Assembly (NCBI GenBank): GCA_017409215.1
Contig: JAFQTD010000029.1
Location: forward strand, 64,106 to 128,105
Direction of reading: 5' to 3'
DNA: 64,000 nucleotides
Source of the DNA: Alphaproteobacteria bacterium
GTDB taxonomy: Bacteria; Pseudomonadota; Alphaproteobacteria; Rs-D84
Position numbers and translations under genes: made by a program
Notes under the pieces: generated by a model
Told to the model about the DNA's origin: nothing
Databases searched by the model: none
What the model saw: the letters and a program-made list of their open reading frames with translations, nothing else
Shown here: positions 1 to 64,000 of the stretch, piece after piece
Position numbering within the stretch: the first letter of the stretch is position 1
Layout: every line of letters begins with the position of its first letter

Positions 1-31
1 TTCTGTTATTGTTAAGTTTATCATAGGTTGC

Positions 32-307
32 CTATCTTTGGTTTAATAAAATTTTGTTTAAGAATTTTGTTGGGATTATGTTTGCAAGATAACACCAGTT
101 GTTTACTTGTACGTGTGTGTTCACATTGGTACCAATGTTGTACGAGAATTTACCAGTTGGGGCACTAATACAAGCAATTGTTTTCATATTAGCAGTATGA
201 TATATTTCAAGTTGCATAACAGCGTGTTCGGGTGAACATTTATTAAAACGTGCGTCCAGTGGTGTTATAGAATCTTGTGTTTTTATCGTCTGTTTCATAT
301 GTTTCAT
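32..307 (-). CDS. hypothetical protein (91 aa)
   Basis: Intact ORF 17 nt downstream of gatC on the same strand. No motif I recognise. It occupies the position where gatA often follows gatC. Confidence 0.3.
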   Translation of the reverse strand: MKHMKQTIKTQDSITPLDARFNKCSPEHAVMQLEIYHTANMKTIACISAPTGKFSYNIGTNVNTHVQVNNWCYLANIIPTKFLNKILLNQR

Positions 308-324
308 ATCTTTGTGTCCTTGGT

Positions 325-621
325 TTAATCACCATCCATAACCTTGGGTACTGCGAAATAGCCACGTGATGTGCCGGCATTATCAGGTGTGTTTGCCAGA
401 ACCAAGTCGCGAATATTACCATCTGTCACAATGTCTGCGCGTGTGGGCAATTTGTGTTCAGATGGATTTAGTAAAGGTTTTACACCAGTTGTGTCGATTT
501 GCTTTAATTTATCCAGCCATTCAACAACAGAATCAATATTCATTTTTTCCATTTCTTCTGGTGTGATTTCAATCTGTATTAAATCAGCGAATTTTTGTAA
601 TTGTTGCTTGCTAAATGCCAT
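325..621 (-). CDS. gatC: Asp/Glu-tRNA amidotransferase subunit C
   Basis: About 98 aa with GatC-like sequence (LIQIEITPEEMEKM...VVEWLDKLKQIDT...). The ATG at 621 is preceded by AGGA. The TTG start at 627 in the ORF track is less likely. Confidence 0.85.
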   Translation of the reverse strand: MAFSKQQLQKFADLIQIEITPEEMEKMNIDSVVEWLDKLKQIDTTGVKPLLNPSEHKLPTRADIVTDGNIRDLVLANTPDNAGTSRGYFAVPKVMDGD

Positions 622-658
622 TTTCAATCCTATATTTGTAAAGTAAAGGAATTATACT

Positions 659-1108
659 ATGATTTTACAGAATTTCAAGGTTTTTCCGCGTGTTGGGCGT
701 GTGTTGGGGGTCGACTGGGGAATGCGACGCATTGGTGTCGCAGTGTCCGATGAAACGCGTCAGTTTGTTTTTACGCGTCCTGTGTTGAACTTTAAGTCAA
801 ATCAAAACAATCAGGCTGATGTTGTTGCAAAATGTGCGATGGAAGAGGGGGCTGTTGGAATTGTTGTTGGGTTGCCAGTGTATAATGATGGCAGTGATTC
901 AGAAACAACTGTTCTGGTGCGAGAATTTGTAAAGCAACTGACGGAAAAAATTGATTTGCCAATTTGTATGCTGGAAGAAAATTTGACATCGGTTGTTGCC
1001 CAGGAAGAAATGGGGCGGGTTCGTGTCCGCGACTTAAAAGAAATATTAGATTCAGAATCTGCACGTGTGATATTGGAAAATGCAATTGCAATAATTAACC
1101 GGTCTTAG
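659..1108 (+). CDS. ruvX: YqgF/RuvX putative pre-16S rRNA nuclease / Holliday junction resolvase-like
   Basis: N-terminal GVDWGMRRIGVAVSD motif and a 149-aa length typical of the YqgF family. Confidence 0.85.
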   Translation: MILQNFKVFPRVGRVLGVDWGMRRIGVAVSDETRQFVFTRPVLNFKSNQNNQADVVAKCAMEEGAVGIVVGLPVYNDGSDSETTVLVREFVKQLTEKIDLPICMLEENLTSVVAQEEMGRVRVRDLKEILDSESARVILENAIAIINRS

Positions 1109-1142
1109 AAAAAGACCGGTTTTTATGCGTATAGAGAATTTT

Positions 1143-2186
1143 TTAGTCTTCGTCTTTGTCGGGTATTTCGCCGTTTTCGGACAGCAAGATTGCAATTGGG
1201 CGTGTTGTGTCAAATTGTGCACATATAATGTATATCGCAACCAGCATTGGAACACTGAAAAACATACCAGCAATACCCCATACCATACCCCAGAATACAA
1301 GATTAATTAAAATTGCAAGGGTTGATAGGTTTAATGTCTTTCCAGTTAGTTTTGGTTCAATTATGTTACCAAATAGTATTTGTAAACCAATTAGTCCAAT
1401 CGCGGTTAATATCGGTTGTTGTAGCGATGGGGCAGAAACAAGCGAATATAAAATTGGTAGACCACACGCAACAAAAGCGCCAATTGTTGGGATGTAGCTG
1501 GTTATAAATACTATAAATGCCCATACGCCAGCAAATTCAACGTCGATAAGTTGCAGCCATACGTATGATGCGACACCTGTTATGCCTGATATAGTTGTTT
1601 TGATAAACAGGTATTTTTTCATATTTGTATCAATACTGTCGATGATATACCGAATTTTTTTTGATTGGCGTTTGTTTGGGAACATTGCTTGAAATTTTTT
1701 GTTAAATGTGCTTTGTTCGATGAAAATAAATATCATATAGACAAGTACCATTCCCATTGATGCGGCAAGACCAGCAACTGATGAGCCGATGTTTGCTGCA
1801 ATCTTGGTAATGTTGGGTATCATATTGGTATCAAATTTTATGCCAACAGAGTTGGATAGATATGCACCAAATTCAATCAGTTTTTCCTGCAGTGCTGGTA
1901 ATGCTGTTAATAATTCGGAAAACATTGGTTTGATTTGCGTGATAAATAGGTAGCATACCAAAAGGACTGTTGCCAGTGTGCCAGCATACGATAATATGTT
2001 AAATGTTGTTTGCCATGCATTGGATGCATATTTTTTGGAATCTTTGTTTGGGAAAACTTTACGATAATAGTCCGAAATCGCATTCATTAAATACCATAAA
2101 AAAGTTGCAATTAATAACGGTATTATTATAGAGCGACCAAACCATAAAATTAATATTAACCCAATAAATACAAGAAATTTGTTCAT
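1143..2186 (-). CDS. AI-2E family (PerM/YhhT-like) transporter
   Basis: Polytopic membrane protein of 347 aa. The conserved C-terminal block NLVFWGMVWGIAGMFFSVPM is typical of the AI-2E/UPF0118 family. Confidence 0.8.
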   Translation of the reverse strand: MNKFLVFIGLILILWFGRSIIIPLLIATFLWYLMNAISDYYRKVFPNKDSKKYASNAWQTTFNILSYAGTLATVLLVCYLFITQIKPMFSELLTALPALQEKLIEFGAYLSNSVGIKFDTNMIPNITKIAANIGSSVAGLAASMGMVLVYMIFIFIEQSTFNKKFQAMFPNKRQSKKIRYIIDSIDTNMKKYLFIKTTISGITGVASYVWLQLIDVEFAGVWAFIVFITSYIPTIGAFVACGLPILYSLVSAPSLQQPILTAIGLIGLQILFGNIIEPKLTGKTLNLSTLAILINLVFWGMVWGIAGMFFSVPMLVAIYIICAQFDTTRPIAILLSENGEIPDKDED

Positions 2187-3106
2187 TGTTGTAATCCTTG
2201 GATAACGGTTGTTTCAGTGATGTTTATTTCAACGTCAGGTGCGCTGTGTGTTGCGCCCAAGGTGAATATAAATATTGTTCCGATAAGTAGTATAATGTTC
2301 GCGATTATTGCAAATGTTGTGTAGCCGCCATTAATCTTGGTTGTGAATTTCTTGGCGCCAATTTGCATTGCCCATATACCAAAAATCAGGGCCAGCATTA
2401 TTTGTAATAATGTGGCATTAAGATTTGTAAATAACCCTGGGCAAATGCAGATTAGTATAAACGCGGTAATACAATTGCCAAGGTTGCGAACCGTCCATTT
2501 GGTGAATTTGTTATACCATTTAATTTTGGTTGTGTATGATTGTTGTTCTTTGGATGCAGATGGTAAAATATAGCCGGGAATCCATAATGCAGAAAAACCA
2601 AAGGGCATTGTTAAAAATATTTTATATGTTGGTATGCCAAAACTGCGTATACGAAGAAACTTGGCGTATAGGTTTGAAATTTTTAGTCCGATAATCGATA
2701 GTGCAATTGTCGAAAGTAGTATTAAAAATGCATATGACCACAAGGTTGTTCTGTGTTGTGCATATAGTGTTTCTGTAATATATTCTTGTCCATAATTAAT
2801 AAACAGAACCAGTGATAAAAGTGTGCCGATAAAATATAAGATAGTTTGTGCGTTTTGTATCATAACAAAAGATGTTCTGTCCATCTTATGTTTTGGTAAC
2901 CGCTGTATTAATTTAACAGTGCAATAAATGAAAACTAGTGTTGACAATGCGATGGCTGTTGGTATGGATATAGGCTTTTGGAATATTGTACATAGTGCGC
3001 TGTAAAGGAATATTATAATGCATGAAGTAACAAAAAGTGTGCCGGCAAATTTTAGTGGTTGCCAAATAAGCCAGTTTGAAATTTTTGATTGAGGTTCTGT
3101 TTTCAT
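2183..3106 (-). CDS. polytopic membrane protein, family not recognised
   Basis: 307 aa with about 8 hydrophobic segments. It has a 4-nt ATGA overlap with the downstream transporter gene. It sits where sufD/sufS would be expected after sufC. Confidence 0.5.
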   Translation of the reverse strand: MKTEPQSKISNWLIWQPLKFAGTLFVTSCIIIFLYSALCTIFQKPISIPTAIALSTLVFIYCTVKLIQRLPKHKMDRTSFVMIQNAQTILYFIGTLLSLVLFINYGQEYITETLYAQHRTTLWSYAFLILLSTIALSIIGLKISNLYAKFLRIRSFGIPTYKIFLTMPFGFSALWIPGYILPSASKEQQSYTTKIKWYNKFTKWTVRNLGNCITAFILICICPGLFTNLNATLLQIMLALIFGIWAMQIGAKKFTTKINGGYTTFAIIANIILLIGTIFIFTLGATHSAPDVEINITETTVIQGLQQ

Positions 3107-3130
3107 TTTTTGTCCTTATGGTTTATAAAT

Positions 3131-3808
3131 TTATTCTATCATAATTTTGCCGCCAGATAAAGTCGTTGTGTCAGTTGGCGAGATTAAATCCGTAAATGCT
3201 GTTTGGTGGCTGATGAATAAAAATGTTGTTTGTGGCATACTTGCAATTGTTTCTGCAATTAATTTTTGTGTTGCGTTGTCTGCGCCAGAGTCTGGTTCAT
3301 CAAGGATTGCAAGTTTTGGTTGGGTCATTAATAGTTGTAACAGCATAAGACGCTTGCGTTCGCCGCCAGAAAAACCAACGTTAACACCGCGATTAAGCCA
3401 TTCGCGTGGTATGTTTAATTTTTTACGGTTTTCTTCCAGAGTTTCTAAAAATTCACCCATTGATAAATCACGTCCTGTGTCAAAGTGGGTGTGTGCAATA
3501 CAGGAATGTTTCAGAAAGCTTAGAACAGATAGGCCAGGAATTTCTGGGACGTGTTGCGCGCCAAGAAATATGCCCAAAAGTGCACGTCTTGTTGCGTTTT
3601 CTGTTGTAATGTCTGTGCCGTTAAAAATAATTTTGCCAGATGTTATGGTGTAATCAGCATCACCTGCAACTGTGCGCGCTAGGCTGGATTTACCTGAACC
3701 GTTGTGGCCAGCCAGTAAATGTCGCGCCCCAGATTTGACCTGTAGATTTATATCGTGTAATAATTCTTGGTCTGCAAAATTTACGCTTAGGTTTGTTATG
3801 TTTAGCAT
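3131..3808 (-). CDS. sufC: Fe-S cluster assembly ATPase SufC
   Basis: Walker A GHNGSGKSS, ABC signature FSGGERKR and Walker B LAILDEPDSG. It lies immediately downstream of sufB. Confidence 0.85.
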   Translation of the reverse strand: MLNITNLSVNFADQELLHDINLQVKSGARHLLAGHNGSGKSSLARTVAGDADYTITSGKIIFNGTDITTENATRRALLGIFLGAQHVPEIPGLSVLSFLKHSCIAHTHFDTGRDLSMGEFLETLEENRKKLNIPREWLNRGVNVGFSGGERKRLMLLQLLMTQPKLAILDEPDSGADNATQKLIAETIASMPQTTFLFISHQTAFTDLISPTDTTTLSGGKIMIE

Positions 3809-3811
3809 ATT

Positions 3812-5140
3812 TTAATCCTTTGATAGTGCCATTTGAATTAGTTGCTTTGATTCGACTAAAAATTCCATGGGCAGACGTGATAATACGGGGGTTGCAGCTG
3901 CACCGATGATTAACGCAATCGCAGAATCTGTTTCGATGCCCGCCATATTAAGATAGGTTAGGGTGGTGGAATCAATGGCGCCTGTTGTCGCTTCGTGTGA
4001 AATTTGGTTGTTGTCGCCACTGTGTATGACACGTGGCAAGGTATTGGCGGTTGCTGTGTCGCCAATTAGCCTGCTGTCGCACTTTGATGCGCATATGCAG
4101 TTGTTGCCAGAAAATGATACAAGGCTGCGAAATGTTTGGGTCGAATTGTCTGTTGCAACACCATATGATACGATGTTTGAAGTGCTGTTGTCGCCAATAT
4201 GAATCATTTTGGTCCCAGTGTCTGCCATTTGACCGTCGCGTGTTATAGACAGTGAATAAAAATCACTGTAAGAGTTTTTGCCGGACAGTATTGTTGATGG
4301 GTATTTCCATGTTAGTGCAGACCCAATTTCCATTTGTGTCCACAGTAATTTTGCATTGTCGGCGCAACGTCCACGTTTAGTGACAAAGTTTAATATGCCG
4401 CCTGTGTTCTTGGTGCCGTCATATTTTCCTGAATACCAGTTTTGAACGGTGGCATATTTTACGGTTGCGTTTTGGTTGACGATAATTTCAACAACACCGC
4501 TGTGCAGTTGGTGGTTGGGACGGCGCGGGGCGCTGCAGCCTTCCATATATGTTAATTCAGAACCTGTGTCTGCAATGATAAGTGTTCGTTCAAATTGACC
4601 AATCTTGGCGGTTTCAATTCTGAAATAACTGGCCAGGTCAATTGGGCATTTTGTATCAGGTGGAATATATACAAATGTGCCATCTGAAAAGACGGCGGCA
4701 TTTAGTGCAGCATAGTAGTTGTCTGTGCTGGGGACAACGGTTCCAAGATGAGATTTTACAAGGTCAGGATATTTTTGTACTGCGTCAGAAAATGGCAGGA
4801 ATATTATTCCAAGTTTTTCAAGTTCTGATTGGTATGAAGTGTGGACAGAACGGCTGTCGATTACTGTGTCGGTCGCCATACCCAGCAGTGCTTGTTTTTC
4901 ACTGGCGGGCAGACCCATTTTATCATAAATTTTTTCCAAATCTGAATTATCAACAGGCGCAGGTGCGTTATAATAATTTAACTTGTTATAGTCTATGTCT
5001 GGAATATCTAGTTCTGCCCAAGTGGGTGGCGTCATTTCTTGCCATGCTTTGAATGCGGACAGGCGCCAATCAAGTAGCCATTTGGGTTCGTGGCGTATGC
5101 TGGAAATTTTTTTGATAAGATTTTCAGATAATTTTGGCAT
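3812..5140 (-). CDS. sufB: Fe-S cluster assembly scaffold SufB
   Basis: SufB-type N-terminus (HEPKWLLDWRLSAFKAW...LNYYNAP) and SufBD beta-helix C-terminal blocks (ADTGTKMIHIG, SHEATTGAID). Confidence 0.85.
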   Translation of the reverse strand: MPKLSENLIKKISSIRHEPKWLLDWRLSAFKAWQEMTPPTWAELDIPDIDYNKLNYYNAPAPVDNSDLEKIYDKMGLPASEKQALLGMATDTVIDSRSVHTSYQSELEKLGIIFLPFSDAVQKYPDLVKSHLGTVVPSTDNYYAALNAAVFSDGTFVYIPPDTKCPIDLASYFRIETAKIGQFERTLIIADTGSELTYMEGCSAPRRPNHQLHSGVVEIIVNQNATVKYATVQNWYSGKYDGTKNTGGILNFVTKRGRCADNAKLLWTQMEIGSALTWKYPSTILSGKNSYSDFYSLSITRDGQMADTGTKMIHIGDNSTSNIVSYGVATDNSTQTFRSLVSFSGNNCICASKCDSRLIGDTATANTLPRVIHSGDNNQISHEATTGAIDSTTLTYLNMAGIETDSAIALIIGAAATPVLSRLPMEFLVESKQLIQMALSKD

Positions 5141-5145
5141 TGATT

Positions 5146-5688
5146 TTAATCGCTTTGATTAGCTAATTGTTTTGCCTGTGCAAAAAATGTTAATGATTGC
5201 CCAAGCAGACCGTCTGTAAAAGTGGATGCAAGTAAACCGTCGGTCTCTGTTGTGCTTAGATGATGCAGGAAATTGTCTGCGCGACGGATATAGTTGTCGA
5301 TGTTGCGTAAAACTTCAGAGTCTAGTTTGATTGCGCGACGTAGTTTTTCAAGTGCAAATGGATTTTTGGCATATTCGTCCATAATCCCACCAATGGCGCG
5401 CCATAGGGCGTGTTCGGGTGTGTTGCGGGGCATTATGTCAATGGCCGCCATAACAGGAATTAAACTTTGCAGTAAATCTTGGTATATCATTTCTGCGTGT
5501 TCGGCAACGGCATTCGTTGCGGATTTGTTCTTTAGAATCGATTGGATTTTTACCAGCAGATTATACTGATGTTCAAGTGTTTTGTTTAGGTTTGATGTGT
5601 GTGTGTCTATTTTGTGTATGTATGCAAATAAACCTGCAACGGATATGACTAGGATGGTTAGTAAAACTATTATGATGGTTGCTTGCAT
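5146..5688 (-). CDS. hypothetical membrane-anchored protein (180 aa)
   Basis: Single N-terminal TM helix (IIIVLLTILVISVAGLFAYI) followed by a helical soluble part. There is only a 5-nt gap to sufB, so it is probably co-transcribed. Confidence 0.45.
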   Translation of the reverse strand: MQATIIIVLLTILVISVAGLFAYIHKIDTHTSNLNKTLEHQYNLLVKIQSILKNKSATNAVAEHAEMIYQDLLQSLIPVMAAIDIMPRNTPEHALWRAIGGIMDEYAKNPFALEKLRRAIKLDSEVLRNIDNYIRRADNFLHHLSTTETDGLLASTFTDGLLGQSLTFFAQAKQLANQSD

Positions 5689-5795
5689 AGAGAAATCCTT
5701 AGGGTTGTATTTTTAAATTTACTGATAGTATAACATAAAATTACCGATTCGCAGATTTTTATGTTTTCGTGTTTTTAAGTATCTGTTTTTAGGGC

Positions 5796-5824
5796 TTGCG
5801 CAGATTCGGTCAAATTGTTATAAT
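5796..5824 (+). promoter_or_regulatory. sigma70-like promoter candidate for the TcpQ-like/secretin pair
   Basis: TTGCGC (5796-5801), a 17-nt spacer and a perfect TATAAT (5819-5824), about 34 nt upstream of the ATG at 5858. Confidence 0.45.
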
Positions 5825-5857
5825 AATTATTAAAGAAGGAAGAAAAGGAAGTATAGT

Positions 5858-7060
5858 ATGTTCCGTAAGATATTGATTTTTGCTATGTTTGCAACTGCAG
5901 CGGGTTATTGTTTTGCGTCTGATGAATTGCAACAAATTGTCACTTCAGAGGTTTTTTATGATAAAGAAATTATTCCCGTAGAGGAAGAAGTTGTTGTTCA
6001 AGAAGTGATTCCTGCGTGGCCATTGGCTGGGTCAGAGGCGGATATAGAAGTTGGGTGTGGTGGAAATCCTAAGGTGAAACAACAGGATGATAATATTAGA
6101 ATTGTTTCAAAAATAGGTGATGATTTGGTGGTTGAAAACAATTTTAATATTGGTGCGCGTGGTGATTTTGGTGGTTGGTCTGGTGGTGCAAATATGTTGC
6201 ATGGAACCCAGATTCCTGTTGGATTTGATGACGAGTGTTTGTCGGGAACAGAGATGCCATTATTGCATCGTGAAGTTTTAGAGGATGATGGTGGTAATGT
6301 TTTGGCGGTGTCGCGCAGTGGTCGTAAAGTTTGCGGCAGTGCTGATGCTTATAATGCGTTCGCAGCAAGAAATAATTTTGTTTCGAAAAATACTGCTGAT
6401 GTGAATAAGGCTGTTTTGGATAATGGAAATGCGGTTGTGTCGTCTGATGGTAAAAATGTTGTTGTGTCGATGACGGATGGCAGTGTTGTAATTAGTGCAG
6501 ATGGCGATGTGTCTGCAAATGGGGCAAGTCAGATTTCGCAAAATGGTGGTGATATGGTTGCGACGTCTTCGGATGGCAGTGTTTCTGTTAGAGTTTCTGA
6601 TGATGGCAGAATTGTTGTGACGTCTTATGAAAGTGAAGTGATTGTGGAAGAAGGGGTTATCGTTGCTGTTAATGGTAATGGTGAGGTTTTGACCGAGGAA
6701 AGTGCCGACTATGCAAGCACTTCGGGTGTGTCGACTGATGTGGCAGAAACAGAGATTGCAGTTGATGTGTCCGCAGATGCCGAGGCGCCAGTGGTTTTGA
6801 AGGACCAGGTTCGTTCTTGGGTTGTGGTTAATGGACAGACCCTGCGTGAGGTTTTGCAATCATGGGCAGACAAAGAGGGCTGGGATTTAGTTTGGACAAC
6901 TGCGCGTGAATATCCAATTGAGGCAAGTGCTGTATTCAAAGGGCGCTTTGTGGATGTTGCGTCGGCTTTGGTACGCAATTTTGGGCGTGCAACACCTGTG
7001 CCATATGCAAAGTTTTATAAGGGAAACAGGGTTTTGGTCGTTTCAACAGTTGATGAGTAG
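5858..7060 (+). CDS. TcpQ-domain protein (PilL-like type IVb pilus biogenesis protein)
   Basis: Signal peptide. The central region has repetitive S-x-DG-x-V-V-x-S beta-strand repeats. The C-terminal block WVVVNGQTLREVLQSWADKEGWDLVWT...YKGNRVLVVS matches the TcpQ/PilL domain pattern. It is directly upstream of a PilN-type secretin gene. Confidence 0.6.
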   Translation: MFRKILIFAMFATAAGYCFASDELQQIVTSEVFYDKEIIPVEEEVVVQEVIPAWPLAGSEADIEVGCGGNPKVKQQDDNIRIVSKIGDDLVVENNFNIGARGDFGGWSGGANMLHGTQIPVGFDDECLSGTEMPLLHREVLEDDGGNVLAVSRSGRKVCGSADAYNAFAARNNFVSKNTADVNKAVLDNGNAVVSSDGKNVVVSMTDGSVVISADGDVSANGASQISQNGGDMVATSSDGSVSVRVSDDGRIVVTSYESEVIVEEGVIVAVNGNGEVLTEESADYASTSGVSTDVAETEIAVDVSADAEAPVVLKDQVRSWVVVNGQTLREVLQSWADKEGWDLVWTTAREYPIEASAVFKGRFVDVASALVRNFGRATPVPYAKFYKGNRVLVVSTVDE

Positions 7061-7090
7061 TGGTGTAGTGGCCGCTAAGGAGATGATGAT

Positions 7091-8719
7091 ATGAAAAGTA
7101 TAATGAAGAAAATAACGGTTTGTGTTTTGTGTGTGCTTGCAGTTGCAGGATGTGCGAAACGCGAATCTGCCAAGGTTGCGGCAACCGTTGATCAAGATTT
7201 CGTTAATGCGTATGATGCGTTTGAAATGGCAAAAAATCCACGTGCAAAGGTGGCAAGTGGTGATACTGTTTCTGTTTCCGAAGGTGTTTGGTTGGGAAAT
7301 AAATCTGTGGTCTTGGAACACAGAAATAATTTGCCGGCAAAGTTTGAAACAGATACAGGGGTGACGATTTTGTTGAACGAGCCTGTTTCGTTGCAAGTTT
7401 TGGCTAATGATATTTATTCGATTACTGGTATTCCTGTGAAAATTGATGGACAGGTATCGCAGGATAAGTTAAGGAATCAGGTTAATGTTGCTTATACTGG
7501 AAAATTGTCGGGATTGTTGTCTCAGGTCGCAACTGATTTAGATTTATTGTGGTATTATGACAAGGATTCTATTGTGTTTTATGAAACAGAAACACGTACG
7601 TTTACATTGTATGCCTTGGGGACAGAGGTTGCGTATCAGACGTCTGTGTCTACGGATAATTCTAATGAGGTTTCTTTGCAGTCTACATTAAAAGAATGGG
7701 ATGAGGTTGAAAATGCAATTTCATCAATTTTGGGGAAAAGTAGTAATGCGGACTTTACAGTATCACGCAGTCTGGGAACAATTACAGTGACGGCTTCGCC
7801 GTCTGTATTGGCGCGTGTGGGGGAATATATTGAACGTCAGAATAAACGTTTGAGTCAGTTGGTGACGATTGATGTTAAGGTTTTACAGGTGACGTTATCT
7901 AATGATACTGCGTTTGGTTTGAATTTGGCGGCCGCCATTAATTCTACGTCGGGATTGAATATTGTTGCGAATCCAAAAAATAATCTGGCATCAACAGAGG
8001 CTAGTTCTATGAATATTGCTGTGTTGTCTAATGCTGTTTCTGCATTGACGGGCGCGACACATATGGAAAATGGTTCTTTGGTTGAAGGGGCATATACGCA
8101 GGATCAGATTATGAATGGTTCATTGTCTGGTGTCGCAGGCAGTGCCGCATTGATTGAGGCTTTGGCAAAGCAGGGTAAGGTTTCGTTGGTGACGAATGTA
8201 GGTGTGACCACGCGTTCAAATCGTGTTGCGCCGGTAAGTAATACGCGTACAACAGGGTATATAAAACGATTCGAATCGCGTAATTTCACAACTGTTGAAT
8301 CAAGTACCGTTGATCAGGATGATTTAGAGACAGGGTTTACAATGCAGTTGTTGCCGAATGTCCTAGAGAATGGTAAGATTTTGTTGTTGTTCCGTATGTC
8401 TGTTCGTGAATTATTGCGTATGTCAACGCAGACAATTGGTGAGGTCACTTTGCAGTTGCCAGAGGTTGAAGAACGCAGTTTTATGCAGGAAATTATTATG
8501 GAATCGGGACAAATGTTGGTCTTGTCAGGCTTTGAAAAACAGACAAATGAAGATACCCGTTATGGTTTGGGGAATCCTGATTTTATGGCGCTTTCTGGTT
8601 CCCGCGAATCGTCGTCCACGCGTGAGGTTTTGGTTGTTATCTTGACACCACAGGTATTGGTCAGTCCAATGGATGTAGAGAGGGGTATTCAACAAAACTG
8701 GGGTGCGCCGTTAAATTAG
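7091..8719 (+). CDS. type IVb pilus secretin lipoprotein (R64 PilN family-like)
   Basis: Lipobox LAVAGC after the signal peptide. Secretin C-terminal domain (VTIDVKVLQVTLSNDTAFGLNL ... REVLVVILTPQVL). AGGAG lies 8 nt upstream of the ATG. Confidence 0.75.
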   Translation: MKSIMKKITVCVLCVLAVAGCAKRESAKVAATVDQDFVNAYDAFEMAKNPRAKVASGDTVSVSEGVWLGNKSVVLEHRNNLPAKFETDTGVTILLNEPVSLQVLANDIYSITGIPVKIDGQVSQDKLRNQVNVAYTGKLSGLLSQVATDLDLLWYYDKDSIVFYETETRTFTLYALGTEVAYQTSVSTDNSNEVSLQSTLKEWDEVENAISSILGKSSNADFTVSRSLGTITVTASPSVLARVGEYIERQNKRLSQLVTIDVKVLQVTLSNDTAFGLNLAAAINSTSGLNIVANPKNNLASTEASSMNIAVLSNAVSALTGATHMENGSLVEGAYTQDQIMNGSLSGVAGSAALIEALAKQGKVSLVTNVGVTTRSNRVAPVSNTRTTGYIKRFESRNFTTVESSTVDQDDLETGFTMQLLPNVLENGKILLLFRMSVRELLRMSTQTIGEVTLQLPEVEERSFMQEIIMESGQMLVLSGFEKQTNEDTRYGLGNPDFMALSGSRESSSTREVLVVILTPQVLVSPMDVERGIQQNWGAPLN

Positions 8720-8900
8720 ATATGATGGTATATCTAAAGTGAATGGGGGTGGCATATGTAGCATTTGTACACTACGTCACATCATTTGTTTTGTCTGAAC
8801 CATTCACTTTAATTTTTTAAATTAACTATAATAATTTATCTAAAATTCATCCTGATAACTTATTTGTATTCTGTATATTGTGTTATCGGGGTGAATTTAA
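8711..8900 (+). repeat. two degenerate copies of the DR-hairpin-DR element
   Basis: Copy 1 spans about 8711-8818 and copy 2 about 8819-8900. Both align to the elements after dnaA, the coiled-coil gene and dnaN (TATCTAAA, stem, TTATGTA..TGTA.A loop, stem). Confidence 0.7.
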
Positions 8901-9133
8901 TATAAAGTTAAAATTATTGTTTTTTTGTTCTTGTATGATGTTATTCGCATTATCATCAAGATTTTTGATGATGACGTGTGAGAATCCGTTCCATAGCGTT
9001 TGTATTAAATGTGGTTTTAATTTTATAAAGGAGAGTGCTGATATGTTGTTGCTTTTATTTCCCTTGCCATTAAAGAGGAATTAGGTAGGGTGACTGAATG
9101 GAGGTTTAGGGACTTGGAAGAAATAGTAAATAT

Positions 9134-9157
9134 AAAAAAATTCCCCAATCGGGGAAT
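9134..9157 (-). terminator. Rho-independent terminator of rpsT
   Basis: Stem ATTCCCC/GGGGAAT (9140-9146 / 9151-9157) flanked by an A-run and a T-run. Confidence 0.7.
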
Positions 9158-9170
9158 TTTTTATTCTTTA

Positions 9171-9431
9171 TTAAGCCATTTTGGAAACTTTCTTGGCCAA
9201 ACGCGAAATTTTGCGAGCAGCACGTTTCTTGGGCATTACTTTGCCGGCTGCCTTCATAATTTTGCTTTCTGCATTGCGGGTGGCAACGATTGCAGCATCC
9301 TTGTCACCAGTTGTGATGGCAACAATTGCTTTTTTAGTCGCTGTTTTAACCGCGCTGCGACGTGCAGTGTTTATCGCGTTCTTTTTGGCCGAAACCAAAA
9401 TTCTTTTTTTAGATGACTTATGATTCGCCAC
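9171..9431 (-). CDS. rpsT: 30S ribosomal protein S20
   Basis: MANHKSSKKRILVSAKKNAINTARRSAVKT is the canonical S20 N-terminus. Length is 86 aa. Confidence 0.9.
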   Translation of the reverse strand: MANHKSSKKRILVSAKKNAINTARRSAVKTATKKAIVAITTGDKDAAIVATRNAESKIMKAAGKVMPKKRAARKISRLAKKVSKMA

Positions 9432-9504
9432 TTTATTTTCCTTTTATTTTTGATTTGATTTTGATATTTTATAAGAAACAAATATAAAATCAAGGAAAAA
9501 TAAC

Positions 9505-10092
9505 ATGATTTATTTAATTGCAATTTTTATCTCTTATTTATTAGGTAGTATTCCAATGGGATTGTTGTTGACCAAAATCGCAGGCAAGGGGGATTTAAGA
9601 AAGGTCGGCAGTGGTAATATTGGGGCAACCAATGTTATGCGTGTTGGGGGACTGCGTATGGCGGGATTGGTGTGGTTGCTTGATATGGCAAAGGCCATTG
9701 TTGCTGTTTTGTTGGGTAAGTATCTTGCCGGTGATGCGTTTGGCGCGTGGTGTGGTTTTGCAGCAATTGTGGGGCATTGTTATCCAATATGGTTGCGCTT
9801 TAAGGGGGGCAAGGGGATTTCGTCACTGTTTGGTGTAATGTTGGCGATGTCACCGTTGGTATTTGCGATTTGTGGGATTGAATGGTTGTTGGTTGCATTG
9901 TATTCGGGAATTTCTTCTTTGGGGGCAACAATTGTTTTTTGCCTGATTCCAATTTTGGGATTTGTTATGGGGACGGATATAGGTTGGGCATTTTTGGCAA
10001 TTGCATTGTTATGTATGTGGCGACATCGTGAAAATATTAAGCGATTGATTGCAAAAAGCGAATCGAAAATCGAATGGAAGTGGAAGAAATAA
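9505..10092 (+). CDS. plsY: glycerol-3-phosphate acyltransferase PlsY
   Basis: GSGNIGATNVMR motif in a 195-aa membrane protein of about 5 TM segments. Confidence 0.9.
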   Translation: MIYLIAIFISYLLGSIPMGLLLTKIAGKGDLRKVGSGNIGATNVMRVGGLRMAGLVWLLDMAKAIVAVLLGKYLAGDAFGAWCGFAAIVGHCYPIWLRFKGGKGISSLFGVMLAMSPLVFAICGIEWLLVALYSGISSLGATIVFCLIPILGFVMGTDIGWAFLAIALLCMWRHRENIKRLIAKSESKIEWKWKK

Positions 10093-10153
10093 CTTTTATC
10101 TTTATTTTAGTTGAATTTTGTGGTATTATTACTTTGATGAGAGGAAAGTGATT

Positions 10154-10990
10154 ATGAAAAGATTGTATCCATTGTTTTTTTGTTTGACTTCGTTGGTTGT
10201 TGTTGATGCGTGGGCCATCAATCCGATTAGAAATTCTTCTTCGGGGCGTGTTATGACAGCGCAGAGGGCAGGGGTTGTTTCGAAGAAACAGGTTTCTGTA
10301 AATGCCCCGCAGACTGAAAAATTGTCTGATGTAGCGACGACAGAAACGGTTGATGATTCTGCCGCGGTTGCAGAAGAAGTTAAGGCCACTGAAAAAGATA
10401 TGCGTGAAAAAGAACGTATGGCATGTATGGCAAATAATATCGGTGTAAGTAATACTTTTGTTTGGGCATCACGTTATAGTGATACGTCGAATTATGCCAC
10501 AATGGTAGAGGATGTAGAGGTGCCAGATAATAATGTCTGTTTTGTAAAGGCGGCGTTGAAATCAAAAGATCCAAAAATTGATGTTTCTGGTGTGCCTGCA
10601 AAATACTTTGAAATGGGACAGGTTGTGACCTGTGGTGGTTGGGCTGATTATGATTCGTTGAAACAGCAGATATTGGATGCGAAAAAGAAAGGCCGTACAC
10701 TGGGGACGATTGCATCTGTTGTTGGTGCCGCAGGTGTCGGTGTTGGCGCGATGGAATTGTTTGGTAATAAATTAATTGGTGGCAAGGTCGAAGGACAAGT
10801 GAGTTTAGGTGATACAGAATTCTTGCGGTCTGAATTGTTGATTTTACAAAAAGAAGATGTTGCGAAATACAATGAATTTACAGAGAAGTTGAAAGAATTA
10901 GCCGAAGAATGTGGGGATGATAAAGAAAACGAATATTGTAAAAAGTATGTTAAGTTGCACGATTTGATGTTCCCAAAAAACGCTAAGTAA
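10154..10990 (+). CDS. secreted Cys-domain / glycine-zipper protein, paralogue of 39698-40585
   Basis: The ATG at 10154 is preceded by GAGGAAAG. It has a signal peptide (MKRLYPLFFCLTSLVVVDAWA). About 190 C-terminal residues align by eye with the 39698 protein; I estimate more than half the positions are identical (NTFVWA, NNVCFVK, GTIASVVGxAGxGVGAMELFGNKLIGGKV). Confidence 0.6.
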   Translation: MKRLYPLFFCLTSLVVVDAWAINPIRNSSSGRVMTAQRAGVVSKKQVSVNAPQTEKLSDVATTETVDDSAAVAEEVKATEKDMREKERMACMANNIGVSNTFVWASRYSDTSNYATMVEDVEVPDNNVCFVKAALKSKDPKIDVSGVPAKYFEMGQVVTCGGWADYDSLKQQILDAKKKGRTLGTIASVVGAAGVGVGAMELFGNKLIGGKVEGQVSLGDTEFLRSELLILQKEDVAKYNEFTEKLKELAEECGDDKENEYCKKYVKLHDLMFPKNAK

Positions 10991-11006
10991 GAAGGTAATA
11001 AAGAAT

Positions 11007-11034
11007 AAAAAAAACCTGCGCAAGCAGGTTTTTT
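11007..11034 (+). terminator. Rho-independent terminator
   Basis: AAAAAAAACCTGC-GCAA-GCAGGTTTTTT. Confidence 0.75.
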
Positions 11035-11084
11035 AATAGAATATTGTTCTTTATTTAATTGTGATGGTTTTATATTATAAGAGT

Positions 11085-12110
11085 ATGTCAGATATTTATA
11101 AAAAATTATTGATTTTGCGTACCCCTGGGATTGGACCTGTAAAGTTTAATTCATTAATTAACCGATTCGGTGATATTGATTCGGTTGTACAATCTTTGGG
11201 GGCAGATGTTGCCTTTTGTGATTCTGTTAAACGTGAAATGGACAAGGCGGCACAGTTAGGAATACATTATTTATCAGATGATGATGTGTTGTATCCGGCG
11301 AATCTAAGAAAAATAAAAAATCATCCGCCTGTGATTTCTGTGCGTGGCAATTTAGATTCTTTATCAAGACCGATGGTGTCGATTGTTGGTACACGACATG
11401 CAACAGTTGCAGGGATGAATTTTGTTGCGGATTTGGCACAGGCGCTGGCGAATTCGGGTACGGTCGTGGTATCTGGTATGGCAATTGGTACAGATACGGC
11501 TGCACATTATGGGGCATTACGTGCGCAGGGAAATATGCAGACCATTGCGGTCTTGGCAGGTGGGGTGGATTATGTTTGGCCACTGGAAAACGAATCGTTG
11601 TATTATCAAATAATGGAACGTGGTGCTTTAATAAGTGAGATGCCAGTTGGCTTTGTGCCGGTTGCAACAAACTTTGTACAGCGTAATAGGTGGGTTGCGG
11701 GATTGGCGGACAAACTGATTCTGGGCGAGGCTGATTTAAAGTCTGGTTCGATGACAACGGCGCGATTCGCAATCGATTATGGACGTGATTTATGGGCGAT
11801 ACCGTCGCATCCCGCAGATTTACGCGCAGTTGGGCCGAATTCATTGATTCGTTCTGGTGATGCTAAATTATGTATGGGAATAGATGATTTTGTGAATTTA
11901 GAAAATAAACAAACAAAAAACCAAAAAAATTTTGAAAATTTAAAAAGGGAAAATAATCTTCTTGATGCTTTAGGAACAAATCCAGTGTCAGAATCTGTAT
12001 TGGCAGATGTTGTCAAAAAAAGTGTTTCGGAAATTAAACAGGATTTGGTCGTGTTGGAATTGCAGGGTTTAATTCAAAAAGTTGATGGCGGTTATGTTCG
12101 TTTGAATTAG
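11085..12110 (+). CDS. dprA: DNA processing protein DprA
   Basis: Blocks GIGPVKF, VSIVGTRHAT and VVSGMAIGTDTAAHYGAL are typical of DprA/Smf. The start is uncertain: GTG 11061, ATG 11064 or ATG 11085. Confidence 0.8.
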   Translation: MSDIYKKLLILRTPGIGPVKFNSLINRFGDIDSVVQSLGADVAFCDSVKREMDKAAQLGIHYLSDDDVLYPANLRKIKNHPPVISVRGNLDSLSRPMVSIVGTRHATVAGMNFVADLAQALANSGTVVVSGMAIGTDTAAHYGALRAQGNMQTIAVLAGGVDYVWPLENESLYYQIMERGALISEMPVGFVPVATNFVQRNRWVAGLADKLILGEADLKSGSMTTARFAIDYGRDLWAIPSHPADLRAVGPNSLIRSGDAKLCMGIDDFVNLENKQTKNQKNFENLKRENNLLDALGTNPVSESVLADVVKKSVSEIKQDLVVLELQGLIQKVDGGYVRLN

Positions 12111-12464
12111 ATAAAATGTATATACAGTGTATATACAAAGGGCAGAAAACAGCCAAAAAAACGAATCGTTGTCAAAAAATAAATGTTCAAAAATCGTTTA
12201 ATATTTAGTTGTAAATTGATTTTTATATTCTAAATTATCAGACGTATCCAAAAGAAAAATAAACAAACAAATTAAAGCGAGAGAGTTTTACGTAGGAATA
12301 AAAAATATTTGTTAATTCTGTGAATGGTGATTTGATTTTAGAAAGGAAAAATTAATATCACAATTTGTAAAAATGGAATTAATAGGTATTTTCCCCGGGG
12401 TGGTTTTTATAACCTTGGGCGGGATGGGAAAATCTTTCTCGGAAGGAAGGAAAGGAGAAATAAT

Positions 12465-13751
12465 ATGCAGGCACAAACCGCGGCAAAAACACAAATGACA
12501 AACTTGGAAATTATCAAGGGGGCCATTGCCGCAAAAATGGATTCTGCATCTTTTACTTCTTGGATTGCGCCTTTGGCCATGGATGTTGTTGATGGAAATT
12601 TGGTCTTGTGTGCACAAAATCAATTCTCGGCTGATTTTATTACAAGTGTTCATAAAACAATCTTGGCTGATGTTGCTGCAGAATTTGGACTGGGGTTGGA
12701 TATCGTTGTTCGCAACAGTGCAACACGTGCAATTGCACCAATTGCAAATGATAATCAGGCACAGGTATATGCACCTGTTGTAAAGACTGTTGCGGATTCT
12801 GTTAATTTTGATAGTTTTATTACATCTGATGAAAATGCATTTGTTGTATGTGCATGCAAAAAGTTGGCAACAGGTACTGCGCCATTCACACAATTGTTTA
12901 TTTATGGTGTGGCGGGTTGTGGAAAATCTTTGTTGGCAGATTGTATCGCAGGTGCATGTGCGGGTCGTGTTGTTAAAATGTCTGGTGCACAATTTGTTTC
13001 TGAATTTACACGTTCTTTGAAAGAACATAATGTTTTTGCGTTTAAAGATTTCTGCCGTAATTGCAATTTGTTTATCTTGGATGATGTTCAGGCGTTGGCT
13101 GGTAAAAAGGCATCAACCGAAGAATTTTTGCAATTGATTGTTGATTTGCGTAATGCGGGTAAAAATGTTGTCTTGACAGCAGATTCTGCCCCCAGTAATT
13201 TGACAGGTTTTGATCGTCATTCTCAGGGTGTTTTGGCATCTGGTTTGGTTGCAGATGTTGCTGCACCAAACGCACATGTCAAGACTGTTATCTTGCAACG
13301 TGCAGGTGTCAAGGCAGATGTTGCATCTGCTCTGGCCGCACGCGTTGCAAATGATGGACACTTGGTTGCAGGTGTTGCAACAAAAATCAAGACATATGTT
13401 GACTTGATGGGTGCAGATGTTGATATTGATGTTGCAAAACGTCTGTTGGCAGATACATTAACAGCCGTTAAAACACCAAACGCGATGGTTCGTGATATGT
13501 GTGAAAAGTTGGGGGTTTCATACGATGCAGTTTGTGGAAATGGTCGTAGTCGCAACCTGGTTTTTGCGCGTCAAATAATGATGGTTGTATTAAAGAATGC
13601 GACATCTTTATCCTTGGTGGAAATCGGAAATTTTGTTGGTGGTCGCGATCACGCAACAGTGTTGTATGCGGTAAAACAGATTGAAAAACAAAAGGCAACA
13701 GACTTGGTGTTGGCAGCGCAGATAGAACAATTTATCGCGGACTGCAAATAA
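12465..13751 (+). CDS. dnaA: chromosomal replication initiator DnaA
   Basis: Walker A GVAGCGKS, LFILDDVQALAGK, and the C-terminal DNA-binding signature IGNFVGGRDHATVLYAVKQIEK. Confidence 0.9.
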   Translation: MQAQTAAKTQMTNLEIIKGAIAAKMDSASFTSWIAPLAMDVVDGNLVLCAQNQFSADFITSVHKTILADVAAEFGLGLDIVVRNSATRAIAPIANDNQAQVYAPVVKTVADSVNFDSFITSDENAFVVCACKKLATGTAPFTQLFIYGVAGCGKSLLADCIAGACAGRVVKMSGAQFVSEFTRSLKEHNVFAFKDFCRNCNLFILDDVQALAGKKASTEEFLQLIVDLRNAGKNVVLTADSAPSNLTGFDRHSQGVLASGLVADVAAPNAHVKTVILQRAGVKADVASALAARVANDGHLVAGVATKIKTYVDLMGADVDIDVAKRLLADTLTAVKTPNAMVRDMCEKLGVSYDAVCGNGRSRNLVFARQIMMVVLKNATSLSLVEIGNFVGGRDHATVLYAVKQIEKQKATDLVLAAQIEQFIADCK

Positions 13752-13856
13752 AAATTAAATATAATAATTCATCTAAACGCGGTGCCGGAAACTTATGTAT
13801 CTTTTGTACACGTCGTTTCCGGCACTGCGTTTATCTAAACCATTCTATTTAATTTT
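13752..13856 (+). repeat. DR-hairpin-DR element (best-preserved copy)
   Basis: It starts right after the dnaA stop codon. The layout is AAATTAAATATAAT..ATCTAAA, a stem at 13778-13792, a loop TTATGTATCTTTTGTACAC(GTC), a stem at 13815-13829, then TTTATCTAAACCATTCTATTTAATTTT. Confidence 0.8.
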
Positions 13857-14110
13857 AAGCTCTGCAAGGGTGGAAAATATGTCCCTGCGGGGCAATGGAT
13901 ACCCGCCTGCGCGGGTATGACGATGAACGAGGTCGGGGCCCGATACGCAGGAATGACGAATAGAGAGTAGCGGGGCGTGATGCGGGAATGACGGGCGTAT
14001 TGGTGTGGGTGTAATAAGTCCCTGCGGGGCAATGGATTCCTGCCTGCGCAGGAATGACGAGTGTGGGGCGGGGGCCGATACGCGGGAATGACGAAGAGAG
14101 TGGACGTGGG
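13857..14110 (+). repeat. REP-like composite array (GTCCCTGCGGGGCAATGGATxCCxGCCTGCGCxGGxATGACGA units plus GGGGCCxGATACGxGGAATGACGA units)
   Basis: Long units at 13881-13923 and 14018-14060. Short units at about 13936-13960 and 14072-14098. The same modules occur at 43.6 kb and 63.5 kb. Confidence 0.8.
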
Positions 14111-14116
14111 CGAAAA

Positions 14117-14146
14117 TAAAAAAACCGTCGTGGGACGGTTTTTTTA
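14117..14146. terminator. bidirectional Rho-independent terminator (yebC and the dnaA side)
   Basis: AAAAAAAACCGTC-GTGG-GACGGTTTTTTT. Confidence 0.75.
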
Positions 14147-14164
14147 TTTTGTGATAAAGATATG

Positions 14165-14881
14165 TTATGCCGCGGCGGTAAAGACCTTTTGAACGTCGTC
14201 GTTTGCGTCCAGTGCATCGACCAATTTTTCAATCTTGGCATATGCTTCATCGTCTAAATCCATTGGCATATTTGGCAACCAGGTCAGTTCAGCCTGTTCA
14301 GGTTCGCCCAGTTTGTCTGCCAATATCTTTTGTGCAGTGATAAAATCTTCGGGTTTTGTGGTGATAATAAAACCTTCTTCACTGGTTTCCAGATTGTCTG
14401 CGTTCGCATCCATAATGATTTCCATCATTTCATCTTCGGTCTTGCCAATTGATGCAGGGTACATAATTTGACCCGCACGCGTAAACATAAACACAACCGA
14501 GCCTTCTTCGCCCATATTGCCACCGTTCTTGGCAAAAATATTGCGGATTTCAGGTACTGTGCGACGTGGGTTGTCGGTTAAAGCCTCTACAATAACGGGG
14601 ACTGCCCCAGGGCCATAACCTTCGTATCTGACGGATTCATAGTTTTCTGTGTTTGCACCAGATGCCTTGTCAATCGCGCGCTTGATATTATCGTTTGGCA
14701 TTGAATTTTTGCGCGCAGTTAAGATTGCCAAGCGCAGACGTGGATTGTTGTCGGGACTCTTGTCACCCAGTTTTGCCGCCATTGTTATTTCGCGTGCAAG
14801 TTTTGTGAATAATCCACTGCGGGCGGCGTCTGCTGCGCCCTTTTTGTGCTGAATGTTATGCCATTTACTGTGTCCACTCAT
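14165..14881 (-). CDS. yebC: YebC/PmpR family transcriptional regulator
   Basis: MSGHSKWHNIQHKKGAADAARSGLFTKL is the canonical YebC N-terminus. Length is 238 aa. Confidence 0.9.
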   Translation of the reverse strand: MSGHSKWHNIQHKKGAADAARSGLFTKLAREITMAAKLGDKSPDNNPRLRLAILTARKNSMPNDNIKRAIDKASGANTENYESVRYEGYGPGAVPVIVEALTDNPRRTVPEIRNIFAKNGGNMGEEGSVVFMFTRAGQIMYPASIGKTEDEMMEIIMDANADNLETSEEGFIITTKPEDFITAQKILADKLGEPEQAELTWLPNMPMDLDDEAYAKIEKLVDALDANDDVQKVFTAAA

Positions 14882-14931
14882 ATTTGACCTTTTTATTATT
14901 TTAGATTAAAATTACCATAAAAGGATAACAA

Positions 14932-15519
14932 ATGATTGGAAAATTGCAAGGTATTGTTGATTATATTGGTGATGGTTTTGTTATTTTGTTAACAGGTGGG
15001 GTCGGGTACAAGGTCTTTACCGCAGAATACTTGACGCACAAGGCAACGGTTGAGTTGTGGATTGAAACTGTTGTGCGCGAAGATTCAATCAGATTGTTCG
15101 GTTTTACAACAATTGCAAATCAAAATTTATTTAATATGTTGACCGCGGTGTCGGGGGTCGGACCAAAGGTCGCATTGGCAATATTGGGAACGATAAGTTC
15201 AGATGTGCTGATGTCTGCCATCGCAACAGGGGATGCAAAAACAATCGCAACTGCCCCAGGGGTCGGTAAAAAAATGGCAGAAAAAATTATCGTGGAATTG
15301 AAAAATAAAATCGGGGGCGGGGTGGTATCAATGTTTGCACCAGAAGCCACAGTTGCAACAGGGGGGGCGTTGCCAGACCTGTTGGCGGCACTGGAGGCAC
15401 TGGGGTATCGCAGGTTGGACGTGTTGGATATGGCGCAAAAGTTAGTGTTGGCAAATCCAGCGGCTGATGTGTCGCGTTTGGTTCCAATGGCACTGAAAGA
15501 AATAAGCAAGGGAAAATAG
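14932..15519 (+). CDS. ruvA: Holliday junction DNA helicase subunit RuvA
   Basis: MIGKLQG..GVGYKV, the HhH motifs VSGVGPKVALAIL and APGVGKKMAEKI, and a 195-aa length. Confidence 0.85.
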   Translation: MIGKLQGIVDYIGDGFVILLTGGVGYKVFTAEYLTHKATVELWIETVVREDSIRLFGFTTIANQNLFNMLTAVSGVGPKVALAILGTISSDVLMSAIATGDAKTIATAPGVGKKMAEKIIVELKNKIGGGVVSMFAPEATVATGGALPDLLAALEALGYRRLDVLDMAQKLVLANPAADVSRLVPMALKEISKGK

Positions 15520-15523
15520 CAAG

Positions 15524-16840
15524 ATGAATAATGATATTATTTTTGCGTTATCAAGTGGGCAGGCTAAATCAGGGGTCGCGGTAATTCGTATCAGCGGTGA
15601 AAATCTGCGCGATATATTTTCAAAATTTATAAATAAGTCTGATGTTAAAAATCGTTATGCGTACTTTACGAATCTGTGCGATGATAGTGGCGATTTGATT
15701 GACCAATGTTTGCTGGTCTATTTTCCAGCACCAAATTCGTTCACAGGTCAGGATGTTATAGAAATTCATACGCATGGCGCACCAGCAGTGATTGAAAAAA
15801 CTTTTGAATATTTAACGTCTTTGGGTATGCGAATCGCAACGCGTGGGGAATTTTCAAAGCGCGCGTTCTTTAATAATAAAATGGACTTGGCAGATGTTGA
15901 TGGTTTGGCGGCATTGCTGGATGCGCAGACAGATAAACAACGAAAGTTCGCGTTGAAATCTATGCTGGGGGGGGATAGTGATGTTTATAATTTGTGGCGG
16001 ACACAAATGCTGGAAATTTCTGCGTATGCGGCGGCTATGCTGGATTATAGCCCTGATGATTTGCCGTTGAATATTGGTCAGACAATATTAGCGCGTGTTG
16101 AAAAACTGCACAGGGAAATAAGTGCTGCGTTGGATTCTTATAAGGTGGCGCGCGCAATTCGTGGCGGAATTAATGTTGTGCTGGTTGGTGAAACGAATGT
16201 CGGAAAATCGTCAATCTTTAATTATATGGTCGGGGCAAATCGCGCAATTGTGTCGGATATAGCGGGGACTACGCGCGATGTTGTGTCGGCAACAATCGAT
16301 GTCGATGGGTTCTTGGTTAATTTAAATGATACAGCAGGCTTGCGCGAAACAGATGATGAAATCGAATCTATTGGAATTGAAAAAACCAAGGCGGAAATTG
16401 AAAATTCTGATATTATAATTCGGGTCTATACGCCAGAAAATATACCCTTGTACAGAATTGATGATACGCGTATTGGACCAAATCCAAATATTTATGTTGT
16501 AAATAAAATAGATACATCAGATTGCTTTGATGAAAGTTTCGGAATTAATGTTTCTGTGAAAACAGGCGAAGGTATGCAGGTGCTGATGAATGCACTGCGT
16601 GCGACAATTCACGAAATGTTTGATGGGGCAGAAGCAGGTGTGGTGGTTAATACGCGTACGAAGTCTTTGTTAGAGCAGGCGGAAAAAGAATTAAATGCGG
16701 CATTGAATGTTGGTGATAATTATGACCTGTTGGCGGAACATGTGCGTGGGGCAGCAGATGCAATCGGTAAAATATTGGGCGTGATTACAGCGACAGAAGT
16801 GTTGGATACCACATTTGGACAGTTGTGTCTGGGTAAGTAA
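15524..16840 (+). CDS. mnmE: tRNA modification GTPase MnmE
   Basis: DIIFALSSG...AVIRISG N-terminus, G-domain motifs GETNVGKSS and DTAGLRET, and the C-terminal FCLGK motif. Confidence 0.9.
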   Translation: MNNDIIFALSSGQAKSGVAVIRISGENLRDIFSKFINKSDVKNRYAYFTNLCDDSGDLIDQCLLVYFPAPNSFTGQDVIEIHTHGAPAVIEKTFEYLTSLGMRIATRGEFSKRAFFNNKMDLADVDGLAALLDAQTDKQRKFALKSMLGGDSDVYNLWRTQMLEISAYAAAMLDYSPDDLPLNIGQTILARVEKLHREISAALDSYKVARAIRGGINVVLVGETNVGKSSIFNYMVGANRAIVSDIAGTTRDVVSATIDVDGFLVNLNDTAGLRETDDEIESIGIEKTKAEIENSDIIIRVYTPENIPLYRIDDTRIGPNPNIYVVNKIDTSDCFDESFGINVSVKTGEGMQVLMNALRATIHEMFDGAEAGVVVNTRTKSLLEQAEKELNAALNVGDNYDLLAEHVRGAADAIGKILGVITATEVLDTTFGQLCLGK

Positions 16841-16885
16841 AATCTGTTCGTATTAGTGCCAAATTTGTGATATAATTTGCAAGAT

Positions 16886-18070
16886 ATGGCAAAAGATAAA
16901 TATATTTCTGTTGGAAAAAGAGTTAGTGGTTTTTCGTTCGCAAATCTGGGACTGTTTACAGGGTTCGCAGATGGTATTTATAATGCGGTTTATTCGCTGG
17001 TGTTGTTGGAAATATTTCGGTCGTCTGCAACCGTTGGTGTGTATGTCGCGATATATTCAGTGTTTTGCTTTTTAGTCGGTTTGTTCGCAAATGAAATTTT
17101 TAGACAGTTTTCAAAAGTACGCGTTTTTTACTTTGTAATGCTGATGATTGCAATTTGCTATGCAATGATGAGTTTTTCAATTCTGCCACGAACCTTTATT
17201 ATCTTGGATTATACAACAGGGTTTGCAATAACGTTAATTGCAATGCTGATTCCGTTGTTTATGTCTGATTTCTCGAAAAATATTGGTATGGCGCGCCTTA
17301 ATTCCAGATATCATTTGTGGATGAATGTTGGGGCATTGCTGGCGCCAACTGTTGCGGTGATGATTGCAAATAATTTTGATAACAGGGCCGCATTTATGGC
17401 ATCTGCATTGATTTATTTTGCAGGTTGGGGAATGTTTAAGTACTTTAAAATCGTCCAGCAAGATAAAAAAATAAAGCCAGTTAGTCCGCGCAGGACATTC
17501 AAGGCGTTGTGGAAAAATACGATTTCGTTCTTTCAATTGCCGGGGATGTTGCGGGCGTATTTAGTGAATTTTGGATACTATTCTTTGCGGGCAATGCGCG
17601 TGTTGTATGTGCCGATTGTGGTTGTGGAAAATGGGTTTAGCAAGGATGTGCTGGGATGGGTGTTGACTTTGGGGATTATTCCGTATCTGTTGCTGAGTGA
17701 TGCAATGGCGAAAATGGTGCGCAGATTTGGCAAGACAATATGGTTGGTCTTGGGGTTTGGGTCTTTCGCAGGTTTGTCTGTGCTGGCAACATTTTTGACG
17801 GGTGTGCCGTTGTTAAGCATCTTTGTTTTGTGGCAGGTTTCAGGCGCATTGATGGAATCTGTGCATGATTTGTTGTTCTTTGATAATACAAAAAAATCCC
17901 AACAGACAAAATATTATGGTGTGTTCAGAACAAGTGCAAATCTGCCGAATGTTGTTGCGCCAATACTGGGGGCTGCGGTTATCGCAATTTGGGGAAGTAC
18001 GGCCGCAGTATGGGGGGTGACAGCGGGTATCGGTTTGATGAGTATTTTGGTGCTGATAAAAAGAAAGTGA
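16886..18070 (+). CDS. MFS-type transporter
   Basis: About 12 hydrophobic segments in a protein of roughly 395 aa. ATG at 16886; the TTG at 16877 in the ORF track is less likely. Confidence 0.65.
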   Translation: MAKDKYISVGKRVSGFSFANLGLFTGFADGIYNAVYSLVLLEIFRSSATVGVYVAIYSVFCFLVGLFANEIFRQFSKVRVFYFVMLMIAICYAMMSFSILPRTFIILDYTTGFAITLIAMLIPLFMSDFSKNIGMARLNSRYHLWMNVGALLAPTVAVMIANNFDNRAAFMASALIYFAGWGMFKYFKIVQQDKKIKPVSPRRTFKALWKNTISFFQLPGMLRAYLVNFGYYSLRAMRVLYVPIVVVENGFSKDVLGWVLTLGIIPYLLLSDAMAKMVRRFGKTIWLVLGFGSFAGLSVLATFLTGVPLLSIFVLWQVSGALMESVHDLLFFDNTKKSQQTKYYGVFRTSANLPNVVAPILGAAVIAIWGSTAAVWGVTAGIGLMSILVLIKRK

Positions 18071-18129
18071 TGCTTGCTTTTTCGTGATGTTCTTAGTATG
18101 ATTTTTATCGGAAAATAAAGGGGATTATT

Positions 18130-19212
18130 ATGGCAAAAAAAGAAGTTGCAAAAGATGCAGGGGCGGGGGTGAAAAATCCTGCACTGGAATCTGCATTGGC
18201 ACAAATTCAAAAACAATTCGGTAAAGAAGCAATTATGAAAATGGGCGATGGTTCGCAACAAAATATCGAGGCGATTTCATCAGGGTCGTTGGGTCTGGAT
18301 ATCGCGTTGGGGATTGGTGGATATCCCAAGGGACGTATCGTTGAAATTTATGGACCTGAAAGTTCGGGTAAAACAACATTGGCATTACATGCAGTTGCAG
18401 AATCACAAAAGAAAGGCGGAACGTGTGCGTATATCGATGCAGAAAATGCGCTGGACCCAAGTTATGCAAAAAAATTAGGGGTTGATGTTTCTAACTTGAT
18501 TATATCACAACCAGATTCAGGTGAACAGGCATTGGAAATTGCAGATACTTTGATTAAGTCTGGGGCGGTTGATGTTGTTGTTATCGATAGTGTCGCGGCA
18601 TTGGTGCCCAAGGCGGAATTAGAAGGTAATATCGGGGATTCCTTTGTTGGGACAACTGCAAGGCTGATGAGTCAGAGTTTGAAAAAATTAGCAGGTTCGG
18701 TTTCACGCAGTAATACGTTGCTTATCTTTATTAATCAGATTCGTATGAAGATTGGGGTTATGTTTGGTAATCCTGAAACAACATCTGGGGGGAATGCCTT
18801 AAAGTTCTATGCGTCTGTACGCCTTGATATCCGCCGTACAGGACAAATTAAAGATAAAGAAAATATTGTTGGAAATGAAACACGTGTCAAGGTTGTGAAA
18901 AATAAAGTCGCACCACCATTCCGTACAGTTGACTTTAAGATTATGTATGGCGAAGGTATTTCAAGAATCAGTGAAATACTGGATATGGGTGTGAAGTATG
19001 ACTTTATCGAAAAAGCAGGCAGTTTCTATTCTTATAACAGTGAACGTATGGGACAGGGTGAGGCAAATGCCCGCGCATGGTTGAAAGACCATCCAGAAGT
19101 ACAGCAGGAATTGCTGGATAAAATTATGGCGCGCGCGTCTGGTATCGCAGAAGAAATGACGACAGGTCCAATCGATGATGATGCAGATGATGTTATGCCA
19201 ATAGAAGAATAA
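18130..19212 (+). CDS. recA: recombinase RecA
   Basis: [12 protein letters not shown] Walker [11 protein letters not shown] and [37 protein letters not shown]. Confidence 0.95.
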
Positions 19213-19220
19213 TAAAAGTG

Positions 19221-19245
19221 TCCCCCAGTTTGGCTGGGGGATTTT
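19221..19245 (+). terminator. Rho-independent terminator of recA
   Basis: TCCCCCAG-TTTGG-CTGGGGGA followed by TTTT. Confidence 0.75.
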
Positions 19246-19253
19246 GTAGTTAG

Positions 19254-20171
19254 ATGATAAAAAAGGTGTGTGAAATGAATATTGAACGTATGCTGGCAGT
19301 GACTGATATCGTTGTGCGTGCACATATATTAAATTGGTTTTGGCGCCCGCGTGTGAAAAGACGTGTGGTCAGAAGTAATGTTATATCACAAGTTATTCCA
19401 AAATATTTTAAGCGTTATTTGCCGGCAATAAATAATGTGCCAGAGGTGGAAGTGGAGAATAACGATGAAAATGACAAGATTTTTACACTGTGGTTGCAGG
19501 GTGAAGATAATGCGCCACCATTGGTTAAGGCGTGCTATCGCAGTGTGCGCAGACATTGCAAGCAGGAACTGATTGTTCTGGATGAAAAAACTGTTTTTGA
19601 TTATATAACCTTGCCAGACGTGATTATGCAAAAACGTAAAGAAGGAAAAATATCACACGCGCATTTCGCAGATATTTGTCGTGTGGAATTGCTGTACAAT
19701 CATGGTGGGTATTGGCTGGATTCAACGGGGTTTGTGACCGCGCCAATCCCAGATTGGATTGAAAAAGAAGATTTCTTTGTTTATATGGCGGGACAAAATG
19801 TCGGCAGTCCATATAGTTATATGCAAAATTGCTTTATTCGTGCGCGCAAGGGGGCATTCCTGTTGGCGGCATGGCGGGCAATGATGTTAGAATATTGGAA
19901 AAATGAAAATGGGCCATTTGATTACTTTATGCATCAGTTGTTGTTCAAGACAATGGTTATGAATGATGAACGCGTGAAAAAATATTTCGAAAAAATGCCA
20001 CACGTTGATCAAGACCCTACGCATGCGTTGTGGTGGGATTACCATGACAAGCCGTTTGATAAGAAAACCTTTGACAAGGTGACAAGTGGGGCTTTCTTTC
20101 AAAAGACAACTTATCATCAGGCGAAAAATCCAAAGCCAGGAACCGTTGCAGCGGAAATGTTGAAAATGTAA
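19254..20171 (+). CDS. capsular-polysaccharide-synthesis-family glycosyltransferase (Caps_synth / OCH1-like)
   Basis: The blocks IFTLWLQGEDNAPPLVKACYRSV and HFADICRVELLYNHGGYWLDST resemble the Caps_synth family pattern. The start is uncertain (ATG 19254 or 19275). Confidence 0.55.
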   Translation: MIKKVCEMNIERMLAVTDIVVRAHILNWFWRPRVKRRVVRSNVISQVIPKYFKRYLPAINNVPEVEVENNDENDKIFTLWLQGEDNAPPLVKACYRSVRRHCKQELIVLDEKTVFDYITLPDVIMQKRKEGKISHAHFADICRVELLYNHGGYWLDSTGFVTAPIPDWIEKEDFFVYMAGQNVGSPYSYMQNCFIRARKGAFLLAAWRAMMLEYWKNENGPFDYFMHQLLFKTMVMNDERVKKYFEKMPHVDQDPTHALWWDYHDKPFDKKTFDKVTSGAFFQKTTYHQAKNPKPGTVAAEMLKM

Positions 20172-20189
20172 TTTCAAAAGGTGAATATA

Positions 20190-20963
20190 ATGCCAAAAAT
20201 TTCAGTCGTTATTCCTGTGTACAAGGTGGAAAAATATTTGCCAAGATGCTTGGATTCGTTGATTGCACAAAGTTTTCAGGATTGGCAGGCAATTTGCATC
20301 GATGATGGCAGTCCGGATTCGTGCCCAAAAATATTGGATGAATATGCCGCAAAAGATGAACGTATCAAGGTGATACATAAAAAAAATGCAGGGGTGTCGG
20401 CCGCGCGTAATGACGGTATGAAAATTGCAAATGGTGATTATATTCACTTTCTGGATGCGGATGATTGGATTGATGTGGATTTCTATGCGCATGCAATTAC
20501 AGTCGCAACAGATTCAGATGCAGATATGGTCGTAGCAGGATTTGTTAGTGATAATAAGTATACTAAGCCAATTGTTTATAAATCTGTCAAATTGTTGAAA
20601 ACAATTAAGCAAAAGTTGATGGGGACATATGCGCTTACCGATTCGTATGTTTGGCGGTATTTGATAAAAACTGATTTCTTGAAGCAAAATGATTTGCAAT
20701 TCGATACGTCGTTGATTGCACAAGAAGATACTTTGTTCGTCTTGAGTGCGATTGAGGTGGCAAATGCAATCGCAGTGGTTCCATGGGTTAATTATCATTA
20801 TATGTTTAATGAAAATTCTGCACTAAATTCAAGGGATGCCACCCATCATGCAAAGGTTAAGCAACAATACAAAATTGGAAAAAAATATCGTGCGGATTTT
20901 GCAAAAAAACATAAATTGTCTTGGTTGTGGAAATTAAGAAAACTTATAAATATGTTCAGATAA
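20190..20963 (+). CDS. family 2 glycosyltransferase
   Basis: ISVVIPVYKVEKYLPRCLDSL...IDDGSPD...ARNDG...LDADD is the classic GT2 N-terminal domain. Confidence 0.8.
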   Translation: MPKISVVIPVYKVEKYLPRCLDSLIAQSFQDWQAICIDDGSPDSCPKILDEYAAKDERIKVIHKKNAGVSAARNDGMKIANGDYIHFLDADDWIDVDFYAHAITVATDSDADMVVAGFVSDNKYTKPIVYKSVKLLKTIKQKLMGTYALTDSYVWRYLIKTDFLKQNDLQFDTSLIAQEDTLFVLSAIEVANAIAVVPWVNYHYMFNENSALNSRDATHHAKVKQQYKIGKKYRADFAKKHKLSWLWKLRKLINMFR

Positions 20964-20978
20964 AAATAGGAGGCTGCT

Positions 20979-22004
20979 GTGCCAAAGATATCAGTGATTG
21001 TTCCTGTATATAATGTGGAAAAATATTTGCGCAGGTGTCTGGAAAGTATAAAAAACCAGACCTTTATGGATTGGGAGGCAATATGTGTGAATGATGGCAG
21101 TCCAGATGATAGTGCGCAAATACTGAATGCGTTTGAAAAATTAGATGCACGATTTAAGGTTGTTAATAAAGAAAATGGTGGTCTGTCAGATGCGCGTAAT
21201 GTTGGTATGCAGTATGCAACGGGGGACTATGTTTTATTTGTGGACAGTGATGACTTTATTCACCCACAAACAATGGAAATTGCGTATGCGATGGCACAGC
21301 GCGATGGTTCTGATATCGTTTCGTTTACGTATGACAGAATTTATCGACCACAACTGATGGTGCGACACAAATTGGGATTAGATACAGATAATGTCGTGCC
21401 AGCGCGTTTTTATACAAAATATAATTTGAAAAAATTAAAGACTAAAAAGGTAGATGATATATTTCAAGTTGCAACAGAACGTACGCATAACAAATTTAAT
21501 CCAGAACGCAAATGGTTGATTAAACATTGTCAGGTTTGGAAAAATTTATATAAACGTGAATTGATACAAGACGTTCCGTTTATAAAAGGGATTTTGTTCG
21601 AAGATTTTCCATGGTGGAGTCGGGTTATGTTGCAAAATCCAAGTGCAACTGTTGTGCCGTTACCGCTGTATTTCTATATACCAAATTTTGGTGGAATTGT
21701 ATTAAGCGCAAAGCAATTAAAAATTATGCAAAGTCTGTGTACGGGGATTCTGGATGCGTATGCAGCGTATAAGGAAAGCGCAACAGAATATCAATTCAAA
21801 AAGTGGAATGAAAATTTCTTGTGGTATTTTGTCGCAAAGGTGTTTAAGAAAATAAAATATTTGAATTCTGATGATGAATTAGAAATTGCACGTAATTGTT
21901 TGCGGGATTTAGAACGGGTAGGGGTGCTGGATAAACCGCCGTTCAGATGGGCAAAAAAACTGCGCAGACAGATATGTGACTTTATCGGAACGTGTAAAAT
22001 ATAG
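20979..22004 (+). CDS. family 2 glycosyltransferase
   Basis: ISVIVPVYNVEKYLRRCLESI...NDGSPDDS...ARNVG...VDSDD. The GTG start lies 6 nt after AGGAGG. Confidence 0.8.
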   Translation: MPKISVIVPVYNVEKYLRRCLESIKNQTFMDWEAICVNDGSPDDSAQILNAFEKLDARFKVVNKENGGLSDARNVGMQYATGDYVLFVDSDDFIHPQTMEIAYAMAQRDGSDIVSFTYDRIYRPQLMVRHKLGLDTDNVVPARFYTKYNLKKLKTKKVDDIFQVATERTHNKFNPERKWLIKHCQVWKNLYKRELIQDVPFIKGILFEDFPWWSRVMLQNPSATVVPLPLYFYIPNFGGIVLSAKQLKIMQSLCTGILDAYAAYKESATEYQFKKWNENFLWYFVAKVFKKIKYLNSDDELEIARNCLRDLERVGVLDKPPFRWAKKLRRQICDFIGTCKI

Positions 22005-22012
22005 GGTGTCGT

Positions 22013-22951
22013 ATGATGGAAATACCGTATGATTATTGTGATATTGAAAATTTTGGTGACCAATTAAATGTATATATTTTTAAGCACTTTACAGGGTTGG
22101 ATGTTGTAAAAGATAATCATAAATTTGCAGAGGTGATTGGAATCGGGTCTATTATGGATGGATTGTTGTTGCATGATAAGGGGACATCTGTTTCAAGTGC
22201 ACCATTGAATGTTTTTAGCAGTGGTTTCGGTTTTGATACCAATGGGCAGTTGTGTCGAAATTTACGGGTATTTGCACTAAGGGGTAAATTGACACAGAAA
22301 AAATTAAAAGAATTTAATAATGTTGAATATTTTTACAAGGATATACCACTGGGTGATGGTGGACTGTTGGCATCGTATTTGATACAGGAAGATGTGGAAA
22401 AAGTATATGATTTAGGTATCGTGCCGCATTTTGCAGACAAGGATGAAGAAATCTTTCAGACGATTAAAAATAATTTTGGAAATCGGGCAATTATATTGGA
22501 CCCAACGGAAAATCCAATGGTATTCTTGAAGAATCTGATGAAGTGCAGGGCGGTGATTTCAACGGCAATGCATCCGTTGATTGCGTGTGATTCTTTGCGT
22601 ATACCGAATATGTGGGTCAGAATATCAGAAATAACTACGTCAAGGTTCAAGTTCCAAGACTATTATTCGGCGTTTGATATGGAAAAACAGCCGTTTGATT
22701 TATCAAATGGATTTTCTGTTGATGATTTAGATTTGGTTTATCGAAACTATGATATTACTGATGCACAGGTAAGGGCAATTCAAGAAAAGTTAATTGTGGC
22801 ACTGGCTGATATAAAAGAAGTGTTGGTCAATGATATAGAAAATATAAAAATACGTCACAAGAAACACATGCGGACAATGCGTCTTGTGAAGTTTGTTTGT
22901 AATTTTATACCGTTCAAGCGTGTAAGAAAAATACTTAGAAATAAATATTAA
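22013..22951 (+). CDS. polysaccharide pyruvyl transferase-like protein
   Basis: N-terminal NFGDQLN and C-terminal AVISTAMHPLIACDSLRIPN blocks resemble the pyruvyl transferase (CsaB/WcaK) family. Confidence 0.5.
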   Translation: MMEIPYDYCDIENFGDQLNVYIFKHFTGLDVVKDNHKFAEVIGIGSIMDGLLLHDKGTSVSSAPLNVFSSGFGFDTNGQLCRNLRVFALRGKLTQKKLKEFNNVEYFYKDIPLGDGGLLASYLIQEDVEKVYDLGIVPHFADKDEEIFQTIKNNFGNRAIILDPTENPMVFLKNLMKCRAVISTAMHPLIACDSLRIPNMWVRISEITTSRFKFQDYYSAFDMEKQPFDLSNGFSVDDLDLVYRNYDITDAQVRAIQEKLIVALADIKEVLVNDIENIKIRHKKHMRTMRLVKFVCNFIPFKRVRKILRNKY

Positions 22952-23877
22952 TTTTTAAATATTTCTTTGATTGTCCATACGGGTATTTTATAGAAATATA
23001 ATATAAATAATCTGACTGGGTCAGATTTATGACCGCTGTGTTTTTTGAAAAATACATTTCGTTTTATACGGGCCAATTTGCCGTACCAAGGGTTTTTGTA
23101 TATAAAGCTATTTAACCAACCAGATTGCATACAAATGCAATTATAACCCATTGATATTATGTCTGAAACACGTACACCACGATGTCTGTCCAGAACATAA
23201 TCTTCTTGGTAAAAATATGTGCGAACCTTTGGCATTGCGGGAATTATTTTTTGTAAATCGTATTTTATTAGGTATTCGCCATACCAGTTGAATTCATAGG
23301 GGCATATTTCTATTAGGTCTGGAAATGTCAGGTTCTTGGCCGTTAATAGATTCTTGTCCATGTCGTTTAAAATTTCGGCAGAAAATGTTTGAGACATATG
23401 AACAAAATCATAGGTGGGGCCAGTGCGATTAAAAAAGTCTTTTATTTTATGGTAGATTGAATTAGGGTCAATCGTACAGGACATAAACGTGTATGGAATG
23501 TCAGGGGTATACATAAAGTCACTGGTGTAAAAGTTAGATATAAAATAACAATCTGAATCATAGATTGTATAAAATCTAGATAGATTAAGTTTATAAAACC
23601 CAAGTTTAATAACTTGCTGGGTTTTCCATGTTTGTATGCTGTCGGTGGAAAGATTGTTTGCAGATAATACTTCTTCATCGGTGACAATCAGAAAATCATA
23701 ATTTTCTTGATGGGTCTGTAATTCTTGATAGAACAGTTCTTTGTCTGAATCAGGGCAGCATATAACAAATGGGATTTTATCAGCGTTGAATTTATCAATG
23801 CTGGATTTTAAGTTCTTTATGCGCTTTAAATCGCCACGATATGATTTGCAAAATATTACATGATTATATTTATACAT
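22948..23877 (-). CDS. hypothetical protein in the glycosyltransferase cluster
   Basis: AT-rich ORF. The likely ATG at 23877 gives an 8-nt overlap (ATGTATAA) with the upstream gene, which suggests translational coupling. No family recognised. Confidence 0.5.
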   Translation of the reverse strand: MYKYNHVIFCKSYRGDLKRIKNLKSSIDKFNADKIPFVICCPDSDKELFYQELQTHQENYDFLIVTDEEVLSANNLSTDSIQTWKTQQVIKLGFYKLNLSRFYTIYDSDCYFISNFYTSDFMYTPDIPYTFMSCTIDPNSIYHKIKDFFNRTGPTYDFVHMSQTFSAEILNDMDKNLLTAKNLTFPDLIEICPYEFNWYGEYLIKYDLQKIIPAMPKVRTYFYQEDYVLDRHRGVRVSDIISMGYNCICMQSGWLNSFIYKNPWYGKLARIKRNVFFKKHSGHKSDPVRLFILYFYKIPVWTIKEIFKN

Positions 23878-24919
23878 CAAGAATTCTCCGTAGGTTTTCT
23901 GCTGATTCTGTTTCAATTTCTGATGCAGTGATATCAAGTTCTTTGATAAATTTTTTATATTGGTCAGAAGTGGTTTTTAGTGCGTTGCGCATACCGTCTG
24001 ATAGGTCGTTATAAAGAATTGCATTTTGATTGTTAAAACGATAAAATTTTGCAAATTTGCTGTGTATAACTGGAATTTTTCTGAAGCCATATATCAGTTG
24101 CGCTGAACCGGTGACCTTTATAGTTATGTATTTTTCATGCTCTTGGTTGTCTGGGTCTAATAATGGTAAAAAGAAGTGGGCGGATTCAACATATTTGTAC
24201 ATATCTGAATAACTAAGGTGGCCCAATAATTCAATGTGTGATTGCACTGAATGTGGTATGTTCTTTAAAGAACCGCTGCCGATAACAAGAACCTTGAATG
24301 CATGGCCTTCGTCGTGAAGTTGCTGAATCGCATTTAATAATAATTTGTGGTTTTTACGCTCTGGCGTTATGCCACCAACACAGACGAATGTAGCAGGGGC
24401 TTGCATTTCTGGAATTGTATAGTCGCCAAATAAGTGCGGATTTATATAAGTGCAATTGTCGTATTTGCCCAACATTATGTTGCGATTTGTGTCTGTGTCT
24501 GAATAAAATTCTGAAATGTATTGTGATTCATGATGGATGTAATATACAGATTTATGTTTTTGTAAATCTGGAAACATATCTGGGACATTGTTTTCGCCAC
24601 CCTTGTAATTTATAGACGACATAATAAATATGTGGTCGTATTTGCGCAGGTACTCAATTTTTAATAATTTGTGAAGTTGTTTCAGGGTCGCAGAATATAT
24701 TTTGCAGATATTGTTTAGTCTGCAAAATGGGTTTTCGTTTGCAAGACGACCGTTCACCAGACAATATACATTAATGTTTAGATTTTGAAAATATTTTATG
24801 TATGCGGCAATAACTTCGCCATGACAGCCATTTGTTTCAATCAGTAAAACATTGTTGGGTTTTGGGGTGTCGCGCATGAAGTTTGGCTTTGATAATATTT
24901 TCTTGAAAAATGAAAACAT
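23870..24919 (-). CDS. putative GT-B type (GT1/GT4-like) glycosyltransferase
   Basis: The C-terminal half FVCVGGITPERKNHKLLLNAIQQL..FKVLVIGSGS resembles the GT4 donor-binding domain. Confidence 0.45.
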   Translation of the reverse strand: MFSFFKKILSKPNFMRDTPKPNNVLLIETNGCHGEVIAAYIKYFQNLNINVYCLVNGRLANENPFCRLNNICKIYSATLKQLHKLLKIEYLRKYDHIFIMSSINYKGGENNVPDMFPDLQKHKSVYYIHHESQYISEFYSDTDTNRNIMLGKYDNCTYINPHLFGDYTIPEMQAPATFVCVGGITPERKNHKLLLNAIQQLHDEGHAFKVLVIGSGSLKNIPHSVQSHIELLGHLSYSDMYKYVESAHFFLPLLDPDNQEHEKYITIKVTGSAQLIYGFRKIPVIHSKFAKFYRFNNQNAILYNDLSDGMRNALKTTSDQYKKFIKELDITASEIETESAENLRRILDV

Positions 24920-24938
24920 ATTTAGTCCTTGGTAGTGG

Positions 24939-25772
24939 TTAAATATTTGTCTGTTTAAAGCGTTCGGGGATTTTTACAATGCGCTTTAACCCCAGCATAT
25001 TAGGCTTGTTAAGCGCATATGGGGCGCGTAAATATGTTTGGATAAAGCGTGCGATTTTTAGCCATTCTTCACCGTATGCAACGCGGTTTGATACATCGTT
25101 TATTGTGCCGTTGCCACGACGTTTCAGATGATTTACCCAATCAGGACCACGATTTGCAGCCTTGGAAATAAGCATATCCATATCAACTGCGCCAAAGTGA
25201 AATAAATACAGGTTTTTGTCAATGTGAAAATTGTGGCCCTTGATACGATGAAAGCCGCTGCCCCAGCGGACGGGACGGGTTATAACAACTGGCTTGGTAT
25301 ATCGTGTAGATAACAGGGCATACGCGCGCTGTGCCAAGAAAGGTTTGCTGGGGTCAAGTGGTTTTTCAAGTTTCAGGTGTTGACCAACATCCAGCCCCAG
25401 TCCAGATAGGGTGGTTTTGATTTTCTTGCCAGATAGATATTCGTATAAATTTTTGTTCAGTGCAGGGTCGACCGCCAAAAATTCATCACAATCACAACCA
25501 ATTACTATGTCGTATTTTTTTAGTAATTCATTGGCCTTGTCTGATATTAAATTGATGCGGTATTTATCGCCAGCTGCACGTGACATATCGGTGTGGGGCA
25601 GTTTTTCAATGTGCGCAGAACCTGCGTTTTCTGGGACAATCTGGTCTGTGCCATCAAGTAATATGTACAAATTTTCAGTACCAAATAATCCGCCATAGTA
25701 TTCAATCCAACGCGATAAGAAAAATTCGTCATTTCGTGCCATTGTTATCGCAGCAATGCGTTTCTTTGCCAT
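24939..25772 (-). CDS. GT2-like glycosyltransferase (Glyco_tranf_2_4-like)
   Basis: IAAITMARNDEFFLSRWIEYYG...LYILLDGTDQ and a DCDEF motif. Confidence 0.5.
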   Translation of the reverse strand: MAKKRIAAITMARNDEFFLSRWIEYYGGLFGTENLYILLDGTDQIVPENAGSAHIEKLPHTDMSRAAGDKYRINLISDKANELLKKYDIVIGCDCDEFLAVDPALNKNLYEYLSGKKIKTTLSGLGLDVGQHLKLEKPLDPSKPFLAQRAYALLSTRYTKPVVITRPVRWGSGFHRIKGHNFHIDKNLYLFHFGAVDMDMLISKAANRGPDWVNHLKRRGNGTINDVSNRVAYGEEWLKIARFIQTYLRAPYALNKPNMLGLKRIVKIPERFKQTNI

Positions 25773-25775
25773 GTT

Positions 25776-26624
25776 TTAGATTCCTTTGGTTCTTAGTTTA
25801 TGGATTGTATAGGTTATGTTGCGCCATATTATTTTGAATGGGTTTGTGGTCAACATTTTGTTGATGTAATCTGTGCCGTATGTGCGACGTGCGCTGGATA
25901 AAATGTCGTATCTTAGGTTGGGTTCGGTGTGATTCAGAATATATAATAGCTGACGACCAAGTGCACCATAGTGGCGTGTGAAACAGACCTTTTTGATAAA
26001 AGGCATTTTTTGTTTGAATAATCGCTTTGGTGCATTATATATGCTGCGTCCAGGGGCAGAATACAGGCAGTCCCATGATAGGTTGTGTTCGTTTAGTTTT
26101 TTGGTAAAACCATGCTCGTATAATACAGTTATTAAGCCCTTGGATTCGTGGTGTTGGACAGATTGTAAATGTTCGCGGAACCAATCTGATAAAAATACAG
26201 TTTTGCGCATACCAATAAACCATGATTGAATGTGCGCAGATTTGCGGTGCGGGTTCTTGACCATACCAAATGCATCGGTTTGCAATGATTCCATTCGGTC
26301 AAGATATGTTGATAGTTTATATAATGGACCATACATAGAATCATTTACTAAATATACAAAATCATAATCTGATAGTGTCAATTTTTTTGCTGCCCAATTA
26401 AAAGCACGCTTGTAAGAACCAAAATCGTATTCGTTGTGTCGTGTGCCGGATGTGTATACGCAGTGTTTCTGCAGTTTTTTTAATTCTGTATCGGTACAAT
26501 CGGAATCCATTACAAATACAATGTCGCCAAGCAATGAAAGTGATTCAATGTAATAAATCAGTGCGTCATCAATAATGCCGTTGCGGTCGTATGCTGCAAA
26601 TAAAAATAAACGTTTAGGTTTCAT
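25776..26624 (-). CDS. rhamnan synthesis protein F (RgpF)-like glycosyltransferase
   Basis: LFLFAAYDRNGIIDDALIYYIESL...VFVMDSD resembles the RgpF family N-terminus. Confidence 0.55.
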   Translation of the reverse strand: MKPKRLFLFAAYDRNGIIDDALIYYIESLSLLGDIVFVMDSDCTDTELKKLQKHCVYTSGTRHNEYDFGSYKRAFNWAAKKLTLSDYDFVYLVNDSMYGPLYKLSTYLDRMESLQTDAFGMVKNPHRKSAHIQSWFIGMRKTVFLSDWFREHLQSVQHHESKGLITVLYEHGFTKKLNEHNLSWDCLYSAPGRSIYNAPKRLFKQKMPFIKKVCFTRHYGALGRQLLYILNHTEPNLRYDILSSARRTYGTDYINKMLTTNPFKIIWRNITYTIHKLRTKGI

Positions 26625-26674
26625 ATCTTATAATTTACATCATTTTTGTGTTATTTGCAACAAAGCCTTTATAA

Positions 26675-26708
26675 CATAAAATAACACCCCGATGTGGGGT
26701 GTCGTTTT
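26675..26708 (-). terminator. Rho-independent terminator of typA
   Basis: Stem ACACCCC/GGGGTGT (26684-26690 / 26696-26702) followed on the minus strand by TATTTTAT. Confidence 0.65.
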
Positions 26709-28541
26709 TTATTCTTCGACGTTTTTGCGTGTCTTTTTGCGAATGTTGCTGTCCAGTTCTTTCTTGCGCAGGCGAATAGTGTCTGGTGTAATTTCAACCA
26801 ATTCGTCATCAAGAATATAAGACAGTGCTTCTTCCAAAGATATGCGACGTGGTGGGGCCAAGAATAACTTTTCGTCTGCAGTGACAGAACGCATATTGGT
26901 TAATTCTTTGCCTTTGATTGGGTTTACTTCCAAATCGTTTTCTTTGCTGTGTTCGCCAATAATCATTCCAGAATATACTTCGGTCTGGGGGTCGATGAAT
27001 AATGTACCGCGTGGTTGTAGGTTGAACAGTGCGTATGTTGCGGCACTGCCTTTCTCCATCGATACCAGAACACCAGGACGGTATTGTTGAATTGCGCCAC
27101 GATATGTATCGTATTTATCAAATACGCGGTTCATAATACCTGTGCCACGCGTATCTGTGCGAAATTCCGATAGGTACCCAATCAAACCACGTGATGGTGC
27201 AGAAAATACAATGCGGGTCTTGCCGTTGCCAGATGCCTTCATTTCAGTGATTGTGGCCTTGCGCTTGGTCATTTTTTCGATAACAACACCGCTAAATTCG
27301 TCGTCTACGTCAATAACAACGTCTTCGATTGGTTCCAGTTTTTCGCCATTTGGACCATCGTGCATTACAACACGTGGGCGACTGACACTAAGTTCAAAGC
27401 CTTCGCGACGCATTGTTTCAATTAAAATACCCAGTTGCAATTCACCACGACCAGATACTTCAAAGGCTTCGTTGTTTTCGCTTTGTTCAACTTTTAGGGC
27501 GATGTTTGTTTCAGCTTCTTTGAATAGGCGTTCGCCAATCATACGCGATGTTAATTTCTTGCCAGATTTACCAGCCAAAGGTGATGTATTCACAAAGAAT
27601 GTCATCGTTAGGGTTGGTGGGTCAATCGGCATTGCAGGTATTGGTTCGGTGACGGATGGGTCACAAAGAGTGTCCGCCACAGTTGCCTTGGAAAATCCGG
27701 CAACGACAACTATGTCCCCAGCAGATGCGGAATCACGAGAAATTTTTTCCACACCGCGATGTTCGATAATCTTGGTGATTTTTGCGTTTTCAATAAATTC
27801 ACCGTTGCGATTGATTGCCTTGACGGATTGTCCAACGCGAACGGTTCCTGATTCAATTTTACCTGTCAGAATACGACCGACATAGGGGTCAGCCTCTAAT
27901 GTGGTGGCCAACATTGTAAATGGCGCATCCAATTGACAGCGTGCGCCGTTGCAATCAGGGGCAGGGACATGGTCCACAATTAATTGGAACAGGGGGGTTA
28001 AATCCTTGCGTTCGTCATTTAAATCGCGTACAGCCCAACCGTCACGTCCAACCGAATATAGGTATGGAAAGTCAAGTTGTGAATCTGTTGCACCCAGTTT
28101 ATCAAATAAATCAAATGTTTCAGATAATACTTCATCAGGACGTGCATCACCGCGGTCAACCTTGTTAATGCAAACGATTGGACGAAGCCCCAATTTTAAT
28201 GCCTTGGACAGTACAAATTTGGTTTGGGGCAGTGGGCCTTCGGCGCTGTCAACCAATAATACAACACCGTCAACCATTGACAGAATACGTTCAACTTCGC
28301 CACCAAAGTCTGCGTGCCCAGGGGTGTCAACAATGTTAATCTTGTATTCGCCCCATTGTATTGATGTTGGCTTTGCCGAAATAGTAATGCCGCGTTCGCG
28401 TTCGATGTCGCCACTGTCCATTACGCGGTCGTCAATGCGTTCGTTGTCGCGAAATGTGCCAGCCTGTTTTAACATATTGTCAACCAATGTGGTCTTGCCA
28501 TGGTCAACGTGCGCAATAATTGCAATGTTGCGAATTTTCAT
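26709..28541 (-). CDS. typA: translational GTPase TypA/BipA
   Basis: MKIRNIAIIAHVDHGKTTLVD and DTPGHADFGGEVER in a protein of about 610 aa. The ATG at 28541 is chosen over the upstream ORF-track start. Confidence 0.9.
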   Translation of the reverse strand: MKIRNIAIIAHVDHGKTTLVDNMLKQAGTFRDNERIDDRVMDSGDIERERGITISAKPTSIQWGEYKINIVDTPGHADFGGEVERILSMVDGVVLLVDSAEGPLPQTKFVLSKALKLGLRPIVCINKVDRGDARPDEVLSETFDLFDKLGATDSQLDFPYLYSVGRDGWAVRDLNDERKDLTPLFQLIVDHVPAPDCNGARCQLDAPFTMLATTLEADPYVGRILTGKIESGTVRVGQSVKAINRNGEFIENAKITKIIEHRGVEKISRDSASAGDIVVVAGFSKATVADTLCDPSVTEPIPAMPIDPPTLTMTFFVNTSPLAGKSGKKLTSRMIGERLFKEAETNIALKVEQSENNEAFEVSGRGELQLGILIETMRREGFELSVSRPRVVMHDGPNGEKLEPIEDVVIDVDDEFSGVVIEKMTKRKATITEMKASGNGKTRIVFSAPSRGLIGYLSEFRTDTRGTGIMNRVFDKYDTYRGAIQQYRPGVLVSMEKGSAATYALFNLQPRGTLFIDPQTEVYSGMIIGEHSKENDLEVNPIKGKELTNMRSVTADEKLFLAPPRRISLEEALSYILDDELVEITPDTIRLRKKELDSNIRKKTRKNVEE

Positions 28542-28690
28542 AATTCTTTGCCTTATGTTTTTGTTAATCGGGTACAGGGTATAACTAAAAATAAAAAAAT
28601 TCAACTTTTTTATACGATTACTTGACATTTTATCAAGTTTGTCTATATTTGTTGGTGTGAGTGTAGTGTAAAAGAACCAAAGGAGTTGGA

Positions 28691-29212
28691 ATGATGCATA
28701 AGATACTTAAGGAACAAGATGTTTTTGAAGCGGTTAAAATAGGGTTGGACAATTTAACGGGTTTGGCACGTGCGCGCCTGAAAGCGCGTTGGAAAACAAT
28801 GAATTTTAAAGAAAAACGTGCGGCTGCGCGTGCGTTGGTTTATATGCAACAGGTTGCAAAAAATCCAGATGCCTATTTTTCGCGTGGGGCAACAGAATTG
28901 GCGTGGCGTCAGCGTGCAACGGAATATGCAAAAGAGAAAAAATTAGCTGATTTTCGTATGGCGTATTATGTTGTACAATGTCCAACGGGTGTTGTTTGGC
29001 AAAATGCGATGCCTGCGTTTTTTGATGCAAATGGTCGCAGTTATTATAATTTCTGTAAAAGTGTACAGTACTGGATGTATAATATGCACAATAATAGATA
29101 TGCACAGCAAATTGTTGAAGATGCAAATAAATATAAAAAAGAAAATGCGATTGAATCAGCAAATTGTTTTATGCGCCCGATTGTTGCATTTGGACAAAAT
29201 TTTCAAAGATAA
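28691..29212 (+). CDS. hypothetical protein (173 aa)
   Basis: Intact ORF with gene-like composition, followed by a strong terminator. No recognisable motif. Confidence 0.45.
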   Translation: MMHKILKEQDVFEAVKIGLDNLTGLARARLKARWKTMNFKEKRAAARALVYMQQVAKNPDAYFSRGATELAWRQRATEYAKEKKLADFRMAYYVVQCPTGVVWQNAMPAFFDANGRSYYNFCKSVQYWMYNMHNNRYAQQIVEDANKYKKENAIESANCFMRPIVAFGQNFQR

Positions 29213-29213
29213 T

Positions 29214-29242
29214 AAAAAAAACTCCCTGAACGGGAGTTTTTT
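29214..29242. terminator. bidirectional terminator between the convergent 28691 gene and serS
   Basis: AAAAAAAACTCCC-TGAAC-GGGAGTTTTTT. Confidence 0.8.
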
Positions 29243-29247
29243 ATTAG

Positions 29248-30531
29248 TTAGCCATTATGTTTACCACCGATTTTTGTGCGGCCACCCATCAGTGGTTGCA
29301 AACATTTTGGAATGTTGACTGAACCGTCAGGGTTTTGATGATTTTCAATAATCGGAACAATTGCGCGTGGCAGTGCAATGCCTGTGTTGTTTAAAGTCGC
29401 ACAGAATTGCATATCGCCATTTTTATCGCGGAAACGCGTGTTTGTGCGGCGGGCCTGAAATTGTCCAATCGAAGAGCAAGAGCCAAGTTCGCGATATGTG
29501 TTTTCGCTGGGGAACCAGGCTTCGACATCGTGCATTTTTACCTTGTTAAATCCCATATCGCCTGTGCAGGCTGCGATTACGCGATAGGGTAATTCAAAGT
29601 CTGACATTATTTCACACAGGTTGTTTAATAACATTTCGTGCATTTCATCTGATTGTTCGGGGGTGCAATATACATATTGTTCAACCTTGTTAAATTGATG
29701 TATACGCACGATTCCGCGGGTGTCACGACCGGCCGCGCCTGCTTCTTTACGAAAGCAGGGGGAATAACCCGCGTACATAATAGGCAGGTCTTTTTCATTT
29801 AGAACTTCATCACTGTGCAACGAATTTAGTACAATTTCTGCGGTGCCCGTCAGACAACGGTCTGTGTCTGATAACATAAATACATCGTTGTTCATTACAG
29901 ACAGGTCAGACCCCATAAAGTGTCCTGCATCAAATATTGTTTGGGGCTTGGTAATTGATGGACAGTTTACAAAGGTAAAGCCCTTGGCAATTAGTTTTTG
30001 TATTACGTATGTTTGTATTGCAAGTTCAAGTTCGGCAGCCTCGCCAAATAATGCGTATGTACGTGTGCCGCAAATGGAAGCGATTTTTTCAGGTCGCCAC
30101 CAGCCATTCATTTCCAACAAATCCCATTGGGCGCGTGGCGTAAAGTCGAATTCACGTGGGGTGCCGATACGTCGAACCTCTTTATTTTCTGTGTCGTCGC
30201 GACCAATCGGTGAATCTGCAGATGGTATTTGTGGTACGCGGTGCAACAAATCGTTTAATGCAGATTCTTTGTCGGCAAGTTCCGCCATATCCGATGCGAT
30301 TTCTGCGTTGATTTCTTTGCTGCGCGCAATAAGTGGCGCCTTGTCCGCGGCGGTTGGTATTTCACGTGTGATTTTGTTCTTTTCGGCTGTTTTGCTTTGG
30401 GTTATTGTTTTTAATTCACGAACACGTTTGTCAAGCAACAGTATTTCGTCTGTATAATCTGTAAAGCCTTTTAATTCACAAGCGTGTTTTATTGTGTCTG
30501 GGTTTTCACGAATAAATTTAATGTCTAGCAT
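29248..30531 (-). CDS. serS: seryl-tRNA synthetase
   Basis: MLDIKFIRENPD N-terminal coiled-coil arm and class II motifs (FRKEAGAAGRDTRGIVRIHQFNKVE, TLNNTGIALPR). Confidence 0.95.
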   Translation of the reverse strand: MLDIKFIRENPDTIKHACELKGFTDYTDEILLLDKRVRELKTITQSKTAEKNKITREIPTAADKAPLIARSKEINAEIASDMAELADKESALNDLLHRVPQIPSADSPIGRDDTENKEVRRIGTPREFDFTPRAQWDLLEMNGWWRPEKIASICGTRTYALFGEAAELELAIQTYVIQKLIAKGFTFVNCPSITKPQTIFDAGHFMGSDLSVMNNDVFMLSDTDRCLTGTAEIVLNSLHSDEVLNEKDLPIMYAGYSPCFRKEAGAAGRDTRGIVRIHQFNKVEQYVYCTPEQSDEMHEMLLNNLCEIMSDFELPYRVIAACTGDMGFNKVKMHDVEAWFPSENTYRELGSCSSIGQFQARRTNTRFRDKNGDMQFCATLNNTGIALPRAIVPIIENHQNPDGSVNIPKCLQPLMGGRTKIGGKHNG

Positions 30532-30784
30532 TTTAATAAATCCTTGGTTCGTTTGTTGGTATTATAGTTGTTTGTTATGCTTTGTAAAGTTTTATGCGTA
30601 TGAATATTAGTCCCCAAATGGGGATGAAAACAGACAACTAAAAGATAAAAATGTTATATTCATAATGAGATTATTATAATTTACTTTGTATGATTATACA
30701 ATATTTTTTTGTGATTATTTTGTTTGCAGGATTAATTGCGGTATGTTATGCTGTGTGGCGAAAATATAAAAGGAAGGTTATCAA

Positions 30785-31687
30785 ATGTATGATGTTATTA
30801 TTTTGGGTTCTGGACCGGCGGGCTTGACCGCGGCATTGTATACAGCGCGTGCAAATAAAAAGACAGTTGTTTTGGGTGGTGATAGACTGGGGGGACAAAT
30901 GGCGGGTATCGCGACCCTGGAAAATTATCCAGGATGGCGTGGCAGTGGCGCAGAATTGGCCGAGTTTATGAAAAATCAGGCGGAAACTTTTGGTGCACAG
31001 GTTGATTTTGTTAGTGCAAAAAGTATTTCGGGAAATGCAGAAAATGGTTTTGTTGTTGCCTGTGATAATGGTAAAGAATACAGTGGTAAAACGATTGTAA
31101 TTGCAACGGGTGCCAGCCCAAGAAAACTGGAAATTGATGGGGCACGTGAATTTATGGGACGTGGTGTGTCGTATTGCGCAACATGTGATGGATTCTTTTA
31201 TAGCGGTAAAACAGTAATTGTGTTGGGCGGTGGAAATAGTGCAATGAATGATGCGCTGTATTTGGCGGACTTGGCAAAAGAAGTTATAATTGTTTACAGA
31301 AAAAGTGCCTTTACGCGTGCAGAGGCAGTATTGCGTGAACGGGTCGAACAACGCGATAATATAAAATGTATGTTTAATACAGATTTGAAAAAGATAGAGG
31401 CAAAACCAGATTCAAATGATGGCGAATTATTGATTACAACAACTGATGATAATCAAATTGTTGCAGATGGGGTCTTTGTTGCAATTGGGCACGAGGCTAA
31501 TACAGACTATCTGACCGAGGATATAAAACGTGATGCAATGGGACGTTTGGCACCATGTGAATTGCCGTCTGGTATGTTCGTGGCGGGTGATGTTTATTCA
31601 AATATAAAAATGCAGATTGCAACAGCCGTTGGTACAGGATGCGAGGCAGGGATGGATGTAGTCGCGTTCTTGAACAAAATGTCATAA
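30785..31687 (+). CDS. trxB: thioredoxin-disulfide reductase
   Basis: DVIILGSGPAGLTAALYTARA FAD motif, the CATCDG redox centre and the GGGNSA NADPH motif. Confidence 0.9.
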   Translation: MYDVIILGSGPAGLTAALYTARANKKTVVLGGDRLGGQMAGIATLENYPGWRGSGAELAEFMKNQAETFGAQVDFVSAKSISGNAENGFVVACDNGKEYSGKTIVIATGASPRKLEIDGAREFMGRGVSYCATCDGFFYSGKTVIVLGGGNSAMNDALYLADLAKEVIIVYRKSAFTRAEAVLRERVEQRDNIKCMFNTDLKKIEAKPDSNDGELLITTTDDNQIVADGVFVAIGHEANTDYLTEDIKRDAMGRLAPCELPSGMFVAGDVYSNIKMQIATAVGTGCEAGMDVVAFLNKMS

Positions 31688-31932
31688 TTAAAAAATAGGA
31701 ATATAAACATATTTCTTTTTAGTTTAGGCTGATATATAATCCTAGGCGTATCGAGGATTTTCGGTACGTCTGGGTGTTTCTTGATTTTGTGTGCTTTCAA
31801 GAAGGATTACACCAAATTTTAAGCGGTCGAAGAATCTGTAAGTGATTTATGTTTGTACATTATGTCATTTGATTTTTGGAGTCTTTGGCTATCGAACGTT
31901 TTACAGACTAAATATTAACATAGGAGAGAATC

Positions 31933-32205
31933 GTGTCGATTGATAAAACAAAAATGGAACATGAATTTATTATTCCTGAAGGGGAACAAGAAATTTATGA
32001 GATTATAGGAAATACAATACGTGATGCACGTGAAGCGCGTAATTTGACACAGCAAGAAGTTGCAGATATGCTGGGGATTGGTGTGGAAGTGCTGGATGCG
32101 TACGAAAATGCTGAGATTGCAGTGCCTGTATATCACTTTTTGGAAATAGCAAAATATATGAAATGGCCACCAGAATTTGATGAAATGCAAAAGAAAATTG
32201 CTTAA
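31933..32205 (+). CDS. XRE-family helix-turn-helix protein
   Basis: IRDAREARNLTQQEVADMLGIGVEVLDAYENAE is a typical HTH_3 pattern. The GTG start lies 5 nt after AGGAGA. Confidence 0.6.
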   Translation: MSIDKTKMEHEFIIPEGEQEIYEIIGNTIRDAREARNLTQQEVADMLGIGVEVLDAYENAEIAVPVYHFLEIAKYMKWPPEFDEMQKKIA

Positions 32206-32237
32206 ATGATTTATTGTTTTGTTTTATAATATCTTAT

Positions 32238-32258
32238 ACCCCGTAAATGCGGGGTTTT
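32238..32258 (+). terminator. Rho-independent terminator
   Basis: ACCCCG-TAAATG-CGGGGT followed by TTT. Confidence 0.7.
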
Positions 32259-32478
32259 CTATTGAAATTTGTTTTTTTATGTTGTATCATATCTTGCGAT
32301 TTGGTGCGCAGGTGTTGATGTGACTGACAACCACGTAGTTTGCGCGCTAAGGAAAAAGTTATAAATCAGGGTGGCACCGCGCATAACAAAGATTTTGCGC
32401 CCCTGAAAATTTAATGTTATAACAGGGTGCCTGAAAATATTCTGTTTTCTTTGCACCCATGAACAAAAAGGGTCCAAA

Positions 32479-34248
32479 ATGTTATCTTTGAAATCGAAAT
32501 TCAGAACACATACTTGTGGTGAATTGAATGCAAATAATGTCGGTGAAACAGTTGTCCTGTCTGGTTGGGTTCATCGTAAACGTGACCATGGTGCGTTGTT
32601 GTTTGTTGACCTGCGCGATAATTATGGTATTACACAGATTGTTTTTGATGGGGGGGATGAAAATCTGGAAAAGGTCAGACCGGAATCTGTTATAAAAATC
32701 ACAGGTAAGGTTGTCGCACGTGATGCCACAGCGGTGAATGATAAAATCCCAACAGGGGCAATCGAAATTCAGGCTGAAAATTTTGAAGTCTTGACTAATT
32801 CAGAAGTGTTGCCGTTTCAAGTCTTTGGCGAGGAAGAGGTTAATGAAGAACTGCGTTATAAATACCGTTTCTTGGATTTGCGTCGTGAAAAATTGCATAA
32901 TACAATATTAACACGCAATAAGATGATGAAGTGGTTGCGTGATAAAATGTGGGATTTGGGATTCTCGGAATTTCAAACACCAATTTTGACCGCGTCTAGT
33001 CCAGAAGGGGCACGTGATTTCTTGGTCCCCAGCAGGTTGCATCATGGTAAATTCTATGCATTGCCACAGGCACCACAGATGTTCAAGCAATTGTTGCAGG
33101 TTTCTGGGTTTGATAGATATTTTCAAATTGCGCCTTGTTTCCGCGATGAAGATTTGCGCGCAGATAGATTGTTGGAATTTTATCAATTGGATATGGAAAT
33201 GTCTTTTGTTGATTTGCCAGATATTCAGGCTGTTGGTGATGCAATTATGCCAGACTTGGTGCGTGAATTTGCGCCCGGTGCAAATGTTTATCCAGAAATT
33301 CCACATATTACGTATGATGATGCGATGTTAAAATATGGGTCTGATAAACCAGATTTGCGTAATCCAATCCTTATCAGCGATGTGACAGATGTGTTCCGCG
33401 GGTCTGATTTTGGTATATTCGCAAACGCAATTGAAAATGGTGCGGTTGTTCGTGCAATCCCTGCGCCAAATTCGTCGGATAAACCACGTTCTTGGTTTGA
33501 TAAATTAAGTGAGTATGCAGTTAAAGAATTGGGGCTTGGTGGATTGGCTTATATTGTCTTTGCAGAAGAGGCAAAGGGCCCTGTGTCAAAGAAGTTAGAT
33601 GCAGAACGTATCGCAAAATTGCGTGAAATTGCCGGTGATAATTCTTCGTTGTTCTTTGTTTGTGATACAGAAGATGCCGCAGCCAAGGCCGCAGGAAAAT
33701 TGCGTAATAAGCTGGGGGATGATTTGGGATTGGTTAATAAACGTGACTTTGCATTTTGTTGGGTCGAAGCATTTCCATTCTTTGAACCAGACGAAGAACG
33801 TGATGGGGCACCAAAGTTTACACATAATCCGTTCTCGTTCCCGATGGCAACATTGGAAGAATTAAATACAAAAAATCCATTCGAAATCAAGGCGGCTCAG
33901 TTCGATATGGTGTTGAATGGATTGGAAATCTGCAGTGGTGGATTGCGTAATTATAATCCTGATATTATGAAACGCTGTTTTGAAATTGCGGGTTATCCAA
34001 TCGAGGCAGTTGAACAGAACTTTAGCGGATTGTATACTGCATTCCAATATGGTGCGCCACCACATGGTGGGTGTGCGTTCGGTATAGACCGTTTGGTTTC
34101 TGAAATTACTGGATTTGGCGATAGTGTGCGCGAGGTTGTCGCATTCCCAGCCAATCAGCGTGGACAAGACTTGTTGATGGGCAGTCCAAATGAAGTGACT
34201 GAACAGCAACTGCGTGATGTGCATATCCAGGTTAGAAAAAAGAACTGA
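32479..34248 (+). CDS. aspS: aspartyl-tRNA synthetase
   Basis: RTHTCGEL...GWVHRKRDHGALLFVDLRD, FYQIAPCFRDED and GGCAFGIDRL class II motifs. Bacterial-type length of 589 aa. Confidence 0.95.
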   Translation: MLSLKSKFRTHTCGELNANNVGETVVLSGWVHRKRDHGALLFVDLRDNYGITQIVFDGGDENLEKVRPESVIKITGKVVARDATAVNDKIPTGAIEIQAENFEVLTNSEVLPFQVFGEEEVNEELRYKYRFLDLRREKLHNTILTRNKMMKWLRDKMWDLGFSEFQTPILTASSPEGARDFLVPSRLHHGKFYALPQAPQMFKQLLQVSGFDRYFQIAPCFRDEDLRADRLLEFYQLDMEMSFVDLPDIQAVGDAIMPDLVREFAPGANVYPEIPHITYDDAMLKYGSDKPDLRNPILISDVTDVFRGSDFGIFANAIENGAVVRAIPAPNSSDKPRSWFDKLSEYAVKELGLGGLAYIVFAEEAKGPVSKKLDAERIAKLREIAGDNSSLFFVCDTEDAAAKAAGKLRNKLGDDLGLVNKRDFAFCWVEAFPFFEPDEERDGAPKFTHNPFSFPMATLEELNTKNPFEIKAAQFDMVLNGLEICSGGLRNYNPDIMKRCFEIAGYPIEAVEQNFSGLYTAFQYGAPPHGGCAFGIDRLVSEITGFGDSVREVVAFPANQRGQDLLMGSPNEVTEQQLRDVHIQVRKKN

Positions 34249-34253
34249 TATAA

Positions 34254-34280
34254 AGCGCCCTGAAATAGGGCGCTGTTTTT
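34254..34280 (+). terminator. Rho-independent terminator of aspS
   Basis: AGCGCCC-TGAAATA-GGGCGCT followed by GTTTTT. Confidence 0.8.
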
Positions 34281-34350
34281 ATGATTTCATACCTGTTGGC
34301 AAAAATGTTCGTGTGAATATAATTTCTGTGACGAAATAAGAGAAGAAATT

Positions 34351-34701
34351 ATGAATGAACAAGTAAAATTATTGGCACGTTATTTGAATCTGAATGATTA
34401 TCAAGCACGTAAATTATTGTCTAATTATGATAGGTATGATATCGCAGGAATACAAAAACGTGGTGGTGTATTGTATGCACCATACGCAACGCGTGGAATA
34501 AAAAGTTGCTTGTATGCGTTGCTGTTTGGGGCGCGGGCGGATTTAATCGGGCAAAATAAAGTGTTGCTGCAGGCACAAAGAAATATAAAATTCTGCGAGA
34601 ATGGATTTCATTGTGTGCGTGTCGGTCGGTATACTTATTATGCTGATGCCACAGGACATGTTATTTCAAAGGAAGAATTTTTAAACGCAGTTAAAAATTA
34701 A
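34351..34701 (+). CDS. hypothetical protein (116 aa)
   Basis: Intact ORF whose end overlaps the convergent AsmA-like gene by 4 nt. No recognisable motif. Confidence 0.4.
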   Translation: MNEQVKLLARYLNLNDYQARKLLSNYDRYDIAGIQKRGGVLYAPYATRGIKSCLYALLFGARADLIGQNKVLLQAQRNIKFCENGFHCVRVGRYTYYADATGHVISKEEFLNAVKN

Positions 34702-37199
34702 AACTTGTCGTGTGTTTTTATGAATGCACGCATATAGCTGGTGTCCAGATTTTGCATTATTTCTGATAATGAATATTTTCTGTTGCCGTTTGGTAATATA
34801 CTTAGTTGTATCGTGGCTGGTTTTGGGGCGGTGCCACGCATCGTCAAATCAAATTCTGCAGTCATTAAACCGTCTGTGATTGCAAGACCACCAACCGCGT
34901 CTGTGTGACGCATTGATAGTTGCAGCGGTGATGTTGTTATAAAGTTCCCGTTGCTGTATTCGCCAATTAAACGCATTTGTTTTAATTGCGTTTGGCCACT
35001 GCTTAATGCGTTGGCAAGGGCGTATTCTGCATTTAGTATGGTGATGTCAGGGGCAGATGCATAGAAATTGTCAAAAGACATTCCGATAATATAGCCTTGA
35101 TTAAATGTTATGTCTGTTGTGCCAGTCATATTGTATAAAATGTCGTGCGCAATTTGACCGCTGGTTGTTAATATGATTTGGCCTGTTAACATTGTGTCAC
35201 GAATGTTTAAGGGCATTTGTGTTGATAACAGATTACCGTTAATGGAAAAACGATTTAACTGAATGAATATGTCATATGTGTTTTTTGCGCGTTCAATCGT
35301 TGCCAACAGATTTCCTTTGTCAGAATCACTTATAGAGAATGTTTGTGATGTTGGCTTTAATGCGTAGATAAAGTTTTTGTATTCGTTGCCTGAATAAATT
35401 AGTTTGTCCGAAGATAAGGATATGTTAAGCGATAGGTCAAATGGAATTAATATTGGGGCGTTGCTAAGAAATTCATTGGATTCAAAATTGGCAAAATATT
35501 CAGGATTAAGTAGTGCATCAAGTGATAAAGCAGATGTGTGTAATGTTATTGTGTTGCCAGACAGGCTGCCTGAAAAGTCTTGGTTGCCAATTTTTATGTT
35601 TAAATTTGATATATTTTTATCTTGGAAAAAACCAGATATTATATAATCTTGGTCGGTCAGGGATTGTAAATCAACGTCTGGAAGCCAGGATTTAAAACTG
35701 TTGCCAGACAAGTAGAAATAATTGTCATAGGTCGACAGTTGCCATGAATTATCATCGGGTGTAAAGGTTAGCATTCCGTTTTGCAATCCGAAATCACCGG
35801 GGGTGTCTTTCATAAAATCAGGCAGAAATGGGATGTTTACTTTTAACCAATTTAAGGTCTTGTTCAGCGCAAAATTGTATGTTGCATCTGTAATTTTTGC
35901 GCCTGATATTTTATAGGTTCCACCAATGTCTGAAAAACGAAAACTGATTGTGCCAGATGTGCCCAGTTGCTGTGCAAGATTGAGTAGATTTTTATCTGTT
36001 GGCATAGGGCGATTAGATTGAACAATAATGTTGTATTGGTCGTCGTTTACACTGATTGCGCCAGATAAATCACCGTATGCAAATTTAGAACACTGCCATT
36101 TGTTAGGTGTGCCTGAAAAAAGACACATTGTTTCAATATCGTTAAATGGCATCATTAGCATTATATTCGATGCACCATCTGCGGTTATTGTGCCACCTGT
36201 AATCGCAATGTTGTCTGCAACTATGTTATTTATTTGTATTGAGTCTTGACTGATTAAGGCATTCACTTTTAGATGATTAAATATGTGGTTGTGTATAGTT
36301 ATTTCGCCATAAAAATCAATGTCTAGATTTATCTTGTTAGATATTTTTTGTGGGTTTAATAAAAACGAAAAATCAAAGTTTATATCATCTGATGATAGTT
36401 TAATGTTTTTATCCCCGTTTGATAGGATTTCAATTTGACCATAAAAATAGTCTGATTCAATGTTGGTGAATTTATAGCCGTTGCCACCATACCATTCAAA
36501 GTTCATTGTTAATGCAATGGGGTATGGGATTTTTGGCTCGGAAAAGTCAAACCATTCGTTTATGTGTGCGGTTTCCAGTGATATTTGACCGCGAACAGAA
36601 CCGTCGGAATACATTTGACCAATTATTTCAAGGTTGTTGTTTTTGTTCTTGATGGTAAAGGTGTCGCCTTGAAATTCAACCTCGTATTTATGATTTTTTG
36701 TGCGAACTGTGCCGTAAAATTTATTGTCTTTAAAAGTTGCGCGTATTATTTTAAATTCGCGACCCTTGAAATTAATTTTACTGTTGTAAATGTTTATGTC
36801 GTGATTAAAGCTTGCAGGACTTAATTTTTCGATGGTTATATCGGCATCATAAATAGATACAGCCCTGTTTAAATTGGCGTTTTGGATGTTAAACAAATCG
36901 CTGAACGGGATAGATAGCATTACAGAACCAATTGTTGCCGTTGGAACAACGACGTCGTGCGCAACAATTGTTGTGCCACCCACTAAACTGAAATGTATAT
37001 TGCCATTTAACTGGGCAGGGACGTTCATTTGGGTGTATATCGCACGTTCTATGAACGGTTTTAGACCGTTTAATGTTATCATTGGCGGTATGATTACAAG
37101 CGCCAAAGCCAGCGCGCCAATCATCGATATGGTGCCCCAAAATATTCTGCGTTTATATCTAGGTTTTAATGCCATTCCCTCTGGTCCTTGTAATTTCAT
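34698..37199 (-). CDS. AsmA-like outer-membrane biogenesis protein
   Basis: N-terminal TM anchor (IFWGTISMIGALALALVIIPPMI) followed by about 800 aa of repetitive beta-rich sequence, as in the AsmA/TamB family. The start could be ATG 37199 or 37175. Confidence 0.55.
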   Translation of the reverse strand: MKLQGPEGMALKPRYKRRIFWGTISMIGALALALVIIPPMITLNGLKPFIERAIYTQMNVPAQLNGNIHFSLVGGTTIVAHDVVVPTATIGSVMLSIPFSDLFNIQNANLNRAVSIYDADITIEKLSPASFNHDINIYNSKINFKGREFKIIRATFKDNKFYGTVRTKNHKYEVEFQGDTFTIKNKNNNLEIIGQMYSDGSVRGQISLETAHINEWFDFSEPKIPYPIALTMNFEWYGGNGYKFTNIESDYFYGQIEILSNGDKNIKLSSDDINFDFSFLLNPQKISNKINLDIDFYGEITIHNHIFNHLKVNALISQDSIQINNIVADNIAITGGTITADGASNIMLMMPFNDIETMCLFSGTPNKWQCSKFAYGDLSGAISVNDDQYNIIVQSNRPMPTDKNLLNLAQQLGTSGTISFRFSDIGGTYKISGAKITDATYNFALNKTLNWLKVNIPFLPDFMKDTPGDFGLQNGMLTFTPDDNSWQLSTYDNYFYLSGNSFKSWLPDVDLQSLTDQDYIISGFFQDKNISNLNIKIGNQDFSGSLSGNTITLHTSALSLDALLNPEYFANFESNEFLSNAPILIPFDLSLNISLSSDKLIYSGNEYKNFIYALKPTSQTFSISDSDKGNLLATIERAKNTYDIFIQLNRFSINGNLLSTQMPLNIRDTMLTGQIILTTSGQIAHDILYNMTGTTDITFNQGYIIGMSFDNFYASAPDITILNAEYALANALSSGQTQLKQMRLIGEYSNGNFITTSPLQLSMRHTDAVGGLAITDGLMTAEFDLTMRGTAPKPATIQLSILPNGNRKYSLSEIMQNLDTSYMRAFIKTHDKF

Positions 37200-37232
37200 T
37201 ATAATAGATTATAATTAATTTGTTAATAAAAA

Positions 37233-39224
37233 ATGACAAAAACTGTTTTTAATCTTGAAAGTGATTACAAGCCGATGGGTGACCAGCCATCGGCAATTGC
37301 TGATTTGGTCGCAGGGGTAAATGATGGACGCAGGTCACAGGTTTTGCTGGGGGTGACGGGGTCTGGTAAGACCTTTACAATGGCAAATGTTATTGCAGAA
37401 TTGGGACGGCCTGCATTGATTATGGCACCTAATAAAATATTGGCAGCACAATTGTATACGGAAATGAAATCGTTCTTTCCAAAAAATCATGTAGAATATT
37501 TTGTGTCTTATTATGATTATTATCAGCCAGAGGCATATATGCCAACAACAGATACTTATATTGATAAGGATGCATCAATTAATGAACAGCTGGACCGTAT
37601 GCGACATAGTGCAACGCGCGCAATGCTGGAAGAGCGCGATGTGGTCGTTGTTTCAAGTGTTTCGTCTATTTATGGTATGGGGTCGCCAGAACAGTATGCA
37701 GGAATGAAATTGGTGTTAAATACAGCAGATATGCTGTCAATGCGTCAGGTTATGCATTCTTTGGTCGATATTCAGTACAAGCGCAATGATACTGTTTTGG
37801 AACGTGGCAGTTTTCGTGTGCGTGGGGATGCTTTGGATTTGTTCCCATCGCATTCGCAAGACAGGGCGTGGAAAATATCTTTCTGGGGCGATGAAATCGA
37901 AGAAATATGGGAATTTGATACTTTGACTGGTGCAAAATTGCAGAAAATGGATAGGGTTGCGATTTATCCAAATACTCATTATGCGACACCAATGCCAAGT
38001 ATATTGCAGGCCATCGGGCAAATTCGTACGGATTTAAAGGATAGGTTGGATTACTTTCACGAAAATATGAAATATATAGAAGAACAGCGTTTGCGAGAGA
38101 GGGTGAATTTTGATATAGAGATGATGGAAAGTACAGGAACATGTCGCGGGATTGAAAATTATTCGCGTTATTTGTCTGGGCGATTGCCGGGACAGCCACC
38201 ACCAACATTGTTTGAATATCTGCCAAAGGATGCAATCTTGTTTGTTGATGAAAGTCACGTCACTGTGCCACAAATTGGCGCAATGAGTCGCGGGGACAGG
38301 GCGCGAAAAGAAACGCTGTCGCATTATGGATTCAGATTGCCTGCGTGTATTGATAACAGACCATTGACATTTGATGAATGGGATGAACTGCGTCCACAGA
38401 CAATATTTGTGTCGGCAACACCTGCGCAATGGGAAATGGAACAGGCAGGCGGAATTGTGGCCGAGCAGGTTATTAGACCAACAGGGTTGCTGGACCCAAT
38501 TTGTGAAATTAGACCAACAGAACATCAGGTTGATGATTTGCTGGGGGCGGTTAAAAATGTTTCGGGTCGTGTGTTGGTGACAACATTGACCAAGAAAATG
38601 GCAGAACAATTGACCGATTACTTGAATGAAAATGGTGTGCGCGCAAAATATCTGCACAGCGATATCGAAACGCTGGAACGTATTGATTTGTTGCGAGAAC
38701 TAAGATTGGGAAAATTTGATGTCTTGGTCGGTATTAATTTGTTGCGTGAAGGGTTGGATGTGCCAGAATGTGAATTGGTTGCGATTATGGATGCAGATAA
38801 AGAAGGTTTTTTGCGGTCTGCGCGTTCGCTGATTCAAACGATTGGACGGGCGGCACGTAATGCAAATGGACGTGTTATTTTGTATGCTGATAAAATAACA
38901 GATTCTATGAAATATGCGCTGGACGAAACTGCACGTAGGCGTAAAAAACAGATGGCTTATAATGAAGCGCATGGTATTGTGCCGAAAACTGTGTCAAAGG
39001 CAATTTTTGCAGAGGTTGGCGAAAAGCAAGAAAAAACTGACAAGGCACGAAAGTTTGTGTATGATAAGTCGGGTGGGGTTATGGATGCAGAATCACTGCG
39101 GCGTGAAATTAAACGGTTGACAAAGTTAATGCGGACACATGCGGAAAATCTGGAATTCGAAGACGCGGCAGCAGTGCGTGATGCAATCCATAAGTTAGAG
39201 GATGATTTATTATTGGTGGAGTAG
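37233..39224 (+). CDS. uvrB: excinuclease ABC subunit B
   Basis: GDQPSAI...GVTGSGKTFTMANVI, helicase motifs, and the C-terminal UVR motif EFEDAAAVRDAI. Confidence 0.95.
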   Translation: MTKTVFNLESDYKPMGDQPSAIADLVAGVNDGRRSQVLLGVTGSGKTFTMANVIAELGRPALIMAPNKILAAQLYTEMKSFFPKNHVEYFVSYYDYYQPEAYMPTTDTYIDKDASINEQLDRMRHSATRAMLEERDVVVVSSVSSIYGMGSPEQYAGMKLVLNTADMLSMRQVMHSLVDIQYKRNDTVLERGSFRVRGDALDLFPSHSQDRAWKISFWGDEIEEIWEFDTLTGAKLQKMDRVAIYPNTHYATPMPSILQAIGQIRTDLKDRLDYFHENMKYIEEQRLRERVNFDIEMMESTGTCRGIENYSRYLSGRLPGQPPPTLFEYLPKDAILFVDESHVTVPQIGAMSRGDRARKETLSHYGFRLPACIDNRPLTFDEWDELRPQTIFVSATPAQWEMEQAGGIVAEQVIRPTGLLDPICEIRPTEHQVDDLLGAVKNVSGRVLVTTLTKKMAEQLTDYLNENGVRAKYLHSDIETLERIDLLRELRLGKFDVLVGINLLREGLDVPECELVAIMDADKEGFLRSARSLIQTIGRAARNANGRVILYADKITDSMKYALDETARRRKKQMAYNEAHGIVPKTVSKAIFAEVGEKQEKTDKARKFVYDKSGGVMDAESLRREIKRLTKLMRTHAENLEFEDAAAVRDAIHKLEDDLLLVE

Positions 39225-39227
39225 AAA

Positions 39228-39626
39228 ATGAATGAAGTTATATTGAGAAATGTTGATGAAATGCGTGCATGGGCGCGCAGGTTCGCGGATTCTTTGACTG
39301 CGCCAACGGTTGTGGCACTGCATGGGGATTTGGGTATGGGAAAATCAGAGATTGCGCGTGCTGTTATTCAGCGGTTGCGCGGTGATGATACAGTTGTGCC
39401 AAGTCCAACGTTTACGATTGTGCAATCCTATGACGGGATTTCGCATTTTGATTTGTATCGTGTCGAAGACGCGTCTGAATTAACAGAAATAGGATTAGAA
39501 TATGCGATGGAAAATGATATCGTTTTGATTGAATGGCCTGATATTGCAAAAGATTTATTGCCTGAAAATACAGTTCATATTTATATTTCTGAATATGATG
39601 GTGGGCGCAAATTAAAAGTACAGTAA
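39228..39626 (+). CDS. tsaE: tRNA t6A biosynthesis ATPase TsaE
   Basis: LHGDLGMGKSEIARAV P-loop, SPTFTIV and HFDLYR motifs. Length is 132 aa. Confidence 0.85.
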   Translation: MNEVILRNVDEMRAWARRFADSLTAPTVVALHGDLGMGKSEIARAVIQRLRGDDTVVPSPTFTIVQSYDGISHFDLYRVEDASELTEIGLEYAMENDIVLIEWPDIAKDLLPENTVHIYISEYDGGRKLKVQ

Positions 39627-39697
39627 AAAGTGCTTTATTTTATGGTCGTATTGTGATACCCTTTTGAATAAGACGATAAATAAGTCAGGAGGGTTTT

Positions 39698-40585
39698 GTG
39701 AAAAAATATTTAATTTGTTTGCTTTCGTGTTTGTTTGTTTTGGATGCTGGTGCAGTGACGGCACGTTCTGGGCGTGCGACGTCTGGTCAGCCGATGACTT
39801 TGGGAATGTCGGGCAGGGCGCGACAGTCCGATTTCAAAACAGGGCCCATTAGATTGCAGGGAAATAAGGCTGTGATTCCAGGTGCACCAACTGCGCCAGA
39901 TACACCGGTTGACCCAACACCTGATGTTGACCCAACACCAGATACACCGGTTAATCCGACGCCTGATGTTGATCCAATGCTGGAAGAAATTGCCAGACAG
40001 CGAAATATTTGTCTGTCGAATAATGTTGGCATCAGTAATACTTTTGTTTGGGCGGACAGAAATTCGGATGTGACGAATTATGCATATATGGTTGAAAATG
40101 TCGAAAATCCTGCAAACAATGTTTGTTTCGTAAAGGTTGATATGCGTTCATCTGATGGACGTGTTGATTTGTCTGATATTAAAAGCAAGTATTTTGTTAT
40201 GGGATCTGGAATTAACTGTGGACAGTGGGCAGATGAAAAAGTGCTGGAAGAACGTATCTTGGATGCAACCAAAAAGGGACGCACATGGGGAACAATCGCA
40301 TCTGTTGTTGGGGGTGCGGGTGCCGGTGTTGGTGCAATGGAATTGTTTGGTAACAAGTTAATTGGTGGCAAGGTTCAGGGACAAAAAGCATTAGAGGGTC
40401 AGGAACTGTTGCGGTCGCAAATATTGGCATTGGAAAAAACAAATAAAGCAGAGTATGACAGAATTGTTAATGCGCTGGATGTGCTGGAAAAAGAGTGTAA
40501 ATCAGATGTTTGGAATGGTGGCAACAGACCCGCTGATTGTAATCTGAATAATCCATTTATTGGGCTAAGGGCGAAATTAAAGTAA
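39698..40585 (+). CDS. secreted Pro-linker / Cys-domain / glycine-zipper protein (paralogue of 10154-10990)
   Basis: The GTG start lies after GGAGGG. It has a signal peptide, a DTPV[DN]PTPDVDP x2 linker, and a conserved domain with NTFVWA, NNVCFVK, CGQWAD and GTIASVVGGAGAGVGAMELFGNKLIGGKV. Confidence 0.6.
   Translation: MKKYLICLLSCLFVLDAGAVTARSGRATSGQPMTLGMSGRARQSDFKTGPIRLQGNKAVIPGAPTAPDTPVDPTPDVDPTPDTPVNPTPDVDPMLEEIARQRNICLSNNVGISNTFVWADRNSDVTNYAYMVENVENPANNVCFVKVDMRSSDGRVDLSDIKSKYFVMGSGINCGQWADEKVLEERILDATKKGRTWGTIASVVGGAGAGVGAMELFGNKLIGGKVQGQKALEGQELLRSQILALEKTNKAEYDRIVNALDVLEKECKSDVWNGGNRPADCNLNNPFIGLRAKLK
39899..39976 (+). repeat. 42-bp tandem duplication encoding the DTPV(D/N)PTPDVDP proline-rich linker
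   Basis: GATACACCGGTTGACCCAACACCTGATGTTGACCCA (39899-39934) and GATACACCGGTTAATCCGACGCCTGATGTTGATCCA (39941-39976). Confidence 0.8.
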
Positions 40586-40613
40586 TTTTTATAATAAATA
40601 AAAAGGGAATGTT

Positions 40614-43355
40614 ATGAGAAAGTATTTTTTTATGATTTTTGCGACTTTTTTTGCGGGAAATCTGTGGGCGGCATGTCAGCCAACAACTAATGTTTTAGAA
40701 AATAGGTCTGAGCCAGATCATGACGAATATTTATATGAGAATACTAGGGAGCGTGAAATAAGACAAAATAAAGGACAAGGCGAGGCTTACTTGTGTGGTT
40801 ATGAAGATAAGGGCGGATGCCCACGTGGTGAAAGATTTGCTTTCCGAAATGCAGCAGTTGGTGCTGATAATTATACGGGATTGACGGTATATACTTGTGC
40901 TGGGGGGGGCGACAATTATTTTTGGGAAGCTGTAACAGTGGAAGAAAAATGTTATTCGGATGAACGTGTTTATAGTGAATCTGTTGGTGGGATGACCTTG
41001 TATAAGCTAGGTAATAATAAATATTGTGAACACGTTGTATATCTTAAAGATCTGATAAGAGCAATTGCAGATGATGCGATAGCTAACAATAATGATACTT
41101 TGTTAGAACAGTTTTGGGAAGAGTTGAATACAAAAATTGAAAATATCTATAGAAGTGATGCTTTTATGAATGCAGTTGTGAATGTTGTGAATGGTATGGA
41201 TAAGCCTTTATCAGAAGATAATTTGAATACAATTATTGGATTGATTACGCAAGGAATTCAGAATTCGGGCTTTGCGGATAAAATTGGTGATATCCAATCG
41301 GATATAGAAGGTATAAAAGACCGTATATCTAATCTAGAAGTTAATGTGACGCAGTTAAAGACTGATTTGAAAAACACCACTGATAGTCTTTTTAAGCTTG
41401 CTGTTAAGTATGACGTAACAGTCACAAAAATACAGGCGGAATTTGATGAGTTTTGGGAACAATTGAATGCCAGGATGACTAAAGAAGAGATAGAGGAATT
41501 TGTTAATGAAAAAATCGCTACATTGGAAGAAATGCTTATGTATCTGATACAAGACCAGGGGCGGGATCTTGATAATTTCAAGAATGAAGTTGCAACGATA
41601 CATGAAGTCTTGCAGATTAAGTTGAATGAACATGGTATTAAAATTGCAGAATTGGATAGCAGAATTGCTGCTTTAGAGGGACGTATGGAAGTGGCCGAAG
41701 ATAATATAGCAAGATTAAGAGAAGGGTTGAATCAGGCTGTGACAAAAATTCATGAGCTTGCTGCAGAGTATGGAGTATCTCTTATAAAAACAGAAGCGGA
41801 ATTTAAAAAGGTTTGGGCTGAGTTAGGTAATAAAATGAACAAGGATGATGTAGAGGAATTGGTAAAAACATACATTATAAATTCAGAGCAGATAATTATG
41901 CAGGAAATTCAAAATACAAATTTTGATCTTGATGAATTTAAGAAGAAAGTTGCAGAGATAGAGACAGATTTGCGGGATGAGTTGGAAAAGCATGGTATTA
42001 AAATTGCAGAATTGGATAGCAGGATAGATGCGTTAGAGAATCGTGTTGGTGCAATAGAAGGTGATGTGACGGATTTAAAAACTGGTTTGAAAAACACCGC
42101 TGATAGTCTTTTTGCGCTTGCTGTTAAGTATGACGCAAAAGTCACAGAAATACAGACGGAATTTGAAAAGGTTTGGGCTGAGTTAGGTAATAAAATGAAC
42201 AAGGATGATGTAGAGAAGTTGGTAAAAACATACATTATAGATTTAGAGCAGAAAATTATGCAGGAAATTCAAAATACAAATGTTGATCTTGATGAATTTA
42301 AGAAGAAAGTTGCAGATATAGAGAAAAAATTGCAGGATAAGTTGGAAGAACATGGTATTAAAATTACTGAATTGGATAAAAGGATAACAGAGTTAGAGAC
42401 TCGTGTTGGTGCAATAGAAGTTAATGTGACGGAGTTAAAAACTGATTTGAAAAACACCACTAATAGTCTTCTTGTGCTTGCTACTAAATATGACGTAAAA
42501 GTCGCAGAAATAGAGGCGGAATTTGAAAATGTTTGGGAACAATTGAAAGCCACGATGACTAAAGAAGAGATAGAGGAATTTGTTAATGAACAAATCGCTG
42601 CATTGGAAGAAAAACTTATGGAGCAGATAAATAAACAGGGGAAGGATCTTGAAAATTTCAAGAATGAAGTGAAAAAAATAGAGAACGATTTGAAAGATCG
42701 ATTAAATAAAATTGATATTAGGTTGGATGGTCTGGAAAGTCGTATTAATGATTTAGAGGTTGCGAAGGAAGATATTATCTCTAAATTAGAAAAATTAGCG
42801 GAGACCGATGAAGAATTGAAGAAGGCGATTGAGGCTTTAAAGGCAGATTTAGCGAATAAGGTCACAATGGAAGAGGTTATTGTGGAAATCACAAATAGAC
42901 TTGAAAATGCGGAATTGAACAATAATCAGAGAAAACAAGTGATTGAGTTGATTGAAACATATACTGTCCAATTATCAGATGGGCAACGGCAACAGGTTGA
43001 AATAATGATACAACAAAAAATTGGTAAAAAGTTTGATGAATTAGATGCGACAAATAAATTGCAGGATGAACAAAGGAAGTCACAAGACAGGGTTAATTCT
43101 GCGATGTCTGTTTTGAATGCGTTCGCAGCGGGTCAGGATGCGTCTGTCTGGCGTAATGCAGACGGTAAGTTTAACACAGCGCGTTTGGCATCTGATGCGA
43201 CTGCTGGTGTCATTCTGGGTACCGCCGGTGGTTTGATTTCAAACAAGGTAATTAAGAAAAATCAAATCAAAAAGGGATTTGAGGGTATCGGATGTTATGT
43301 CGGTGGCCAGGTGGTGGCTGATTATGGGGATGAATTTACAGTCGGTATGATGTAA
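40614..43355 (+). CDS. 913-aa secreted coiled-coil repeat protein with an N-terminal Cys domain and a C-terminal glycine-zipper/Cys tail
   Basis: Signal peptide MRKYFFMIFATFFAGNLWA. About 170 aa of Cys-containing head, then four 120-aa heptad-rich repeats. The tail is AGVILGTAGGLISNKV...GIGCYVGGQVVADYGDEFTVGMM. Confidence 0.65.
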   Translation: MRKYFFMIFATFFAGNLWAACQPTTNVLENRSEPDHDEYLYENTREREIRQNKGQGEAYLCGYEDKGGCPRGERFAFRNAAVGADNYTGLTVYTCAGGGDNYFWEAVTVEEKCYSDERVYSESVGGMTLYKLGNNKYCEHVVYLKDLIRAIADDAIANNNDTLLEQFWEELNTKIENIYRSDAFMNAVVNVVNGMDKPLSEDNLNTIIGLITQGIQNSGFADKIGDIQSDIEGIKDRISNLEVNVTQLKTDLKNTTDSLFKLAVKYDVTVTKIQAEFDEFWEQLNARMTKEEIEEFVNEKIATLEEMLMYLIQDQGRDLDNFKNEVATIHEVLQIKLNEHGIKIAELDSRIAALEGRMEVAEDNIARLREGLNQAVTKIHELAAEYGVSLIKTEAEFKKVWAELGNKMNKDDVEELVKTYIINSEQIIMQEIQNTNFDLDEFKKKVAEIETDLRDELEKHGIKIAELDSRIDALENRVGAIEGDVTDLKTGLKNTADSLFALAVKYDAKVTEIQTEFEKVWAELGNKMNKDDVEKLVKTYIIDLEQKIMQEIQNTNVDLDEFKKKVADIEKKLQDKLEEHGIKITELDKRITELETRVGAIEVNVTELKTDLKNTTNSLLVLATKYDVKVAEIEAEFENVWEQLKATMTKEEIEEFVNEQIAALEEKLMEQINKQGKDLENFKNEVKKIENDLKDRLNKIDIRLDGLESRINDLEVAKEDIISKLEKLAETDEELKKAIEALKADLANKVTMEEVIVEITNRLENAELNNNQRKQVIELIETYTVQLSDGQRQQVEIMIQQKIGKKFDELDATNKLQDEQRKSQDRVNSAMSVLNAFAAGQDASVWRNADGKFNTARLASDATAGVILGTAGGLISNKVIKKNQIKKGFEGIGCYVGGQVVADYGDEFTVGMM
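41271..42800 (+). repeat. four 360-bp in-frame tandem repeats plus a partial fifth, inside the coiled-coil gene
   Basis: CATGGTATTAAAATT recurs at 41631, 41991 and 42351, an exact 360-nt period. Units 2 and 3 are near-identical in their second halves. Units 1 and 4 resemble each other. Confidence 0.85.
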
Positions 43356-43568
43356 AATTAAATATAATGGTCTATCTAAAGCGAATGGGGGTGGCTTATG
43401 TAGCGTTTGTACACTACGCCACCCCCATTGGTTTTATCTAAATCATTATAATTAATTTTCAAAATTAACCATAATAATTCATCTAAAACCAATCCCGCCA
43501 ACTTATGTAACTTCTGTACACTGCGTTGTCGGGATTGATTTTATCTAAATCATCATAATTAATTTTAC
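43356..43568 (+). repeat. two tandem DR-hairpin-DR elements
   Basis: Copy 1 has stem AATGGGGGTGGC/GCCACCCCCATT. Copy 2 has stem CAATCCCGCCAAC/GTTGTCGGGATTG. Both have loop TTATGTA(G/A)C(G/T)T(T/C)TGTACAC and TATCTAAA flanks. Confidence 0.8.
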
Positions 43569-43980
43569 CGCCTTGCAAGGGGGGGAAGAAGTGTTGGGTG
43601 TTTAATATGTCCCTGCGGGGCAATGGATACCCGCCTGCGCGGGAATGACGAATAGAGGGGGCAGGTGATGGTTGGGTGTGGTTGGTTTTGTTTTCTTTGT
43701 TTTAACAATTTTTTGTAAAAAAAATTGTCATTCCATGGCTTGACCATGGAACCTAGGTTATGTATTCCTTATTATCGGCACTACCTGGGTCCTGTGGTCA
43801 AGCCACAGGATGACAAAGAGTTAAAAATTTGCAATTTTTGCGGGGCGCGATGCGGGTAGGACGATGAACGAGGGCGGGGCCTGATACGGGAATGACGAAG
43901 AGGCGGGTGTGGAGGCCCGATACGGGTATGACGAGAGTGTGAGTAGGGGCCTGATACGCGGGAATGACGAAGAGAGGGGT
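43569..43980 (+). repeat. REP-like composite array
   Basis: It contains ACCGCCTTGCAAGGGGG, a GTCCCTGCGGGG...GGGAATGACGA unit (43608-43650), an inverted pair of GTCATxCxxxGGCTTGACCxxxGxA hairpins (43727-43814), an AAAAATTTGCAATTTTTG palindrome, and three GGGGCCxGATACGGGxATGACGA units (43877-43975). Confidence 0.8.
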
Positions 43981-43985
43981 GTATT

Positions 43986-44011
43986 AAAAATCCCCCATGG
44001 GGGTGGGGGAT
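43986..44011 (-). terminator. Rho-independent terminator of the Cys-rich protein gene
   Basis: Stem ATCCCCC/GGGGGAT followed by a T-run on the minus strand. Confidence 0.7.
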
Positions 44012-44037
44012 TTGTGTCGATTAAATTTGGAATATTT

Positions 44038-47000
44038 CTATTCCGATAGCTGTGTCGAAATCATATCGCCATACATACCGATTTCGTCAGCACCGATAAA
44101 GCAACGGATTTTCGACCCCAGATTGTCCATGAATTCTTGATAGGCTTCTTGTTCGGCCTTGTCAAGTTTTGCGTTGTGAGCATCTTGGACAATGTGATAT
44201 ACGGTTAATCCACCCGCCAGTGCAGTACCCGCACCAACAATTGCCGCACCGCCCCATTTTTGGAACCAGCCATCGCTGTCTTCCATATTGATTGCGCCGG
44301 CATAAGTGCTTGTACATGCGTCTAACATTGTTTTTAAAGCTCCTGCTGCTGCTGCTGCTTCGTCTGTATTCGAATCGGATATTTCCGTGCTATCGTTTGG
44401 AGCGTTACCCCATATAGCTGCATTGTTGATTAATGCAGAGGATTTTGTTTTATCAGAAGCGGCAATATGTGCATCGCGTATTTCGTTCTCTATATCTCTG
44501 CAATCTTCTAGATCGTTTGCGTTGTTGTTGCAAAGGGTTCGTACACCGCTGGAAAGGTTTTCGGCGGCGGTAATTGCCTCTGTTGCGGTGGATTGCGCTT
44601 CTTTCCACTGAGCCAGAGATGAACCTGAAGCCCCAGGCGCTGTAGACCAAGAATTAAATTGTTGTATGGCAAGGCGTGCTTTGTTTTCGCAAATTTCAGC
44701 ATTTTTCTTTAGTTTGTTTGCGGTATTATCACGCAGTTTGTTTTTCTTGTTCAAACCACCGATTTTGCCGTCAGCAATTGCGTTGCCCAGGAATGCACCA
44801 CCAGTACCCAGACCCAATGCAGCAGCGGCAGTTATCCAACCTTTTTGGCGCTTTGCCTTGGCGGTGGCATTGCCATCGCGGTCTTCCAAACCGGTGGCAG
44901 CGCGTCCTTCTTGCGCGGCGGCATCGGCCAATTCCGCCAGGTCATCAGCTGATAACCATGAACCACAGGTAAATGTATCACCCAATGCAAAGTATGCAGT
45001 TGACCATGATGCATTGTTCTTTATCGCATCTTGGATGTTTTTGTCGTCAGATTGCAATGTGACACGCACACGACAGAATGATCCGTACAGGTCGTTACTG
45101 GCCACGAATTGATTCGTGCTGAGACCAGAAATCGCATAGTTCTTTGGTACGTTTCTGCTCTTTAATTTTACCCACATATATGTAGATCCGTTGTCAGCAT
45201 TGCCCAAAATACCACCCGAATTTGTCGACAGACACATATTTTGTTCACGTGTCAACTTTGCGTTGTATTTCGCCTGGGCCTCTTTTTCAATATCGTAGAC
45301 CAGATCCTTGAATAAGCTGTTTGCAGCTTGTTCTTGCTTGTATGTGGTGACCGATATGTATACTGGTTTGTCATAGGCTGCGCCATTTTCGTCAAAGTCA
45401 TAACATGTACCTTCGACACCAGCAGCATTAGTGCATACATCGTTACCGTTTGCATCAATCTTTTTTACTTGGTCTGTTTGGGCGGTTACGCTGGTTGCAC
45501 TGCCGGCATCATACCAACCAGAACGTACAGAATCAGCATTGCCCCAAGTGTTGGCCATATTGTTGTCCATGTTCATGTCAAGTTTTGCTGTCTCAATCGC
45601 AAGGTGTTCCGCGCAAACGTCAGAGTTTTTCACTGCGTTTACACATAGCCCCAGGATGATTGTGTAATCCAGTACACCGCCAACCTTGTTCATTGATTTG
45701 TCAAATGATGCGTTGCCTGTGTTTGTTAAGTTGGACATCACATCTGTACGATTGCGATAGCAATTTACATAGTCGGCACCACACATGGATTTTACACAGC
45801 TGGTCGCCAATGTTTGACATTGCTTTTTCATTTGTGCAATTGCAACATCGTTGTATGAATTGTTTAATGTCGCATCCAGGTTCGCAACAACACCAATTGG
45901 GTCCATTTTTGTTTCTGCCTGTGGGAATAGAATTTCAAATGCATCGCCCTTGTTATATGCGTAATCAAAGCCACCAGTGGATGTTGGGTTTTGTGCCGCA
46001 TAGATACAGTTCGGGTCAGTGTTTACAACAGATGCACAGCCTTTTTGAATCTGGGCATATGTGTTTTTGCCGTTTATGCCACCGGCACTGGCCAATTTGT
46101 AGCACGCAGCACCAGACCCGCCACCACAAGTGCGCATTGCACAGGCGCGGATTGTTTGTGTGCATTTATCCTTGGCTTCGGTATCAAATTTGTTTACCAA
46201 GTCAGAAATCTTGGATGTCATGCCAGAATTCATACGTGTGGAATATGCCTGGGCAAATACGTCTTCTTGGTTGAATTCGTCACGTAATTCAGAATTTGTT
46301 GGCATTTTGCCTTCGCCAATAAATGTTGCATAGCAATATTTGTTTTGGCCAATTGTATCCATACATTCGCCACGAACATATTTGTTTATGTCTGTTTTGC
46401 TGAGTGTGGTCATCATTGCATCTTCGGTTGGGCCACCAAATGCATTCATATCACCGCGCAAGATATATTCAGCAGATTTTATTATGCCCTGAGGTGTGTT
46501 CTCATAACATTTGTATGGGTTTTTAGTACATGCATTTAATATGCATTGGTCAACCACGCGATAGCAGGTCGATACCGCGTTAATTGCGGCATTTGTTGCG
46601 CCATCTGTAATCATTATGCCGATGCGACTGCTGCCGTCTGGGTCAACAGTACGTGATGCAGAACCAAATAGTTCTTTTAGACCGTCGCTTTGGCAACGCG
46701 CAAGTACGGAATCGCATGCAATGCGTTGCTTTTTGAATTCTTTGTTAGATGTGCATAGTTCAAATTCAGAACCGCATACGTTTTCGCGATTTAGGCATGT
46801 TGTATAACGACGAACACAATTTGATGTGTCGTACATATTCGATATCGCACCAGCTGTAATCAACTGACCCAGCGCGCTGTCGTCCATGGGATATGTGTAG
46901 TCGGTGACTTCGTCGTATTCATTTTTTGTTGCAACGTTTGATAAAACGTCCATGTTGGATGTTCCAAACAGCCGTTGTATGCCACCGTTCGAGCATTGGT

Positions 47001-47355
47001 ATAATGTGCTGAGGCATTGTGGCATCTTGGCATGAAATAAAACCTTGTTCGTGCATTCTTCAAAATTGGAACCGCACACATCGGTATCTTTGATACAGGT
47101 CAGGTATTCATCAACACACTTTGTGTCGTCTAGTAAAGATGAGCTGGCACTGGTCGTTGTGACAGTGGCAACAGTACCACCGCTGGACTTTGCAAGTGCA
47201 GATGCAAGTGTTGGCATACGACGCCCAGATGCGCTGACCGCGGCCGCCCCCTTGCCAACAGGCATAACCCCAGGACGCGCAGTCACACCATGTGCAACAG
47301 AAACGACGCTGAACGCAAAGATTAAACTGAATGTGTGTTTTAAAAATGATGGCAT
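44038..47355 (-). CDS. roughly 1105-aa secreted Cys-rich protein with an embedded copy of the 10154/39698 domain, two glycine zippers and the shared C-terminal tail
   Basis: The ATG at 47355 lies 6 nt after AGGAG. Signal peptide MPSFLKHTFSLIFAFSVVSVAHG. About 40 Cys, with repeated C-x6-C-x6-C-x6-C-x12-C-x6-C blocks. The tail is GTALAGGL...IRCFIGADEIGMYGD. Confidence 0.65.
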   Translation of the reverse strand: MPSFLKHTFSLIFAFSVVSVAHGVTARPGVMPVGKGAAAVSASGRRMPTLASALAKSSGGTVATVTTTSASSSLLDDTKCVDEYLTCIKDTDVCGSNFEECTNKVLFHAKMPQCLSTLYQCSNGGIQRLFGTSNMDVLSNVATKNEYDEVTDYTYPMDDSALGQLITAGAISNMYDTSNCVRRYTTCLNRENVCGSEFELCTSNKEFKKQRIACDSVLARCQSDGLKELFGSASRTVDPDGSSRIGIMITDGATNAAINAVSTCYRVVDQCILNACTKNPYKCYENTPQGIIKSAEYILRGDMNAFGGPTEDAMMTTLSKTDINKYVRGECMDTIGQNKYCYATFIGEGKMPTNSELRDEFNQEDVFAQAYSTRMNSGMTSKISDLVNKFDTEAKDKCTQTIRACAMRTCGGGSGAACYKLASAGGINGKNTYAQIQKGCASVVNTDPNCIYAAQNPTSTGGFDYAYNKGDAFEILFPQAETKMDPIGVVANLDATLNNSYNDVAIAQMKKQCQTLATSCVKSMCGADYVNCYRNRTDVMSNLTNTGNASFDKSMNKVGGVLDYTIILGLCVNAVKNSDVCAEHLAIETAKLDMNMDNNMANTWGNADSVRSGWYDAGSATSVTAQTDQVKKIDANGNDVCTNAAGVEGTCYDFDENGAAYDKPVYISVTTYKQEQAANSLFKDLVYDIEKEAQAKYNAKLTREQNMCLSTNSGGILGNADNGSTYMWVKLKSRNVPKNYAISGLSTNQFVASNDLYGSFCRVRVTLQSDDKNIQDAIKNNASWSTAYFALGDTFTCGSWLSADDLAELADAAAQEGRAATGLEDRDGNATAKAKRQKGWITAAAALGLGTGGAFLGNAIADGKIGGLNKKNKLRDNTANKLKKNAEICENKARLAIQQFNSWSTAPGASGSSLAQWKEAQSTATEAITAAENLSSGVRTLCNNNANDLEDCRDIENEIRDAHIAASDKTKSSALINNAAIWGNAPNDSTEISDSNTDEAAAAAGALKTMLDACTSTYAGAINMEDSDGWFQKWGGAAIVGAGTALAGGLTVYHIVQDAHNAKLDKAEQEAYQEFMDNLGSKIRCFIGADEIGMYGDMISTQLSE

Positions 47356-47429
47356 TCCCAACTCCTGTATTTATACTTATTTTTTATTCTAGCATAATTT
47401 AGCAACATTAAAAAGCAAAAAATCGTGCA

Positions 47430-48167
47430 TTAGAATAAAATGTTTACTTGTGCGCCAACTTGGATGTCGTCGCTTTCAAATTCATAGTCAATATGGCCCG
47501 AGTATTGTGTGCGGCCAAATTGCCGAACCAGATTAAAATGTAGCCATTCTTGGTCGTAATCTTGACCCGTTAGACGGTCTTGGTTGGTGGCGACACGTAT
47601 CGTTAGGCCGGTACCAAAACGCCAGTCGGGGGCAATTCTAAAATATGCCTGGGGGATAAAATCAAGGTATGCCATTCCCCGTAAATCGTCAAATATCCAA
47701 CTGGACTTTATCGTGCCAGATAGTGTCATCCCGGCCCATTGACGACCAAAACGAAGCCCCGCATAATAGGTTGAATCTGCATAGTATGGGGTGCGTACTT
47801 GGCTGCTGCCACCGAATTTGAAGCCAAATAGTACGTCCGATATTATGCCCGAATTGTTGTCGCTGGCGGTTGCAATACGATAGGTTGCCCCAAGGTCGGT
47901 CGCAGCAAAACCGTCTTCGTTGCCGTTAAAGTCGTGTTGATAGTGTATGTTTATACCAACAGATAAACGATCGTTTAGGCCGTATGATAATGATTGACCC
48001 GCACGTAAAATATGGTCCCAATATGTTATGGTTGATTTTGATAAAACGCTGGACATCGGTTGTATGTATAATGGGTCAGATGTGTCGTTATCCAGAATGT
48101 TTGAATGACCAAGGGTCGGGATTAATAGTGATAATACAATGAATATTCTTGATAAAAAATTGTGCAT
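47430..48167 (-). CDS. small outer-membrane beta-barrel protein (about 245 aa)
   Basis: Signal peptide MHNFLSRIFIVLSLLIPTLG, alternating hydrophobic beta-strand pattern rich in Y/G/D/N, and a C-terminal ...VNILF with terminal Phe. Confidence 0.55.
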   Translation of the reverse strand: MHNFLSRIFIVLSLLIPTLGHSNILDNDTSDPLYIQPMSSVLSKSTITYWDHILRAGQSLSYGLNDRLSVGINIHYQHDFNGNEDGFAATDLGATYRIATASDNNSGIISDVLFGFKFGGSSQVRTPYYADSTYYAGLRFGRQWAGMTLSGTIKSSWIFDDLRGMAYLDFIPQAYFRIAPDWRFGTGLTIRVATNQDRLTGQDYDQEWLHFNLVRQFGRTQYSGHIDYEFESDDIQVGAQVNILF

Positions 48168-48236
48168 GGAAATTCTCTCTCGCTTGTGAAAAAAAAGCAT
48201 TTTTGCCCCCAAGTATTATGCTTGGGGGCATGGGGG

Positions 48237-49535
48237 TTAGAATTGGAATATTGCCTGAACACCAATTGTGGTTTCTGCAATATTATCCACCTTTACTGTG
48301 CCAAAATGGGTTAGTTGATTTAGAGGAAATACTGTCCCGTCTGCTGGATTTTGAGCCTCTATATGTGGTTCCATCCAGTATAAATCAAGGTTTTTGTCGT
48401 TCGCACTGTCAAAGAATGCTGTCTTGGCATACAGATTTAATGCAAACCAATCGTTTGGTTGCCAGCCAAGCGCACCCTTGATGGATGCCTGGTTGTGCCA
48501 GTCGTAATGACCAAATACACCTTCTAGGTTCAAGGTCCAGTCTTCGTTCAACACACTGAACATACCCAGACCGCCTTCGATGTAGATGGCATTGCTGCTG
48601 CCAACCTGATATGGGATATAGAATGCTGCAGGTTTACCATTTTCGTCAAAACCAGTAATCCCATTGCCATAGGAGTTCCCATCCAGGTCAAGATACCATG
48701 CGCGCGCCAATCCATAAATAGTGGATTTTGATACTTTATAACCAGCCTTGATGTCAATCAGGAAGTTGTTTGATATGTCTTGCTGATGTTGAAAGTATGC
48801 GGATGCGGTCGCAATCCATTGGTCGTTATCAATAAAGCGCCACTGTGCACCAAGACCAAATATGTTCAGACCATCGTCGTCCATTGTGTCGGCAGGTGCG
48901 CCATTGTCATATTCGAACTTGTAATCGTTCATATCATATTCAAGCAAGCCAACCAATGCGATTTGGTCGTTAATACCATAACTAAAATGTTCTTTGATGG
49001 AAATTTGGTCTGCCTTCCATTTGCCACCAACGCCATTTAGTGCCAGTGAAAATGGGTCACTGCTGCCCGCTGGGCGAATTGGCAATGTTTGATTAATTAC
49101 AAAATCATACGAGTTGTTGGTAAAACCAATGTCCGTAATGGAACCAAATTTTTCACCCAATGGTTGGAAGAATGGGTGTGCAAGATAATATTTGCGACGC
49201 ATCTTGGTCGTCACAGTTTCAGAACGGGTCTTGCGTACGGTGGTTTTTGTTGCAGTCGCAGCAGGAGAATTTGCCGCAGTATAGGATTTGTACATTGTGT
49301 TGCGATTTGCAGGCTTTACATAGTACATATCACTATTGTTTTTTGTTTCGTACGTTTTGGTTGTTGTACGGGTTGTGTATTTTCTGTAATTTATGCTGTT
49401 TTGTTCGCGTGTTGCAGGCGCGTCAGATAGGTTGGCGGTTGTACCAGCGCGTGCGCCGACGTTGGTTGCGGCAGTGGCAGTACCAGTGCCGATAATGGCC
49501 AATGCGCCAAGAAATAATGGTAATGTTCTTTTCAT
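48237..49535 (-). CDS. outer-membrane beta-barrel protein (about 432 aa) with a Thr/Lys/Arg/Tyr-rich N-terminal extension
   Basis: The ATG at 49535 is preceded by AAAGGAG. Signal peptide MKRTLPLFLGALAIIGTGTATA. The first roughly 110 aa are low-complexity, followed by a beta-strand pattern and a C-terminal ...VQAIFQF. Confidence 0.55.
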   Translation of the reverse strand: MKRTLPLFLGALAIIGTGTATAATNVGARAGTTANLSDAPATREQNSINYRKYTTRTTTKTYETKNNSDMYYVKPANRNTMYKSYTAANSPAATATKTTVRKTRSETVTTKMRRKYYLAHPFFQPLGEKFGSITDIGFTNNSYDFVINQTLPIRPAGSSDPFSLALNGVGGKWKADQISIKEHFSYGINDQIALVGLLEYDMNDYKFEYDNGAPADTMDDDGLNIFGLGAQWRFIDNDQWIATASAYFQHQQDISNNFLIDIKAGYKVSKSTIYGLARAWYLDLDGNSYGNGITGFDENGKPAAFYIPYQVGSSNAIYIEGGLGMFSVLNEDWTLNLEGVFGHYDWHNQASIKGALGWQPNDWFALNLYAKTAFFDSANDKNLDLYWMEPHIEAQNPADGTVFPLNQLTHFGTVKVDNIAETTIGVQAIFQF

Positions 49536-49580
49536 GTTAAATCTCCTTTTGATTGTGATTATAGCATAAATATTTATCAT

Positions 49581-49613
49581 AAAAAAGAAAAAAACAGCGC
49601 GAATTTCGCGCTG
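49581..49613 (-). terminator. Rho-independent terminator of the acyl-CoA synthetase gene
   Basis: Stem CAGCGCG/CGCGCTG followed on the minus strand by TTTTTTTCTTTTTT. Confidence 0.75.
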
Positions 49614-49623
49614 AATATGGTTT

Positions 49624-51312
49624 TTATTTGTCTGATTCCTTGTTTAAACCGATGGTGTTCTTGATGGGGTCAACGATGCTTTCCTTGGCGCTGTCAAGTG
49701 TGCGTATTAGTGCGCGTCTGATTTTTCCGCTGATTGTCATAGGCAGGGTTTCGACAAATTCAATAACGCGTGGGCATTTATAGTGTGCGGTGTGTGATTT
49801 GACGTGGTCTTGGATTTGACGGACCAATGCATCTGTTGGTTGAAAGTATTTGTTCAATACAATTGTTGCTTTGACTGCCATTCCGCGTGATTTGTCCGGA
49901 ATCCCAGTGACGGCAACTTCGCGAACAGATGGGTGTTCCATTAGAACACTTTCGACTTCAAATGGGCTGACGCGATAACCGCTGGTCTTTATAAGGTCGT
50001 CGTTGCGACCAACAAACCAATAGTAGCCGTCGGAATCACGATATGCCATGTCACCTGTGTGATAGTAGCCGTCGCGATTTACATTGGATGTTTGCTTTTC
50101 GTTCTTGTGATAGCCTTGGAATAATCCGATTGGTTTGTTGTCCTTGATTGATACGCAAATTTCGCCAACTGTGTTGGCTTCGCTGATTGCGCGACCGCGT
50201 TCGTCAAGTAAGGATATGTTCCAACCAGCGGCAGGCATACCCATTGCACCGGGTTTTGGGGTAAGCCATTCGTTGTTAAATAACATTACGCAGGTTTCGG
50301 TCTGACCAAAGCCTTCGCGTAATTCAATGCCGGTATTCTTGTAGAATCTTTCATAGACTTCGGGGTTAAGTGCTTCGCCTGCAACGGCCGCCTTGCGCAG
50401 TGATGATAGGTCGTATTTTGACATATTTGTATTTATTATCATCTTGTATGCTGTTGGTGGGGCGCAAAATGATGTTATTTTATGTGTTGAAATCGCTGAT
50501 AATAAATCGTGCGCTGTAAAAACGCGACTGAAATCAAATATAAATACTGTGGCACCAGCCAGCCATTGACCATACATCTTGCCCCACGAACATTTTGCCC
50601 AGCCAGATTCTGAAAGTGTAAAGTGTATATCGTCGTCTGTTAGTTGTTGCCAGAAAATCGCAGTGTTTATGTGTCCCAGTGGGTATGTAAAGTTGTGGGC
50701 GACCATCTTTGGATTGTCGGTTGTGCCACTGGTGAAATAAACAACCATTGTATCTGTGTTTTGATTTGGTATGCGTTCAAAGGTTGTTGGGTATTCTGTA
50801 CAGGCACGTGTAATTTCAGAACAGTCTATGATTTGTACTGCGTCGGTTTCTGTTATTGCTTTTTCTATTTCACTTTTGATTGTGCCGTCGTCAAATGCAA
50901 TGATTGTATGTGCATCAGATGCATTAATTCTGTATTTGATATCTTCGCTTTTTAGTTGGTTCGTTGATGGAATTGGTATCGCGCCCAATTTATGCATGGC
51001 CATCATTAATACCCAATATTCCCATCGGCGACGCAAAAATAATAAAACGGTGTCGCCTGGGTGAATGCCGCGTGAAGATAAAAAGTTAGCAACCGAATTA
51101 GACATTTGTGATAATTGCTGGAATGATATATTTTTTTTGTCGCCAGTATCGTTAATCCACATAATTGCAATCTTGTCAGGTGTTTCAGATGCGATAACAT
51201 CGATTACGTCGTATGCGAAATTAAAGTTTTCAGGGACGGTCGGAATTGCGTTCTGCATATAGTCTTGATAATTGTCGAATTGTTCCTTGCTTAAAAATCG
51301 TGTCGCAAACAT
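49624..51312 (-). CDS. AMP-forming acyl-CoA synthetase (ANL superfamily)
   Basis: YFTSGTTDNPKMV AMP-binding motif, YHTGDMAYRDSDGYYWFVGRNDDLIKTSGYRVSPFEVE, and C-terminal GKIRR. Confidence 0.8.
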   Translation of the reverse strand: MFATRFLSKEQFDNYQDYMQNAIPTVPENFNFAYDVIDVIASETPDKIAIMWINDTGDKKNISFQQLSQMSNSVANFLSSRGIHPGDTVLLFLRRRWEYWVLMMAMHKLGAIPIPSTNQLKSEDIKYRINASDAHTIIAFDDGTIKSEIEKAITETDAVQIIDCSEITRACTEYPTTFERIPNQNTDTMVVYFTSGTTDNPKMVAHNFTYPLGHINTAIFWQQLTDDDIHFTLSESGWAKCSWGKMYGQWLAGATVFIFDFSRVFTAHDLLSAISTHKITSFCAPPTAYKMIINTNMSKYDLSSLRKAAVAGEALNPEVYERFYKNTGIELREGFGQTETCVMLFNNEWLTPKPGAMGMPAAGWNISLLDERGRAISEANTVGEICVSIKDNKPIGLFQGYHKNEKQTSNVNRDGYYHTGDMAYRDSDGYYWFVGRNDDLIKTSGYRVSPFEVESVLMEHPSVREVAVTGIPDKSRGMAVKATIVLNKYFQPTDALVRQIQDHVKSHTAHYKCPRVIEFVETLPMTISGKIRRALIRTLDSAKESIVDPIKNTIGLNKESDK

Positions 51313-51393
51313 ATTAGTTCCTTAGTGTTATGTGTAAAATAAATATGGGGCAGGGCTAAGAATTTTTCAAGTTATAATATGTAATAAAATTAA

Positions 51394-51422
51394 TTGATTT
51401 TTTCTGTGCAAAGGTGCATAAT
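51394..51422 (+). promoter_or_regulatory. sigma70-like promoter candidate for tRNA-Pro
   Basis: TTGATT (51394-51399), a 17-nt spacer and CATAAT (51417-51422), which is 15 nt upstream of the tRNA 5-prime end. Confidence 0.5.
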
Positions 51423-51437
51423 CGCACACAGGAATTA

Positions 51438-51514
<77 letters not shown>

Positions 51515-51524
51515 TGAAATACAA

Positions 51525-51547
51525 ACCGCTTGTAAAAAGTGGTTTTT
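51525..51547 (+). terminator. Rho-independent terminator after tRNA-Pro
   Basis: ACCGCTT-GTAAA-AAGTGGT (one G-U pair) followed by TTTT. Confidence 0.6.
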
Positions 51548-51628
51548 CTGTTGTGTTCTAATACTTACACAGAGTTTGAATGTTAAGAATAAAAAGTGGC
51601 AAAAAATACCACTGTTGAACTTTTGTTA

Positions 51629-52417
51629 TTATTTCTCATGAATATTATAAAATTGCTCTATCAATTGTAATATATCTTTATCCATATATTTTTTTGCTTT
51701 TGTTATTATATTTTTGGGAATGTTAAATCTTAATTCTGCCAGACCACCAGCCATACACGCCAAAGTATCACTGTCGCCACCTAATGATACAGCGTTTCTA
51801 ATGGTATCTTCATAAGAATCTGCATTCAATGCGCAAATAATTGCCTGGGGTACAGAATTTTTACATTGTACATAAAAGCGATTATAATTTGGCCTGATTT
51901 CATCTAAACTTTGATGTAAATTATATTGATATTTATTGCTTATTGTTTCTTTTATTTGTTTTATTGGAATTAAATTTTGAATCATAAAACCAGTCTCTAA
52001 ATAAGCATGGACTGCGTTTAAACTTTCTGGATGATTATGTGTGATTTTTGTAATTTCGTCTGTTTTTTTTAATAAAGATTGCAGGTCTTGCTTTGTGTGA
52101 AAAAGTGGGCTTATACGCATAACGCATCCATTAGAGCTGGAATTTACAGAAATACCTGTGTTAACCCATTGTGAAAATCCTTTGCCAAAAGCGGCGATTT
52201 TACCATTTTCGTAAGTACGATTTTGATATTTTAAGCCCCACTTGCGTAATGTTTCTTTGATTGGTTGTTTTGATATTAAATGTTCGGCAACCGCACAAGT
52301 TAAAATAGTGTCGTCTGTGAAACAGCATGATTCATCAAATAATGAAAAATCCTTGGTTTTTATGTTATGAAATTCAAAACGAGAACCAATTATATCACCA
52401 ATAATAGAACCAAGCAT
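51629..52417 (-). CDS. ADP-ribosylglycohydrolase family protein
   Basis: N-terminal MLGSIIGDIIGSRFEF and C-terminal SLGGDSDTLACMAGGLAE metal-binding motifs are typical of the ARH/DraG family. It is markedly more AT-rich than its neighbours. Confidence 0.8.
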   Translation of the reverse strand: MLGSIIGDIIGSRFEFHNIKTKDFSLFDESCCFTDDTILTCAVAEHLISKQPIKETLRKWGLKYQNRTYENGKIAAFGKGFSQWVNTGISVNSSSNGCVMRISPLFHTKQDLQSLLKKTDEITKITHNHPESLNAVHAYLETGFMIQNLIPIKQIKETISNKYQYNLHQSLDEIRPNYNRFYVQCKNSVPQAIICALNADSYEDTIRNAVSLGGDSDTLACMAGGLAELRFNIPKNIITKAKKYMDKDILQLIEQFYNIHEK

Positions 52418-52520
52418 TTTGGACTCCTAAATATTATATGGTTATTATATACACATTATGAAAAAGTTAAAATTTTTTTTATTAATATCGGTTCTAGAAT
52501 TGCTAATCAAGTGCTGCCAG

Positions 52521-52546
52521 ATAAAAGAAACCGCCGAATGGCGGTT
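52521..52546 (-). terminator. Rho-independent terminator of the 52552-53046 gene
   Basis: Stem AACCGCC/GGCGGTT immediately after the stop codon, with a T-rich tract on the minus strand. Confidence 0.7.
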
Positions 52547-52551
52547 GTTTT

Positions 52552-53046
52552 TTATCTTTGATTTTGTGTGGCTTGTTCAAAAATCTTTTTGCGCAATGCC
52601 AATTGATGTTCAAAATCACGACGGCTGGCGTGATTTAAGTGAGATTTAAAGTCCTGTTCGTATCCGTCGAAAAGATACACCATATTTGGGTAAACTTGAA
52701 CGACAGGTTTGCCAGTGTATTTGTCCAGATATTCAATTATTGTTGTTGATAATTTTTCGCCCATTATTTCGCGAAACCTAGGATAATCGCGTGCCATTTC
52801 CGCAGCGGCAGGATTTGGAAATTGTTTGCAGCGTATCCAACCGCCGTCTGTTGACAATTGTTTTCCGTTTTCTGTTGCCAGCCCCAATGGGGTTTCTTGG
52901 CACATTACAAACAAGTGTGTTGGTGCAAAACTAGAAAAAACAACTGTATATGTGTTCTTTTTCTTTTTGCTGATGTGGTCCGCGGGTATTTTGTTGCGCA
53001 TCAAATCGGCAGTTTGCTTGTTTTTCTTTGTGTTAAATATATTCAT
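52552..53046 (-). CDS. hypothetical protein (164 aa)
   Basis: Intact ORF with its own terminator and a basic N-terminus. No motif recognised. Confidence 0.4.
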   Translation of the reverse strand: MNIFNTKKNKQTADLMRNKIPADHISKKKKNTYTVVFSSFAPTHLFVMCQETPLGLATENGKQLSTDGGWIRCKQFPNPAAAEMARDYPRFREIMGEKLSTTIIEYLDKYTGKPVVQVYPNMVYLFDGYEQDFKSHLNHASRRDFEHQLALRKKIFEQATQNQR

Positions 53047-53115
53047 AATAGTTGTCCTTTTGTAAGTTTTTGTTTACTATAATATTAGTACAAAAAAATC
53101 AAAAAGTCAACTATT

Positions 53116-55095
53116 TTATACGAATAAATCTTTAACAAATTGTGCGTGTTCGGTGATGAATTTGAATCTAAACTCTGGTTTCTTGCCCATCAGTTCGGAA
53201 ACAATTGTGCGTGTTTTTTCTGTATCTTCCGCGCCTTCTTCGGTGCGTGGGGGCAGGTCAACACGTATCAAGCGACGGGTCTTGGGGGACATTGTTGTTT
53301 CCTTTAATTGATTTGGCATCATTTCACCCAACCCTTTGAAACGTGATATTTCAACGCGTTTGTTTTTATATTTTGTTGTTTTTAGATTTTCAAGTTCTTC
53401 ATCTGTATCAACATAAATAGATTCTGTTCCACAGGTCAATTTATATAGTGGGGGACAAGATAAATACAAATGGCCACCATAAATTAACTGGGGCATATAT
53501 TGATAGAAAAATGCCATTAATAGTGATGCGATATGACTGCCGTCTACGTCGGCATCAGTCATAACGATGATTTTTTCATAACGTAATTTGTCTTCGTTCC
53601 AGTCCTTTGCGGTGCCAGCACCAATAATATCAATTAGGTCATTTAGTTCTTTGTTCGCACCAAAGCGTTCATCAGAATTAGATACGACGTTTAATACTTT
53701 GCCACGTAATGGCATAATCGCCTGGGTTGCGCGGTCACGCGCCTGTTTTGCAGTGCCACCCGCGGATTCCCCCTCTACAATAAATAATTCTGTGCCTGCA
53801 ATTCCATGCTTAGAACAGTCGGCAAGTTTTGCTGGCATACGGATGCGTTTGGTTGGTGTTTTGCGCGCAACGTCTTTGACTTGTTTGGTCTTGATGCGTG
53901 CATTGGCCAGATTGATTACAAAATCAAGTAATGCGTTTGCAGTTTTAGGGTCAGATGCCAAAAACATCTCCCATGGGTCGCGCAAGGCATTTTCTGTAAA
54001 ACGTGCGATTTCTGGGTTAGATAATTTTTCTTTGGTTTGTCCCAGAAATTGTGGTGTCTTGTAAAAAACAGATACAATGGCAGCAACAGAATCAAATACG
54101 TCTTCGCCAATTATTGTGGCGGCTGCTTTATTGTTTGTTTTTTCACCGTATGCTTTTATTCCCTTGGTAATTGCGGTCTTGAATCCGGTTTCGTGGGTAC
54201 CACCGTCAATTGTTGCAATTGTGTTGCAATAGGATGAAAAGAAACCATCGTCAGATGCCGCACCATTTTCGTCGGTTAAAAAAGTTAATGCCCATTCAAC
54301 GCGCCCACAGTCGTCAGGAAAATCAACGCAACCACTGAATATACGTGGCAAGATACGTGGCTTGTCATCTGTCTTTTCTGCCAAGAAATCTGCAATACCA
54401 TTTGGATAATAGAATGTGGTATTGTCTGGGATGTTCATATCTTCGGTTAATAATTCAGGATTACAATGCCAGTCAATTTTTACACCGCGGGATAAAAATG
54501 CCTTGGCGCGTGCCATACGATAAATTTTAATGGGTTTGAAAGTTGCAGATTCCCCAAATATTTCGTTGTCAATCGTAAATCTGATTTTTGTTCCATGTGC
54601 CTTGGTCGGCTCACCACGTTGCATAGGTGATGTGGTCTTGCCACGCGAAAATGTTTGATGCCAATTATAACCGTCACGTGAAATGTCAACAATCATCTCA
54701 GCAGATAGGGCGTTTACAACAGCAGAACCAACACCATGTAATCCGCCACTGGTCTTGTATACATTGTTGTTGAACTTTCCACCAGAATGAAGGGTGGTTA
54801 AAATAACCTCTAAGGCGGATTTTCCAGGGTATTTTGGATGCTCATCAACCGGAATACCACGACCGTCGTCGGTTATTTCAATCGTCTTGGAATCAATTAA
54901 ATTTACGGTTATCTTTTTGGCAAAGCCAGCGACGGCTTCGTCAATAGAATTGTCCATTATTTCAATTGGCAAATGATGCCATGCCTTTTCATCAGTGCCA
55001 CCAATGTACATCCCAGGACGTAGGCGTACAGGTTCCAGTCCTTCTAGTACTTGGATGTCAGATGCGTCGTATTTATGTGTGTTATTCTCTGTCAT
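53116..55095 (-). CDS. parE: DNA topoisomerase IV subunit B
   Basis: GHKL ATPase N-terminus (YDASDIQVLEGLEPVRLRPGMYIGG) and Toprim motifs (ELFIVEGESAGG, IIVMTDADVDGSHI). The 659-aa length fits ParE rather than GyrB. Confidence 0.8.
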   Translation of the reverse strand: MTENNTHKYDASDIQVLEGLEPVRLRPGMYIGGTDEKAWHHLPIEIMDNSIDEAVAGFAKKITVNLIDSKTIEITDDGRGIPVDEHPKYPGKSALEVILTTLHSGGKFNNNVYKTSGGLHGVGSAVVNALSAEMIVDISRDGYNWHQTFSRGKTTSPMQRGEPTKAHGTKIRFTIDNEIFGESATFKPIKIYRMARAKAFLSRGVKIDWHCNPELLTEDMNIPDNTTFYYPNGIADFLAEKTDDKPRILPRIFSGCVDFPDDCGRVEWALTFLTDENGAASDDGFFSSYCNTIATIDGGTHETGFKTAITKGIKAYGEKTNNKAAATIIGEDVFDSVAAIVSVFYKTPQFLGQTKEKLSNPEIARFTENALRDPWEMFLASDPKTANALLDFVINLANARIKTKQVKDVARKTPTKRIRMPAKLADCSKHGIAGTELFIVEGESAGGTAKQARDRATQAIMPLRGKVLNVVSNSDERFGANKELNDLIDIIGAGTAKDWNEDKLRYEKIIVMTDADVDGSHIASLLMAFFYQYMPQLIYGGHLYLSCPPLYKLTCGTESIYVDTDEELENLKTTKYKNKRVEISRFKGLGEMMPNQLKETTMSPKTRRLIRVDLPPRTEEGAEDTEKTRTIVSELMGKKPEFRFKFITEHAQFVKDLFV

Positions 55096-55228
55096 GATGT
55101 ATTATTATTATAACATTTTTAAAATTTAGGCAAGCCCAAAGAATATACCCCTAAATAATATTTTTGGGGTTGAATTTTTATAAATGACAACTATATATTG
55201 CTTAACAATAAAATACACGAGTGTAAAA

Positions 55229-56359
55229 ATGAGTAAAAATCCTTATGAAGTTCTGGGGGTCGCACGTGATGCGTCCGATGCAGATATAAAAAAAGCATAT
55301 CATAAATTAGTGATGAAGTATCATCCAGATAGAAATCCTGATGATAAAAGCGCAGAAGAGAAATTTAAGGAAGTTAATAATGCGTTTGATATCTTAAAGG
55401 ACCCACAAAAACGTGCCGCTTATGACAGGTTTGGTGATGCCGCATTTGCAGGTGGAAATGCATCTGGGGCAGGATTTGGTGGCAATCCGTTCGGAAATGG
55501 CGGTTTCCATTTCAATATGGGCGGTGGTGCAGGTATGGAAGATATATTGCGCGAGGCGATGCGTGGATTTGGTTTCGGTGATTTTGGTGCGGATACTGCA
55601 CATCGTGCATCTGCGCAACGTGGTGGGCGCGATTTGTTGGATGAAGTCGTAATAGATTTAAAAGATGCATACTTTGGTAAAACACATACTGTGAAATTTT
55701 CAAGTAATGTGCAATGTGAAAAATGTCATGGAAATGGTACAAGTGATGGAAAGCCGGCGCCAGTATGTACACGTTGTGGGGGCAGTGGATTTGTTCAGAC
55801 CAGACAAGGATTCTTTGCGATGGAAACCCCATGTCCAGAATGTGGGGGGCTGGGGCATAAAATTTCTAAGAAGTGTTCTGAATGTGATGGTACAGGAACT
55901 GTTCATAAGCAACGTACACTGGAAGTAAAAATACCAGCAGGTGTCGAAGATGGTACGCGTCTTCGTTTGCCGGGTCAGGGCGAGGCGGGTATCAACGGTG
56001 GGCCTGCGGGTGATTTCTATTTGGATATTCGTGTTCGGCCGGATAAACGTTTTGTACGAAATGCAAATGATTTAATTATGCGCGTAGAGATTCCGTTTAC
56101 TACCCTTGCGTTGGGTGGCGAAATAGAAGTGGAAACGATTGACGAAAAGAAATTAGCGGTCAAGGTGCCAGCAGGAACCCAGGTTGGTGAAAAATTACGT
56201 GTGCGTGGACATGGTATGCCATCTGCGCGCAGAAGTGGAACGTTTGGTGATTTATATATTGATGTTGCAATTAATATTCCAACAAGGTTGAATGATAAGC
56301 AAAAGAAGTTGCTGAATGAATTCGCAGAATTAAAATCTGATAAGAAAAGTTGGTTTTAA
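55229..56359 (+). CDS. dnaJ: molecular chaperone DnaJ
   Basis: J-domain (YEVLGV...KKAYHKLVMKYHPDRN), a G/F region, and four CxxCxGxG zinc motifs. ATG at 55229. Confidence 0.95.
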   Translation: MSKNPYEVLGVARDASDADIKKAYHKLVMKYHPDRNPDDKSAEEKFKEVNNAFDILKDPQKRAAYDRFGDAAFAGGNASGAGFGGNPFGNGGFHFNMGGGAGMEDILREAMRGFGFGDFGADTAHRASAQRGGRDLLDEVVIDLKDAYFGKTHTVKFSSNVQCEKCHGNGTSDGKPAPVCTRCGGSGFVQTRQGFFAMETPCPECGGLGHKISKKCSECDGTGTVHKQRTLEVKIPAGVEDGTRLRLPGQGEAGINGGPAGDFYLDIRVRPDKRFVRNANDLIMRVEIPFTTLALGGEIEVETIDEKKLAVKVPAGTQVGEKLRVRGHGMPSARRSGTFGDLYIDVAINIPTRLNDKQKKLLNEFAELKSDKKSWF

Positions 56360-56370
56360 ACAAAAACAAT

Positions 56371-56393
56371 AAAACCGCCAAATTGGCGGTTTT
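56371..56393. terminator. bidirectional terminator between dnaJ and pgsA
   Basis: AAAACCGCCA-AAT-TGGCGGTTTT. Confidence 0.8.
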
Positions 56394-56412
56394 ATGCGTA
56401 TACATAAATTTT

Positions 56413-57012
56413 CTACTTTATATTTCTTAGGTGGCCGGCAAATGTAATTGTATATTGTGTTGCTGACCATATTGATGCAACAAGCGACAGCCATAATCCC
56501 CATATTCCAATTGTTGGTATTACAGACAGCAGTGCCAAGAACAGGCGACTGTCAGACTCGGGGGTTATTGTGGTGCCAATTGCAAATAATAAAAAGAATG
56601 CCGCAATTGATACCATTTGCAGGGTTGTCTTTATTTTTCCCATTGAAAAGCGTGCTTTTGGAACAGGCATTTCTATCTTTTGTGTTCCCAGAAATTCGCG
56701 CAGACCAGATATGTATAATTCGCGTGCAATCATCACGATGACCGGGGTAATTATAAACCAAACTGGCATCATTATGGCAAGCATAATTAAAGAGTTTACA
56801 ACCAGTAATTTATCGCCAATATGGTCCATAACACCGCCAAGCTTGGAACAGACGTTGTATTTGCGCGCCAGATATCCGTCAAACCAATCTGATACAGCGC
56901 CAAGTGCATATAATGCAAATGTCAGCCAGTATAGTTGAAAAAATAGTGTTGGTATTATTGCAAAGGCCGTAAAAATTCGGAATGCAGACAGAAAATTAAC
57001 AAAAAATTTCAT
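56413..57012 (-). CDS. pgsA: CDP-diacylglycerol--glycerol-3-phosphate 3-phosphatidyltransferase
   Basis: CDP-alcohol phosphatidyltransferase motif DWFDGYLARK...GGVMDHIGDKLL in a 199-aa membrane protein. Confidence 0.8.
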   Translation of the reverse strand: MKFFVNFLSAFRIFTAFAIIPTLFFQLYWLTFALYALGAVSDWFDGYLARKYNVCSKLGGVMDHIGDKLLVVNSLIMLAIMMPVWFIITPVIVMIARELYISGLREFLGTQKIEMPVPKARFSMGKIKTTLQMVSIAAFFLLFAIGTTITPESDSRLFLALLSVIPTIGIWGLWLSLVASIWSATQYTITFAGHLRNIK

Positions 57013-57039
57013 TTTTTCTCCTTTTTTATTATAGGTGTA

Positions 57040-58467
57040 TTATACCACTTGTTGATGAAAATATGCATAAATTTTTTTTGCGTTTGTTTTCCCAAGTTCT
57101 GGTACGTGTAAAAGTGCGTTTAGATCTGCGTCCATAATTGCCCGAATAGAACCAAAATGTTGCATCAGGGCGCGTTTTCTGGCGGGGCCAATTCCTTCGA
57201 TTTCATCCAGAACAGATGCGGTCATTTGTTTTGCGCGAACGGCGCGGTGATATGTTATTACGAAACGATGGGCTTCGTCACGAACTGCGCGTAATAATAG
57301 AAAAAGTGGGCTGTCCTTGGGCAGGTTATGTGATATGCTGCCATCTGGCAGGATGAAATGTTCGTCACCATCACGTACTTCGCCCTTGGTCACGCCAAGA
57401 ATCGGAATGTTCGGGGCGGCACGTTTAGCGATTCGCCATTGTGCGATTCCACCGTCGACAATAATTAAATCAAGTGTTGGACCGCGCTCGGTCGCGCGTT
57501 TGACAAATTCGGACATCATTGCAATATCGTTGCCTGCGCGTGATTTGTCTTGTAATTTGAAGTGCCTGTATCCAGATTTTTCAAATCCGTTATGCCCAAA
57601 TGTTATCATTGCGCCGACAGGTTGTTTCCCGAATAAGTGTGAATTGTCAAAAACACCAGCAAGGGTGATTTTTGTTCCAATCCAGTTTTCAAGTTCTGTG
57701 ACGTTTTTGTTCCAGTCTAAATTTTGTGTATACGGTGATTTCTGGCGTATACCGCGATTTGATGTTTGTGTTAATGCGATGATTTTATCGCGTGTTGCAG
57801 CGGCGGATTCAAAGTCCATTTTTGCAGATTGTTCTTGCATTTGTTTTGTTAGGTCGCTGATGATTAATTCGCTGTTTCCGGTTAAAATCTTTCGCGCTAT
57901 ACGCACGTTTTCTGCGTATTTTTCTGTGTCTGGTTTGCAACATGGTGCGCTGCAACGTCCGATTTGATACAGCAGACAGGGGCGCGTTCGGTTGCGCATT
58001 TGTGTGTCTGTACAGGTTCTGATTTGGCAAACTTTTTGTATTGTTTTTATTGTGTCATTTAGTGCAGTAACAGACGGATAGGGGCCGAATATGTCGCGAC
58101 GTTGGGACAGCTTTCCCCTGAACTTTAACAGGCGTGGAAAGTCGCCCGCGGTTAGGGCAAGCATAGGGTACATCTTGCCATCTGTTAGCATTATGTTGTA
58201 TTTTGGTTTTTGGGTTTTTATTAGCTCTTGTTCGCGAATCAGTGCATCTGATTCGGTTGGAACTGTTTCCCATTCAATGTGATGAACCAATGTCCGCATT
58301 ACTTGTTTGTGTGGTTCTAGTTTCGTAATGTCAAGGTATTGTTTTAGTCGATTTGATAAGTTTTTTGCCTTGCCGACGTAAAGCAGATTGTTATCAATGT
58401 CGTACATCTTGTATACCCCAGGCGCGTGGGGTGCGTTTTCAATTAAATCAGAGAATTGAATATTCAT
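57040..58467 (-). CDS. uvrC: excinuclease ABC subunit C (compact, about 475 aa)
   Basis: GIY-YIG (GVYKMYD...LLYVGKAKNLSNRLKQY), UVR motif (FESAAATRDKIIAL), endonuclease V-like domain (FDNSH, IIVDGG, DEAHRF) and a C-terminal HhH (IEGIGPARKRAL). Confidence 0.8.
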   Translation of the reverse strand: MNIQFSDLIENAPHAPGVYKMYDIDNNLLYVGKAKNLSNRLKQYLDITKLEPHKQVMRTLVHHIEWETVPTESDALIREQELIKTQKPKYNIMLTDGKMYPMLALTAGDFPRLLKFRGKLSQRRDIFGPYPSVTALNDTIKTIQKVCQIRTCTDTQMRNRTRPCLLYQIGRCSAPCCKPDTEKYAENVRIARKILTGNSELIISDLTKQMQEQSAKMDFESAAATRDKIIALTQTSNRGIRQKSPYTQNLDWNKNVTELENWIGTKITLAGVFDNSHLFGKQPVGAMITFGHNGFEKSGYRHFKLQDKSRAGNDIAMMSEFVKRATERGPTLDLIIVDGGIAQWRIAKRAAPNIPILGVTKGEVRDGDEHFILPDGSISHNLPKDSPLFLLLRAVRDEAHRFVITYHRAVRAKQMTASVLDEIEGIGPARKRALMQHFGSIRAIMDADLNALLHVPELGKTNAKKIYAYFHQQVV

Positions 58468-58518
58468 AATAAATATGTTAGAATAATAATTATTAAATAG
58501 CAAACTAAGAGGTGAAAT

Positions 58519-58983
58519 ATGTTTCAGGAATCTGGTCGTTCAATGATTGAAATGCTGGGCGTCTTGGCAATTATGGGGGTTATCACAGTTGGGGCAATTG
58601 GTATGATTTCAACGGCTATGCGTACTCAAAAGCTGACTATGGTTAATGATCAAGTTGTTCAGATGGTGACAATGGTGCGTAATTTACATGCCGAGTATGA
58701 TGATTTTTCTAGTATGAATGGGGCGACTGTTTTTGGCGCGATTTCAATGAGCAATCAAAATCCATATGGTGGAACATACGAATTAAGTCCAGATCAATCT
58801 AATCCGCGTCAATTTATTGTTAAGATTAATGGACTGGGACAGTCTGAATGCGATGCGCTGATGGCAAAGGCATGGACCGATTCGATTGGATATCAACTGT
58901 CTGATGGAAAGCAAGGGGGCGCAACGGGTAGTTGCAAGGGTGCAAATGGTACAAACTATGTGCAGATAACTTATGGCGAATAA
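58519..58983 (+). CDS. type IV pilin-like / pseudopilin protein
   Basis: The N-terminus is MFQESG-RSMIEMLGVLAIMGVITVGAIG. It has a short leader ending in Gly, Glu at +5, and a hydrophobic alpha-1 helix. The C-terminal part has two Cys (C110 and C139 of the precursor). Confidence 0.6.
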   Translation: MFQESGRSMIEMLGVLAIMGVITVGAIGMISTAMRTQKLTMVNDQVVQMVTMVRNLHAEYDDFSSMNGATVFGAISMSNQNPYGGTYELSPDQSNPRQFIVKINGLGQSECDALMAKAWTDSIGYQLSDGKQGGATGSCKGANGTNYVQITYGE

Positions 58984-59004
58984 TAAATAGGTATAGTTGC
59001 GTTT

Positions 59005-59976
59005 ATGGCTGATTTTACAACGGTTTCAAAAACAGAAGAAGGAACGCGCTTGTTGCGCTGGTTCTTGCGCCATTATCCCGCGATGCCGCAACGTGAATTT
59101 TACAGGCTGTGTCGTGGTGGCCAGATACGTGTTAATTCAAAACGTGTGCGTGGACAGGAAATTTTGCGGGCAGGTGATGCGGTTCGTGTGCCACCTACGG
59201 TTGCAGGTTATGCAACTGAAAAACCAAAAAGGTCCGAAGGTGGTGATGCATTTTCCTTGTCTGATTTGGAAATGTTAAGAAAATGTATTGTTCATAATGA
59301 TGATGATATTGTTGTCTTTAACAAGCCTGCGGGGTTAGCGGTTCAGGGTGGAACAGGTATCAGAAAATCTGTTGATAAAATGGCAGCAGCACTGTTTCCA
59401 TACGATAAAATTTCACTGGTGCATCGGTTGGACAGGGAAACAAGTGGCTTGTTAGTTGTGGCGAAAAATCATCGGGCGGCACAATCTTTGGCGGGACAAT
59501 TCCAAACAAAAAATGCACACAAGGAATATTTGGCATTGTTATGTGGTGACGTTAGTCCTAAATATGGCACAATCGATAATTATATGATAAAGGGTCAGGT
59601 TTTTGACACTGATACACGATTGAATAATGGAACAGGACCACGTCCACAACGGGCAATTACAGAATACAAGGTTTTGTCAAATGCCGCAGGGTGTGTGTCT
59701 TGGGTTAATTTTTCGCCAAAAACAGGACGTACGCATCAGCTGAGATTACACAGTGCGTTGACACTGGGGGCGCCAATAGTTGGTGATGCGTTGTATGGTG
59801 GCAACAGAAAGATTAATGATTCGTTAGCGGCCGTATTAAAGACGAATAATTTGTTTTTGTTTGCGTATAAGTTGACGTTTCAGCATCCGTCAACAGGTCG
59901 TATGATTACACTGCGGGCAAATGTACCTGATTTTATGTTGCCAGTTATAAAGTTCTTGGAATTAAAAATGCCATGA
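59005..59976 (+). CDS. RluA-family 23S rRNA pseudouridine synthase (RluC-like, with S4 domain)
   Basis: S4-like N-terminus and the catalytic motif HRLDRETSGLLVVAKN. TGRTHQLRLH is present. Confidence 0.8.
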   Translation: MADFTTVSKTEEGTRLLRWFLRHYPAMPQREFYRLCRGGQIRVNSKRVRGQEILRAGDAVRVPPTVAGYATEKPKRSEGGDAFSLSDLEMLRKCIVHNDDDIVVFNKPAGLAVQGGTGIRKSVDKMAAALFPYDKISLVHRLDRETSGLLVVAKNHRAAQSLAGQFQTKNAHKEYLALLCGDVSPKYGTIDNYMIKGQVFDTDTRLNNGTGPRPQRAITEYKVLSNAAGCVSWVNFSPKTGRTHQLRLHSALTLGAPIVGDALYGGNRKINDSLAAVLKTNNLFLFAYKLTFQHPSTGRMITLRANVPDFMLPVIKFLELKMP

Positions 59977-62054
59977 AAAAAAGAAAAAGTAAATTTTTAG
60001 CAGTTCTGAGGATTCTTGGCTTGTTTGTCGTTGGGTTGGTTGTAGCAGTGGCGGTGACATTAAGTCGGATTGATTTAGAAAGTATTAGAAAGAGTGTTTT
60101 ATCTGTTATGACAGATACTGTTGGCGCACCTGTTTTGTTGGATGGTGCCGTGTCATGGCGTTTTTCGTTGAGACCACATATTGAATTGAATGAAGTTAAA
60201 GTTGCAAATCCAGAATGGGCGAAAAGTAAGTATGCTTTTACTGCAAAAAAAGTAGATGTTAGGTTGAATTTGATATCTTTGTTTCGTGACAGACCGACAA
60301 TTCAAAACATAAGGGTTTATGATGCAACGATAAATATAGAACAAAAAGAGGACGGAAGTTATTCTTTGCCAAAATTGGCAAGTAATAAAACAGGGACTGA
60401 AAAAAATAATGTTTCGGAACAACCAAAATTCCCTTTCCGAGATGCAGAGTTTGGGGGGCTGCAAATTAAAAATTTGACGGCTAATGTTTTGGGAAATGTG
60501 TATTCGTTGGCAGGATTTAATATTCGAAAAATCCACAGAGATAATGTGCGTGAATATTCTGGTTGGATTAAGGCTGATGTGGATGTGTTGCCTTTTGTTT
60601 TGGTGTTTTCGGAATATAATGCGGAACGAAAAATTTATCCTGTCCAGGTCGCATTGGCGACGGGTGGCGATGCGTTGATTGCAAATGTTGCGCTGGAAGG
60701 AAAAAGTAAGTTGCCAATTGATTTTATCTTGAAAGGGGATTTGCCAGAACCAGAAATGTTGGGAAAGATTTTTGGTATGGATTTGACGGATATGCCTGTG
60801 GTGAATATAAATGTTGCGGGTGGTTTTGATAGAAATAAAATATCTATCAGAAAATCGACATTGCGTGTAAATGATACAAAAATAGATGTTGTGGCAAGTT
60901 ATGATTGGGGTAAAAAAATACCTGATATTTATCTGGATGTCAGGGGTGGTGTGATTGACTTGCAGCGCTTGTTTCCGAAATGGTATGTGAAAAAACGAAA
61001 TAAGAAAAAAGATGATTTAAATGTGTTTCATCATATACCTTTGTTTGGGACATTGTTTTATGATAAAAGTGTAGAATTGCATATTGATTTAGATAGGCTG
61101 GTTATGTACAGGGATTTTAGCCTTGGAAATTTGGATCTGTCTGTAAAGTTGAAAGATAATCGTCTGCGTGCGGATATTGATGGATTAATTGCAGGGGGTG
61201 TTGTTGATTTGGCATTAAATGCTGATTTAGATAAGGATGGGCGCTATTGGTTGAATACAGGAATGAATGCACGTGGGGTGCAGGTTGGTAATATACTTGC
61301 TGAAATCGGTGCAGATAATTTGTTGTCTGATTTGCCAACAAATGTCGAGCTTTATGTCCAAGCAAATGGTACAAATTTATCTGAAATAATGCAGACTATA
61401 ACAGGGCCGGTCAAGGTGTATTCGGTTGGACCTGGGTATGCGTATGCAGATGTTGTGGCGTATATGTATGGTACGGATTTCTTGACCAGTCTGCGCCATA
61501 ATATTCAGGATTTGTTTAGTAGTGAAAAAAAATATAATCAGATGGAGGTTTCTTGTTTCGCGGTAAATGCCATTTTGCGTAATGGACGCGTTGAGACACA
61601 AAACGGTGTCGCAATTGAAACAAATGCGATTAATATAAGGTTGCTGGGTATGTTGGATTTAGGACAAGAAAAAATGCAATTGTCTTTGACGACGGTGCCG
61701 GTTCGTGGGCTAAAGTTGTCATTGACTGGTAATATCGTAAATTCAATTGAATTAACAGGTAAATTGGCCATGCCTGATATAAAAATAAGTGGGGCAGCAG
61801 TTGCAGGAAAAGTTGCGTCTGCAACAGGATTAGGGTTGCTGTTGGCGCCGTTTACTGGTGGTATTGGGCTGGTTGCTGGAACAGGGGTCGGATTGTTGGC
61901 GGGGGACTTGTTGGAAAATTGGCTGGCAGATGATAAACCATGTCAAACCGCAAAAAAACGCGGGGCGCCATTGTATGATGATGACCCAGAATGGTTGCAA
62001 ATTCCTGTGTCAGATTTGATAAATTCTGTATTAGATAATAATCAAACAGTGTGA
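59973..62054 (+). CDS. AsmA family protein
   Basis: N-terminal TM anchor (FLAVLRILGLFVVGLVVAVAV) and a long beta-rich periplasmic region. There is an ATGA overlap with the upstream gene. Confidence 0.6.
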   Translation: MKKRKSKFLAVLRILGLFVVGLVVAVAVTLSRIDLESIRKSVLSVMTDTVGAPVLLDGAVSWRFSLRPHIELNEVKVANPEWAKSKYAFTAKKVDVRLNLISLFRDRPTIQNIRVYDATINIEQKEDGSYSLPKLASNKTGTEKNNVSEQPKFPFRDAEFGGLQIKNLTANVLGNVYSLAGFNIRKIHRDNVREYSGWIKADVDVLPFVLVFSEYNAERKIYPVQVALATGGDALIANVALEGKSKLPIDFILKGDLPEPEMLGKIFGMDLTDMPVVNINVAGGFDRNKISIRKSTLRVNDTKIDVVASYDWGKKIPDIYLDVRGGVIDLQRLFPKWYVKKRNKKKDDLNVFHHIPLFGTLFYDKSVELHIDLDRLVMYRDFSLGNLDLSVKLKDNRLRADIDGLIAGGVVDLALNADLDKDGRYWLNTGMNARGVQVGNILAEIGADNLLSDLPTNVELYVQANGTNLSEIMQTITGPVKVYSVGPGYAYADVVAYMYGTDFLTSLRHNIQDLFSSEKKYNQMEVSCFAVNAILRNGRVETQNGVAIETNAINIRLLGMLDLGQEKMQLSLTTVPVRGLKLSLTGNIVNSIELTGKLAMPDIKISGAAVAGKVASATGLGLLLAPFTGGIGLVAGTGVGLLAGDLLENWLADDKPCQTAKKRGAPLYDDDPEWLQIPVSDLINSVLDNNQTV

Positions 62055-62164
62055 TTTTATGTTTGGGATGCTTTTGGTCTTGCACCGAATCGGTGTTTTT
62101 TGCTAAACTGGTATCAACAGGGTGTAGGAAACACACGTAAGTATAAGGAAACAGGAGTTTTATT

Positions 62165-63283
62165 ATGGAATTTTCAGTGTTTCGTCAGGTCTTGATTCGT
62201 GCGCTGGGACATATGCAGTCGATTGTTGAAAAGCGTGCGACGTTGCCGATATTGATGAATGTTAAATTAGAAGTTGCAGATGATTTGGTTTTGTCTGCGA
62301 CAAATGTTGACTTGGAATTAGTTGAACATGTCGTGGCTGATATTACTTTGGCGGGTAAGACAACAGTTCCTGTGCAAATGTTGTATGATATCGTCAGAAA
62401 ATTGCCAGATGATGCAGAAATTACTTTTAAGCAATCGGGTGACCAATTGGTTGTATCAAGTGGTCGTGCAGTATTTCGTTTGCCAACATTGCCGGCAGAA
62501 AATTTCCCAGCAATGGCGGGCAGTAATTTGACGACCAAGTTCCAGATGACAACTGGTGATTTGGCGCACTTGATTAATCAGACGAAGTTCGCAATTCCGA
62601 CCGATGATGTGCGTTATCATTTAGGGGGGATTTACTTCCATATTTCTGACGAAAACGATGAAAAGAAATTAACAGCGGTTGCAACTGATGCACAACGTAT
62701 GGCATTGTGTGCGATGCCAGCACCAGCAGGCAGTCTGGAAATGCCATCTGTAATCTTGCCAAGACGTGTGATTGGCGAATTATCTAAATTACTAGAAGAC
62801 GCAAATGTAGATGATGTTTTGGTTGAATTGTCTGATACCAAGGCGCGTTTTACAGTGGGCAGTGCGATTCTGACCAGCAAGTTGGTTGATGCGCAGTATC
62901 CTAATTATCGTGTGGTTATTCCAAAGGGTAATGATAAAATTGCAATTTTGGACAGAAAGCAGTTTATTAATGCGGTTGACTTGGTTTCGGTTGCAAGTGT
63001 TGATAAAACAAAGTCTGTGCAATTAACATTCAGTATGAATAAGCTGGTTATAAACGCGTCCAGTCCAGATGCGGGTACCGCAACGCAGGAATTGGATATT
63101 GAATATAATGGCGACGCATCATTTACGGTTGTCTTTAACGTAAAGTTCTTGTTAGATGTTGCGGGTCAGGTCGAAGGTGAGAAATTCCAGATGGAAATGC
63201 AAGATCCATTGGCGCCAACGAAAATCAATTCAATCGACAAGGATACGGATGCGATTTATGTTTTAATGCCAATGCGCATGTAA
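62165..63283 (+). CDS. dnaN: DNA polymerase III beta sliding clamp
   Basis: 372 aa with the three-domain clamp pattern (RATLPILMNVKL, FPTLPAENFP, RYHLGGIYF, YPNYRVVIP, PMRM terminus). Confidence 0.9.
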   Translation: MEFSVFRQVLIRALGHMQSIVEKRATLPILMNVKLEVADDLVLSATNVDLELVEHVVADITLAGKTTVPVQMLYDIVRKLPDDAEITFKQSGDQLVVSSGRAVFRLPTLPAENFPAMAGSNLTTKFQMTTGDLAHLINQTKFAIPTDDVRYHLGGIYFHISDENDEKKLTAVATDAQRMALCAMPAPAGSLEMPSVILPRRVIGELSKLLEDANVDDVLVELSDTKARFTVGSAILTSKLVDAQYPNYRVVIPKGNDKIAILDRKQFINAVDLVSVASVDKTKSVQLTFSMNKLVINASSPDAGTATQELDIEYNGDASFTVVFNVKFLLDVAGQVEGEKFQMEMQDPLAPTKINSIDKDTDAIYVLMPMRM

Positions 63284-63480
63284 AAAAATTAAATATAATG
63301 GTCTATCTAAACGCGGTGCCGGAAACTCATGTATCTTTTGTACACATCGTTTCCGGCACTGCGTTTATCTAAACCATTCTATTTAATTTTTACCGCACTG
63401 CAAGGGGCGGTGTGGCTTATGTATCTTTTGTACACTGCGTTGTCGGGATTGATTTTATCTAAATCATTATAATTAATTTT
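63284..63480 (+). repeat. one intact and one chimeric DR-hairpin-DR element
   Basis: Copy 1 (63286-63390) is nearly identical to the dnaA-associated copy. Copy 2 (63391-63480) has the conserved loop, but its left arm (GGCGGTGTGGC) does not pair with its right arm (TGCGTTGTCGGGATTGA). Confidence 0.8.
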
Positions 63481-64000
63481 GCCGCAAGGCAAGGGGGGGG
63501 AATAAGTCCCTGCGGGGCAATGGATACCCGCCTGGAATCACCCACAAAAATTTATAATTTTTGCGGGGCCCGATACGGGTATGACGATGAACGAATGCGA
63601 TACGGGTATGACGATGAACGAGGAAAGGGGGGCAGGTGATGGTTGGGGTGATAGTAAGTTGTTAAAACTTTATGTTGTAATGGGCAAATAAATTATTTGA
63701 ACTGTTGTTTATTCTTAGTTTTATTAAAAACGCTCGTCATTCCCGCGCAGGCGGGAATCTACTGCCCCGCAGGGATACTGATAGTGGCGTTTTTTAATTT
63801 TTAGGAAATCCTAGATTAAAATTTTGTGTGACGCGAAAAGCCACATCGATGATAAAGAGCCAAGGATTTATAATTTTTGCGGGGTGTGAAAAATTCACAA
63901 AATAAGTCCCTGCGGGGTAATGGATTCCCGCCTGGAATCACCCACAAAAATTTGTAATTTTTGCGGGGCCCGATACGGGAATGACGAAGAACGAGGACGG
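63481..64000 (+). repeat. REP-like composite array, truncated by the window end
   Basis: About 85-nt near-identical direct repeats at 63501-63585 and 63901-63985 bracket an inverted unit CGTCATTCCCGCGCAGGCGGGAATC...CCCCGCAGGGA (63737-63780). Several GATACGGGxATGACGA units are also present. Confidence 0.8.

What the first reader, a model, noticed from the sequence alone, without database searches (positions are those of the whole stretch)
13752..13856. Gene-terminal structured element: conserved loop and flanks, with stems that are hypervariable but always complementary
An element of about 105 nt begins immediately after the stop codons of dnaA (13752), the coiled-coil gene (43356), dnaN (63284) and, in degenerate form, the pilN-like gene (8711).

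Shared parts:
- AAATTAAATATAAT(GG/AA)T(C)TATCTAAA on the left.
- A loop (C/T)TATGTA-N-C-(G/T)-T-(T/C)-TGTACAC.
- TTT(T)ATCTAAA(C/T)CAT..TA.TTAATTTT on the right.

The stem between the TATCTAAA direct repeats and the loop is different in almost every copy, yet it pairs each time:
- GTGCCGGAAAC/GTTTCCGGCAC (dnaA and dnaN copies).
- AATGGGGGTGGC/GCCACCCCCATT.
- CAATCCCGCCAAC/GTTGTCGGGATTG.
- TTCATCCTGATAAC/GTTATCGGGGTGAA.

Ordinary MITE or REP families share the stem sequence. Here, stem identity is free while the loop sequence and the pairing are conserved. That is the classical covariation signature of a selected structure (RNA, or single-stranded DNA) with a sequence-specific loop. The stem followed by TTT(T)AT could act as an intrinsic terminator, although the 19-22-nt loop is atypically large. 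All copies are in the same orientation relative to the upstream gene.
Basis: partly seen in the sequence, partly recalled or inferred. Interest (0 to 1): 0.7.

Follow-up and report, generated by a model that had tools for sequence, protein, structure and literature searches.

The report
Palindromic repeat capping leading-strand genes
A previously undescribed 105-base hairpin repeat of the uncultured gut bacterium Candidatus Enterousia sits on the stop codon of genes that point the same way as replication, where related species have an ordinary terminator; it resembles known REPIN-type selfish repeats but has unusually strict placement rules.

Summary
The window holds five full copies, one truncated copy and one half copy of a ~105-nt element, all on the + strand. 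More than 180 further copies occur in 53 Candidatus Enterousia genomes.

- **Structure.** The whole element is one long hairpin. It has AT-rich inverted arms, a conserved TC:TC mismatch, an inner stem that pairs but is free in sequence, and a conserved apical region.
- **Covariation.** It is strong: 27 of 44 pairs show changes on both sides.
- **Stem variability.** The stem is not hypervariable. It drifts at about the synonymous rate, while the arms and loop stay about 89% identical.
- **New findings.**
  - The left arm abuts or contains the stop codon of a co-oriented gene in essentially every array.
  - Orthologous genes without the element carry a canonical terminator at the same place.
  - The element occurs only after leading-strand genes, with its sense strand on the G-rich strand in 77 of 78 loci.
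  - There is no G·U excess, and the mRNA-sense hairpin is the weaker of the two.
- **Interpretation.** The pairing constraint is more likely on DNA than on RNA. The best reading is a REPIN/BIME-like palindromic repeat that occupies the terminator slot.
- **Gaps.** No Y1/RAYT transposase was found.
- **Novelty.** A new variant of a known kind.

The parts
13752..13856 (+). Full unit after dnaA (the finding). Left arm 13752-13777, left inner stem 13778-13792, apical region 13793-13814, right inner stem 13815-13829, right box plus arm 13830-13856.
   Evidence: -40.2 kcal/mol, z -9.7; 118 bits on + against 66 bits on -.
8708..8818 (+). Decayed full unit after the secretin gene. The gene's TAG stop (8717-8719) lies inside the left arm, and the right inner stem is eroded.
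   Evidence: z -2.4; 71 bits.
8819..8906 (+). Second unit in tandem. The left arm and hairpin are present, the loop is degenerate and the right arm is missing.
   Evidence: inner hairpin -23.1 kcal/mol; 38 bits, model positions 22-93.
43356..43459 (+). Full unit directly after the stop codon of the 913-aa coiled-coil gene. Stem AATGGGGGTGGC/GCCACCCCCATT.
   Evidence: z -8.7; 111 bits.
43460..43567 (+). Full unit abutting the previous one. Stem CAATCCCGCCAAC/GTTGTCGGGATTG, with one C·T mismatch.
   Evidence: z -5.4; 92 bits.
63284..63391 (+). Full unit directly after dnaN. It has the same stem as the dnaA copy and is 94% identical to it.
   Evidence: family D3; z -14.5; 123 bits.
63392..63481 (+). 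Half unit. The left arm is replaced by ACCGCACTGCAAGGGGCGGTGTGGC. The loop and right half are of the 43460 type, and the stem is not paired.
   Evidence: family D4, 92% to 43502-43585; z -1.5; only the loop is found.

Best explanation
This is a family of non-autonomous palindromic repeats of the REPIN/BIME/MITE kind, specific to Candidatus Enterousia (reduced gut Alphaproteobacteria).

**Anatomy of one unit**
- AT-rich inverted arms, AAAATTAAATATAAT.. and ..ATTCTATTTAATTTT.
- A conserved TC:TC mismatch.
- A 17-19-bp inner stem whose sequence is free but whose pairing is kept.
- A conserved apical region, C-TYA-TGTA-N7-TACA-CTRC-G.

**Shown**
- The unit sits on the stop codon of a co-oriented gene.
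- It occurs only after leading-strand genes.
- It stands where other species have an A-tract/hairpin/T-tract terminator.
- The arms and loop are under purifying selection, while the stem sequence drifts neutrally with compensation.
- Copies exchange parts within genomes, and tandem arrays and chimeras form.

**Inferred**
1. The inner stem followed by TTTTATCT makes the unit work as the intrinsic terminator or 3'-end hairpin of the upstream gene. That would explain why it is retained there.
2. The pairing constraint and the polarity act on single-stranded DNA. The sense strand is the lagging-strand template. The family would then be spread or renewed by a single-strand DNA process. Candidates are an HUH/Y1-like enzyme that reads the mismatched hairpin and loop, or template switching, with insertion next to the TAA plus A-run of leading-strand gene ends.
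3. The enzyme, if there is one, has not been found.
For: **Family and structure**
- More than 180 units were found in 53 genomes.
- 27 of 44 pairs show changes on both sides. 87% of cells are paired, against 36-44% in the slid controls, and 0 of 500 shuffles reach the observed values.
- RNAalifold finds compensatory changes in 17 of 22 pairs.

**Position**
- 92 of 110 units with a left arm have a same-strand ORF whose stop lies at or inside the arm. Sixteen of the other 18 are inner units of arrays, one follows a short ORF and one is a chance match.
- The stop is TAA in 94% of genes with the element and 79% without.

**Terminator slot**
- Orthologous dnaN and other genes without the element carry canonical terminators right after the stop.
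- Canonical terminators start a median 3-5 nt after the stop.
- Only 47 of 106 arrays have any canonical-like hairpin within the next 300 nt, against 25% in control windows.

**Selection pattern**
- Across 266 orthologous pairs, third-codon-position identity is 0.61, stem identity 0.69 and identity of the rest of the element 0.89.

**Exchange within genomes**
- The dnaA and dnaN copies are 94% identical.
- The same stem is shared more often within a genome (0.15) than at the same locus in different genomes (0.07).
- Arm variants are swapped while the stem stays identical.
- Chimeras occur. Arrays hold 1-3 units.

**DNA rather than RNA**
- G·T 34 against A·C 44.
- The antisense hairpin is more stable in 105 of 108 copies with RNA parameters and 104 of 108 with DNA parameters.

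**Polarity**
- The sense strand is the G-rich strand in 155 of 162 units.
- The replication component of the skew is positive in 77 of 78 loci.
- 36% of ORFs are on the lagging strand. None carries a sense-oriented element, and 58 carry canonical terminators.

**Precedents**
- REPINs have conserved inverted ends and a compensated spacer hairpin (PMC3116915).
- TnpA-REP needs a stem mismatch (PMC3333891).
- IS200/IS605 elements keep their active strand on the lagging-strand template (PMC5027513).
Against: - No RayT, IS200 or IS608 homologue was found in about 1.1 Mb around the elements, and none in the window (Pfam lists).
- No autonomous element with the same ends was found.
- The arms are AT-rich, with no GTAG and no internal REP hairpin.
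- No target-site duplication or clean empty/filled pair was found, except one atypical 'solo loop' insertion.
- Termination is not shown. The apical region (about 23 nt) is larger than in canonical terminators, and the simple scanner does not call it.
- The strand that folds best is the antisense strand, which is the leading-strand template. The active strand is therefore uncertain.
- The replication polarity could instead come from survivorship: the weaker hairpin being tolerated on the lagging-strand template.
- GC skew is only a proxy for replication direction in these draft genomes.
Confidence: 0.5

Rival explanations
1. A purely cis-acting RNA element in the 3' UTR, inherited vertically at each gene. 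It would act as a terminator or as a protective or protein-binding hairpin. The stem would be kept by RNA-level selection and the loop read by an RNA-binding protein. There would be no mobility.
For: - Strict co-orientation with the upstream gene and contact with its stop codon.
- Positional equivalence with canonical terminators.
- Strong covariation.
- Purifying selection on loop and arms across species.
- Presence at the same gene ends in many species.
Against: - No G·U excess on the sense strand.
- The sense-strand fold is weaker than the antisense one by about 11 kcal/mol.
- Complete absence after lagging-strand genes, which use ordinary terminators.
- Identical stems at unrelated loci in one genome, swapped arm variants, chimeras and tandem arrays.
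Confidence: 0.2
2. A polar chromosomal signal read during replication or repair and carried in a hairpin. [quoted passage not shown] Its location at gene ends would only reflect where it is tolerated.
For: - Near-total co-orientation with the G-rich strand.
- The loop and the TATCTAAA boxes are conserved at sequence level and have polarity.
- The pairing constraint looks DNA-like.
Against: - It does not explain why the left arm must touch the stop codon of a co-oriented gene, or why the element is absent between tandem lagging-strand genes.
- There are only four arrays in 64 kb, too few for general priming.
- No known motif was matched, and no such protein was identified.
Confidence: 0.1
3. 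An ordinary double-strand cut-and-paste MITE with terminal inverted repeats, mobilised by a DDE transposase encoded elsewhere. The stem pairing would be a by-product of its palindromic origin.
For: - Perfect terminal inverted repeats, AAAATTAAAT and ATTTAATTTT.
- Size of about 105 bp, tandem and dispersed copies, and sub-families.
Against: - No target-site duplication at any junction.
- No parent element with these ends.
- Dozens of compensated stem variants, and arms and loop held at 0.89 identity while neutral sites are saturated.
- Strict strand polarity, which double-strand transposition does not predict.
Confidence: 0.08
4. The replication polarity is survivorship rather than targeting. 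Units insert or convert in either orientation. Those whose more stable hairpin (the antisense strand) would lie on the lagging-strand template are then deleted. Only the observed orientation persists, and only where it also serves the upstream gene.
For: - The two strands differ systematically in hairpin stability, in 104-105 of 108 copies.
- The weaker hairpin is the one on the G-rich strand, the lagging-strand template.
- Preferential deletion of hairpins on the lagging-strand template is established knowledge (Trinh and Sinden 1991, cited from memory).
Against: - A 4 kcal/mol difference in DNA terms seems small for an all-or-none outcome.
- No decaying copies in the opposite orientation were seen.
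- An independent reason is still needed for the link to the stop codon.
Confidence: 0.12

Closest known systems
REPINs / REP-BIME repeats mobilised by RAYT (TnpA-REP) Y1 transposases
   Same: - About 100-nt extragenic palindromic doublets.
- Two conserved inverted ends and a less conserved central part whose hairpin is kept by compensatory changes.
- Tandem clusters and high copy number.
- Long-term vertical persistence.
- A stem mismatch matters for enzyme recognition (PMC3116915, PMC3333891).
   Different: - The arms are AT-rich, without GTAG and without their own REP hairpin.
- The apical loop is the most conserved part.
- Units touch stop codons in a fixed orientation and occur only after leading-strand genes.
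- No RAYT was found in the DNA sampled.
IS200/IS605 ends and their miniature derivatives (single-strand 'peel and paste' transposition)
   Same: - Imperfect hairpins read on one strand.
- No target duplication.
- The left end abuts a short target motif.
- Strong orientation bias, with the active strand on the lagging-strand template (PMC5027513).
   Different: - These have two separate subterminal hairpins on the same strand, not one hairpin spanning the whole element.
- No TnpA was found.
- A target motif is not established here.
Intrinsic (Rho-independent) terminators of the same genomes
   Same: - Same place, 0-10 nt after the stop.
- A-run, GC-rich stem, then T-run.
- Present alternately with the element at orthologous gene ends.
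   Different: - The element adds 25-nt AT-rich arms and a 23-nt conserved apical region.
- It is repeated, with sequence conservation across loci.
- It has strand polarity, whereas the canonical terminators occur after genes of both strands.
Correia, ERIC and RPE-type palindromic MITEs (Neisseria, enterobacteria, Rickettsia; from my own knowledge)
   Same: - 100-150-bp palindromic repeats in or next to genes.
- Co-transcribed, able to form long hairpins, and sometimes acting as terminators or RNase targets.
- RPEs occur in reduced Alphaproteobacteria.
   Different: - Correia elements duplicate a TA target.
- RPEs insert in frame inside genes.
- None is reported with strict stop-codon contact, a conserved loop and complete replication polarity.
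Integron attC sites
   Same: - They follow the stop codon of the upstream gene in a fixed orientation.
- They are recognised as a folded single strand.
- Structure and unpaired bases are conserved while the stem sequence is free.
- Their orientation relative to replication matters (PMC5371416).
   Different: - The boxes here are direct repeats, not the inverted RYYYAAC/GTTRRRY core sites.
- The upstream genes are dispersed housekeeping genes, not a cassette array.
- No integrase was found.

Membership tests
REPIN / REP-BIME (RAYT-associated) | Two conserved inverted end sequences separated by a less conserved spacer that still forms a hairpin through compensatory changes | tested here: met
   Alignment A1 with the pair counts, and the orthologue comparison. 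The definition is taken from PMC3116915.
REPIN / REP-BIME (RAYT-associated) | Each end contains a REP: a 20-40-nt imperfect palindrome with a conserved GTAG 5' of its foot | tested here: not met
   The arms are AAAATTAAATATAATAATTCATCTAAA and its partner. They are AT-rich, with no internal palindrome and no GTAG. The definition is taken from PMC3333891.
REPIN / REP-BIME (RAYT-associated) | A cognate RAYT (Y1 HUH) gene in the genome, flanked by the repeats | tested here: inconclusive
   phmmer with E. coli RayT found no hit better than E = 0.07 in about 1.1 Mb around the elements. No Y1_Tnp domain appears in the window's Pfam lists. Whole genomes could not be searched.
IS200/IS605-derived miniature element | Active strand lies on the lagging-strand template (orientation bias with replication) | tested here: met
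   The sense strand is G-rich in 155 of 162 units, and the replication component of the skew is positive in 77 of 78 loci. GC skew is only a proxy for replication direction.
IS200/IS605-derived miniature element | Separate subterminal hairpins at the left and right ends on the same strand | tested here: not met
   A single hairpin spans the whole unit.
IS200/IS605-derived miniature element | Left end inserted 3' of a fixed tetra- or pentanucleotide, without target duplication | tested here: inconclusive
   The left flank is TAA plus an A-run in most copies and no duplication is seen. However, the motif cannot be separated from the stop codon, and no clean empty/filled pair was found.
Intrinsic terminator | GC-rich hairpin followed directly by a U-run, downstream of and co-oriented with a gene | tested here: met
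   The inner stem of 17-19 bp is followed by TTTTATCT. The apical region exceeds the 3-8-nt loop of the simple scanner.
Intrinsic terminator | Transcripts end at the U-run | not testable with these tools
   No transcript data are available here.
Integron attC | Inverted core sites R''/R' (RYYYAAC ... GTTRRRY) within a cassette array next to intI and attI | tested here: not met
   The ATCTAAA boxes are direct repeats. The upstream genes are dnaA, dnaN, a secretin and others dispersed over the genome.
TIR MITE of a DDE transposon (for example Correia-like) | Terminal inverted repeats plus a target-site duplication, with a parent IS carrying the same ends | tested here: not met
   Terminal inverted repeats are present. 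No duplication is seen at any window junction, and no L...ORF...R arrangement occurs in 0.9 Mb.
Any Rfam family | Match at or above the gathering score | tested here: not met
   Only a tRNA reaches gathering score in the window. In the permissive search the element gives only sub-threshold miRNA-precursor-type hairpin hits.

The most novel reading that the evidence does not exclude
The hairpin is the substrate of a still unidentified single-strand DNA enzyme, HUH-like or other. The enzyme would recognise the conserved apical loop and the TC:TC mismatch on the lagging-strand template. It would install or renew hairpin modules specifically at the stop codon and A-run of leading-strand genes. That would be a replication-coupled, terminator-replacing mobile system in a genome of under 1 Mb. 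The 'solo loop' insertion that carries an inverted copy of its own flank (L095 against L029) would then be a snapshot of how new stems are born.
Probability: 0.2. Interest if true: 0.75.

Novelty: new variant of a known kind. Interest (0 to 1): 0.55.

Why it matters
- **Gene punctuation by a repeat.** In a whole genus of reduced gut bacteria, a repeat family rather than individual terminators marks the ends of many housekeeping genes. This is a clear case of a selfish-looking palindrome apparently serving as gene punctuation.
- **A separable signal.** The pattern splits cleanly into three parts: sequence-constrained arms and loop, a stem constrained only in structure, and complete replication polarity. 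That makes the family a good natural system for asking how single-strand DNA processes shape bacterial chromosomes, and what reads the loop.
- **Practical consequences.** These units break assemblies. Three of the five contigs recovered for this dnaA protein end inside the element, 39-41 nt past the dnaA stop. The units also contribute stop codons and up to five C-terminal codons, so annotators of these MAGs should know about them.

Tried and rejected
- **Rfam.** Searches at gathering score and at permissive thresholds found no family for the element.
- **Parent element.** A search for a left arm, an ORF and a right arm in that order found only truncated remnants and chance matches.
- **Viral contigs.** One match, which is a chance hit without a hairpin.
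- **Metagenome scan for the dnaA 3' end**, to sample strains: no hit.
- **Metagenome scan for the element.** 35 loci, mostly from one study; no Y1 homologue turned up in them.
- **Wobble test for the functional RNA strand.** No asymmetry in the inner stem. The fixed mismatches of the outer arms favour the antisense strand.
- **Concerted evolution against orthology.** Both contribute weakly, with no clean answer.
- **Stems copied from the local flank at each insertion.** Rejected as a general mechanism. The same stems recur at unrelated loci and the fixed mismatches are shared by all copies. Only L095 fits.
- **GCAAGG mini-hairpin after the right arm as part of the unit.** It is present after only 35 of 164 units.
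- **Sigma-70 promoter reading of the TATAAT in the left arm.** There is no conserved -35 element, and the window scan gives no more sites than shuffled sequence. Left open.
- **Literature.** A search for Rickettsia palindromic elements and one for strand-biased terminator repeats returned nothing usable.

Full report
**1. What is there**

The dnaA ORF ends with TAA at 13749-13751, and the element runs from 13752 to 13856.
- Left arm: AAATTAAATATAATAATTCATCTAAA, 13752-13777.
- Left inner stem: CGCGGTGCCGGAAAC, 13778-13792.
- Apical region: TTATGTATCTTTTGTACACGTC, 13793-13814.
- Right inner stem: GTTTCCGGCACTGCG, 13815-13829.
- Right box and arm: TTTATCTAAACCATTCTATTTAATTTT, 13830-13856.

I built a covariance model from 108 relatives and ran it over the whole window without filters.
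- Full copies: 8708-8818, 13747-13858, 43350-43461, 43462-43565 and 63281-63392.
- Partial copy: 8835-8906.
- Loop of a half unit: 63416-63439.
- Nothing else matched. The + strand outscores the - strand by about 50 bits in the four intact copies.

The motifs are far above chance. The full copies fold with z-scores between -5.4 and -14.5.

The unit is therefore one long hairpin of about 105 nt. The 'TATCTAAA direct repeat' is a palindrome (TA..TAAA / TTTA..TA) interrupted by a TC:TC mismatch.

**2. Whose genome, and how many copies**

The dnaA protein maps to a 194-kb scaffold of a gut metagenome.

All true matches come from Candidatus Enterousia or unnamed alphaproteobacterial gut MAGs. The two outsiders, Legionella and Roseivirga, are chance matches.

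Enterousia genomes are 0.75-1.0 Mb with about 90% coding density (PMC12306168). That paper does not mention repeats.

I collected 182 units from 53 genomes, of which 113 have both arms. I aligned 108 distinct full units as alignment A1.

One caveat applies. The retrieval pattern required the loop and the right box, so their invariance in A1 is partly forced. An anchor placed in the distal arm only, with no loop requirement, still finds the loop ATGTA-N5/6-TGTAC in virtually every true unit. This includes diverged sub-families whose boxes read ATCTATA or ATCTGTA. The window's own copies, which were found independently, agree.

**3. Covariation**

On the full hairpin of 44 pairs:
- 27 pairs show changes on both sides, in 569 cells.
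- 87% of cells are paired, against 36-44% when the partners are slid by 1-3 columns.
- None of 500 shuffles reaches the observed values.

RNAalifold independently predicts the inner hairpin, with compensatory changes in 17 of 22 pairs. The outer arms covary too: AAATTAAATA/TATTTAATTT alternates with AAATAAATTA/TAATTTATTT.

There are 77 distinct inner hairpins among the 108 units. They are connected by single base-pair steps, for example AAATCGGGCATC, AAATCGGGAATC, AAATCGGGTATC, AAATCCGGTGGC and AAAAACGATGGC.

Pairing is not absolute.
- The inner stem is 93% paired.
- Three of the 77 distinct hairpins are chimeras of two stem types.
- About a third of all units are half units whose left arm is replaced by another module. 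The one folded from the window does not pair (unit at 63392).

**4. Is the stem hypervariable?**

No. I compared 266 pairs of copies that follow the same gene in different species.

| Sites compared | Mean identity |
|---|---|
| Protein (last 75 codons) | 0.94 |
| Third codon positions | 0.61 |
| Inner stem | 0.69 |
| Rest of the element | 0.89 |

The stem sequence therefore drifts at about the neutral rate while its pairing is kept. The arms, the mismatch and the loop are held almost as tightly as non-synonymous sites.

It is not unique, however. REPINs are described in just these terms: conserved inverted ends, a less conserved spacer whose 'critical features' are length and hairpin capacity, and compensatory changes that are common (PMC3116915).

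**5. Position**

Of 110 units with a left arm and enough upstream sequence, 92 have a same-strand ORF of at least 80 codons whose stop lies at or inside the arm. Of the other 18, sixteen are the second units of tandem arrays, one (L063) sits directly after a short 78-codon ORF, and one is a chance match inside a window gene.

The stop is 0-10 nt upstream of the arm, or it is one of the arm's own TAA triplets. In the latter case the element supplies the stop and up to five C-terminal codons. TAA is the stop in 94% of genes with the element, against 79% of other ORFs.

Orthologous genes in other Enterousia species that lack the element carry an ordinary A-tract/GC-hairpin/T-tract terminator in the same place. 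For dnaN, six genomes have the element and nine have a canonical terminator right after the stop.

Canonical terminators in these genomes also begin a median 3-5 nt after the stop. Contact with the stop codon is therefore the normal terminator position in these genomes.

The inner stem is followed by TTTTATCT. Only 47 of 106 arrays have any canonical-like hairpin within the next 300 nt, with a 25% false-positive rate in coding controls. For many genes the element is thus the only terminator-like structure. Termination itself is inferred, not shown.

**6. Replication polarity (new)**

The whole window has positive GC skew, and all seven copies lie on the + strand.

Across the loci:
- The element's sense strand is the G-rich strand in 155 of 162 units. 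The only unit with clearly negative skew is the Roseivirga chance match; the other six, including the Legionella one, lie within ±0.05.
- Splitting the skew into a strand-independent part and a coding-strand part gives +0.151 and 0.080. The strand-independent part is positive in 77 of 78 loci.
- 36% of long ORFs in these loci are on the other strand. None is followed by a sense-oriented element. Fifty-eight of them carry canonical terminators, and the only elements near them are the right ends of units that belong to a convergent leading-strand gene.

Two rules therefore hold together. The left arm touches the stop of a co-oriented gene, and that gene is on the leading strand. The sense strand of the element is thus the lagging-strand template.

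**7. RNA or DNA?**

If the mRNA-sense RNA were the selected fold, G·U should greatly exceed A·C.
- Among distinct inner hairpins the counts are G·T 34 and A·C 44.
- The fixed mismatches of the family are A·C, C·A and TC:TC on the sense strand. On the antisense strand they become G·T and tandem G·A.
- The antisense hairpin is accordingly more stable in 105 of 108 copies with RNA parameters (mean 11 kcal/mol) and in 104 of 108 with DNA parameters (4.2 kcal/mol).

The sense RNA is therefore not the optimised fold. Together with the replication polarity, this favours a constraint on DNA.

Which DNA strand is the active one stays open. The exposed strand carries the mismatched hairpin, as do the substrates of TnpA-REP, which needs a stem mismatch (PMC3333891). 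IS200/IS605 elements keep their active strand on the lagging-strand template (PMC5027513). Alternatively, the polarity may be survivorship of the orientation that puts the weaker hairpin on the exposed strand.

**8. Dynamics**

- The dnaA and dnaN copies are 94% identical and have the same stem.
- The same stem is shared by 15% of pairs at different loci within a genome, by 7% of orthologous pairs and by 2% of all pairs.
- Between the window and its closest relative, the dnaA unit keeps its stem but has the other left-arm variant. A strain with an identical DnaA differs completely just beyond the right arm.
- Arrays contain one (84), two (26) or three (12) units.
- One locus (L095) has a loop with an 18-bp stem and no arms. 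Its left stem arm is sequence that is also present at the orthologous empty site in L029, so the 80-nt insertion carries an inverted copy of its own flank.
- One copy has lost the TC:TC mismatch by becoming perfectly palindromic (L117).

These observations show exchange and turnover among copies. They do not show the mechanism.

**9. What was not found**

- No Rfam family matches the element.
- No parent element was found.
- No Y1 transposase was found in the window or in about 1.1 Mb around the elements.
- The element is absent from viral contigs.
- No target duplication was seen.

**10. Verdict**

The finding is a real, statistically solid and previously undescribed repeat family.

In kind it is closest to REPIN/BIME-type palindromic repeats, whose 'conserved ends, compensated middle' pattern it shares. 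It fails their defining sequence features (GTAG, REP hairpins), and no RAYT was seen.

It differs from known families in four ways:
- a conserved apical loop;
- obligatory contact with the stop codon;
- occupation of the terminator slot;
- complete restriction to leading-strand genes.

The most likely working model has two parts. The element acts as a terminator-like hairpin that is retained because it ends the upstream transcript. It is propagated or renewed by a process acting on single-stranded DNA at the replication fork.

I rate it a new variant of a known kind, with interest 0.55.

Noticed in passing
window 13868-14103, 43596-43980, 63493-64000: The intergenic regions that begin with the hairpin element continue as a mosaic of short GC-rich repeats. 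Examples are GTCCCTGCGGGGCAATGGATACCCGCCTGCGCGGGWATGACGA and GGCCCGATACGGGTATGACGA (families D5-D12). They resemble REP or neisserial NIME-type modules, and their order differs between strains.
   Followed up: partly
window 43705-43837: A separate palindromic repeat of about 130 nt matches Rfam RF02625 (Wolbachia sRNA 46) on both strands at 39.9 and 37.1 bits. This is below the gathering score of 65.3.
   Followed up: no
L095 4380-4640 against L029 6860-7040: At an orthologous site, one genome has an 80-nt insertion. It consists of the conserved loop, an inverted copy of the 14 nt to its left, and a tail. The result is an 18-bp hairpin without the AT-rich arms. This may show how a new stem arises.
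   Followed up: partly
L117 about 4785-4865 (anchor at 4861, both strands): In this copy the right box is the exact complement of the left box (GGCATATCTATG ... CATAGATATGCC). The otherwise conserved TC:TC mismatch has become perfectly paired.
   Followed up: no
window 1-64000; dnaA 12465-13751, dnaN 62165-63283: GC skew is positive over the whole window, so there is no skew switch next to dnaA. dnaA and dnaN lie 48 kb apart rather than adjacent.
   Followed up: no
window 40614-43355: A 913-aa coiled-coil protein is built from 360-nt (120-aa) tandem repeats that are 65-86% identical (families D1 and D2; Pfam).
   Followed up: no
L002, L004, L005 (contig ends 39-41 nt past the dnaA stop): Three of the five contigs recovered for this dnaA protein end inside the element. 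Assemblies appear to break at these repeats.
   Followed up: no

Follow-up and report, generated by a model that had tools for sequence, protein, structure and literature searches.

The locus studied here places three large genes for secreted proteins next to two genes for outer-membrane β-barrels, and the question that it raises is whether all five belong to one surface-protein system, as a first-pass annotation of the same DNA had proposed. The window (the whole stretch that was analysed, 64,000 nucleotides) derives from an uncultured, genome-reduced gut alphaproteobacterium of the Candidatus Enterousia group. Rs-D84 genomes are smaller than 1 Mb and are missing standard transporters, respiration is also missing in Rs-D84/Enterousia, and a reliance on partner cells has been proposed (PMC12306168). 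The proposed single system splits into three independent units, namely the barrel genes E and D, gene C, and the A-family genes together with the B-tail genes. Our verdict is that A, B and C belong to a superfamily that is new and specific to the order, made up of exported proteins with common anchor-like modules, the function of which we infer.

Gene set of the locus

The genes considered are as follows, with positions counted from the first nucleotide of the window.

39698-40585, forward strand: gene A, 295 aa, with a signal peptide and an Arg-rich N-terminal motif beginning VTARSGR
40614-43355, forward strand: gene B, 913 aa, with a signal peptide and a Cys-containing N-terminal head
44038-47355, reverse strand: gene C, 1105 aa with 40 Cys, with a signal peptide, VTARP...RRMPT and helical Cys-rich domains
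47430-48167, reverse strand: gene D, 245 aa, Cys-free, with a signal peptide and ILF at the C-terminus
48237-49535, reverse strand: gene E, 432 aa, with a signal peptide, ending in FQF
10154-10990, forward strand: gene A2, a paralogue of A with 45% identity to it

The ORF of gene C spans 44038-47361, and its start was set at the ATG at 47355, matching the orthologues, which gives 1105 aa. The start of D agrees with the alignment of the D family, and the length of E equals that of its database orthologues. The large ORFs with signal peptides reported in the first-pass annotation (295, 913 and ~1105 aa) are borne out by these coordinates, and signal-peptide-like N-termini, basic and then hydrophobic, are present in all six proteins, A2 included.

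All five families (A-E) are conserved across Candidatus Enterousia / order Rs-D84, and gut Alphaproteobacteria placed in this group are so far the only known carriers of the A/B/C superfamily. The A family has at least 902 members of ~280-300 aa, every one annotated as hypothetical; the C-terminus of A is helical and contains a conserved Cys pair. The C family has at least 839 relatives in 222 species-level genomes, with 45-90% identity. C is single-copy and highly conserved, and bears both the A-type module and the B-type tail. The E family has 814 members.

The first reading of the locus had recognised no characterised family among the five proteins, and Pfam, NCBIfam and PDB sequence searches agree; C is structurally unmatched as well. 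Pfam and NCBIfam scans of the five proteins returned only coiled-coil noise, for B, and PDB profile searches with families C, A, B tail, D and E gave nothing significant. Literature searches on Enterousia and Rs-D84 turned up no account of these proteins.

Modules shared by A, B and C

The segments that bear on the relationship between the three secreted proteins are listed below.

39896-39977, forward strand: Pro/Thr-rich linker of gene A, with 18/42-bp tandem repeats
~39986-40387, forward strand: module b of gene A, a three-Cys domain followed by a glycine zipper
~44734-45264, reverse strand: A-like three-Cys domain and zipper of gene C
41335-42692, forward strand: coiled-coil stalk of gene B, 3.8 tandem copies of a 360-bp repeat
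~43083-43352, forward strand: conserved C-terminal module of gene B, ~90 aa
44041-44259, reverse strand: B-like C-terminal zipper helix and Cys β-hairpin of gene C

Three modules, a, b and c, had been proposed from the sequence. Module a, the VTAR/RRM motif after the signal peptide, was rejected as a homologous motif, the similarity being indistinguishable from chance (HMM E 0.23; hhalign probability 0.2%). VTAR does occupy the same place in A and C, where it immediately follows the predicted signal peptide, and within the C family VTARP...RRMPT is almost invariant.

Module b is common to A, A2 and C. Its homology is real, but the four-Cys domain originally described is not, since three invariant Cys precede the zipper; a conserved Cys pair follows it. 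BLASTP between A and C gave an E-value of 1e-7, tblastn with A residues 97 to ~225 matched C orthologues in ~70 loci, and the full C-family HMM matched 25 A-family proteins (E 1e-9 to 1e-5) at HMM positions 701-894. The zipper on its own (modZ HMM) did not match significantly between A and C (E 2.7), and was rejected as a searchable module. Cys residues are conserved on either side of the A and C zippers, and the Kyte-Doolittle hydropathy of the zippers is 1.25-1.6. Between the A-like domain with its zipper and the tail, C contains a variable four-helix bundle.

Module c, the tail claimed to be common to B and C, found support as a homologous segment. Alignment of the B-family tail with the C-family tail by hhalign gave a probability of 89-94.5% and E-values of 8e-8 to 2.5e-7 over 57-59 columns, reaching the last residue. 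In B, the C-terminal module consists of SVWRNADGKFNTARLASD, a glycine-zipper helix, KKNQIKK and C-Y-V-G-G-Q-V-V-A-D-Y-G-D-E-F, while the general pattern is W-K-N-x-E-G-K-F-N-T-A-R-L-A-S-D, the zipper helix, K-K-N-Q-x-K and C-x-V-G-G-Q-x-V-A-D-W-G-D-E-F. AlphaFold2 predicts a helix followed by a small hairpin.

The B-tail module is present on 942 clusters at 50% identity, always at the C-terminus of proteins that range from 98 to 941 aa in length. The suggestion that the tail serves as a shared anchoring or sorting signal fits this placement at the extreme C-terminus, and the module behaves like one. Full-length representatives have signal peptides and a median of 24 Cys. Among relatives of B the ectodomain is wholly different (coiled coil, β-repeats or none), with head and tail retained, and the stalk of B in the window is a recent tandem expansion of the 360-bp unit. 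A search of 84 loci (~1.6 Mb) revealed no C-type tail outside the C orthologues, bar one antisense artefact.

Of 81 loci, 36 show linkage of A-family with B-tail genes, and the gene order takes three forms: A-B, B-A and A2-dprA-dnaA-B. Housekeeping genes lie between the two in the last of these, and the A-B linkage may in part be plain synteny.

The barrel pair and the rearrangement junction

AlphaFold2 models residues ~120-432 of E as a closed β-barrel (block-mean pLDDT ~70-93), preceded by an N-terminal extension of ~100 aa that is basic, Thr/Tyr-rich and conserved yet disordered. A closed barrel, a signal peptide and a C-terminal aromatic residue, all features of outer-membrane barrels, are thus found together in E. 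Foldseek searches with residues 120-432 matched FapF, a COG4313 channel, OmpT/Pla, FadL and CymA (E 3e-7 to 1e-5, probability 1.0), at TM-scores of at most 0.6 and ~10% identity, among 10- to 14-stranded barrels of many functions. No specific barrel family could be assigned to E from these generic matches, from which it differs in its ~100-aa disordered basic N-terminus. From its sequence features, D is probably a small outer-membrane β-barrel. Neither D nor E had a Pfam match to known porin families (Porin_1/2/4, OMP_b-brl, OmpA_membrane and the like) below E 0.02 or a PDB sequence match in profile searches. Domains typical of particular exporters (POTRA, plug, usher) were not found in D or E by Pfam and NCBIfam, and E consists of the disordered N-terminus and a plain barrel. 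Two further relationships were unsupported: paralogy between D and E (BLASTP E 0.004; hhalign probability 2.6%), and D as the counterpart of c11, a small barrel-like protein often near C in other genomes (hhalign probability 13%).

The following non-coding features flank or separate these genes.

43356-44037, no strand assigned: convergent spacer between B and C, 682 bp, with dispersed intergenic repeats that are not locus-specific
43988-44013, reverse strand: hairpin downstream of C, AAATCCCCCA...TGGGGGATTT and then a short T-run; z -4.08, terminator-like
48204-48230, reverse strand: GC-rich hairpin immediately 3' of the E stop codon; z -4.1, with a U8 run 8 nt downstream
49595-49613, reverse strand: intrinsic-terminator-like hairpin and T-run between an acyl-CoA synthetase gene and E; z about -4

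Several observations of the first-pass annotation recurred here: B and C converge on a repeat-filled spacer of ~680 bp (682 bp by our coordinates), the gene for the 1105-aa protein is co-directional with two barrel genes at gaps of ~70 nt (69 and 74 nt between E, D and C), and hairpins with z of about -4 are present at both ends of the block. For the idea of one transcription unit of two barrels and a Cys-rich protein, the flanking hairpins and the lack of a predicted hairpin between D and C speak in favor and the conserved hairpin between E and D speaks against. The position of the E-D hairpin is kept in five relatives, in which the stem sequences differ; the hairpin might terminate part of the transcripts or stabilise the mRNA.

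The spacer contains two 106-nt palindromic units, an inverted repeat with 34-nt arms, and about four tandem units of 34-36 nt holding CGGGAATGACGAAGAG. The search for known RNAs in the spacer gave just a sub-threshold match to WsnRNA46. The boundary between B and C, with A-B on one side and C-D-E on the other, is a rearrangement junction flanked by dispersed repeats, and the E-D pair adjoins C because of a lineage-specific rearrangement. Of 80 species-level loci only 2, those of the closest relatives of the window (L006 and L007), have D and E beside C. In three other genomes an E-D pair (62-67% identical) is located beside fabD, and C is not nearby. Neither D nor E occurs near the B-tail genes in any of 81 loci.

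The neighborhood of C is different in most genomes. In 66-69 of 83 loci C directly follows a conserved block made up of genes for three large paralogues, whose N-termini resemble those of prepilins, together with genes for two small proteins and rluD. A2 lies in a conserved neighborhood of its own, TcpQ-secretin-PlsY-A2-DprA-DnaA.

Alternative explanations

The hypothesis that E and D serve specifically to export or anchor these proteins at the outer membrane, and that E-D-C is an operon-encoded surface system serving A and B as well, draws on the co-directional genes with their short gaps, the hairpins at the block ends with none predicted between D and C, the gene order retained in L006 and L007, and the structure of E, a genuine outer-membrane barrel whose Foldseek matches include the 12-stranded secretion channel FapF. 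These matches are generic, however, a conserved hairpin parts E from D, and the adjacency in the window results from a repeat-bounded rearrangement. Of the 80 C loci 78 lack the linkage, as do all 81 loci around B-tail genes, and E-D is conserved beside fabD in other genomes. Linkage between the modules and barrel genes elsewhere, which the first-pass annotation had itself proposed to check and whose absence it had counted against the idea, is thus absent, and C and the B-tail genes lack the conserved barrel neighborhood expected of the cargo of a dedicated outer-membrane exporter (two-partner secretion, FapF-like or usher-like). A partnership of the barrels with A, B or C is not supported, the operon-based system is largely refuted by synteny, and we consider it highly improbable. 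D and E form an unrelated pair of outer-membrane barrels that is conserved throughout the clade, and they are most simply general porin-like proteins. A better, though still rather unlikely, possibility is that a secretin and pilin-like machine, resembling type IV pili or type II secretion, exports or displays C and perhaps also A and B, which would be its substrates or components. The prepilin-like block upstream of C and the conserved TcpQ and secretin neighborhood of A2 and the B-tail genes point in this direction, and type II-like secretion would suit Cys-rich cargo folded in the periplasm. Against it, rluD, plsY, dprA and dnaA are interspersed among these genes, and the synteny may lack functional meaning; C is also located away from the pilin-like block in the lineage of the window and in L018 and L023. 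Such a machine and the anchored-envelope model given below are compatible, not mutually exclusive.

The zipper-bearing C-terminal regions might instead be membrane-inserting feet of α-helical pore formers like XaxA/YaxA, aimed at the membrane of a partner cell. C and these toxin subunits both have a long helical bundle and a Gly-rich hydrophobic segment. Searches with the C-family profile gave weak matches to XaxA (E 0.046) and YaxA (E 0.69), the alignment being best where the second zipper meets the hydrophobic foot segment of XaxA, and AlphaFold2 places a long helical bundle ahead of the second zipper of C. The partner dependence proposed for the clade (PMC12306168) would agree with such a role. 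These E-values are insignificant, however, and a poly-Q TATA-binding protein scores equally, indicating compositional bias; Foldseek with the C model returned only generic helical bundles, none below E 0.3. We rejected the XaxA/YaxA lead for C as compositional, and a place for C among the ClyA/XaxAB-type pore-forming toxins is not supported. A conserved post-helix tail on hundreds of unrelated ectodomains suits an anchor better than a toxin, and pore formation appears highly improbable. Even less credible is a chance or compositional likeness of glycine-rich, low-complexity segments in unrelated secreted proteins. The failure of module a and of the zipper alone in the A-C comparison would be expected under this explanation, but profile methods support modules b and c, and position-matched Cys and aromatic residues are conserved beyond the glycine-rich stretch. 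As judged by these comparisons, chance similarity is refuted for modules b and c.

Comparison with known anchoring systems

The resemblance to the glycine zipper of the Rickettsia 17-kDa antigen had been called generic, and so it proved. The 17-kDa antigen and Glycine zipper 2TM type (PF05433), Gly-zipper_Omp (PF13488) and SlyB/Pcp likewise have G-x3-G-rich, marginally hydrophobic segments in exported envelope proteins of Gram-negative bacteria, but the zippers described here lie between Cys domains or in a C-terminal module before a Cys hairpin. A, B and C did not match PF05433, PF13488, PF13436 or PF13441 at E-values up to 1. No lipobox was found in A or C, whose signal regions end in ...DAGA/VTAR and ...VAHG/VTAR, so that position +1 is not a Cys. 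Of 120 B-tail representatives only 3 have a strict lipobox, and lipoprotein anchoring of B-type proteins was rejected on this count.

Trimeric autotransporter adhesins (type Vc) have the same layout as B, with a signal peptide, a head, a repetitive coiled-coil stalk of variable length and a conserved C-terminal anchor. The anchor of B is a hydrophobic helix and a small hairpin of ~60 aa, and not a β-barrel; neither PF03797 (Autotransporter) nor PF03895 (YadA_anchor) was detected when A, B and C were scanned against Pfam and NCBIfam, and the terminal residue of B and C is not aromatic. The signals of exosortase and rhombosortase substrates (PEP-CTERM, GlyGly-CTERM) are similar in being lineage-bound C-terminal motifs, with a helix and basic residues, on unrelated proteins. 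B and C differ in that they continue for 25-45 conserved residues beyond the helix and do not end at the basic cluster. They were unmatched by the NCBIfam CTERM models, and the neighborhoods examined contained no sortase-like partner gene.

The variant surface proteins (VSPs) of Giardia, a eukaryote with a single membrane, combine a variable Cys-rich ectodomain with a conserved transmembrane helix and an invariant short tail. The present proteins resemble them as a large multigene family with variable Cys-rich ectodomains on a near-invariant C-terminal helix and tail, but there is no homology; the tail is longer here (~30 aa) and folded. The signal peptide and the helix followed by KKNQxK could fit a type I topology (N-out, C-in), set against a marginal hydropathy of 1.25-1.5 and the conserved Cys after the helix.

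A proposed model of membrane-held envelope proteins

The reading that we favor, with a probability of roughly 0.55, is that A, B and C are disulfide-rich proteins of the cell envelope that are exported through Sec and kept in a membrane by their conserved glycine zippers. B-type proteins would be the multi-copy, highly variable members, each with a signal peptide, an ectodomain that is often very Cys-rich or repetitive, and the nearly invariant ~90-aa C-terminal module, in which a hydrophobic helix with G-x3-G spacing is followed by a Lys-rich stretch and a β-hairpin that contains Cys. A-type proteins, of which the window encodes two, are small, conserved members that combine the three-Cys domain with another type of zipper, itself highly conserved. 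The giant single-copy member is C, which joins the A-type module and the B-type tail.

After export, the proteins would undergo oxidative folding in the periplasm, and the C-terminal module would act as an anchor or retention element. Because both zipper types share one chain in C, A-type and B-type zippers may pack together in the membrane, and A would therefore be a membrane partner of B-type proteins; this predicted interaction takes its whole basis from the fusion-like co-occurrence in C. The variable ectodomains could form the contact or uptake interface of a bacterium thought to be partner-dependent, and exposure of B ectodomains at the surface would fit their high divergence.

Membrane insertion is a more difficult matter for this envelope model: AlphaFold2 models the zipper segments at low confidence (pLDDT <50), and their hydropathy is at the margin of what a transmembrane helix requires. 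The tails of B and C, although homologous, would come to lie on opposite sides of the inner membrane if it were spanned by both zippers of C, and the conserved Cys flanking the zippers also argue against simple inner-membrane crossing.

A more specific proposal, which we put forward tentatively and hold to be possible, not probable, is that the ~90-aa C-terminal module is an undescribed anchoring or sorting domain that tethers diverse Cys-rich ectodomains to the cell surface, with A-type proteins as its dedicated co-anchor and C as the conserved fused core, the whole forming a cell-contact or scavenging interface. This domain has so far been found only in this lineage and, if the proposal is true, would be a bacterial counterpart of variant-surface-protein systems.

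Implications for Rs-D84 and Enterousia

The analysis corrects an inference about neighboring barrels that an apparent operon made tempting and that was wrong, and the module definitions provide handles in the form of HMMs, a candidate anchor and a predicted A-B interaction. Rs-D84/Enterousia bacteria are common in the guts of animals and humans, and their genomes contain only ~900 genes. Because genomes of this size keep a 1,100-aa Cys-rich protein, C, at 45-90% identity, along with several A-type proteins and a large number of rapidly diverging proteins with one common tail, these families are prime candidates for the envelope interface through which Rs-D84/Enterousia may contact or feed on their partners.

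Organization of the locus

The locus contains two plus-strand genes (A and B) encoding proteins with signal peptides, and three minus-strand genes (C, D and E), of which C encodes a further such protein, E an outer-membrane barrel and D a putative one.

Features of the locus and the distant paralogue of A
39698-40585, plus strand: gene A, 295 aa
40614-43355, plus strand: gene B, 913 aa
43988-44013: hairpin
44038-47361, minus strand: gene C, 1105 aa from the ATG at 47355, the start used by orthologues
47430-48212, minus strand: gene D, 245 aa from the start at 48167, which agrees with the family alignment
48237-49580, minus strand: gene E, 432 aa from the start at 49535, the length of its database orthologues
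49595-49613: hairpin followed by a T-run
10154-10990: gene A2, paralogue of A (45% identity)

In all six proteins, including A2, a hydrophobic, signal peptide-like segment comes after a basic N-terminus. Intergenic gaps are 28 nt (A-B), 69 nt (E-D) and 74 nt (D-C), while B and C are convergent and separated by 682 bp. Housekeeping genes lie on both sides: asmA-like, uvrB and tsaE genes precede A, and a gene for an AMP-binding acyl-CoA synthetase is upstream of E. The dnaA gene is at 12465-13751 (+); cumulative GC skew climbs monotonically from one end of the 64 kb to the other without changing sign near dnaA, and GC skew is near zero only at 44-48 kb, where C and D are on the minus strand.

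Two modules are shared between A, B and C

The first-pass annotation had proposed that A, B and C share three modules and, with D and E, form one surface-protein system. Module c, the C-terminal tail of B and C, is genuine. Alignment of a profile of 4 B-family tails with a profile of 81 C-family tails gave a probability of 89-94.5% (E 8e-8 to 2.5e-7) over 57-59 columns reaching the last residue, matching both the hydrophobic G-x3-G helix and the C-[YF]-[VI]-G-x3-[VI]-x2-Y-G-D hairpin.

Module b, a Cys domain with a glycine zipper, is likewise common to A, A2 and C (BLASTP 1e-7 over C residues ~700-870). A residues 97 to ~225 match the same part of C orthologues in ~70 independent loci, and the full-length C-family HMM matches 25 metagenomic A-family proteins (E 1e-9 to 1e-5), always at HMM positions 701-894. 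The invariant A-family residues C105, C143 and C174 pair motif by motif with C710, C763 and C799 of C; thus the conserved Cys ahead of the zipper number three, not four. Conservation within the A family peaks at the zipper, which is followed by a conserved Cys pair in A (C267 and C281), and C891 and C1016 follow the first zipper of C. C unites an A-type module and a B-type tail in one chain.

Sharing of module a, the VTAR/SGRxM-type motif, could not be demonstrated (E 0.23, hhalign probability 0.2%). In A and C alike, VTAR stands immediately behind the predicted signal peptide; among C-family proteins VTARP[SG]...RRMPT is nearly invariant, and G-[QR]-x-R-R-[ST]-M is found in many members of the A family.

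Distribution of the families

C has at least 839 database relatives, every one named hypothetical, and relatives were found in 222 species-level genomes of gut origin (animal and human) whose titles read Candidatus Enterousia, uncultured Alphaproteobacteria or uncultured Rickettsiales. Among those listed, full-length orthologues are 45-90% identical to C, and ~40 Cys are invariant. A has at least 902 relatives (280-300 aa) and E has 814 (60-100% identity), and D is 66-89% identical in five relatives. Searches of Pfam and NCBIfam gave no family, and PDB sequence searches no relative, for any of A to E.

The last 134 residues of B match 942 clusters at 50% identity, 898 of them at E 1e-10 or better. 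In 150/150 listed matches (proteins of 98-941 aa) the module lies at the C-terminus or within a few residues of it. Signal peptides are present in the 120 full-length representatives of these B-tail proteins, whose median Cys count is 24. Relatives of B (289, 724, 910 and 913 aa) retain the N-terminal head and the tail, the middle being a coiled coil, beta-rich repeats or absent. The stalk of B in the window (41335-42692) is a 360-bp unit repeated 3.8 times in tandem and in frame, with 89% identity between the two newest copies, and A contains in-frame 18/42-bp units (39896-39977) encoding a PDTPVDPTPDV-type linker. These tandem repeats point to length variation of both proteins.

In the 81 loci around B-tail genes, as many as three such genes occur together, and 36 of these loci have an A-family gene no more than 6 kb away. 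Chance linkage would be a few percent by a rough estimate that takes a few copies per family in a genome of < 1 Mb. The A-family gene is directly upstream of the B-tail gene in 12 loci and directly downstream in 5; the remaining linkages are mostly in the recurrent order (TcpQ-secretin)-PlsY-A2-DprA-DnaA-B. The uvrB-tsaE-A-B order of the window recurs in loci L090 and L092. Genes for a TcpQ-like protein (400 aa) and a secretin (542 aa) lie at 5858-8719 (+) and form, with 9505-13751, a conserved order, which across the clade reads TcpQ-secretin-(B-tail gene)-PlsY-A2-DprA-DnaA-(B-tail gene). In the window, neither of these two positions holds a B-tail gene.

D and E form a separate conserved unit

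The proposal that the barrels are dedicated partners of C was not supported. Of 80 loci at species level, each with C at its centre and 10 kb on either side, only two contain D and E: L006 and L007, the closest relatives of the window with flanking DNA. Three genomes that are more distant have an E-D pair (62-67% identical) adjoining fabD, and C does not occur within 8 kb of it. The two genes therefore make up a conserved unit in their own right.

The E-D gap is not featureless: a GC-rich hairpin (48204-48230, -) directly follows the E stop codon. Its position is kept in the window and five relatives (L006, ~9129-9155; in L007, L085, L086 and L087, between the E and D homologues), with differing stem sequences. 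This conservation of position suggests that E and D are differentially expressed, and the hairpin may set the ratio of E to D expression, either by terminating transcription in part or by stabilising the mRNA.

In 66-69 of 83 loci, C instead follows a conserved block (L001, 4083-9927, and equivalents) of three paralogous 400-450-aa proteins with prepilin-like N-termini (e.g. G|ASITEVLLAMAIIAI), a 175-aa protein with a zinc ribbon and a transmembrane segment, a 153-aa secreted protein and an rluD-like gene. Pfam gave no family for the block proteins except one faint DUF3426 match on the 175-aa protein, and none of the block genes was found in the 64-kb window. Within a few genes downstream of C there are often (L001, 13646-15850, and other loci) a ~440-aa secreted Cys-rich protein, in 38 loci, and a ~264-aa barrel-like protein ending in YRF, in 26; any relation of these two to E or D was undetectable (hhalign probability <= 13%).

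Predicted structures

The model of C (81-sequence alignment; mean pLDDT 67.7, pTM 0.40) places helical Cys-rich domains at residues 75-600 and, at 630-820, a mixed alpha/beta domain that is the region in common with A. Then come a first zipper of low confidence, a four-helix bundle predicted with confidence in the variable region of the alignment (874-1027), and a second low-confidence zipper followed by a helix and a three-stranded hairpin tail. Foldseek found no match in the PDB (best E 0.3, generic helical bundles).

The model of E (mean pLDDT 70) shows a disordered yet conserved N-terminus of ~115 residues, including the signal peptide, and then a beta-barrel. Foldseek matched it to outer-membrane barrels that have 10 to 14 strands and diverse functions (Pla/OmpT, FapF, COG4313, FadL, CymA), with E-values of 3e-7 and weaker, TM-scores <= 0.6 and ~10% identity. 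E is thus an outer-membrane barrel that could be assigned to no particular family. D is a putative barrel from its sequence features. The strongly conserved ~100-aa extension ahead of the barrel of E (residues ~23-115; 49190-49470, -) is basic and Thr/Tyr-rich, and R, Y, K and N are invariant at many positions; it shows no recognisable known motif, and it might be a tether to peptidoglycan or the periplasm.

The B/C spacer is a rearrangement junction

L006 is collinear with the window from 57.3 down to 43.98 kb, and then directly from 13.86 down to 5.0 kb. Thus, in L006 the 30-kb segment carrying uvrB-tsaE-A-B does not lie between C and dnaA. In the window this segment is flanked by two copies of one dispersed repeat cluster (13.83-14.10 and 43.35-43.98 kb), and the convergence of B and C is a rearrangement junction.

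The spacer is indeed filled with repeats, but these belong to a genome-wide element and are not specific to the locus. A composite intergenic repeat occurs three times, alike in order and strand (13830-14098, 43354-43983 and 63364-63991), and consists of 106-nt palindromic units (motif TTTATCTAAATCATYATAATTAATTTT) followed by ~36-nt tandem units with CGGGAATGACGAAGAG (9 matches vs 0.31 expected). An inverted repeat in the spacer with 34-nt arms (43708-43825, -) gave a sub-threshold Rfam match to the Wolbachia sRNA WsnRNA46 (39.9 bits vs a gathering score of 65.3; E 1.5e-5), which suggests a class of palindromic element shared between Alphaproteobacteria.

Possible anchoring and relation to known systems

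We infer that A, B and C would be Sec-exported and oxidatively folded, and that the C-terminal module would hold the proteins in a membrane. Since the single chain of C bears zippers of both types, A-type and B-type zippers that sit on separately encoded proteins probably pack with one another, and A may be a co-anchor for B-type proteins. The variable ectodomains would then be the interface with the environment or partner cells.

The membrane concerned could be the inner one: a Lys-rich stretch behind the B helix fits a stop-transfer anchor. Against this are the conserved Cys on both sides of the zippers and the marginal zipper hydropathy (1.25-1.6); moreover, if both zippers of C crossed the membrane, the tails of B and C would end on opposite sides. 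Surface export through the secretin and a pilin-like system is a compatible alternative, for which the one line of evidence is synteny, and this is broken by housekeeping genes.

B resembles trimeric autotransporter adhesins in architecture, but lacks their barrel anchor. The zippers resemble those of the Rickettsia 17-kDa/SlyB type, although the Pfam models are not matched and lipoboxes are absent. The C-terminal module is similar in logic to sortase-type sorting signals, but is longer and matches no model. By analogy, the closest overall logic may be that of variant surface protein families such as the Giardia VSPs, in which a variable Cys-rich ectodomain is carried on an invariant anchor.

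The initial observation was thus largely right, with two of three modules genuine, and a dedicated partnership with the barrels is not supported. What remains are families of uncharacterised proteins that have anchor-like modules in common and that were seen in this gut alphaproteobacterial group only. Enterousia and the order Rs-D84 have genomes < 1 Mb without a TCA cycle, respiration or standard transporters, and dependence on partner organisms has been proposed for them (PMC12306168). The relevance of these families is mainly to the biology of such genome-reduced gut Alphaproteobacteria.

Follow-up and report, generated by a model that had tools for sequence, protein, structure and literature searches.

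A C-terminal tail common to diverse exported proteins of Candidatus Enterousia: a possible envelope-anchoring domain with a proposed P3-like partner

Introduction

Members of Candidatus Enterousia (order Rs-D84), a gut and rumen lineage that is metabolically dependent and has not been cultured, are believed to interact with partner organisms by way of unknown envelope proteins (PMC12306168). The genome considered here is about 1 Mb in size, and the bacterium probably depends on a partner organism. In the 64 000-nucleotide stretch of this genome that was analysed (the window), two convergent genes encode large proteins, one a coiled coil and the other rich in cysteine, whose C-termini resemble each other. 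Whether these two ends are one and the same module, and what such a module would do at the end of such different proteins, are the questions raised by this locus.

Architecture of the two tails

The first gene (40614-43355, plus strand) encodes P0001, a coiled-coil protein of 913 residues, as judged from its translation, its orthologues and family matches confined to coiled-coil families. P0001 comprises a signal peptide, six N-terminal cysteines, about 700 residues of coiled-coil repeats and a tail termed type A, and its translated C-terminal sequence is ...ATAGVILGTAGGLISNKVIKKNQIKKGFEGIGCYVGGQVVADYGDEFTVGMM. The parts of the tail are, in order, a W-x4-G-x-FNT-x-RL-x-SD motif, a glycine-zipper helix, a KKNQ cluster and a β-hairpin with an invariant cysteine. 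The pre-helix motif of P0001, WRNADGKFNTARLASD (residues 846-861; 43149-43196, plus strand), was delimited by its invariant columns, and a set of 55 aligned tails shows no substitution at its W, G, F, N, R, L, S and D. It is followed by the zipper helix ATAGVILGTAGGLISNKVI with a GxxxGxxxG pattern (residues 862-880; 43197-43253, plus strand; translation, alignment and AF2) and by the basic cluster KKNQIKK (residues 881-887; 43254-43274, plus strand; translation and alignment), where alignment columns K53, K54 and Q56 are invariant or nearly so. The cysteine hairpin GFEGIGCYVGGQVVADYGDEFTVGMM (residues 888-913; 43275-43352, plus strand) closes the protein; it was assigned from the alignment, in which Cys894 occupies the invariant column C66, from the strands predicted by AF2 and from cysteine counts. 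For the tail alone (an 85-residue query), AF2 predicts with low confidence (pLDDT 67.7) one long helix at residues 27-63 and strands at 65-68 and 71-75.

The second gene (44038-47361, minus strand) encodes P0002, a cysteine-rich protein of 1107 residues, defined by its translation, its orthologues and a profile of the P3-like family described below. P0002 contains both the tail and the P3-like module (type B), in the order signal peptide, cysteine array, P3-like domain, zipper 1, helical region, zipper 2 and cysteine hairpin, and its translated C-terminus is ...WGGAAIVGAGTALAGGLTVYHIV...LGSKIRCFIGADEIGMYGDMISTQLSE. The P3-like domain covers residues ~705-888 (44698-45249, minus strand; 66.7 bits against the P3 profile), and zipper 1, placed by the position of the zipper, lies inside it at about 44773-44841 on the same strand. 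The type-B tail includes zipper helix 2, WGGAAIVGAGTALAGGLTVYHIV (residues 1036-1058; 44188-44256, minus strand; translation and profile alignment), and ends with the hairpin GSKIRCFIGADEIGMYGDMISTQLSE (residues 1082-1107; 44041-44118, minus strand), which contains Cys1087 and was identified by translation, BLASTP and profile alignment. Between them lies a linker recognized as an alignment gap (residues 1059-1081; 44119-44187, minus strand), in which the profile alignment places an insertion of ~16 residues, between helix and cysteine motif, that is missing from type A.

An earlier sequence-only reading of this DNA had placed the shared tails at 43089-43352 and 44041-44271, with YGD six residues past C-[YF]-[VI]-G in both proteins; the translations of the two reading frames agree exactly with the coordinates and also with the spacing. 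The same reading took the rest of the two proteins to be unrelated. This has to be qualified, in that residues ~705-888 of P0002 are a diverged copy of the P3-like protein encoded next to the P0001 gene (39698-40585), so that P0002 is not wholly unrelated to its neighbourhood.

Homology of the type-A and type-B tails

The relationship between the two tails was established through orthologue intermediates and profile-profile comparison, both of which were needed. The type-A HMM matches the tail of L049, a full-length P0002 orthologue (40% identity over 1113 residues), at E = 1e-6 and that of a second orthologue, L047, at 3e-9. Alignment of 36 type-A tails with the tails of P0002 orthologues by hhalign gave a probability of 97.7% and E = 2.5e-12 over 54 columns, among them those of the hairpin, and the spacing of the cysteine and [YWF]-G-[DE] is kept in both families. 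That the resemblance is a chance likeness of two glycine-rich hydrophobic segments is very improbable: pairwise BLASTP of the P0001 and P0002 tails is not significant (E = 2) and matches only the 15-residue IxC..YGD stretch, and an HMM built from type A only does not, at E ≤ 10, recover the P0002 tail from the genome to which the window belongs, but the profile match takes in the non-hydrophobic cysteine hairpin, the intermediates match the type-A HMM and the spacing is common to both families. On this comparison of profiles, the type-A and type-B tails are homologous, and one undescribed tail of ~70 residues ends both proteins.

Distribution of the tail and diversity of its carriers

A strict regular expression, C[YFW][VILM]G..YGD, applied to all open reading frames of the genome returned the two window proteins only and missed a third copy on another contig, which reads CTIG..WGD; profile searches were then used in its place. 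With these, 953 tail-bearing cluster representatives (50% clustering) were collected, where the earlier reading had left room for there being no further carriers. The tail is present in 80 of 81 Enterousia genomes, nine of ten genomes from sister genera and one of 30 genomes of other families, in one to ten copies per genome. It ends 0-11 residues from the stop codon in all 84 cases, and 80 of 81 carriers have a signal-peptide-like N-terminus. The N-terminal parts of the 81 carriers fall into 23 groups unrelated by BLAST; Pfam recognizes OmpA, CarbopepD_reg_2 and ankyrin domains in the front parts of some of them, and coiled coils, cysteine-rich arrays and β-sandwiches are other kinds of front end. 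The proposal of a conserved modular C-terminal tag on unrelated signal-peptide proteins is borne out by these numbers. Nor is the tag a recognized family: the tail has no match in Pfam, NCBIfam or PDB sequences, and when profiles of the tail and of P3 were run against PDB sequences, no meaningful hit came back.

A P3-like module associated with the tail

Directly upstream of the P0001 gene, at a distance of 28 bp, lies the gene for P0003 (39698-40585, plus strand), a P3-like protein of 295 residues and the proposed partner of the tail on the basis of the P3 profile, gene order, fusions and cysteine counts. It comprises a signal peptide, a proline-rich linker, a three-cysteine domain, a glycine zipper and a helical end with two cysteines; the zipper glycines of the P3-like consensus follow the pattern G-GAV-G-GAx-G-VG. 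A second stand-alone P3-like gene, P0004 (10118-10990, plus strand; P3 profile), is located between plsY and dprA-dnaA; at the dnaA locus, dprA and dnaA separate the P3-like gene from a tail gene. A P3-like gene stands directly upstream of the coiled-coil gene also in L063, L064, L066, L067, L068, L096, L102 and L130; in L075, L077, L098 and L103 it is the next gene downstream of a tail gene. Adjacency of this kind carries little weight, since the carriers are all members of a single family in which synteny is conserved.

The two modules are also fused, and in both orders. P3 precedes the tail in P0002 and its 762+ homologues, and the tail precedes P3 within a single reading frame (type C) in at least ten genomes; there the tail is internal, with P3 directly after it, so that it need not be a free C-terminus, and no more than about five residues separate the hairpin from the P3 domain. 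The range of P3 (81 of 81 genomes of the genus, nine of ten from sister genera and none of 30 of other families) matches that of the tail, and P3 is the only family found to be co-distributed with it. This shared range could simply reflect two lineage-specific inventions. The copy numbers are not 1:1, there being two stand-alone P3 genes and one to ten tails per genome. In all 42 stand-alone P3 proteins the domain follows a signal-peptide-like N-terminus.

Cysteine counts show a regular pattern across these arrangements. The number of cysteines in the front part is even in 75 of 81 carriers (p = 3e-16), so the tail cysteine is left unpaired within its own protein. In the P3 domain, three cysteines precede the zipper and two (once four) follow it in 43 of 43 proteins. 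All nine type-B proteins have an odd count, then an even one and then a single cysteine, and the region between the two helices of the nine P0002 orthologues always has an even number (2-10); the type-C fusions have one cysteine in the tail and five after it. Taken together, the P3 (3 + 2), type-B and type-C counts mean that the hairpin side always sums to 1 + 3.

Comparison with cleaved sorting signals

In the tripartite sorting tags, a short motif, a transmembrane helix and a basic cluster stand at the very end of the protein (PMC11980579, PMC3237569). The present tail resembles the LPXTG/sortase, PEP-CTERM/exosortase, GlyGly-CTERM/rhombosortase and MYXO-CTERM/myxosortase systems in being a C-terminal module shared by unrelated signal-peptide proteins of one lineage, and has a conserved motif, hydrophobic helix and basic cluster in the same order. 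A true sorting signal of this logic, recognized by a dedicated enzyme that then removes it or passes it to a lipid or wall acceptor, would suit the many-to-one relation, in which each genome has one to ten carriers whose front ends are unrelated, and the conserved motif just ahead of a TM-like helix; an invariant cysteine is moreover a MYXO-CTERM trait (PMC11980579). Several features of the tail, however, are at odds with it. The tail is ~70 residues long where tripartite tags have about 25-35, and adds beyond the basic cluster a conserved hairpin of 25 residues, a degree of conservation hard to explain in a discarded peptide; its cysteine stands after the helix and not before it; and it is internal, fused to its partner, in at least ten proteins. 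The sortase-like or protease gene that the earlier reading had called for was not found: searches of the 95.7%-complete genome for sortase (PF04203), exosortase (PF09721), rhomboid (PF01694) and CPBP/Rce1 (PF02517) gave no match, whereas the control genomes were detected, and the sole co-distributed family found is not enzyme-like. It is thus unlikely that the tail is a sorting tag of the classical, cleaved kind, and we regard processing by a dedicated enzyme as improbable. What survives of the sorting-signal proposal is the conserved modular tag with many-to-one carriers, and not its classical LPXTG, PEP-CTERM, GlyGly-CTERM or MYXO-CTERM form. Two β-barrel genes upstream of the P0002 gene (47430-49580) were considered as a dedicated pore and rejected as a conserved component, being missing within ~±4 kb of the orthologue in eight other genomes.

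Inner-membrane anchor or extracytoplasmic docking domain

A plainer function would be that of a type-I inner-membrane anchor, in which the glycine-rich helix stops transfer, the front part is periplasmic and a cysteine-containing tail of ~30 residues is cytoplasmic and reduced, where it may bind a cytoplasmic factor. The signal peptide combined with a single C-terminal hydrophobic helix is consistent with such an anchor, as is a tail cysteine that alone lacks a partner in the front part, as in a reducing compartment. The charge pattern, with Asp before the helix and KKNQ after it, obeys the positive-inside rule and is that expected of an inner-membrane stop-transfer anchor. OmpA-like front ends are likewise in keeping with a periplasmic front part.

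The fusions are difficult to reconcile with this topology. A tail-then-P3 protein would have its three-cysteine P3 domain in the cytoplasm, yet stand-alone P3 domains follow signal-peptide-like N-termini throughout; the inter-helix region of P0002 would likewise be cytoplasmic in spite of its even cysteine number in nine of nine orthologues, and the P0002 hairpin would face the side opposite to that of type A. The hydrophobicity of the helix is also no more than borderline (mean on the Kyte-Doolittle scale about 1.65, a hand sum; crude Hessa-scale sum about +4 kcal/mol, for type A also a hand sum), which is weak evidence, as such sums are poorly calibrated and signal peptides also give about +3. 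We consider a plain inner-membrane anchor unlikely, although a better candidate than a cleaved signal.

We propose instead, with a probability of roughly one half, that the tail is a modular envelope-anchoring or docking domain that pairs with the P3-like protein and is not a disposable sorting peptide. Judged by the close joint between hairpin and P3 and by the signal-peptide-like N-termini of P3, the hairpin is probably extracytoplasmic. The presence of BamA shows that an outer membrane exists, and as both faces of the helix pair seem to lie outside the cytoplasm, an outer-membrane location, or helices embedded without crossing the inner membrane, appears more likely. For an anchor of this kind, each way of placing the two faces has its difficulty: OmpA-like front ends favour a periplasmic front part, and the reported hypervariability and the 900-residue coiled coil favour a surface one. 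AF2 modelling of P0002 residues 690-1107 gave a poor model (pLDDT 54.6, pTM 0.38, both zippers below 45) that speaks neither for nor against helix packing.

The proposed anchor would work as follows. A tail carrier would be exported by its N-terminal signal peptide and would pair with a P3-like protein (39698-40585 or 10118-10990), the two glycine-zipper helices packing antiparallel. The tail hairpin would sit on the three-cysteine domain of the partner, and a disulfide linking the odd cysteine of each protein would probably hold the pair together. Diverse front ends (coiled coil, cysteine-rich arrays, OmpA-like, ankyrin and β-sandwich) would in this way be tethered to one common base, and P0002 would hold both modules in one chain. 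That the two proteins physically pair, that a disulfide links them and in which membrane they sit are inferred; the anchor is probably disulfide-locked and probably resides in the outer membrane. A more specific version, in which tail and P3-like protein form a new α-helical two-component display system of the outer membrane, with one zipper helix per polypeptide spanning the membrane, a disulfide lock between hairpin and P3, and swappable front ends shown on one face, is put forward as a tentative suggestion that we think unlikely to hold.

Relation to other envelope anchors

Glycine-zipper lipoproteins of the outer membrane are known, and in one of them, YiaD, the zipper is accompanied by an OmpA C-terminal domain (bioRxiv 10.64898/2025.12.22.696046), a combination also seen in the OmpA-like carriers of the tail. 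The 2TM glycine-zipper lipoproteins (SlyB, YfgH, OsmB and YiaD) share with the present proteins GxxxGxxxG helices, as in G-VIL-G-TAG-G of the P0001 tail, export in a diderm and two zipper helices that would act together. In contrast to them, the present proteins have no lipobox, and the signal peptides look SPase-I type, with Val, Ile or Asn ahead of the first cysteine in the coiled-coil orthologues. In place of an adjacent hairpin there is one zipper per polypeptide, or two that are separated by about 165-200 residues, roughly 190 in the single-chain form, and the zipper is flanked by further conserved stretches, namely the FNTARLASD motif and the cysteine hairpin. In hmmscan at E ≤ 10, the isolated tails and both P3-type zippers matched no relevant Pfam family, including Rick_17kDa_Anti, Gly-zipper_Omp, Gly-zipper_OmpA and Gly-zipper_YMGG, although HMMER filters may drop very weak matches.

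Trimeric autotransporter adhesins of the YadA type likewise join a long coiled-coil front to a short conserved C-terminal membrane anchor in variable adhesin-like proteins. P0001 has no match to the YadA anchor family in Pfam at E ≤ 1, and the tail is too short for four β-strands, is without a terminal aromatic residue and is predicted by AF2 as a helix and one hairpin. Variant-specific surface proteins of Giardia combine variable cysteine-rich ectodomains with an invariant transmembrane helix and a short conserved tail with a cysteine, and are eukaryotic type-I plasma-membrane proteins with a five-residue cytoplasmic tail; they are not homologous to the present proteins and are without a partner module.

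Significance

Some 950 distinct exported proteins of Enterousia and its relatives bear this one undescribed tail, and with a single profile the candidate anchored proteins can be found in every genome of the family. A specific partner, the P3-like protein, is suggested by the fusions and the cysteine counts. Even as an ordinary inner-membrane anchor, the tail would represent a new domain family that merits an entry in the databases. If the helices lie in the outer membrane, a helical anchor of two polypeptides would join the short list of diderm attachment modes, and if the display reading is true, proteins would be anchored or exposed in a diderm without a β-barrel, a lipid anchor or a sortase-like enzyme.

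Two convergent genes with homologous C-terminal tails

The gene for P0001 (40614-43355, + strand) encodes 913 residues, which on translation show a signal-peptide-like N-terminus, six N-terminal cysteines, a long coiled coil and a C-terminal tail. It converges on the gene for P0002 (44038-47361, - strand), a Cys-rich protein of 1107 residues ending in a second such tail. The 680-bp spacer between them (43356-44037) is full of hairpin repeats. Two hairpin units of ~105 bp stand in tandem, an inverted pair lies near 43727-43814, and a unit containing GGGAATGACGA recurs several times at 43640-43980. Against Pfam and NCBIfam, P0001 gave coiled-coil noise only, P0002 gave no match and neither tail was matched in either library. 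One P0002 homologue (P0244) is publicly named 'PE/PPE C-terminal domain-containing protein', which looks like an annotation artefact because the record carries no Pfam domain. Directly upstream of P0002 on the same strand (47430-49580, -) lie genes for two beta-barrel-like outer-membrane proteins of 260 and 447 residues, ending in ...NILF and ...FQF and without a Pfam match; they are absent beside the P0002 orthologue in eight other genomes examined, and this adjacency is thus not conserved.

The sequence-only reading had proposed one shared tail on both giant proteins, and its tail coordinates and motif spacing proved exact on the translated ORFs. BLASTP between the two tails is not significant (E = 2 over the 15-residue IxC...YGD stretch). 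Relatives of the P0001 tail (type A; 50-82% identity) end ORFs of 235-924 residues in 24 of 25 same-genus genomes. An HMM built from 36 of these P0001-like tails did not reach the P0002 tail in a search of the window's own genome, and matched, with E = 1e-6, the L049 tail, which belongs to a full-length orthologue of P0002 (40% identity across 1113 residues). When the type-B profile, made from the tails of P0002 and eight orthologues, was aligned with the type-A profile by hhalign, helix and Cys hairpin were both covered at a probability of 97.7% (E = 2.5e-12). Judged from these profiles, the two tails are homologous, which bears out the proposal. The window's genome holds a third copy on another contig (C17:30735-30974, -), 69% identical to the P0001 tail and with WGD replacing YGD; its 444-residue ORF carries two Cys-rich repeats and follows, in the translation read by eye, the apparent C-terminus of an ABC-transporter ATPase.

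The type-A consensus begins with SVWK-x3-G-x-FNTARLASD and continues with a helix, S-IAGVVLGTAGGLITS-x-VV, in which a GxxxGxxxG glycine zipper sits, then KKNQ-x-K and GFEDI-x-C-T-I-GGQ-x-VA-x-WGDEF-x-VG; W, G, F, N, R, L, S, D, A, G, K, Q, G, C and G are invariant in 55 sequences. AF2 on the type-A alignment predicted, with modest confidence (pLDDT 67.7), a single long helix and, behind it, a hairpin of two strands. Type B differs from type A by an insertion of ~16 residues between helix and hairpin.

Distribution and modularity

In public genomes all 84 tails, from 78 loci, end 0-11 residues before the stop codon, and 80 of 81 complete carriers have a signal-peptide-like start by our own heuristic. 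The parts preceding the tail fall into 23 groups without BLAST similarity to one another; Pfam recognizes an OmpA-family domain (32 bits, L075), CarbopepD_reg_2 or ankyrin repeats in some, and most give no Pfam match. Among 1.84 billion cluster representatives the tail profile matched 953 proteins at E<=1e-3 (926 at E<=1e-10), C-terminally in nearly all. When 121 genomes of the order were sampled, the tail was present in 80/81 from the genus, 9/10 from sister genera belonging to the same family and 1/30 from other families, at 1-10 copies per genome. In several genomes (G003:C1:181834-184951, G067:C2:76038-79401, G043, G072, G095, G102 and G110) two divergent or convergent tail genes with identical tail scores lie ~2.5-3 kb apart while their front parts differ, which points to a tail that was recently duplicated or gene-converted.

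A candidate partner module

P0003 (39698-40585), encoded 28 bp upstream of P0001, and its paralogue P0004 (10118-10990) are stand-alone P3-like proteins. They comprise, in order, a signal peptide, a low-complexity linker, a domain with three invariant cysteines, a glycine zipper (RTWATVGGAVGGA-x-VGVGAMELFGNKLIGG) and a helical end with two cysteines. The P3-like profile matches residues ~705-888 of P0002 (66.7 bits) and every P0002 orthologue; P0002 therefore consists of a Cys array, a P3-like module, a short helical region and the tail. The reverse order, namely front part, tail, ~5 residues and P3-like module in one ORF, occurs in at least ten other genomes. These opposite-order fusions are the strongest argument that the two modules would work together. 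Stand-alone P3-like genes also adjoin tail genes, in the order uvrB-tsaE-P3-tail in the window and tail-P3 in several cases; at the dnaA locus, dprA and dnaA intervene. The tail and the P3-like family share one phyletic range, the latter being present in 81/81 genomes of the genus, 9/10 of sister genera and 0/30 of other families. PDB sequence searches gave no match, and a single-chain AF2 model was too poor for packing to show.

The tail-then-P3 ORFs (L141-L149 and L043; e.g. G052:C1:94000-97500) form a third architecture of 379-990 residues with a whole P3-like module, and their tail Cys motif is altered to GC-[AS]-IDG from the usual C-T-I-GGQ. Right after their signal peptides, P0002 (VTARPG..., about 47292-47220, -) and P0003 (VTARSG..., about 39755-39830, +) share a short motif, with [AV]-T-A / A-A-T-S at this position in orthologues, which may be a second, N-terminal tag of P3-like-domain proteins.

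Probable anchoring, inferred topology and a probable disulfide

The tail had been read as a possible sorting signal. A real, widespread and previously undescribed C-terminal tag it is, but known sorting tags are tripartite with the basic cluster at the end (PMC11980579, PMC3237569), whereas here ~25 conserved residues follow that cluster. Sortase, exosortase, rhomboid and CPBP/Rce1 families were all absent from the 95.7%-complete genome, control genomes being positive in the same searches. More probably, the tail stays in place as an anchor or docking domain that has a dedicated partner.

The contiguity of hairpin and P3 domain in the tail-then-P3 fusions puts both on one side of any membrane. 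This side is extracytoplasmic, given the signal-peptide-like N-terminus of all 42 stand-alone P3 proteins. In tail proteins, too, the front part comes after a signal peptide, and it looks disulfide-bonded. Were both zippers to span a membrane, neither face would be cytoplasmic, which would exclude the inner membrane and point to the outer membrane, whose existence is indicated by BamA in the genome; alternatively, the zipper helices may be embedded without crossing. An otherwise attractive type-I inner-membrane anchor, which the Asp/KKNQ charge pattern supports, is contradicted by this topology. The nearest working analogy is offered by outer-membrane glycine-zipper lipoproteins, of which YiaD has an OmpA C-terminal domain (bioRxiv 10.64898/2025.12.22.696046); when tested, the tail fell outside the known families of this kind.

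After removal of predicted signal peptides, the front-part cysteine count is even in 75/81 carriers (p = 3e-16), leaving the invariant tail cysteine over. P3 domains have three cysteines before the zipper and two (once four) after it in 43/43 proteins. In 9/9 type-B proteins the count is odd before the first zipper, even between the zippers and one after the second; tail-then-P3 fusions have one in the tail and five after it. Hairpin and P3 domain thus always total four cysteines. A disulfide probably joins the two odd cysteines, tail hairpin to P3 domain. The window's genome encodes a DsbA-like Thioredoxin_4 ORF of 295 residues (C26:11779-12294), and DsbB (PF02600) was not found in the whole genome; dozens of cysteines in its exported proteins look disulfide-bonded notwithstanding. 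The organism is reported to be without respiratory chains.

The window's assembly comprises 1.13 Mb in 37 contigs, and the relatives found to carry the tail are MAGs from gut and rumen that bear the label Alphaproteobacteria or Candidatus Enterousia. This lineage of the order Rs-D84 is genome-reduced and probably partner-dependent (PMC12306168). The tail represents a domain family not described before and, probably, a new form of envelope anchoring, restricted to a single family of uncultured gut bacteria.
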